Below, in pieces: positions 1 through 20,000 of a DNA stretch of 20,000 nucleotides (position 1 is its first letter; the number at the start of each line of letters is the position of its first letter). The translations under genes were made by a program, and so were the position numbers. The stretch is from an uncultured virus (IMG/VR IMGVR_UViG_3300049581_000068) (Duplodnaviria; Heunggongvirae; Uroviricota; Caudoviricetes): IMG/VR virus record IMGVR_UViG_3300049581_000068. One strand, 5' to 3'. Under the pieces are notes generated by a model. It did no database searches and was not told the DNA's origin. It saw only the letters and a program-made list of their open reading frames with translations.

Positions 1-291
1 CTCGGTGTCGGGCGCGCGGCCCTTGAGCTTCTCGATCTCCGCGCCGACCTCGCGTGAGCGGTTGCGGGTTTCGTAGGCGACCTTGAACGTCTCGTTGACG
101 TCGTTGATCTGACCCTGCAGTTCCTCCATGCGGCCGCGGGTTTCGACCAGCAGACCGCGCTCTTCGACGGTCAGGTCGCGGTTGGCCGCGTTCGCGCGCT
201 CGATGATGCCCTGCGCGAAAGTGGACTTCTCTTCAAGTTCATGCTCGAGACGCCGGATGATGACGTCATTGGAGCCGGTGGCAACGCCCAT
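1..291 (-). CDS. Major capsid protein, N-terminal part (runs off the window)
   Basis: Manually translated open frame from ATG 291 (MGVATGSNDVIIRRLEHELEEKSTFAQGIIERANAANRDLTVEERGLL...), coiled-coil-like as in HK97 delta domains. RBS GAAAGGG upstream; directly follows the prohead protease. Confidence 0.85.
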   Translation of the reverse strand, partial: MGVATGSNDVIIRRLEHELEEKSTFAQGIIERANAANRDLTVEERGLLVETRGRMEELQGQINDVNETFKVAYETRNRSREVGAEIEKLKGRAPDTE

Positions 292-403
292 GGTGGATGC
301 GCCCTTTCGGTGTGTAGTGGACTAAACGACACATCCGCTACGACCGACTCCGTTCTCCGGAGCGACCCGCATCTAAGGGCAGCCGGTAATGCTGGCAGGT
401 AGT

Positions 404-1048
404 TTACAGCCTCTTCGCGCGATCCAGCATGGACGAAAAGAACGGGTCGTTGAGAAACTCGTCCATCAACGGGGTGATCGTCGCCATCACTGTCTCTTCG
501 TCGTCGGCCACGACGATCTCGTTCTCGCGGACTTCGAGAACCTCCGCGCCGGGGTAGGCCGGATCCTCAACCACGCTGATGTGATCCAGATAGGCCGTCT
601 TGATGCGGCGCGACTTGGACCGACGATCGATGATCTGATCGTTGGGCAGCGCAGCGAAACCCGCCGACAGGCCCACGCAACGCTCATCGGCCAGCGCCAG
701 CGTTTCGTCGCCGAGCGGGGTCTGCGCGATGCGCAGTTCGGCCACCAGGCCTTCGGCGCGCGAGGGGAAGAACTTCAACGCCTTGCCCACGGTGCGCGAC
801 TTGTTGTGGTCGCGGTTGACCTTGATGCGGTTGGGGCGCCGCTCGATACCGTCCCACGCGGAACGCTCGAATGATTCCTTCCACACCTCGCCGCGCCACA
901 TCACCGGCGTCTCGACCTCGTAAGGCGCCACGATGGCGGTGATGACGCGCTGGGCAAAGTTCACATCGGCCACTGCAGCCGTTCGGAGCTCGACCGGCGC
1001 GCGCGGCCGCTCGTCGGCCGCGTTGTCGATCACGTCGCTTTCGGTCAT
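404..1048 (-). CDS. HK97-family prohead (capsid maturation) protease
   Basis: 214 aa with the N-x-D-H His motif (VNRDHN) and GLSAGF Ser motif, plus ISVVEDPAY; lies between portal and capsid. Confidence 0.92.
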   Translation of the reverse strand: MTESDVIDNAADERPRAPVELRTAAVADVNFAQRVITAIVAPYEVETPVMWRGEVWKESFERSAWDGIERRPNRIKVNRDHNKSRTVGKALKFFPSRAEGLVAELRIAQTPLGDETLALADERCVGLSAGFAALPNDQIIDRRSKSRRIKTAYLDHISVVEDPAYPGAEVLEVRENEIVVADDEETVMATITPLMDEFLNDPFFSSMLDRAKRL

Positions 1049-2262
1049 TAGTCCGATCCTCCGGTTAGGGCCTGTGCAGCCGGTTCTCCGTAGTAGCGTT
1101 CCATGATTCTGACCTCATCCGGTGTCAGAATCTCCATCTCGATCGCCGTCTTGTATGCCTGCATGCGCTTGTCCAACGGTAGCCGCGTGTAGTCGTCTCG
1201 GTTCAACTCCGCGGATTGCCCGCGCACCAAAGCCCAATCCGACAGTGCTTCCATCACCATCTTCGACTTCGGCCGCAGGCTCGAGCGATCGTGAAAGTCG
1301 AAAAGATCGGAGATGTTCGAATAGGTCAGCGAGCCGCTGGCGCCGGCCAGGCCCATGAGGAACGGCGGCACACCCAACAGGATGGCGATGCGAGATTCAC
1401 TGAACTGCGAAACCTCAAGTAGCGCCATCTCTTTGGCGCTCATCGTCTTGGCCTGGTTCAAGGTAGCGCCGCTGCCGAGCACGCCGGGTGCTGCCGGATT
1501 GGCCGAGCGCGAGTCGACCCACTGCTGGATCAGATCGGAGCCCTCGGTGCCCGACAAGCGCCGGTTCACGCCGATCCAGTACAGCGGCACGCCGCCGGTT
1601 TCGGCCAGCGTGTTGGCGTAGCGCTGCAACAGCTTGATCTGTGTCTGTCGCGCGCCGGCGACTTCCAGCGGGCCGTGTCCGCGGGCGTCGGCCACCGTCG
1701 ACTGGTAGCGCAAGTGAAGAACGTCGTCGGTGACGTCGAGAGAGCCGAGCTTGTATTCGCGCACGCCGTCGCGCATGTCGACCTTCATCATGTACGGCGG
1801 GATCACGCGGAACCGGGTCGGCTTGCCGTAGCTCGTCGCCATCGGCAGGACGAAAGCCTCGCCCATCTGAAAGTCCCAGAAAAGCTGTTTCGCGAATTCC
1901 TGCCACGATGAGTAGATCGTCGGATCGGGGTTCATCATCCACTGCGCCGGATCCATGATCTGGCGCGGGCTGGTCCGCATCCGGTACACCGGCATCGCCG
2001 AGATGATGTTGCTGTTCATGTCCAGACAGGCCCATGCGATGTCGACGAGCTTGTCCAACGCGGCGTTGATCTGCCACGGCGGCATGTCCCAGTCAGCCGG
2101 ATAGCCATCCCACGGGGATGGCACGATCGTCGGCAGTGACCGGCGCTCGATAGGGTTGCCGACGATCTCGAAACCGTCAGGGTCGCCCGGCTGGTAATTC
2201 GAGGGGCCGTTGTCATTCGGGGTTACAGCGCCCCGGCTGAACATCTTCGACCAGTACGACAT
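1048..2262 (-). CDS. Phage portal protein (HK97-like)
   Basis: 404 aa with GEAFV, DVLHLR, GHGPL, IAILLGVPPFLMG, TYSN and LTPDEVR motifs; located after terL. Confidence 0.95.
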   Translation of the reverse strand: MSYWSKMFSRGAVTPNDNGPSNYQPGDPDGFEIVGNPIERRSLPTIVPSPWDGYPADWDMPPWQINAALDKLVDIAWACLDMNSNIISAMPVYRMRTSPRQIMDPAQWMMNPDPTIYSSWQEFAKQLFWDFQMGEAFVLPMATSYGKPTRFRVIPPYMMKVDMRDGVREYKLGSLDVTDDVLHLRYQSTVADARGHGPLEVAGARQTQIKLLQRYANTLAETGGVPLYWIGVNRRLSGTEGSDLIQQWVDSRSANPAAPGVLGSGATLNQAKTMSAKEMALLEVSQFSESRIAILLGVPPFLMGLAGASGSLTYSNISDLFDFHDRSSLRPKSKMVMEALSDWALVRGQSAELNRDDYTRLPLDKRMQAYKTAIEMEILTPDEVRIMERYYGEPAAQALTGGSD

Positions 2263-2320
2263 CAGACCGCCCTATGCATATAGCGCCTGGTCATCATCCG
2301 GCCATTATCACACAAAACGA

Positions 2321-3859
2321 TCACCCGATGAACGGCATGGGTTCATCGCACAGACCCCAACGGTACATTGCCGCTGCGGTCGCCACTGCTGGTGAAACAT
2401 CAGGCGCCGGTTCGCCATCGACCTCACGACGGTCGAACGCCTCGGCCTCGCCGGTCTGCAAGAACCGTTTCTTCACGTTGATCAGTGCGAAATTCAATTC
2501 CGGCTGGTCAAGGTGGGCGACCATGGAGTCGCGAATCGCTTTCTTGAGCGTGCCGTAAGCCGCGGCCATCTCACCGGCGGTCATCTGATGCCACTCGAAG
2601 TTCGCCCGAGTCAGCTCGTCCTCGAGCGCGCGGGCCGCGCCCGGTGTGATCGCGATGTCCACCAAGTCCTTCTCGGCGTCCATCTCGCGAATCGCCTTGA
2701 CCACCCCGCGGGTACCGCGGAATTCCTTGACCATCACCAGCGTCCGCTCGTCCTCGTTGAGCGAGTCGGCCGGAAGCGTGCTCGCGATGCCCAGCGACGC
2801 CCAACGCTGGTCGGGACTGACGTCGAGCACCAGGGCCGCGCGGTCGGGCTCATCGGCGTCTTCGACCGCCAGCGTGTTCCACTTCGCGATGTCGAACGCC
2901 GAGCCCTCATCCTTGTCATAGATGCCCAGGCCCTCCCGCAACCAACCCTCGGCATTGAGCTTGCGGCGCAGGCGCAGAAACGCCTCAACAGGTGTGCGGT
3001 GCGGAAATGATGGGTTCTTCGCCCACTGGTAGGGGTCGCTCGGGTCGGCATTGTCGTCGGCCCCGATCTCGATCCACACCATGTCTTCGGTTTCCACGGT
3101 GACGATCTCGGGATCTTCGATCACCCACGCCTCGCCGCGCATACGCATCCATGCCTCGGCGTTGTCTTCGGGTTTCGGTGGCGTGCCGGCGTAAATGTGC
3201 AAGCCGATATCGGAGGTATTCAACGTGGCGAGCATGTTCTGCATCGCCCGCTCGGACATGATCTGCCCCTCGTCGGACATGAGCACGTCGACGCCGGGAA
3301 TGCCTCGGCCGAAACCCCGCTCGCGGGCACCGAACAGGATTCGGCTGCCGTTGTGGAAGACGATGGCCTCATCACCGGAGCCGGTGTAGACCTTCTTGAT
3401 GAACGGCTTGACGCTGGTGCGCGCCGCGAAACCCTGCATGGCTTCGAAGGTTTCGTTGTGCGTCTTGGAGTGGTGCGCCGACCAGATCACCAGCAGGCCG
3501 GGATACTTCTGGCACATGCCGAAGAACGCGCCGGCGAAAAAATAGGTCTTCCCGATCTGGCGCATGGCCGACAGTCCGAAACCACCGACCGTGTGGACGA
3601 GCTTGTTGCGATCGTTGCGCGCCAGCAGCAGCGTGCCCATGCCGTCCTGCCAGCCATCGAACGTGATGCCCATGTCGTCGCGGCAGGTGTCGCGGATCTC
3701 GGCCCAGTCGGACCGGACGATCTGCGCGCTCGGATACGCCAGGCGCTTGGCGACTTGAGAGAGCTTGCGTTCAGATCGTGGAGGGGTCGAACTCCCGATG
3801 CGATCCGCGATCCGGATCAATTCGCGCTGGCTTAGCGGCCTTTCCAGCGTTGCGGTCAT
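2321..3859 (-). CDS. terL: Terminase large subunit
   Basis: 512 aa with Walker A MRQIGKT, Walker B VLMSDEGQ, coupling motif GTPP, and a C-terminal nuclease Asp (VLDVSPD). Confidence 0.95.
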   Translation of the reverse strand: MTATLERPLSQRELIRIADRIGSSTPPRSERKLSQVAKRLAYPSAQIVRSDWAEIRDTCRDDMGITFDGWQDGMGTLLLARNDRNKLVHTVGGFGLSAMRQIGKTYFFAGAFFGMCQKYPGLLVIWSAHHSKTHNETFEAMQGFAARTSVKPFIKKVYTGSGDEAIVFHNGSRILFGARERGFGRGIPGVDVLMSDEGQIMSERAMQNMLATLNTSDIGLHIYAGTPPKPEDNAEAWMRMRGEAWVIEDPEIVTVETEDMVWIEIGADDNADPSDPYQWAKNPSFPHRTPVEAFLRLRRKLNAEGWLREGLGIYDKDEGSAFDIAKWNTLAVEDADEPDRAALVLDVSPDQRWASLGIASTLPADSLNEDERTLVMVKEFRGTRGVVKAIREMDAEKDLVDIAITPGAARALEDELTRANFEWHQMTAGEMAAAYGTLKKAIRDSMVAHLDQPELNFALINVKKRFLQTGEAEAFDRREVDGEPAPDVSPAVATAAAMYRWGLCDEPMPFIG

Positions 3860-4160
3860 CAGGTTCGTCCTTCAGCTTGCCCTCGTCGCGTAGGCGATCT
3901 TCCAACTCGAGAATATCGCTGTTGAGATCCTGCAATCGCCGCGATAGGGATGCCAGGTCGCGCGGTGGGCACTCGGGGTCCATCACCGCCGTCTTGACAC
4001 GCTGCCGCAGCGCTTTCATCATCGCCAGTCCGTCGTCGCGGTGCCCGATCCAGCCCTCGCGCTCGAGTGCTTCGATGACCGCGGCTGCCAACTGCTTGGC
4101 GAGCTTGGTGTTCTCTTCGTTGGCGCTGACAACCTTGAGTGCCACATCGTATGCCGTCAC
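3771..4160 (-). CDS. terS: Terminase small subunit
   Basis: 129 aa directly upstream of and overlapping terL. PPRDLASLSRRL and C-terminal FDPSTI resemble actinophage small terminases. Confidence 0.75.
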   Translation of the reverse strand: MTAYDVALKVVSANEENTKLAKQLAAAVIEALEREGWIGHRDDGLAMMKALRQRVKTAVMDPECPPRDLASLSRRLQDLNSDILELEDRLRDEGKLKDEPDDRNAGKAAKPARIDPDRGSHREFDPSTI

Positions 4161-4381
4161 TTGTCGTCCTTTCGTGGATGAAAAAAGTCGCGCAACAGTG
4201 CAGTGCAGTTACCGCAAAGCCACTGTGGCGGCAGGTTGGCGCCGCCGGGCGTGTCGTCATAGGCGCGGGAAGTGAAAGAAATCTTGACGATCGAGCAACC
4301 CCCGCGGGCCGTCTCGTCCATGCTGGTGAACCCGCAACGGTCACACTTGAATGTCGTTATGGTCTTCGTTTCAATCGGCAT
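4157..4381 (-). CDS. Small hypothetical protein, putative Zn-binding (CDRC...CGNC)
   Basis: 74 aa with two CxxC motifs; stop overlaps the terS start. Confidence 0.75.
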   Translation of the reverse strand: MPIETKTITTFKCDRCGFTSMDETARGGCSIVKISFTSRAYDDTPGGANLPPQWLCGNCTALLRDFFHPRKDDK

Positions 4382-4526
4382 GCGGCCACCTTCGGTACAT
4401 AATCGTCAGAGGTTCGGCGAATTCGGCGGCGGATTCGATGATCGCCTGTTGCAGCGTGTCCATATGGTGCATCATCCGTTCGCAAAGCCACTGGCAGATA
4501 AGGCAATGCGGTACGTTGCAGTTCAT
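4371..4526 (-). CDS. Small hypothetical protein (51 aa, MNCNVPHCLICQWLCERMM...)
   Basis: Manual translation, below the ORF-track cutoff. ATGA overlap with the upstream stop at 4523; fills the gap. Confidence 0.55.
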   Translation of the reverse strand: MNCNVPHCLICQWLCERMMHHMDTLQQAIIESAAEFAEPLTIMYRRWPHAD

Positions 4527-5326
4527 TGTATTGTCGACCGCCTGACGCGAACGGCGTTGTGTTCCAAAAACTCAACAGCGATCCTCTCTGCGCCGACAGA
4601 GAATAAACAAATAGTCCCCGCTCTTTGCATGGGGATGGATACCGAACCATATCTGGTTATCGGAACTTGGAAATATGTTGCCGTCAAAGGCAATTGAACT
4701 ATCGCATCGCTGTAGGTCCCAGACCACACCCCATCGAAGGTCGTGATCTCGGGATGCTCGGTGGGCATTGGGCCGATGAAATCCGAGCCTTGGCACAGCA
4801 CCCGAGTGTCGTCCTCGGCAGCGACGTATTCCTCGTCGTATCGGCCGTTGGAGTACATTTGGGCAATCTTCTCGGTGATCGGCAGGCCGTGCCAATGTCG
4901 TCCGCAGTGCCAGCACCGTGGATACTGCGGATCGTCGTAGGTGTAGCCGACTTCCGGCTCGCCACCGGCCATCGATTCCTCGACCAGCGCGTCGATCTCG
5001 TCGACGATGTCGCGGGGGATATTCGGAATGTCGCGGGGGATATTCGGGGTGAACGTGACGTTCCAATACTCTCGAGTCTCCCAGTTCCCGCCGAGCGTTC
5101 CCTGCCCAGCGGTATCGAAATCCTCGGACATCACACCCAATGGCTGAAAACCATCCAGCGGTGGTGCCCATGTCGATGCCGGGTTACCCGCATCGATGTG
5201 CCGCTGGCGATCCGCGAGTAACTCAGGACTGAACCACTCTTCAAGTTGCGGTGCGCAATCAGGCGGCGCCGGCTGTACGCCGAATCTTCGAAACTGTGCA
5301 AGCGCCTCGTTGAAGGTGTAGCTCAT
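4523..5326 (-). CDS. Hypothetical phage protein (267 aa) with a CWHCGRHWHG metal-binding motif
   Basis: Start placed at ATG 5326 (ATGA overlap with the HNH stop) rather than 5674; acidic central region. Confidence 0.75.
   Translation of the reverse strand: MSYTFNEALAQFRRFGVQPAPPDCAPQLEEWFSPELLADRQRHIDAGNPASTWAPPLDGFQPLGVMSEDFDTAGQGTLGGNWETREYWNVTFTPNIPRDIPNIPRDIVDEIDALVEESMAGGEPEVGYTYDDPQYPRCWHCGRHWHGLPITEKIAQMYSNGRYDEEYVAAEDDTRVLCQGSDFIGPMPTEHPEITTFDGVWSGTYSDAIVQLPLTATYFQVPITRYGSVSIPMQRAGTICLFSVGAERIAVEFLEHNAVRVRRSTIQ
5007..5047. repeat. In-frame tandem duplication with a 21-bp period (ATGTCGCGGGGGATATTCGG x2) encoding PNIPRDI-PNIPRDI
   Basis: Identical 20-mers at 5007-5026 and 5028-5047. 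Confidence 0.95.
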
Positions 5327-5652
5327 CGGAAGAATCCCAACGCTTTCGACGGACGCGCGCGACCCATCTGGGCTTCCAGTTTCGCCCGCAACTGCGGGAT
5401 CAGGTGCGGCGGTGTATGTCGGCGCGTGCGGTTGCACGACAGGCAAGCCGGACGCCAATTGCCGGGTACGTCGGCCAGATCGGGCCGGAACTTGCGCGGC
5501 CAGTAGTGATCGATTGTCGTGGCACGCAGCGTGCATTTCGGGAACCGTAGCCAGCAGAGCTGGTTGCCAGGTTGGCTGACGAACGTCGCCGTGGTGACTC
5601 GCCACTCGCGGGTGCCGCCGGCCGAAGTCAGCATGGGACGTTTGCGCTTCAT
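5323..5652 (-). CDS. HNH endonuclease (terminase-associated type)
   Basis: CWLRFPKC...TTIDHYWP...NWRPACLSCN motif pattern; upstream of the terminase genes. Start at ATG 5652 through an ATGA overlap. Confidence 0.88.
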   Translation of the reverse strand: MKRKRPMLTSAGGTREWRVTTATFVSQPGNQLCWLRFPKCTLRATTIDHYWPRKFRPDLADVPGNWRPACLSCNRTRRHTPPHLIPQLRAKLEAQMGRARPSKALGFFR

Positions 5653-5804
5653 AAGGCCGCCCACACCGCGCCACAATCGCAAGCGATATAGCGTTCAGTC
5701 CGTCCAGCCTCGATGATCTTTGCCGGGCCTACGGAGCCCATATCAATCGTGCGCCAGCCCCGGTGTAATTGATGGCCACGGAGGCGATGCCACCACCATC
5801 TCAC
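5649..5804 (-). CDS. Small hypothetical protein (51 aa, MRWWWHRLRGHQLHRGW...YIACDCGAVWAAL)
   Basis: Manual translation. GTGA overlap at the 5' end and ATGA overlap at the 3' end exactly fill the gap. Confidence 0.7.
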   Translation of the reverse strand: MRWWWHRLRGHQLHRGWRTIDMGSVGPAKIIEAGRTERYIACDCGAVWAAL

Positions 5805-6034
5805 TTCGTCGTTACCTTCATCTGCCAGAAACCGTCGCCGGTTTGCACCGTGATCGTCGTGTCCATGTGCGGGGCTTGAATGGCATCACCCATCGCGATC
5901 AGGATGCCCTTCATCCACGTCTTGGGAGCGTTGCCCGGTTTGATCATCTGGCGAAACTCATCGGGTGGGCGGTTCACCCAATCACCGAGCTCGCCGTCGA
6001 ATAAGACGCGATCGTCAACGAGGATGCGGATCAT
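5801..6034 (-). CDS. Hypothetical phage protein (77 aa)
   Basis: 4-nt overlaps with both neighbours; protein-like composition. Confidence 0.8.
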   Translation of the reverse strand: MIRILVDDRVLFDGELGDWVNRPPDEFRQMIKPGNAPKTWMKGILIAMGDAIQAPHMDTTITVQTGDGFWQMKVTTK

Positions 6035-6267
6035 TTCGCGAACACCGTCACGGTCGGCGGGGCGTAGACATCGTCGTTGGTCGCCTGGCGGTATTCCAGC
6101 TTGATCTCGTTGGTGTCGGGATCGATCCAGCGTTTCGTCACGATCACCACCCTGACAACACGCATGCCGGGGAACTCTTGCTCGATGTTGATGGCGTCAC
6201 CGACCTTGATGTCTTCGAACGACACCGGTTCGGCAACGATCTTGTAGAACTCTTCAGCCAGCCCCAC
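6031..6267 (-). CDS. Hypothetical protein (78 aa, beta-rich)
   Basis: GTG start at 6267 after RBS GAAGGGG; C-terminal part of track ORF 6031-6546. Confidence 0.75.
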   Translation of the reverse strand: MGLAEEFYKIVAEPVSFEDIKVGDAINIEQEFPGMRVVRVVIVTKRWIDPDTNEIKLEYRQATNDDVYAPPTVTVFAK

Positions 6268-6580
6268 GAGTATCCCCTTCCATAAGAGCGAAAAGTGCGT
6301 CGGTCTGGTGGCGTGTGTGGTCGAGAACATTTGCGCCGCAAGCGCACCGCTGCGTAATCGGTTCGGCCAACGCGGGAATGTTGCGATCCAACACCGGGCG
6401 GTGCGACACCAGTAGGTCGTAAATCTGCTTGCGCTTAAGGCCCACAACGGCCTTGTCGAGTAAGTCAATCCAGCGATGTAGGGCAGCGTCGTACAACTGA
6501 TGGTTCTCCACGTCGCGAAACGATTTGACAGTACCGCGTACAACACTTGCGGGCACTATTGCGGCGATCTCTTCAGTCAC
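6254..6580 (-). CDS. Hypothetical protein (108 aa)
   Basis: GTG start overlapping the upstream stop (GTGA); contains a CACG motif. Confidence 0.75.
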   Translation of the reverse strand: MTEEIAAIVPASVVRGTVKSFRDVENHQLYDAALHRWIDLLDKAVVGLKRKQIYDLLVSHRPVLDRNIPALAEPITQRCACGANVLDHTRHQTDALFALMEGDTRGAG

Positions 6581-7002
6581 GACGACTTCCCGTGCGGGCA
6601 AGCATTACCCAACTGCTCGAACGATCGCAGCAGCGACGGACCGTCGACGCGGACGTTGCCGGGATCGATCACCGACAGCACCATGAGTAGCGTGCCGCAG
6701 CGGCAGTACACCGGCATCGACGTGTTCGCCAGATCGGTGTCGCCGGCGGCGTGACGCAGCGCCGCAAGCTCGCCGCGGTCGACGAACTCGACATTGCCAT
6801 CGGTTTCGATGGTGTGCACGATCGCCTCGGCCATCATCTGCACGCTGCCGTTGATCAAGTCCTGGTGCTCTTTCGGGCGCCCGGCAACCTGGCCGAACGG
6901 CAGCGCCAGCGGGGTCGCCGGCTTACCTTCATCACGATTGCCGGGATGCACCAGCCCGTTGCGCATCTTCTCAGCCACTAGATTGGCAATAGCGGTGTTC
7001 AT
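6577..7002 (-). CDS. Hypothetical protein (141 aa, C-terminal YCRCG...CP)
   Basis: RBS GGGAG; ATGA overlap with the upstream gene. Confidence 0.8.
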   Translation of the reverse strand: MNTAIANLVAEKMRNGLVHPGNRDEGKPATPLALPFGQVAGRPKEHQDLINGSVQMMAEAIVHTIETDGNVEFVDRGELAALRHAAGDTDLANTSMPVYCRCGTLLMVLSVIDPGNVRVDGPSLLRSFEQLGNACPHGKSS

Positions 7003-7259
7003 CTCTGCTCCCCGCGTTTTCTTTGAATCGTCACGGTGAACCTGTCGTCACCTTCTGCCATCGCTGCCGACATCTCCCGCGCCACCAGCGTCTCGACCGG
7101 CACGTCGGGAACTGGGCGGTGCTGTGAAAATCCCCATCCGCGTTCGACCAGGCCGCGCACAACGCTGTCGGAAACGCTGGCGCCGGCCTCGGCGTGAGTG
7201 ATGATCTCGGCAATGTCGCGGCTCAGAACAGCGTGAAAGTCGTCGAGCATGCTAGCCAC
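6999..7259 (-). CDS. Hypothetical protein (about 83-86 aa)
   Basis: Fits the operon tiling; start could be 7250 or 7259. Confidence 0.75.
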   Translation of the reverse strand: MASMLDDFHAVLSRDIAEIITHAEAGASVSDSVVRGLVERGWGFSQHRPVPDVPVETLVAREMSAAMAEGDDRFTVTIQRKRGEQR

Positions 7260-7491
7260 CGAACAGCGCCTTGATCCGCGAGCGCTTGCGCATGTTCTCG
7301 ATCTCCGGAGCGATGCGAACGCGAAACTCCTCGGGCATGATCGCGCGCAACGTCACCGTCGTGATGTCGGTGCCGGCGTCGTAGTGGGCCGACTTGATGC
7401 TCATCCACCGCTTGCCGAAATCCGGCCCGATCATGTGGTCGTAATCGAGCCCCTCGGTGATGTCACCGCGGTAGTGCAGGACTTCAGGCAT
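7252..7491 (-). CDS. Hypothetical protein (79 aa, MPEVLHYRGDITEG...)
   Basis: ATG 7491 with GAGG upstream, overlapping the previous stop. Confidence 0.75.
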   Translation of the reverse strand: MPEVLHYRGDITEGLDYDHMIGPDFGKRWMSIKSAHYDAGTDITTVTLRAIMPEEFRVRIAPEIENMRKRSRIKALFGG

Positions 7492-7786
7492 TGGCGGCCT
7501 CATCCTTGGGGCGCCACGGCTTGTCGGCCTCGTACAGCGCGACACCGCGCATGCGGTTACGCGGCCTGGTCTGGCCATTGGCGCGGCGCGATCGCCGGTT
7601 GTAGGCCGGTCGCAGGACGTCGGCGGATTCGACGCCGTGACGCAGTGTGCGGCCGTCCGGATTGAACGGGCTCTGCCAGTTCGGCGTGGCCGCGTGGAAC
7701 GGCGTGAGAATCAGCCCGTTCTTGTCGGGTATCGGGTCGTCGACGAGTTTGGTCAGTGTCTTGCGCTCGTCGTGGAATTTGGTCAT
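7484..7786 (-). CDS. Hypothetical basic protein (100 aa), first gene of the leftward operon
   Basis: RBS GAAGGGA and a promoter directly upstream. Confidence 0.75.
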   Translation of the reverse strand: MTKFHDERKTLTKLVDDPIPDKNGLILTPFHAATPNWQSPFNPDGRTLRHGVESADVLRPAYNRRSRRANGQTRPRNRMRGVALYEADKPWRPKDEAANA

Positions 7787-7872
7787 GGGATCCCTTCACT
7801 TTCGGTCGGCTGTCGAAAACACGATCCGTTTACCCTAGCCTGATGAAATTCCAATGTCAAGCATTATGACAT
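7787..7872 (-). promoter_or_regulatory. SigA-like leftward promoter with palindromic operator and ACCGAAAGTGAAGGGA leader motif
   Basis: Minus strand TTGACA (7855-7860), 17 bp, TAGGGT (7832-7837). Inverted repeat ATGTCA-N7-TGACAT at 7854-7872. Confidence 0.8.
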
Positions 7873-7880
7873 CTGATTCA

Positions 7881-7919
7881 TTGACAATGCAAATGACATT
7901 GTGTCATCCTTGGGACACT
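7881..7919 (+). promoter_or_regulatory. Putative rightward promoter for the WhiB-like gene
   Basis: TTGACA 7881-7886, 18 bp, TGt-CATCCT (7905-7910). Degenerate site GACA-N7-TGAC at 7883-7897 and inverted repeat ATGACA-TTG-TGTCAT at 7893-7907. Confidence 0.5.
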
Positions 7920-8294
7920 ATGCCCAGGCCGCCGAACCTCAGCATCTCAGCATGGTTTTCCCAGAGCGGCTTGCGTAGTCATCCGTGGATGCAGAAAGGG
8001 TTGTGCCGCAACCACCCCGAGCTCCCATGGACAGCCGACAGCATGCCTGCGGGGCACGATCTCGACGCCATGAGCGACATCTGCCGCGGTTGCCCGGTAC
8101 GCGCGAGCTGCGCTGCCTACGCCGTACACAGCAACAACGATCGCGGCATCGACGGCGGCTTCTACGCCGGCTACTGGCTGCCGTGGCTCACCTACCAAGA
8201 CTCGGCCGAGAACAAGCGCATTCGACAACGCTCGAAGATGTGGTTGCGCGTGTTCCTCGGAGAACGAAAACCGCCACTCCTGCGCTACAACTGA
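7920..8294 (+). CDS. whiB: WhiB-family (Wbl) Fe-S transcriptional regulator
   Basis: W-x3-GLC...ICRGCPVRASC four-Cys pattern and GFYAG turn (variant of G[IV]WGG), with a basic C-terminus. Start set at ATG 7920 because 7854-7919 is promoter DNA. Confidence 0.85.
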   Translation: MPRPPNLSISAWFSQSGLRSHPWMQKGLCRNHPELPWTADSMPAGHDLDAMSDICRGCPVRASCAAYAVHSNNDRGIDGGFYAGYWLPWLTYQDSAENKRIRQRSKMWLRVFLGERKPPLLRYN

Positions 8295-8305
8295 GGGCCG
8301 TCACC

Positions 8306-8518
8306 ATGCACCTGCCGCATCGACACAGAGTCGAGCCGCAGCCTGCACCAGAGGTCATCGTCGAATACACCGTCCGCAACAGCGCCGGGGAATTGCTGGA
8401 ATGGCCGTGCGGCTGCCCACGCAGGTTCTATGCCTACGAGAGCGCCCTGCAGACCTGCCGAAGCGGTGATGTGGTGCTACGCCGCGTAGTACAGGCGACT
8501 CCCTGGTCACTGGCGTGA
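8306..8518 (+). CDS. Hypothetical protein (70 aa, WPCGCP motif)
   Basis: ATG 8306 after GAGGG; follows whiB on the same strand. Confidence 0.65.
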   Translation: MHLPHRHRVEPQPAPEVIVEYTVRNSAGELLEWPCGCPRRFYAYESALQTCRSGDVVLRRVVQATPWSLA

Positions 8519-8623
8519 AAACGCGCCGATTCGCGCAGCAGCGGCACTCCCCGAGCGAAAGTAAGGGGTAACCCTCGGTTCGCCGCGCTTCGACCCAAAG
8601 AAACAGCCAAGGAAAACGGTCGT

Positions 8624-8660
8624 TTGACGCGAATCAGCGCGTATGACAAAGATACATGGC
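8624..8660 (+). promoter_or_regulatory. Putative promoter for a leaderless transcript of the secreted peptidase
   Basis: TTGACG 8624-8629, 18 bp, AAAGAT 8648-8653, then ATG 7 nt later with no SD. Degenerate operator ATCA-N7-TGAC at 8633-8647 lies in the spacer. Confidence 0.45.
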
Positions 8661-9125
8661 ATGAAACGCAACGTCAATCGTATTGTCGCACTTATCCTCA
8701 CGGGATGGTTTCTCGCCGCTTCACTGATCACAGCGCAACGCGCGCAAGCACTTCCACTCGATCAAGTCGTCAACACGATTCGCGACTCCGGAGGACGCTA
8801 CGTGCGCGCCGGTGCCGCCCTCACGGGTGCTGATTGCAGCGGAATCGTCTCGGTCGCACAATCGCTGGCGATGGGAGTGCCGATTCATCGCTTCGGAAAC
8901 ACAACCTCACTGCTGAATGGTCAATGGCCGCACATGATCCGCGGCGCGGTGCCTGAAGATCGATTCGTCGTCGGCAGCAGCTCGACGCACATGGTTGTCC
9001 GTATCGACGGTGTCGGAATCGAAGCAACCACGTCCGGCCGACCCTATGTCATCGGCCCCGGCGCCAAGTCACCGTGGTCGATGCCGACGCAATGGCATCT
9101 CGATCCGAAAGTCATTCGGACATAA
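8661..9125 (+). CDS. Secreted NlpC/P60-like (papain-fold) cysteine peptidase, putative peptidoglycan endopeptidase
   Basis: Sec-type signal peptide (MKR..hydrophobic..AQA|LP), Y-x2-AG...GADCSG catalytic Cys motif, and THMVV...IEA His motif. Confidence 0.75.
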   Translation: MKRNVNRIVALILTGWFLAASLITAQRAQALPLDQVVNTIRDSGGRYVRAGAALTGADCSGIVSVAQSLAMGVPIHRFGNTTSLLNGQWPHMIRGAVPEDRFVVGSSSTHMVVRIDGVGIEATTSGRPYVIGPGAKSPWSMPTQWHLDPKVIRT

Positions 9126-9417
9126 GCCGGTCTGAGTATTCGCTTGCGCCACCGGGCGCAGGCTCTAAGACATGTCGATCTACGGCTTTCGCCAAACACC
9201 GCTCAGCAGGCCAATCGGGGGGAAACTCAAACGGGCCGTTAGTCGAGCACTGCGGCTCTTCCCAGCATCCGTTCCGGCACATCGCGCCGTCGATCCTGCC
9301 TGCCCAGTAGTAGGGACATGTCAGCATGGCGATGGTGTAGCCGCGGTCGTCGGCGGATTCAGCTTCATCGTTGAGCGGGTTTCCCCACTCGTCCCAAACA
9401 GGCCGACCAGCGGTCAT
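9112..9417 (-). CDS. Hypothetical Cys-rich acidic protein (101 aa)
   Basis: ATGA overlap; CPY...MCRNGCWEEPQC. Confidence 0.75.
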   Translation of the reverse strand: MTAGRPVWDEWGNPLNDEAESADDRGYTIAMLTCPYYWAGRIDGAMCRNGCWEEPQCSTNGPFEFPPDWPAERCLAKAVDRHVLEPAPGGASEYSDRLMSE

Positions 9418-9743
9418 TCTGAATGCAGCGTCTTGTTGGTGAGCGTTTCAACGTTCCCGGTGAGGGTGAGGATTCCATTGCCGCGGGTGTCGAGAATGGT
9501 GGGCTGCAATACCCATTCCTCGGAGCCGTAGTCGCACGACGGGCAGCCCGGCGTCAACCGGCGAACGAAGACGTGCCCTTCGCTACACCACCATCGACTC
9601 GTCAATGTGTTGATCTCGTGGGAATGCAGATTGCCGTCTTCGTCGTAGTAGTGCTGTGATCCGCCCATCGCGGTCGACACTGACGTGCCGTCCGTCTGGA
9701 AACGACTACGCAGGCTGAGCTTCACGCATTCGGGACACTTCAT
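9414..9743 (-). CDS. Hypothetical Zn-ribbon-like protein (109 aa)
   Basis: CPEC, CSEGH and CPSC motifs; ATGA overlaps on both sides. Confidence 0.8.
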   Translation of the reverse strand: MKCPECVKLSLRSRFQTDGTSVSTAMGGSQHYYDEDGNLHSHEINTLTSRWWCSEGHVFVRRLTPGCPSCDYGSEEWVLQPTILDTRGNGILTLTGNVETLTNKTLHSE

Positions 9744-10117
9744 CGGTATTCGATCTCCACGCGAACGCCGCTGGCGCGCAAGTGATCCAACACGCGGAAC
9801 GTCAACGCCCGATGCCAGCTCGCCGGCAGGTTGCGCGCGTTGACGAATTCCTCGTCGGTGCGATACGTGCGCAACGTGACCGGATCGTCGTCACCGATCT
9901 TGTCGATGATCTTGCGCATCTCTTCGACAGTCATGGCCTCGAGACGGTCCAGTTCCTCTGGCACTTGAGGATTGATGATCTCGCCGTCGAACCAGCGCAC
10001 AACGGTTCGCATCGTGACGCCGATACGGTCAGCGAACCACGACGGCGGCAGGCCCAACCCGCCCAGTCGAACCTTCAAAGCAGCGCCGGTAAGTGCCGGC
10101 TTCACCGGTGTGTCCAT
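9740..10117 (-). CDS. Aca2/YdiL (DUF1870)-like helix-turn-helix regulator
   Basis: N-terminal XRE-type HTH (LTGAALK..LGL..WFADRIGVTMRTVVRWFDG) followed by a LRTYRTDEEF...PASWHRA C-terminal domain. Size and layout match Aca2/DUF1870 proteins as I recall them; not searched. Confidence 0.75.
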   Translation of the reverse strand: MDTPVKPALTGAALKVRLGGLGLPPSWFADRIGVTMRTVVRWFDGEIINPQVPEELDRLEAMTVEEMRKIIDKIGDDDPVTLRTYRTDEEFVNARNLPASWHRALTFRVLDHLRASGVRVEIEYR

Positions 10118-10299
10118 CGGAACAGCCTATCGTCGTAGGGATCAAGAGCTTCGCCGCCATCGTCGGGATCGTCGAGACGGTTCAACCCGCGGACGTAATC
10201 GCGGTCTATCGATGCCCGAAGCAACTGCTGAGGCATCAGCGCAAAAGTTGCTTCCAGCAGCCCGCCGATCGCCCGCGCCGCGCGTTCAACGCAGTTCAC
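10102..10299 (-). CDS. Small hypothetical protein (65 aa)
   Basis: GTG start overlapping the upstream stop (GTGA); fills the gap. Confidence 0.6.
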   Translation of the reverse strand: MNCVERAARAIGGLLEATFALMPQQLLRASIDRDYVRGLNRLDDPDDGGEALDPYDDRLFRWTHR

Positions 10300-10535
10300 T
10301 TGTGGTCCCACGCCCCGAGCCAGCCTTTGAACTGCTTGGTGGTGCAATCGACCGATGGTCCCGCGTCGTCGACGACGTAGTGGTAAGAGGCTTCGGGAGG
10401 GAAGGCATGCTTCGGAACGCCATAGGTGCGACCATCGACGAATCCGTGACCGGGCACGAACATGCGGTCTAAATCGAGCTCACCCGGCGCTTTAGGGTCA
10501 GTCCAATTATCAAGTTCGACAGCGAGATCAATCAT
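10296..10535 (-). CDS. Hypothetical protein (79 aa)
   Basis: RBS GGAG; fits the operon tiling. Confidence 0.75.
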   Translation of the reverse strand: MIDLAVELDNWTDPKAPGELDLDRMFVPGHGFVDGRTYGVPKHAFPPEASYHYVVDDAGPSVDCTTKQFKGWLGAWDHK

Positions 10536-10692
10536 CGAGACTCCGCAGAGCTAGCCACTCGTCGACGGTGAAAGCGCGAGTTTCGCCGACTTCATCCCAT
10601 CCGCGAGTGCGGCGCCACTCGGCGTAGAGCAGGAACGCGCACATACCGAACAGCGCGGCGATCAAAAGGATGACGACTGCGGTGTTGATCAT
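10528..10692 (-). CDS. Small single-pass membrane protein (54 aa, MINTAVVILLIAALFGMCAFLLYAEWRR...)
   Basis: Manual translation; strong RBS GGGAAGGGA; N-terminal hydrophobic helix. Confidence 0.75.
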   Translation of the reverse strand: MINTAVVILLIAALFGMCAFLLYAEWRRTRGWDEVGETRAFTVDEWLALRSLDD

Positions 10693-10749
10693 GTGCTAAT
10701 TCCCTTCCCTCGGTGATGACATTACCATTGACTCAGTGCACGTCGTCAA
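10693..10749 (-). promoter_or_regulatory. Putative promoter of the operon carrying the Aca2-like gene, with a degenerate operator over the -10
   Basis: Minus strand TTGACG (10744-10749), 19 bp, extended TGg-TAATGT (10719-10724). GACA-TTACCAT-TGAC at 10718-10732. Confidence 0.55.
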
Positions 10750-10972
10750 GACTGCGTAGCGGACAGCAGTCGACGTCGTGCAAATAGACGTCGCCGGTCA
10801 AGGTGTAGTTGCAATACTTGATCGGAACGCTTTTCAGTCCGTCGCGGCTCTCGGGATGCTGCTCCCATTGCCGCAGCACCGCGCGATAGGCGTCCATGTT
10901 GAGTACATGGATCTTCTTTTCGTCGCTCTTGATTCTCACGTTGTCGAGAAAGCCACCGACACAGCGGGTCAT
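10733..10972 (-). CDS. Hypothetical protein (79 aa, MTRCVGGFLD...)
   Basis: ATGA overlap with the upstream small ORF; GAGG RBS. Confidence 0.7.
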   Translation of the reverse strand: MTRCVGGFLDNVRIKSDEKKIHVLNMDAYRAVLRQWEQHPESRDGLKSVPIKYCNYTLTGDVYLHDVDCCPLRSLDDVH

Positions 10973-11121
10973 GCCTCGGCCACCCACTGGACGTTGTGAT
11001 CGATGCCGTATAGACGTTGTGCGACAAGCTCGCGGGCTGCATCCTCATCCAAGGCGAGAACACTGACGTCCAAATCCTGGTCGGTTACGTGACACCTGAT
11101 GTTGTAATACCTCAACGCCAT
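10969..11121 (-). CDS. Small hypothetical protein (50 aa, MALRYYNIRCHVTDQDLDVSVLALDEDAARE...)
   Basis: Manual translation; RBS GAGGGG; ATGA overlap downstream. Confidence 0.7.
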   Translation of the reverse strand: MALRYYNIRCHVTDQDLDVSVLALDEDAARELVAQRLYGIDHNVQWVAEA

Positions 11122-11366
11122 TGCGGCCCCTCACCTTCTTTCATCGCTCCGACGAGCACCCATCCCTCCCGCTCGAATAGTCCGCGGCGCAGATCGCCCA
11201 GACAGTTGAACGGCGACCACGTGATCGACGCAGCCACATCGTCGACCGTCCACGCGCCGTAGCGCATGCGGTGCTCGCCGCGGTGCCGACTGAACAGGAA
11301 CAGGTTGACGAACCACCACCCGATACGTCGGGTGGTGGTCGTCTCCCTGTAGCGATGAGCAGCCAT
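11112..11366 (-). CDS. Hypothetical protein (84 aa)
   Basis: TGATG overlap with the upstream gene. Confidence 0.7.
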   Translation of the reverse strand: MAAHRYRETTTTRRIGWWFVNLFLFSRHRGEHRMRYGAWTVDDVAASITWSPFNCLGDLRRGLFEREGWVLVGAMKEGEGPQWR

Positions 11367-11740
11367 CAGCGCTTGGTGGCGCGCTTCCGAGCGGGGGCGC
11401 GCTTGCGCGGCGCAGCCTTTTTCGCCGGCCCGCGCTTCAGTGCGCTCGCCAGTTCCTCAACGTTGTCGGGGCCGGGGATGACGTTCTCGCTGGCTTCGCG
11501 CTCCCACCGCTCGAGAACTTCCGCGGCTGCCAGCGCCACCGATGGGTCGGGAACGCTCGCCAGCGCCGAGTAGATGTTTGCCTTTTCCAGTTGCTCACCG
11601 ATGATGATCATCTGCTGCTCACGCTGAGCGTCGGTGACGTCGCCCGTGCGCCCGGCCAGCGTGATCTCTTCGCGAAGCTGAGTCGCTGAATTGAGGCACT
11701 GCCACGCAGCCACCCACGCACTCACTCGTCCATCTGCCAT
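11366..11740 (-). CDS. Hypothetical protein with a Lys/Arg/Ala/Pro-rich histone-like tail (124 aa)
   Basis: RBS AGGA in an A/C-rich leader; C-terminus KRGPAKKAAPRKRAPARKRATKR. Confidence 0.8.
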   Translation of the reverse strand: MADGRVSAWVAAWQCLNSATQLREEITLAGRTGDVTDAQREQQMIIIGEQLEKANIYSALASVPDPSVALAAAEVLERWEREASENVIPGPDNVEELASALKRGPAKKAAPRKRAPARKRATKR

Positions 11741-11772
11741 GTTGTTTTTTCCTATCTTGTTGGGGTTGTTAC

Positions 11773-12009
11773 TTATTCGGGGGGTCGCGGCTCGGTCATT
11801 TTTTTATTGGTGACCGTTTGCGCTTGCGCGTTCTGGGGGAAACGCACGGCGAGCATATCGCTGAAGCGTTGCCCGACGCGCTCGACCATCCGCTGCAACG
11901 CGGCTGGCGCCTCGCTGGGGGTGAAGCCCTCCACGGATTCGAGGTTGTCGCAAATCACCACCCCCTGATACTTGATCTGGATGGCGACTTGGATGCTGTC
12001 GGCGTTCAT
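11773..12009 (-). CDS. Hypothetical protein (78 aa, MNADSIQV...)
   Basis: RBS GAAGGA; ATGA overlap. Confidence 0.75.
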   Translation of the reverse strand: MNADSIQVAIQIKYQGVVICDNLESVEGFTPSEAPAALQRMVERVGQRFSDMLAVRFPQNAQAQTVTNKKMTEPRPPE

Positions 12010-12260
12010 TGATCCTTCCTTCGTGCGTTTTTCTCCAACCAGAACCCTTCCATCCTGATCGCGCCACAAGCGCAGCGTTCAAGAAAATTGAAATACCCGT
12101 AGACGCCGCGGGTTTGCGTACGGCAAAGATGCAAGCGCGGCGGCAGTGGTGCATCATGCCAAGGCACGCTGCCGCGGTGTTGCAGCTCGGTCGAGCCATC
12201 TTCGGATTGATAGCCGACAATGAATTCCGCCGCTGGCGGTCTACCCAATAGCCGTAGCAT
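12006..12260 (-). CDS. Hypothetical protein (84 aa; WHDAPLPPRLHLC...ERCACGA)
   Basis: TGATG overlap with the upstream stop; His/Cys motif. Confidence 0.75.
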   Translation of the reverse strand: MLRLLGRPPAAEFIVGYQSEDGSTELQHRGSVPWHDAPLPPRLHLCRTQTRGVYGYFNFLERCACGAIRMEGFWLEKNARRKDQ

Positions 12261-12844
12261 CAGAAGCCTCGCCCGAGCACGTCGGCAATGCGCTTGCTGA
12301 CGAGATTGGTTGCGGCCTCTTTGATTTGCTTGGCCGCCTCGGACAGGCGTTTGGACATTTCCTTGTCGATCACCGAATTGGCTGTCTGTTCGGCACGCCA
12401 CTGTAGATACGTCTGGCTGGTCCCGTAGCCGTCGCGCGCGCGCTTGCCATCCCGGTCGACCTTTTGGTCCAACCGGTCGGTCATAGCCTTGATCATGGCT
12501 TCGCGCATGGACATTTCCGGAGACTTCGGCTCACCGTAGGTCGACGTCAGCCGAACCGGTTGCGCCATCACTTCATCGATGAGCGCATCGACTTTTTCTA
12601 GCGCCCCAGCGCGCACCGCGGACACAACCTCCGCACGTACATCATCCTGAATGGCGGTAGCCAGCTTCGCCGCTACCAAATCGACGATGCGGCCGTTGCC
12701 ACCGGGTGCGTAGTCGAGCTCGGGGTCGTCGTGACTACCGGCGTTGTATGCGGTCCAGCCCAATTCCGATCTGAGAAGCTGATCGACGTCGATGGAGATG
12801 GTGATGGGCACATGCGCTTCCACCTGCTCGGATTCAGTCATCAC
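12260..12844 (-). CDS. Hypothetical phage protein (194 aa, helical)
   Basis: Long ORF tiling the operon; GTGA overlap. Confidence 0.85.
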   Translation of the reverse strand: MMTESEQVEAHVPITISIDVDQLLRSELGWTAYNAGSHDDPELDYAPGGNGRIVDLVAAKLATAIQDDVRAEVVSAVRAGALEKVDALIDEVMAQPVRLTSTYGEPKSPEMSMREAMIKAMTDRLDQKVDRDGKRARDGYGTSQTYLQWRAEQTANSVIDKEMSKRLSEAAKQIKEAATNLVSKRIADVLGRGF

Positions 12845-13224
12845 TCAATCCCGTATTCGCGCTTTTTGTCGATTCCGTATTCGATGATCGTGCTGACCAT
12901 CTTGTTGCGGAATTCGTTGTCCACGTAGGGGTCCGGTAGGCCGGCGAGCATGGTGCCGATGGCGCCGACGATTTTTTGGTAGTGCTCGGATTCGCGGACC
13001 AGTTGCTCGACGGTTTCGTTGGCGATGCGTCGCACCGCCTCGTCGAACGCCACTTGCAGCGGCGTGCGTCTGTCGTAGCTGTAGCGGTCACCGGCCGGCT
13101 TGGTCATAAGGAACTGCAGCGCCGCGGTGATGATCGTCTCGCGTGACTCTGCCGACAACTTTTCCACGATGGCGTGGCCCAGCACGGCAGCCAGCTCACC
13201 CTCGGGAATCTTGATCTCTGTCAA
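12841..13224 (-). CDS. Hypothetical phage protein (127 aa, helical)
   Basis: TTG start after GAGAGGA RBS. Confidence 0.8.
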   Translation of the reverse strand: MTEIKIPEGELAAVLGHAIVEKLSAESRETIITAALQFLMTKPAGDRYSYDRRTPLQVAFDEAVRRIANETVEQLVRESEHYQKIVGAIGTMLAGLPDPYVDNEFRNKMVSTIIEYGIDKKREYGIE

Positions 13225-13236
13225 CGGTTTTTCCTC

Positions 13237-13461
13237 TCAGTAGAAGATGGTTATTTTTTCCAGCGGAACCTGGACGGTGGGGTTTCGCAAGGCGATCAGG
13301 GTTGTTTGCGCATAGTTCGCGACCTTCATCATCCACGCGCCCAGGATCAGTGCAGCGCGGTTGTCGAGATGCTCGCCGTTGGCGACCATCCACCGGGCAA
13401 CCTTGTCCATCTGCATGATGATGCCGATGGCCTGAACGTAGTACGCCGCAATGGGATTCAC
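13237..13461 (-). CDS. Hypothetical protein (74 aa)
   Basis: GTGA overlap with the upstream gene. Confidence 0.7.
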   Translation of the reverse strand: MNPIAAYYVQAIGIIMQMDKVARWMVANGEHLDNRAALILGAWMMKVANYAQTTLIALRNPTVQVPLEKITIFY

Positions 13462-13733
13462 CTGTGGCTCAGTCCATGATTGACAAGCCGATGCACGGCT
13501 TCGGTCAATGAGCAGTCGAACGCCTTGGCGTAGTCGCGGATCTCGGCCTCACGCGCCCAACCGGCAATGAGTTTGTCGGCGGGATCGTAAACCTCAAGAT
13601 GGTCGACGTCGAATGCGATTGGCTCCGGCGTCTCCGGTAGGTCGATGTCGACGGTGGCGAACAGCGCCCGAACCGTGCCAATGCGACCCCGATGCCCTCC
13701 GGCTTTCACTCGTACCTGCGTGCCCTTTTTCAT
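13458..13733 (-). CDS. Hypothetical protein with an N-terminal KOW/SH3-like motif (91 aa)
   Basis: MKKGTQVRVKAGGHRGRIGTV matches the KOW pattern; TGATG overlap; GAGG RBS. Confidence 0.7.
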   Translation of the reverse strand: MKKGTQVRVKAGGHRGRIGTVRALFATVDIDLPETPEPIAFDVDHLEVYDPADKLIAGWAREAEIRDYAKAFDCSLTEAVHRLVNHGLSHR

Positions 13734-14044
13734 CAGATCGCCTCGTTCAGTTGCGGCCGGTTGGCGTCGACCCACGCCTTGAATACCGGCAGATAGTCCG
13801 GACACATGACGACGATGCCGCGGATCATGGAGTCGGCTATGTACTCGACGTCGACGCCTTGGCGTATCGCTTCGCGCGCGATCATGTCCAACGACCAGCC
13901 AGCGTCGAGCTCGCGGCAGACGATGGCGGCATCGTGCATGGCGTCGAGCTCCGGTGAGGCATGTGCCTGCGGTGCGTGCGTCACCATGAACAGTGTTGTC
14001 AAGATGATTGCCGCGTCGATCATGCGCCGTTGCCAGCGCATCAT
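13733..14044 (-). CDS. Secreted DUF732-like protein
   Basis: Signal peptide ending APQAHA|SP, with VC..LD.G ... MCP Cys pair typical of mycobacterial DUF732. Confidence 0.7.
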   Translation of the reverse strand: MMRWQRRMIDAAIILTTLFMVTHAPQAHASPELDAMHDAAIVCRELDAGWSLDMIAREAIRQGVDVEYIADSMIRGIVVMCPDYLPVFKAWVDANRPQLNEAI

Positions 14045-14358
14045 GCGACGCCATCCAGCCCGACGTCGATCAGCAGACGCCCGACAGCCGCGGAAAGTTC
14101 AGCAGCCTCGGCGGCGCCGGCCTCGGGAAAATCGTCAGGGTCGGCAGCCTGCTCATAAGCGACGTGCAGCGGCACCAATTCCTTGAGGCGCTCGTTGAGC
14201 GCGACGAGAAGATCGTCGGCCTTGCTGACCGTTTCGATATGCAGGTCTAGCACGTTGAACACGTCGGCCACCGACCCCGGCAGGCGCCGCTGCATGACGC
14301 CCAACAGCCTCGTACGGTGCTCGGTCCACGCATCGCGGGCTTTTTCCAAATCGGTCAT
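14041..14358 (-). CDS. Hypothetical protein (105 aa)
   Basis: RBS AAAGGA; ATGA overlaps. Confidence 0.8.
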   Translation of the reverse strand: MTDLEKARDAWTEHRTRLLGVMQRRLPGSVADVFNVLDLHIETVSKADDLLVALNERLKELVPLHVAYEQAADPDDFPEAGAAEAAELSAAVGRLLIDVGLDGVA

Positions 14359-14810
14359 ACCGTCATCCTTTCAGTATTGAGTGCGTCGGCCTGCTCTTTG
14401 GCGGCGCGCATCGATAGGTGGCTACTGACAACGTGATCGTGGTTGATGTCAGCAACAACGTAGCAAAGGTAATTCGACGTCGTGCCAGTGAATTTGAGCT
14501 CTATAGCCCGGTCGCGCATCATGGGACGGTAGTCGCGGAACTTTGGTTGAGCTTCACCGGCGCAGAGTTTGTCGCCACAATCGTGAATCAGTTTTGCGGC
14601 TTTTTCCCGTGCCGTAGCGAGATCGCGAGTGCCGAGTGATATGCCAAATGGCTTGGGCGGCACGTCTTCACGACGATGCAAACGCCATTCTGCGTTGACA
14701 GCGCCATATTCGCGACTTAGCCAGCCGAGAACACGCCCGTGCTGATCGATCGCTTTGGTAGTCTGCGTGTTCATTCGCAGACTTGTGCCGATGCGCGTCC
14801 AGCGGATCAT
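14355..14810 (-). CDS. Hypothetical protein (about 151 aa)
   Basis: ATG 14810 overlaps the upstream stop (ATGA). Confidence 0.7.
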   Translation of the reverse strand: MIRWTRIGTSLRMNTQTTKAIDQHGRVLGWLSREYGAVNAEWRLHRREDVPPKPFGISLGTRDLATAREKAAKLIHDCGDKLCAGEAQPKFRDYRPMMRDRAIELKFTGTTSNYLCYVVADINHDHVVSSHLSMRAAKEQADALNTERMTV

Positions 14811-14977
14811 CGCACAACCCCAATCGTCAATTGAGCTTCCAGATTGTCGATCTCGCACTGTTTTTCGGCGATCAGCGTGTCAACCTTGGCGCGGCGCTCG
14901 GCTTCCAACGCGATGCGCTGCTCTTGCTGCTGCCGCGCGGTCGCCAGCCGGCGCCGGATGAATAGTTGCTGATTCAT
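14807..14977 (-). CDS. Small coiled-coil protein (56 aa, MNQQLFIRRRLATARQQQEQR...)
   Basis: Manual translation; ATGA overlaps at both ends. Confidence 0.7.
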   Translation of the reverse strand: MNQQLFIRRRLATARQQQEQRIALEAERRAKVDTLIAEKQCEIDNLEAQLTIGVVR

Positions 14978-15114
14978 GCGCGATCACCAGGCGCGTCGAG
15001 ATGAACGCTGCACGGCCATTCAGGATGAACGTGCCATTGACCGGACAGCGAGCAGGACGTGGCCGGATCATCGGCGCAGGAGAACACGCACTCGCACTCG
15101 ACGACGGCGGTCAT
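14974..15114 (-). CDS. Small Cys/His-rich protein (46 aa, MTAVVECECVFSCADDPATSCSLSGQWHVHPEWPCSVH...)
   Basis: Manual translation; ATGA overlaps at both ends. Confidence 0.7.
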   Translation of the reverse strand: MTAVVECECVFSCADDPATSCSLSGQWHVHPEWPCSVHLDAPGDRA

Positions 15115-15410
15115 CGGCGTGCCTGCCGTTCGCACTTGCGCAGCAGTCGTAGCTTCTGCTCGGCGTCGAGCGCGTAGCGCAGCACGTCCGGTACTGCGCC
15201 GCCGATTTCATCGCGTGCGCGTTGGGCCTGAGCCTTGCCGTGCTGCTCGTCGGTCCACTCCGTCGAGCGCACTACCGCCATGATGACGTCCAGCGCGGCG
15301 TGCGTGGGCTGCAACCCGTTCTCGTCCATCAGTGCCACCGCGACGCGCTCGCGAATGTCCAGCTCTGCGAACGCGATGCGTGCGTTTTCGTCGTCGTGCC
15401 AGCCGCTCAT
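15111..15410 (-). CDS. Hypothetical protein (99 aa, MSGWHDDENAR...)
   Basis: ATGA overlap; RBS AAGGTGG. Confidence 0.75.
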   Translation of the reverse strand: MSGWHDDENARIAFAELDIRERVAVALMDENGLQPTHAALDVIMAVVRSTEWTDEQHGKAQAQRARDEIGGAVPDVLRYALDAEQKLRLLRKCERQARR

Positions 15411-15682
15411 GCGTTCACCACCTTCGCGGTCCAGTCGTCGGTATCCAAGTCGTCCATGTTCGGGTCGCCGGCATCGGCCACTAGCGCCTCGTAGACACTG
15501 TTGATCTGTTGCTCGTTGGCAATGTCGACAATCTTTTGCGCCAGCTCGGCATCGGAGAGATTGGCGACGGCCTCGGCGTTGAACAGGCCGGTGGACGTGA
15601 GCAACTGTGTGGCGTCCTCGCGCGTCCACTCGCTGACGAACGCCACCGTAGCGGTCTGCACGAAGCGAAGAACGGTGCTCAC
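15407..15682 (-). CDS. Acidic hypothetical protein (91 aa)
   Basis: GTGA overlap; RBS GAGGGG; strongly Asp/Glu-rich C-terminus. Confidence 0.75.
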   Translation of the reverse strand: MSTVLRFVQTATVAFVSEWTREDATQLLTSTGLFNAEAVANLSDAELAQKIVDIANEQQINSVYEALVADAGDPNMDDLDTDDWTAKVVNA

Positions 15683-15999
15683 AACAACCCCTCGACGCAC
15701 TCGACGGCGGCGCGCTTGGTGCGGAAGCGCAGAATGCCGACGCTCTCGGCCCACAGGTAACTGACGTCGGCGTCGGCCACGCCGAACACGGCGATCTTGT
15801 ACTCGCGTGCCGAATCGTCGTAGTTGCGTGTCGATTCGACCCACAGGCGCCGATTGTCGCCGGCGTAGTAGACGCGAGTCTCGACGCGCGCCGCGAACGC
15901 CTTGATCGTGTCCGGCGAGAACCAGAAACGGCCAGCGGCGGCGTTGGCTTTTTTGATTTCCGCGACGTTGGTGAACCGCGGCTTGGTATCGGTGGTCAT
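15679..15999 (-). CDS. Hypothetical phage protein (106 aa; EIKKAN...G.FWFSPDT..F motif)
   Basis: First gene after the promoter module; RBS AGGGGA; start ATG 15999. Confidence 0.85.
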   Translation of the reverse strand: MTTDTKPRFTNVAEIKKANAAAGRFWFSPDTIKAFAARVETRVYYAGDNRRLWVESTRNYDDSAREYKIAVFGVADADVSYLWAESVGILRFRTKRAAVECVEGLL

Positions 16000-16072
16000 G
16001 CAATCCCCTACTTTCGGTTGGTTGGCTGTCCCAATGTATGTCATGGCTGGCTACCTGTCAATAGTTATGACG
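16000..16072 (-). promoter_or_regulatory. Operator/promoter/leader module copy
   Basis: GTCAATAGTTATGAC 16057-16071. TTGACA, 17 bp, TACATT (16033-16038). Leader CAACCGAAAGTAGGGGAT. Confidence 0.85.
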
Positions 16073-16261
16073 CTCGCCCGGTAGCACCCCTGCCGGCGCG
16101 TTGTAGCGCGCCTCAAATTCGTCGTAGACGTCGGGAAACGCCGCGCGCAGGCGAGCCATGTTGGCGGTGTCGGCCTTGCGCATCGCAGCCATGATGAGCG
16201 CGTAGAACGGCGGATCGCTGTCGCTGATCTCCCGGCTTGCCCGGTAGTCGAACAGGCTCAC
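16058..16261 (-). CDS. Hypothetical protein (67 aa; FYALIMAAMRKADTANMARLRAAFP)
   Basis: GTGA overlap; the stop codon lies inside the downstream operator. Confidence 0.8.
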   Translation of the reverse strand: MSLFDYRASREISDSDPPFYALIMAAMRKADTANMARLRAAFPDVYDEFEARYNAPAGVLPGERHNY

Positions 16262-16680
16262 GGGTTGATCGCCGTTTCTTCGCAGCCGTCGCACCAATCG
16301 CGTGAAGACAGGTACCCGACGTTTTCGTGGCAGTTCTGACACTCGCGCTGCTCGTCGTCGTCGGTTTCGCGCGGCACGACCGACTCGTCGCGCAAATCGA
16401 CCTCCCATGCTTCGCCGGTGTGGTCGTCGAACACGGTGAAGAACGTCATCTGCGCCGGACCGGGATGGTTGCCGGCGCGAGAGGCCATCGACCGGCCTTT
16501 TTTCGCGGCCTCTAGCACCGACGCGACGTCACCGACGCAGACCTCCCAACGCACCGTGAACATGCGCTCGCGCATTTTGCCGGCGTGCCACTCGTAGAAT
16601 CCCAGATCGGTGCGTCCGTTGGTCACCTCGGCAACCCATGCGGTACGTCGGTCTTCGTAGTGGTCCTTCATCGCGCTCAT
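16258..16680 (-). CDS. Hypothetical protein (140 aa) with C-terminal CxxC..CxxC
   Basis: ATGA overlap; GAGG RBS. Confidence 0.8.
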   Translation of the reverse strand: MSAMKDHYEDRRTAWVAEVTNGRTDLGFYEWHAGKMRERMFTVRWEVCVGDVASVLEAAKKGRSMASRAGNHPGPAQMTFFTVFDDHTGEAWEVDLRDESVVPRETDDDEQRECQNCHENVGYLSSRDWCDGCEETAINP

Positions 16681-16937
16681 GCGCGGAACCTCAGCACGTC
16701 CTCAATGGCGAAAACCATGTCGTCGATGCGGAACGTCTCGACGCGCTTGCGCGAGGTCGATGCATTGTCGTTGCGCGAGAGCACGCCGGTATAGGTGTGT
16801 CCACCGTACAGCGTGACTTCTGCCCTATCCCAAGGCTTTTCCTCGGTGATGTCGGCGATCACCTGCGCTAGCACGTTGCTAAACGTGCCAGTCCAGCCAC
16901 TTCCACTGCTGCGAAGTTCAATATCATATTCGTCCAT
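16677..16937 (-). CDS. Hypothetical protein (86 aa)
   Basis: First gene after the promoter module; RBS AGGGGA. Confidence 0.8.
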   Translation of the reverse strand: MDEYDIELRSSGSGWTGTFSNVLAQVIADITEEKPWDRAEVTLYGGHTYTGVLSRNDNASTSRKRVETFRIDDMVFAIEDVLRFRA

Positions 16938-17011
16938 ATCCCCTACTTTCGGTTGATTGTCTTGCGACGCTTATTGTTTCAGCTTCTCGACGGTATGTCA
17001 ATATCTATGAC
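16938..17011 (-). promoter_or_regulatory. Operator/promoter/leader module copy
   Basis: GTCAATATCTATGAC 16997-17011. TTGACA, 17 bp, TGa-AACAAT (16973-16978). Leader CAACCGAAAGTAGGGGAT. Confidence 0.85.
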
Positions 17012-17094
17012 TTAGGCTTTTTCTCCCGGCCCAGATACAGCAGCGCGAACCACACGCCGGCAGTCGGCAGGCCGATAACGAGGTAAGTCAGCAT
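17005..17094 (-). CDS. Tiny membrane peptide (29 aa, MLTYLVIGLPTAGVWFALLYLGREKKPKS)
   Basis: TGATG overlap, RBS AAGGGG, hydrophobic helix with a basic tail; stop inside the operator. Confidence 0.6.
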   Translation of the reverse strand: MLTYLVIGLPTAGVWFALLYLGREKKPKS

Positions 17095-17306
17095 CACCAC
17101 CCCCTTGCCGCGCGCATGTATTCGTCGTAATCGTGCTTGGCTTGCAGGTCGCACGCGCCGCAGAGCCAATCGTCCTCGGCGCCTTGGTAGATCAGATTCA
17201 TGGCGTGATCGACGTCGCCACACTCGCCACACTCGACCAGCATGAGTGAGGCAACCACCTCAGGGTCGAGCACGTCGAGCTCGGTAATCACGTCGGAGTC
17301 GCTCAT
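17094..17306 (-). CDS. Small acidic Zn-finger-like protein (70 aa; CGEC...CGAC)
   Basis: ATGA overlap; GGAG RBS. Confidence 0.75.
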   Translation of the reverse strand: MSDSDVITELDVLDPEVVASLMLVECGECGDVDHAMNLIYQGAEDDWLCGACDLQAKHDYDEYMRAARGW

Positions 17307-17662
17307 GCGTGTTGCTCCGCATACTCTCGCGCCTTGGCAATGTCGCGGCGCACGGCGTTTTTCACGGCTTCGGGCAGGCTTGACCACTTCGCATAGCGGT
17401 GCTTGTTGCGATAGCGGTACTGCGCAACCTCATGGGCTTGCAGCTCGCCGTGGTACGTGGCGCCGGCCTCTGTTGATGCCAAGTAGTTGAGCCACTTTTC
17501 GGCGCGCGACGAATCGGGATACTTGATCGTTTCCATGTTGGCGTAAATGATCGTGAAACGGTCGACCGTGCGCGGATTGTCGATGATGGCGAGAACCTCT
17601 CGCGGACAATCGCCGTCCAGCCAGCGCGCGCTACAGCGGCGCGGTGCGTAGTCGCGGCTCAT
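17303..17662 (-). CDS. Hypothetical phage protein (119 aa; IDN..TVDRFTIIY...W..LP..V motif)
   Basis: ATGA overlaps on both sides. Confidence 0.85.
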   Translation of the reverse strand: MSRDYAPRRCSARWLDGDCPREVLAIIDNPRTVDRFTIIYANMETIKYPDSSRAEKWLNYLASTEAGATYHGELQAHEVAQYRYRNKHRYAKWSSLPEAVKNAVRRDIAKAREYAEQHA

Positions 17663-17874
17663 GCCGTCACCGTTGTTTCTTCAACGATGCGGGGCGCGTA
17701 CGCGTTCTCGATGACGTTTTGCGCGAACGCTACTGCCTCGCTAGCGTCGGTGAACATGAGCATCACCTCGCCGTTCATCTGATCGTTGTTGAGTTTGACA
17801 CCCATCGAACCGCTGACATACTGCACTGCTTCGCGAACGATGGGACGATGGACATTCACTGTGACGATTTGCAT
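17659..17874 (-). CDS. Hypothetical protein (71 aa, MQIVTVNVH...)
   Basis: Leader CCAACGAGTAAGGGGAG directly upstream of ATG 17874. Confidence 0.8.
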   Translation of the reverse strand: MQIVTVNVHRPIVREAVQYVSGSMGVKLNNDQMNGEVMLMFTDASEAVAFAQNVIENAYAPRIVEETTVTA

Positions 17875-17884
17875 TTTTCTCCCC

Positions 17885-18190
17885 TTACTCGTTGGTGGTT
17901 GCTTCGGTCCATGCCGCCCAAGCGAATGAGCGGCCGGCTTCTGGCATGTATGTCGCGCGCCAAAACGCAAACTTGTCGGCAACTTCCTCCGAAACGCCTT
18001 GCGAGAGTGCATACTTGCGCACCGACGCAAAGGTCTGATCGTCGGTATCGACGACGGTATTTTTCTCGTCTGCGATGATCCGCAGCGACTCGGCAATGTC
18101 GACGAGCGCGGCGCCGATACCGTAGTTCTGCTCTACTGACAGCTCATCAACCCATCGTTTGAGAGTGTCGATGCTGAAGGTTCGGCTCAT
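17885..18190 (-). CDS. Hypothetical protein (101 aa)
   Basis: ATGA overlap; GGAG RBS. Confidence 0.8.
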   Translation of the reverse strand: MSRTFSIDTLKRWVDELSVEQNYGIGAALVDIAESLRIIADEKNTVVDTDDQTFASVRKYALSQGVSEEVADKFAFWRATYMPEAGRSFAWAAWTEATTNE

Positions 18191-18405
18191 GCGGAAAACT
18201 CCGCGATCTTTTCGTCTGGCGTGCCAGCGTAGCTACTGCCAGCGGTGCGGTAGACCGTGAACAAATCCTTGCCGTTCACGTGCGACACGCGCACGGTCAC
18301 ACCCGCGGTCCAGCCGTCGACGTGGGCCGCCATGCCGGACTGCTTGCTGCCCAGGCGCGACGCTTCGCCACGCTGACCGCGGATGATTGCTCGAAACTGT
18401 GCCAT
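18187..18405 (-). CDS. Hypothetical phage protein (72 aa; MAQFRAIIRGQRGEASRLG...GW..GV)
   Basis: First gene after the promoter module; RBS AAGGGGA. Confidence 0.85.
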   Translation of the reverse strand: MAQFRAIIRGQRGEASRLGSKQSGMAAHVDGWTAGVTVRVSHVNGKDLFTVYRTAGSSYAGTPDEKIAEFSA

Positions 18406-18484
18406 GTTATCCCCTTACTTCGGTTGTTTTTTGTTGTTGCCCTGAGTATTTCACGTTTTGCTTGGCTTGTCAATACCTATGACG
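18406..18484 (-). promoter_or_regulatory. Operator/promoter/leader module copy
   Basis: GTCAATACCTATGAC 18469-18483. TTGACA, 17 bp, TGa-AATACT (18445-18450). Leader CAACCGAAGTAAGGGGAT. Confidence 0.85.
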
Positions 18485-18580
18485 TGAGCCGGTTTCGGCG
18501 TGAGCCCAACAGAGCCGGCGTGTTGTCGTGCCATCACAAAGTTTTCGATCATCAATGGATAGCTGATATGGGGAGCTACC

Positions 18581-18760
18581 TCAGTCGCCTACATGTCGAC
18601 CACCTCCCCACATGGCCGCGAGTTTTTCGCCGGTCATCGCGGCATGCATGCGACGCACTTCCGGCGCTGCGGCATGGCACGCTAGGCAACGATTGCGCGG
18701 AAACAGTTCCAGTGGATCGACGTCGGCGCCGCAGTCGGCGCACCGTATCGGCGCGCTCAT
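18581..18760 (-). CDS. Small Zn-binding protein (59 aa; CADC...CLACH)
   Basis: TGATG overlap with the upstream stop. Confidence 0.75.
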   Translation of the reverse strand: MSAPIRCADCGADVDPLELFPRNRCLACHAAAPEVRRMHAAMTGEKLAAMWGGGRHVGD

Positions 18761-19362
18761 CAGATGAGTCCCACGATGCCGGCGCCTGCGAGGTTTGCTT
18801 TTTTCTGCCGTTCGGAGACGTCGTAAGCGATGGCGGCGCGCGCTTCGCTCATCACGTAGTCGCGCTCGCGGTCGAAACCGTAGTAACCCCAACAACTGCC
18901 GACGTCGCTACCGTCCGGCGCCGTCACCACGTAGCCGAACACGTCACCTTCGGCCCACGCGCGCCACGCTTCCAGACATACGCTCGTGGCTTTTTCGGGC
19001 TCTGTGAAATCGTCATCAACCCACGCGACGCCGGCGATACGGTCGAAACGGTCCGACGTCGGCGTGTCGGGACGGTAGTCGTCGGTCACCAGCGTGACGC
19101 CTTTTTTGCCCATCAGCGTGAGCCAGCGAACGATGGCGGCGCCGCTGCGATGTTCCCAGTCCCACATGTCGCGCGCGCGCAACACACCTTCCAAACCCGC
19201 GGGTATGTCGTCGCCTACGGATACGTCCATACAGCGACGGTCCCCGATCTTCAACATGGAAAACCCGTAGTTTTCCGGCTGGTCTGCGTATTCGTCTGCG
19301 ATGAATTGCACGACGTACTCACCGGCCGGCGTGTCGATTTTTTCGGAATGCAATTCGTACAT
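18760..19362 (-). CDS. Acidic hypothetical protein (200 aa; W..GDVFGYVV...SCWGYYG motif)
   Basis: First gene after the promoter module; RBS AAGGGGA. I recall this C-terminal motif from phage/plasmid hypothetical proteins. Confidence 0.88.
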   Translation of the reverse strand: MYELHSEKIDTPAGEYVVQFIADEYADQPENYGFSMLKIGDRRCMDVSVGDDIPAGLEGVLRARDMWDWEHRSGAAIVRWLTLMGKKGVTLVTDDYRPDTPTSDRFDRIAGVAWVDDDFTEPEKATSVCLEAWRAWAEGDVFGYVVTAPDGSDVGSCWGYYGFDRERDYVMSEARAAIAYDVSERQKKANLAGAGIVGLI

Positions 19363-19442
19363 TTTTCCCCTTACTGCGGTTTGTGTTGTGCTGCTTATTG
19401 TTTCACGCGTGATCGCGTTACGTCAATACCTATGACGTAACG
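19363..19442 (-). promoter_or_regulatory. Operator/promoter/leader module copy with an extended perfect palindrome
   Basis: CGTTACGTCA-ATACCTA-TGACGTAACG 19416-19442. TTGACG, 18 bp, TGa-AACAAT (19397-19402). Leader AAACCGCAGTAAGGGGAA. Confidence 0.85.
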
Positions 19443-19723
19443 ATTTTTTGGAAGATGAACCGCGCAACCAGACTGCTACGGTTGTCGGCGTCATACGCAC
19501 GCGACGCCGCGCGCTCAGCGGCGCCCATAGTCGCGTACGTCTTGACAGCATCGCTGAGCGCGTAAGCGCCGTCACCGCGCCAGCGCGCCAGAATCGGCGT
19601 ACCGGCGATGGCGAGCACGCGAGCGCCGCAACCGCGACATTTTTCGCGCTTGCCTTGATTGAACGTCAGACACGGCGACGCCGGCGCGCGGTCACGGTGC
19701 GGGCACTGATAGATGAGAGCCAT
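19430..19723 (-). CDS. Hypothetical protein (97 aa, MALIYQCPHR...CRGCG)
   Basis: TAATG overlap; stop inside the operator. Confidence 0.7.
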   Translation of the reverse strand: MALIYQCPHRDRAPASPCLTFNQGKREKCRGCGARVLAIAGTPILARWRGDGAYALSDAVKTYATMGAAERAASRAYDADNRSSLVARFIFQKIVTS

Positions 19724-19965
19724 TAGACGGCGCTCAGCTCTGCGAACTGCCGACCGTGTGCCATGTGGCGCTGCGTGGCGCCGCAATCACACGCATAGAC
19801 GTAATACGCGCCGGTAGCGACGCTACCCTGCGGTATCCACTTGTGACGCTTGTGCTGCCACTGCGGCCACAGCGCGCGGAATCGGTTGCCCGTTGTCCAG
19901 TGGTAGTGTTCCGCGGACTGATAGCCATTTTTCCCGCAGTGCGCGAGCGGGTCGACATCAAACAA
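19723..19965 (-). CDS. Hypothetical His/Cys protein (about 80 aa; HKRHKW...YACDCGA)
   Basis: Coupled to the downstream gene; start codon uncertain. Confidence 0.6.
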   Translation of the reverse strand: MFDVDPLAHCGKNGYQSAEHYHWTTGNRFRALWPQWQHKRHKWIPQGSVATGAYYVYACDCGATQRHMAHGRQFAELSAV

Positions 19966-20000
19966 GTGAGCGAAAAAGATTCCCCACTCATCCCACGTTG

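Follow-up and report, generated by a model that had tools for sequence, protein, structure and literature searches.

Some phage proteins act at many sites in their own genome. L5 gp71, through its stoperators, and phiC31 c, through its inverted repeats, are each a single protein with numerous genomic sites, some of which lie over an early promoter. Both are immunity repressors of temperate phages, and the L5 sites are asymmetric 13-mers located mostly inside transcribed regions. The Aca2/YdiL fold has so far been studied as an anti-CRISPR autoregulator of one operon in proteobacterial phages; Aca2 also acts at the RNA level. As described in the available parts of PMC6765145 and PMC8633003, the Aca2 inverted repeat consists of 4-bp GTTC half-sites with the core TTCG-N6-CGAA. 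Aca2 represses a strong promoter through inverted repeats over the -35 and -10 elements (PMC6765145, same part), and residues R30, Y34, and R39 of the protein from Pectobacterium phage ZF40 contact the DNA (PMC8633003, same part).

The window considered here, a 20,000-nucleotide stretch of DNA from an uncultured virus, contains a dyad, GTCA-N7-TGAC, on the -35 box of five predicted promoters. Unlike the L5 and phiC31 sites, these dyads are symmetric, lie on -35 boxes only, and belong to a phage lineage that looks lytic. They differ from the Aca2 site, GTTC-N8-GAAC, in both half-site (GTCA) and spacing (N7). Furthermore, Aca2 serves one autoregulated operon, whereas the five promoters head separate operons in a window with no known acr gene, and the host is an actinobacterium.

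The window comprises an early region together with the terminase, portal, and protease genes of a phage distantly related to the Cluster O mycobacteriophages. Protein identity to Corndog is 52% for TerL, 57% for the portal, 46-47% for the gp76 homologue, and 44% for the WhiB-like protein; megablast of the window against Cluster O mycobacteriophages (Corndog) found no DNA similarity. Neither an integrase nor a repressor was seen in the window. The nearest isolated relatives, in Cluster O, are reported not to be temperate in the available part of PMC4351075, and this phage is probably a lytic Cluster-O-like actinophage. In Cluster O, many small genes displace the terminase from the genome end and there are several strong SigA-like promoters (PMC4351075, same part); the window likewise has its terminase away from the genome end and several strong SigA-like promoters.

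The dyad and its promoters

All five exact copies of the dyad in the original prediction were found, and each has the proposed layout: one half-site is the -35 box, followed by 17-18 nt to a -10 element, a leader motif, and a start codon. The features are as follows.

19422..19436: dyad 1, GTCAATACCTATGAC, with 8-bp symmetric arms TTACGTCA...TGACGTAA
19397..19426, minus strand: predicted promoter 1, TTGACG, 18 nt, TGn-AACAAT; Shine-Dalgarno sequence GCAGTAAGGGGAAAA, then ATG at 19362
18760..19362, minus strand: first gene of promoter 1, 200 aa, phrog_6186, no assigned function
18469..18483: dyad 2, GTCAATACCTATGAC
18445..18473, minus strand: predicted promoter 2, TTGACA, 17 nt, TGn-AATACT; ATG at 18405
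18187-18405, minus strand: gene of promoter 2, 72 aa, phrog_5927
16997..17011: dyad 3, GTCAATATCTATGAC
16973..17001, minus strand: predicted promoter 3, TTGACA, 17 nt, TGn-AACAAT; ATG at 16937
16677-16937, minus strand: gene of promoter 3, 86 aa, homologue of Corndog gp77
16057..16071: dyad 4, GTCAATAGTTATGAC
16033..16061, minus strand: predicted promoter 4, TTGACA, 17 nt, TACATT; ATG at 15999
15679-15999, minus strand: gene of promoter 4, 106 aa, DUF7447
7856..7870: dyad 5, GTCAAGCATTATGAC, with 6-bp arms ATGTCA...TGACAT, in the divergent control region beside the WhiB-like gene
7832..7860, minus strand: predicted promoter 5, TTGACA, 17 nt, TAGGGT; ATG at 7786
7484-7786, minus strand: gene of promoter 5; the operon continues to the terminase
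10718..10732: 1-mismatch copy over the TGg-TAATGT extended -10 preceding the P0002 operon; not beyond chance
7883..7897: 1-mismatch copy that overlaps TTGACA in the WhiB promoter (plus strand); alone not beyond chance
8633..8647: 1-mismatch copy in the -35/-10 spacer of a leaderless promoter on the plus strand (TTGACG, 18 nt, AAAGAT, 7 nt, ATG); alone not beyond chance
9740..10117, minus strand: candidate repressor P0002, 125 aa, Aca2/YdiL-type fold, homologue of Corndog gp76
7920..8294, plus strand: WhiB-like regulator P0003, opposite in direction to all other genes; rival candidate

The five promoters are predicted to be of the σ70/SigA type, taken as TTGACA, 16-18 nt, and TAnnnT upstream of a gene start. 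Their -10 elements (TAGGGT, TACATT, AACAAT, AATACT, and AACAAT) are preceded in three cases by TGn and followed in every case by an GAAAGTAGGGGAT-like Shine-Dalgarno sequence and an ATG. Of the 11 promoter-like matches in a consensus scan, four are these promoters, with scores of 9-10 of 12; the promoter at 7860 (TTGACA-17-TAGGGT) falls outside the scan's rule of four matches in six for the -10. No RNA run was found to contain the sequence. Behind the 16057 promoter, the gene starts at 15999 rather than at 16044, as had been proposed.

The exact dyad is present 5 times in the window versus 0.34 expected, a count reached by none of 200 dinucleotide-preserving shuffles of the window. The enrichment is limited to the 7-nt spacer: when GTCA-Nx-TGAC was counted in the window for x = 2 to 12, every spacing other than N7 gave only 0 to 2 copies. 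Read on the minus strand, each copy is GTCATA-N4-TTGAC(A/G), and GTCA lies 7 nt upstream of 5 of the 41 TTGAC sequences in the window, whereas none of the 170 in five unrelated actinophage loci has it there. Since the arms reach 8 bp at the 19422 site and 6 bp at the 7856 site, and extend to GTCAA/TTGAC at two sites in G002, a 20-kb relative, the symmetry is real and goes beyond a -35 box plus a 4-mer.

With one mismatch allowed, the window holds 20 matches versus 9.27 +/- 3.18 expected, the imperfect ones numbering 15 versus about 9. The degenerate copies proposed at 7883, 8633, and 10718 do exist as 1-mismatch matches, but they are placed differently relative to the -35 and -10 elements and so are inseparable from chance. 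The suggestion of up to eight promoters is thus reduced to five, the number of sites that exceed chance.

Relatives and the P0002 family

In G002, where the P0002 homologue is 60% identical, all three dyads lie on a -35 box, and one exact promoter dyad heads the operon that includes the homologue. Corndog, whose homologue is 47% identical, has the same dyad in 6 copies versus about 0.7 expected. Two of these are on the -35 box of strong SigA-like promoters, one (TGTCAC-CATGA-GTGACA) is centered on the gp76 start codon, and the site at 4977 is identical to the 17-mer of dyad 5 at 14 of 17 positions. The available part of PMC4351075 neither describes the GTCA-N7-TGAC dyad nor assigns a binder to gp76. 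Together, these results indicate that the dyad on the -35 box is a real, conserved regulatory design.

The best argument that the P0002 family may read this site comes from the homologues' own genes, an observation new to this analysis. In 5 of 13 lineages, the promoter or start codon of the homologue itself bears a dyad with at most one mismatch, whereas about 0.03 per gene start is expected from the density in those loci. The family is thereby linked to the site, although shared descent, and the coding of Met-Ser-Asp by part of the dyad, leave the five lineages less than fully independent. One of the five is Corndog, with the gp76 start just described. In L122, L130, and L132 the dyad is centered on the start codon (ATG) of a leaderless mRNA, and in L134 it lies directly behind the -10, with 13 of 15 bases equal to the 16997 site of the window. 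Against the link, promoter-borne dyads were not found in the sequence examined for L122, L130/131, and L135/136, all of which have a homologue. In L127, which has the same VTMRT helix, a different palindrome, TGTTCGGTTTCCGAACA, stands before the gene, where the dyad occurs only at 2 mismatches. P0002's own gene in the window lacks an exact dyad; the 1-mismatch copy over its putative -10 may be a weak autoregulatory site.

The AlphaFold2 model of P0002 (pLDDT 92.6) has the two-domain Aca2/YdiL fold, an N-terminal helix-turn-helix and a C-terminal α/β dimerization domain. The first nine Foldseek matches are Aca2 (7vjo, 7ezy, 7vjp, 7vjq, 7b5j) and SO3848 and the tenth is YdiL 1s4k (E 5e-5 to 1e-3, TM 0.62-0.72, full length), which bears out the Aca2-like assignment of the 9740-10117 product. 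Like those proteins, P0002 is predicted to form a symmetric dimer. The homodimer score is 0.87 versus 0.00 for the best control, with contacts agreeing between runs to at least 88% and pLDDT of at least 90. Of homodimers with a solved structure, 20 of 30 reach the mark that it passes, as does 1 of 23 monomers. This pass may stem from likeness to the solved Aca2 dimers.

Similarity to Aca2 is weak at the sequence level (E 1.3). P0002 scores 13.2 bits with Pfam Aca2_YdiL (PF08965; E 0.1), below the gathering cut-off of 23.8. Of 59 family members, 6 match that model at E values no higher than 1 (best 0.0024), and 27 match YdaS. Given this score and the lack of a known acr gene, the "Aca" or anti-CRISPR label is not supported. 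In the weak HMMER alignment, R30 and W35 of ZF40 Aca2 pair with R37 and W42 and so appear to be kept, while two of the three key contact residues appear changed (Y34 to R41, R39 to E46). Within the P0002 family, RTxxRW in the recognition helix is conserved in 13 of 13 lineages. No genes neighboring P0002 matched a named family.

Proposed mechanism and its rivals

We consider the chances about even that the five dyads are operators for P0002 and serve early-promoter repression or feedback in this probably lytic Cluster-O-like phage. The (T)GTCA-N7-TGAC(A) dyads would be bound by the phage's own 125-residue helix-turn-helix protein, made from the same early region. Because one arm of the dyad is the -35 hexamer, a bound dimer would exclude σ region 4 and shut the promoter. 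As P0002 accumulated, the five early operons would be turned down together, resulting in negative feedback or early shut-off.

The dyads could instead be operators of another phage regulator whose gene lies in the roughly 30 kb outside the covered sequence; it might control middle genes or be a repressor of the immunity type. Multi-operator phage repressors such as L5 gp71 and phiC31 c are well known, and the sequence covered is the window plus 24 kb of G001 (the latter compared with four Corndog regulators only), or about 44 kb of a genome of about 74 kb. This explanation is unlikely, however, as it leaves the own-start dyads in 5 of 13 lineages unexplained, and neither an integrase nor a repressor turned up in the window. 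An immunity repressor encoded outside the window, formerly the main alternative, looks less likely since the Cluster O relatives are reported not to be temperate (PMC4351075, available part) and a search of 185,579 bacterial genomes turned up no close member of the P0002 family.

A host CRP/FNR factor of the Cmr type, which would link early transcription of the phage to the cAMP or redox state of its host, is improbable. Cmr (Rv1675c) of TB-complex mycobacteria recognizes TGTCA-N6-(C/T)GACA, in which G2, T3, A14, and C15 (the critical GT and AC) are essential (PMC4705688, available part), and its half-sites are identical to those of the phage 17-mer TGTCA-N7-TGACA. However, the Cmr site is 16 bp, whereas the phage site is 17 bp throughout: GTCA-N6-TGAC is present in 1, 0, and 0 copies versus 5, 3, and 6 for N7 in the window, G002, and Corndog, respectively, and every conserved phage site is N7. 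Nor would a host site be expected to follow the start codon of one phage gene family.

There is similarly little to recommend a regulator-free origin, in which the GTCATA arm is a strength element or a promoter module copied within the genome. One 17-mer is indeed common to promoters 1 and 2, and promoter 1 is 75% identical to promoter 3 over 36 nt, as some copying of modules would produce, but the five regions cannot be aligned outside the dyad, -10, and Shine-Dalgarno sequence, the dyad is kept with different spacer letters in phages with protein identities of only 40-60%, and the upstream arm is absent from TTGAC in the five other actinophage loci.

Least probable is docking of the WhiB-like protein, on σA region 4, at the upstream arm to activate or retarget the promoters: its gene is divergent beside dyad 5 and in the same place in G002 and Corndog (gp26), in G002 its leaderless promoter has the other arm of the dyad as -35 box, and Wbl proteins (WhiB7) touch DNA just upstream of the -35 box, but consensus TTGACA and good -10 boxes make an activator unneeded, twofold symmetry with arms of up to 8 bp is unexpected for a σ-tethered monomer, the dyad is absent from the Corndog gp26/gp27 intergenic region, and the own-start dyads of the helix-turn-helix family are unexplained.

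Implications for Cluster-O-like phages

Operator function for P0002 could be part of a wider role, although this is rather doubtful: the Aca2-fold family (Corndog gp76, P0002) may govern early transcription generally in lytic actinophages of the Cluster O type, reading the 17-bp frame TGTY-N9-RACA, with TGTTCGG-N3-CCGAACA as a second target at the DNA or RNA level. In such a scheme, the window site would have spread among five operons, each time onto the -35 box. To our knowledge, the Cluster O motif TGTTCGG-N3-CCGAACA, with more than 30 copies, has lacked an explanation since 2015. It has the GTTC half-site in common with Aca2 and the same frame as the N7 dyad. The core of the 17-bp repeat TGTTCGGNNNCCGAACA, TTCGG-N3-CCGAA, is present in 0 copies in the window versus 31 (23 + 8) in 67.9 kb of Corndog.

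If P0002 acts at the dyads as proposed, the Aca2/YdiL fold would also be a multi-operon switch for early genes in lytic actinophages. Cluster O phages, whose promoters and repeats lacked a described regulator, would gain a candidate binder and a set of targets, and mycobacterial genetics would gain a compact, strong, repressible promoter-operator unit of about 45 bp.

Dyads on the -35 boxes of five promoters

The window contains five exact copies of the dyad GTCA-N7-TGAC, at 7856, 16057, 16997, 18469 and 19422, where 0.34 would be expected; the five exact sites named in the original prediction are all present. None of 200 dinucleotide-preserving shuffles of the window reached five, and when the spacer is varied from 2 to 12 nt, N7 gives 5 copies and each other spacer 0 to 2. 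Nearly all genes of the window are on the minus strand, and read on that strand every copy takes the form GTCATA-N4-TTGAC(A/G); thus, the -35 hexamer is itself one arm of the dyad. The -10-like hexamers (TAGGGT, TACATT, AACAAT, AATACT and AACAAT) follow 17-18 nt on, three with an extended TGn, and after these come a GAAAGTAGGGGAT-like element and an ATG. This element, presumably an extended Shine-Dalgarno sequence judging from the mycobacterial 16S 3' end, had been described as a conserved leader motif. It is indeed present at all five promoters, but a gene start at 17874, internal to an operon-like run, has it upstream as well, so it is not specific to them.

A consensus promoter scan places four of the five dyad promoters among its 11 promoter-like matches; the 7860 site is missed on the -10 rule only. 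The gene of the 16057 promoter starts at 15999 rather than at the longest-ORF start, 16044. Longer arms are found at two sites: ATGTCA/TGACAT at 7856 and TTACGTCA/TGACGTAA at 19422. With one mismatch allowed, the window gives 20 matches versus 9.27 +/- 3.18 expected, and its imperfect matches number 15 versus about 9. The three degenerate copies that had brought the predicted set to eight sites are 1-mismatch matches of this kind, placed otherwise relative to -35 and -10, which leaves a count of five.

Several further features lie near these promoters. The 19422 dyad is inside a palindrome with a 10-bp stem, followed by a plus-strand T-run (19416-19442); the scan labels it terminator-like, and no plus-strand gene leads into it. 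The 190-290 nt upstream of three promoters (16072-16257, 17012-17302 and 18484-18759) contain no ORF with high third-position G+C, and part of the first, 16121-16255, weakly matches phrog_15317 in a frame that overlaps. The window gave no match in Rfam or tRNA scans. In the leader of the 7856 promoter (7801-7825), TTTCG-N9-CGAAA overlaps the Shine-Dalgarno sequence, and the 20-kb relative contig G002 has TTTCGG-ACAG-CCGAAA in a leader-like place (L121:3184); these inverted repeats may form a hairpin that masks the ribosome-binding site.

Genome context and conservation in related phages

Followed along the minus strand from 20000 down to 1, the window begins with about 12 kb of small genes. 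Past its sole plus-strand cassette (7920-9125) come further small genes and then the large terminase, portal and protease.

Genes of the plus-strand cassette
7920-8294, plus strand, WhiB-like gene
8306-8518, plus strand, 70-aa ORF
8661-9125, plus strand, secreted protein (signal peptide, DCSG motif, weak NlpC/P60 match at E 0.22)

The NlpC/P60-like gene is apparently read from a leaderless promoter (TTGACG, 18 nt, AAAGAT, 7 nt, then ATG at 8643 or 8661). The idea that 8643-9125 encodes an immunity repressor from a leaderless mRNA was rejected, because the product has a signal peptide and weakly matches NlpC/P60 instead of showing a DNA-binding fold. The WhiB-like gene has a perfect everted palindrome, ATGACA-TTG-TGTCAT (7893-7907), between its -35 and its start, and five TGACA/TGTCA half-sites, dyads included, fall within 55 bp (7855-7906).

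TerL and portal are 52% and 57% identical to those of Corndog and other Cluster O phages. In the Cluster O genomes, as described, the terminase is some 14 kb in from the genome end, a WhiB-like gene of opposite direction lies some 2 kb ahead of the terminase, and the predicted strong SigA-like promoters number eight or nine (PMC4351075). The window shares the displaced terminase, the oppositely directed WhiB-like gene and the strong SigA-like promoters. Megablast of 7000-20000 against isolated phages gave no match, and blastn against them only four short matches, with no DNA-level similarity. Scans for close relatives with P0002 (the candidate repressor), TerL and a 200-aa gene returned none or same-phage fragments only, and neither the window nor G001 or G002 yielded a homologue of Corndog gp53 or gp90.

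The sequence comes from rhizosphere metagenomes (24 runs listed, none RNA). Contigs of four rhizosphere DNA runs represent the same strain and differ from it at a single letter, 19920, with the dyads unchanged; population variation is therefore uninformative on the dyads. G001, a record of the same phage (100% identity over 1-6291), extends 24 kb into structural genes. Its two dyad matches are both in coding DNA without promoter features, and thus, within the 44 kb examined, promoter-borne dyads are limited to the early region.

G002 is syntenic with the window, its proteins are 37-62% identical, and all three of its dyads lie on a -35 box. Corndog has six dyads in the 67.9 kb examined, versus about 0.7 expected.

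Dyads in G002 and Corndog
G002, on the -35 box heading the operon with the P0002 homologue
G002, divergent WhiB control region, both arms being the TTGAC of back-to-back promoters
G002, before a leaderless promoter that adjoins DNA aligning with the region preceding the window's NlpC/P60-like gene
Corndog, 4977, rightward promoter, 17-mer TGTCAAGCCTATTGACA matching the window's 7856 site at 14/17 positions
Corndog, on the leftward promoter before gp96
Corndog, centred on the gp76 start codon
Corndog, three dyads in coding DNA

Among Corndog's five strongest SigA-like promoters in the scan, two carry an exact dyad and one a 1-mismatch copy. GTCA stands 7 nt upstream of TTGAC in 5 of 41 cases in the window versus 0 of 170 in Bipper and four other loci with P0002-family homologues (L122, L130, L135 and L137). 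The arms are constant while the spacer letters vary among phages, a pattern better explained by selection on the dyad than by copying of a promoter module. An IMG/VR scan with GTCATANNTATTGACA returned at least 119 single-match contigs and no multi-match locus, and with 14 specified bases it is uninformative. Within G002 (about 8184-10718), the TerL homologue is in two pieces about 800 nt apart, matching overlapping query residues 132-511 and 26-229; this split suggests an insertion (intein or homing element) or a partial duplication.

The P0002 family and its own promoters

P0002, a helix-turn-helix protein of 125 residues (9740-10117, minus strand), has 94 metagenomic relatives and is 46-47% identical to Corndog gp76. 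Its AlphaFold2 model, from a 59-sequence alignment, has a pLDDT of 92.6. The ten best Foldseek matches of this model are phage ZF40 Aca2, SO3848 and YdiL, full length at TM 0.62-0.72, so the fold had been called correctly. In the Aca2 structure paper, as far as its comparison extends, these are the sole proteins sharing both domains (PMC8434428). Sequence likeness is weak (phmmer against Aca2, E 1.3; Pfam Aca2_YdiL, 13.2 bits, below the cut-off of 23.8). By its modelled structure, P0002 belongs to the Aca2/YdiL fold family. The label "Aca" is not supported, with the Pfam threshold missed and no acr gene known here.

A homodimer of P0002 is predicted with a score of 0.87, whereas the best of three controls scores 0.00; between runs, 88% or more of the contacts agree, with pLDDT of at least 90. 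Among 30 solved homodimers, 20 reach this mark, as does 1 of 23 monomers, and the pass may stem from likeness to the solved Aca2 dimer. A weak HMMER alignment pairs Aca2 R30, Y34, W35 and R39 with P0002 R37, R41, W42 and E46. RTxxRW in the recognition helix is kept in 13/13 lineages, and the residue preceding its Arg is M, S, T, A or E. A distant homologue, Bipper gp48 (L153 19860-21749), has 173 residues with an N-terminal zinc-ribbon-like extension and is annotated as an antitoxin; a 399-aa gene follows and an integrase adjoins. It may represent a different use of the fold.

Homologue starts were compared in 13 lineages after near-identical loci were merged; L133 and L137 lack a start, and L138 and L139 were examined separately. 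In five of the 13, the homologue's own promoter or start bears the dyad, either exact or with one mismatch.

Dyads on the homologues' own starts
Corndog, TGTCAC-CATGA-GTGACA, ATG-centred, 6 nt after TAAGCT
L122, GTCTGTATGAGTGAC, ATG-centred, after TGaTAGCAT
L130/131, GTCTCTATGAGTGAC, ATG-centred, after TATGCT
L132, TTCAGCATGATTGAC, ATG-centred, after TGaTACAAT
L134/135/136, ATGTCCCTATCTATGACAT, immediately after TAAGAT

All but the last have a leaderless arrangement, and 13/15 positions of the L134 site agree with the site at 16997 in the window. These loci contain 103 such matches in 150,792 bases, a density at which about 0.03 is expected per gene start. The lineages are related by descent, and ATGAGTGAC doubles as Met-Ser-Asp codons. 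The upstream arm, however, is non-coding, and in all three Met-Ser-Asp-starting lineages Ser is AGT, a codon seldom used for Ser where G+C content is high. For a helix-turn-helix gene, a site on its own transcription start is the classical signature of autoregulation.

Other observations count against P0002 as the binder. Its own operon in the window has only a 1-mismatch dyad. L127, L138 and L139 share the VTMRT helix with the window, but what precedes their gene is the Cluster O repeat TGTTCGGTTTCCGAACA and only a 2-mismatch dyad (12-13/15 letters of the 16997 site). The available DNA of L122, L130/131 and L135/136 has no promoter-borne dyads. An argument against P0002 from its invariant helix and the absence of the motif in distant loci was withdrawn because of the Corndog promoter sites, the own-start dyads and the variable residue before the conserved Arg.

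Candidate binders and known circuits

A host factor of the Cmr type is a real rival to P0002: Cmr of the TB complex binds TGTCA-N6-YGACA, the same half-sites one base closer (PMC4705688), although all conserved phage sites are N7 and N6 is unenriched. A regulator encoded in the remaining 30 kb of the phage genome may be the binder instead. The WhiB-like protein, whose gene lies beside a dyad in the window, G002 and Corndog, could dock with sigma on the upstream side of the -35 box. Against this reading, the promoters are consensus-like as they stand, the site has twofold symmetry, and the Corndog WhiB intergenic region lacks a dyad. An immunity repressor seems less likely, despite the distant, longer P0002 homologue in Bipper, a temperate phage, since Cluster O phages are described as having no integrase or stable lysogens (PMC4351075) and a family-alignment scan of 185,579 bacterial species, one genome each, found no close P0002-family member.

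The 17-bp Cluster O repeat TGTTCGGNNNCCGAACA, or GTTC-N7-GAAC, has the GTTC half-site of Aca2 and the N7 frame of the window's dyad.

Copies of the Cluster O repeat
L127:1484
L128:214
L138:808
L139:1402
Corndog (L001/L150)

In L127, L138 and L139, a copy stands 27 nt upstream of the gp76-family gene, and L130 has a hybrid, TGTCCGGTTTCCGGACA, at about 9948, 53 nt before its homologue. gp76 is a candidate binder of the repeat; that its family reads this repeat as well as the dyad would be the most far-reaching interpretation. The Cluster O paper, in the portion bearing on gp76, does no more than list it among three possible DNA-binding proteins (PMC4351075). Literature searches found no paper linking mycobacteriophages with Aca2, giving Corndog RNA-seq or naming GTCA-N7-TGAC.

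Aca2 is described as repressing its own strong promoter through TTCG-N6-CGAA (half-site GTTC) over the -35 and -10 (PMC6765145, PMC8633003). The geometry fits: half-sites are 4 bp in both, and the centre-to-centre distance is 11 bp here versus 12 in Aca2. The same site on the homologues' own starts and on other promoters is as expected if an autoregulator gained a regulon; a P0002-family autoregulator would have acquired five other promoters in the window, three in G002 and two in Corndog. Such a circuit would resemble both the Aca-type negative feedback on strong promoters and the multi-operator phage repressors of L5 and phiC31.
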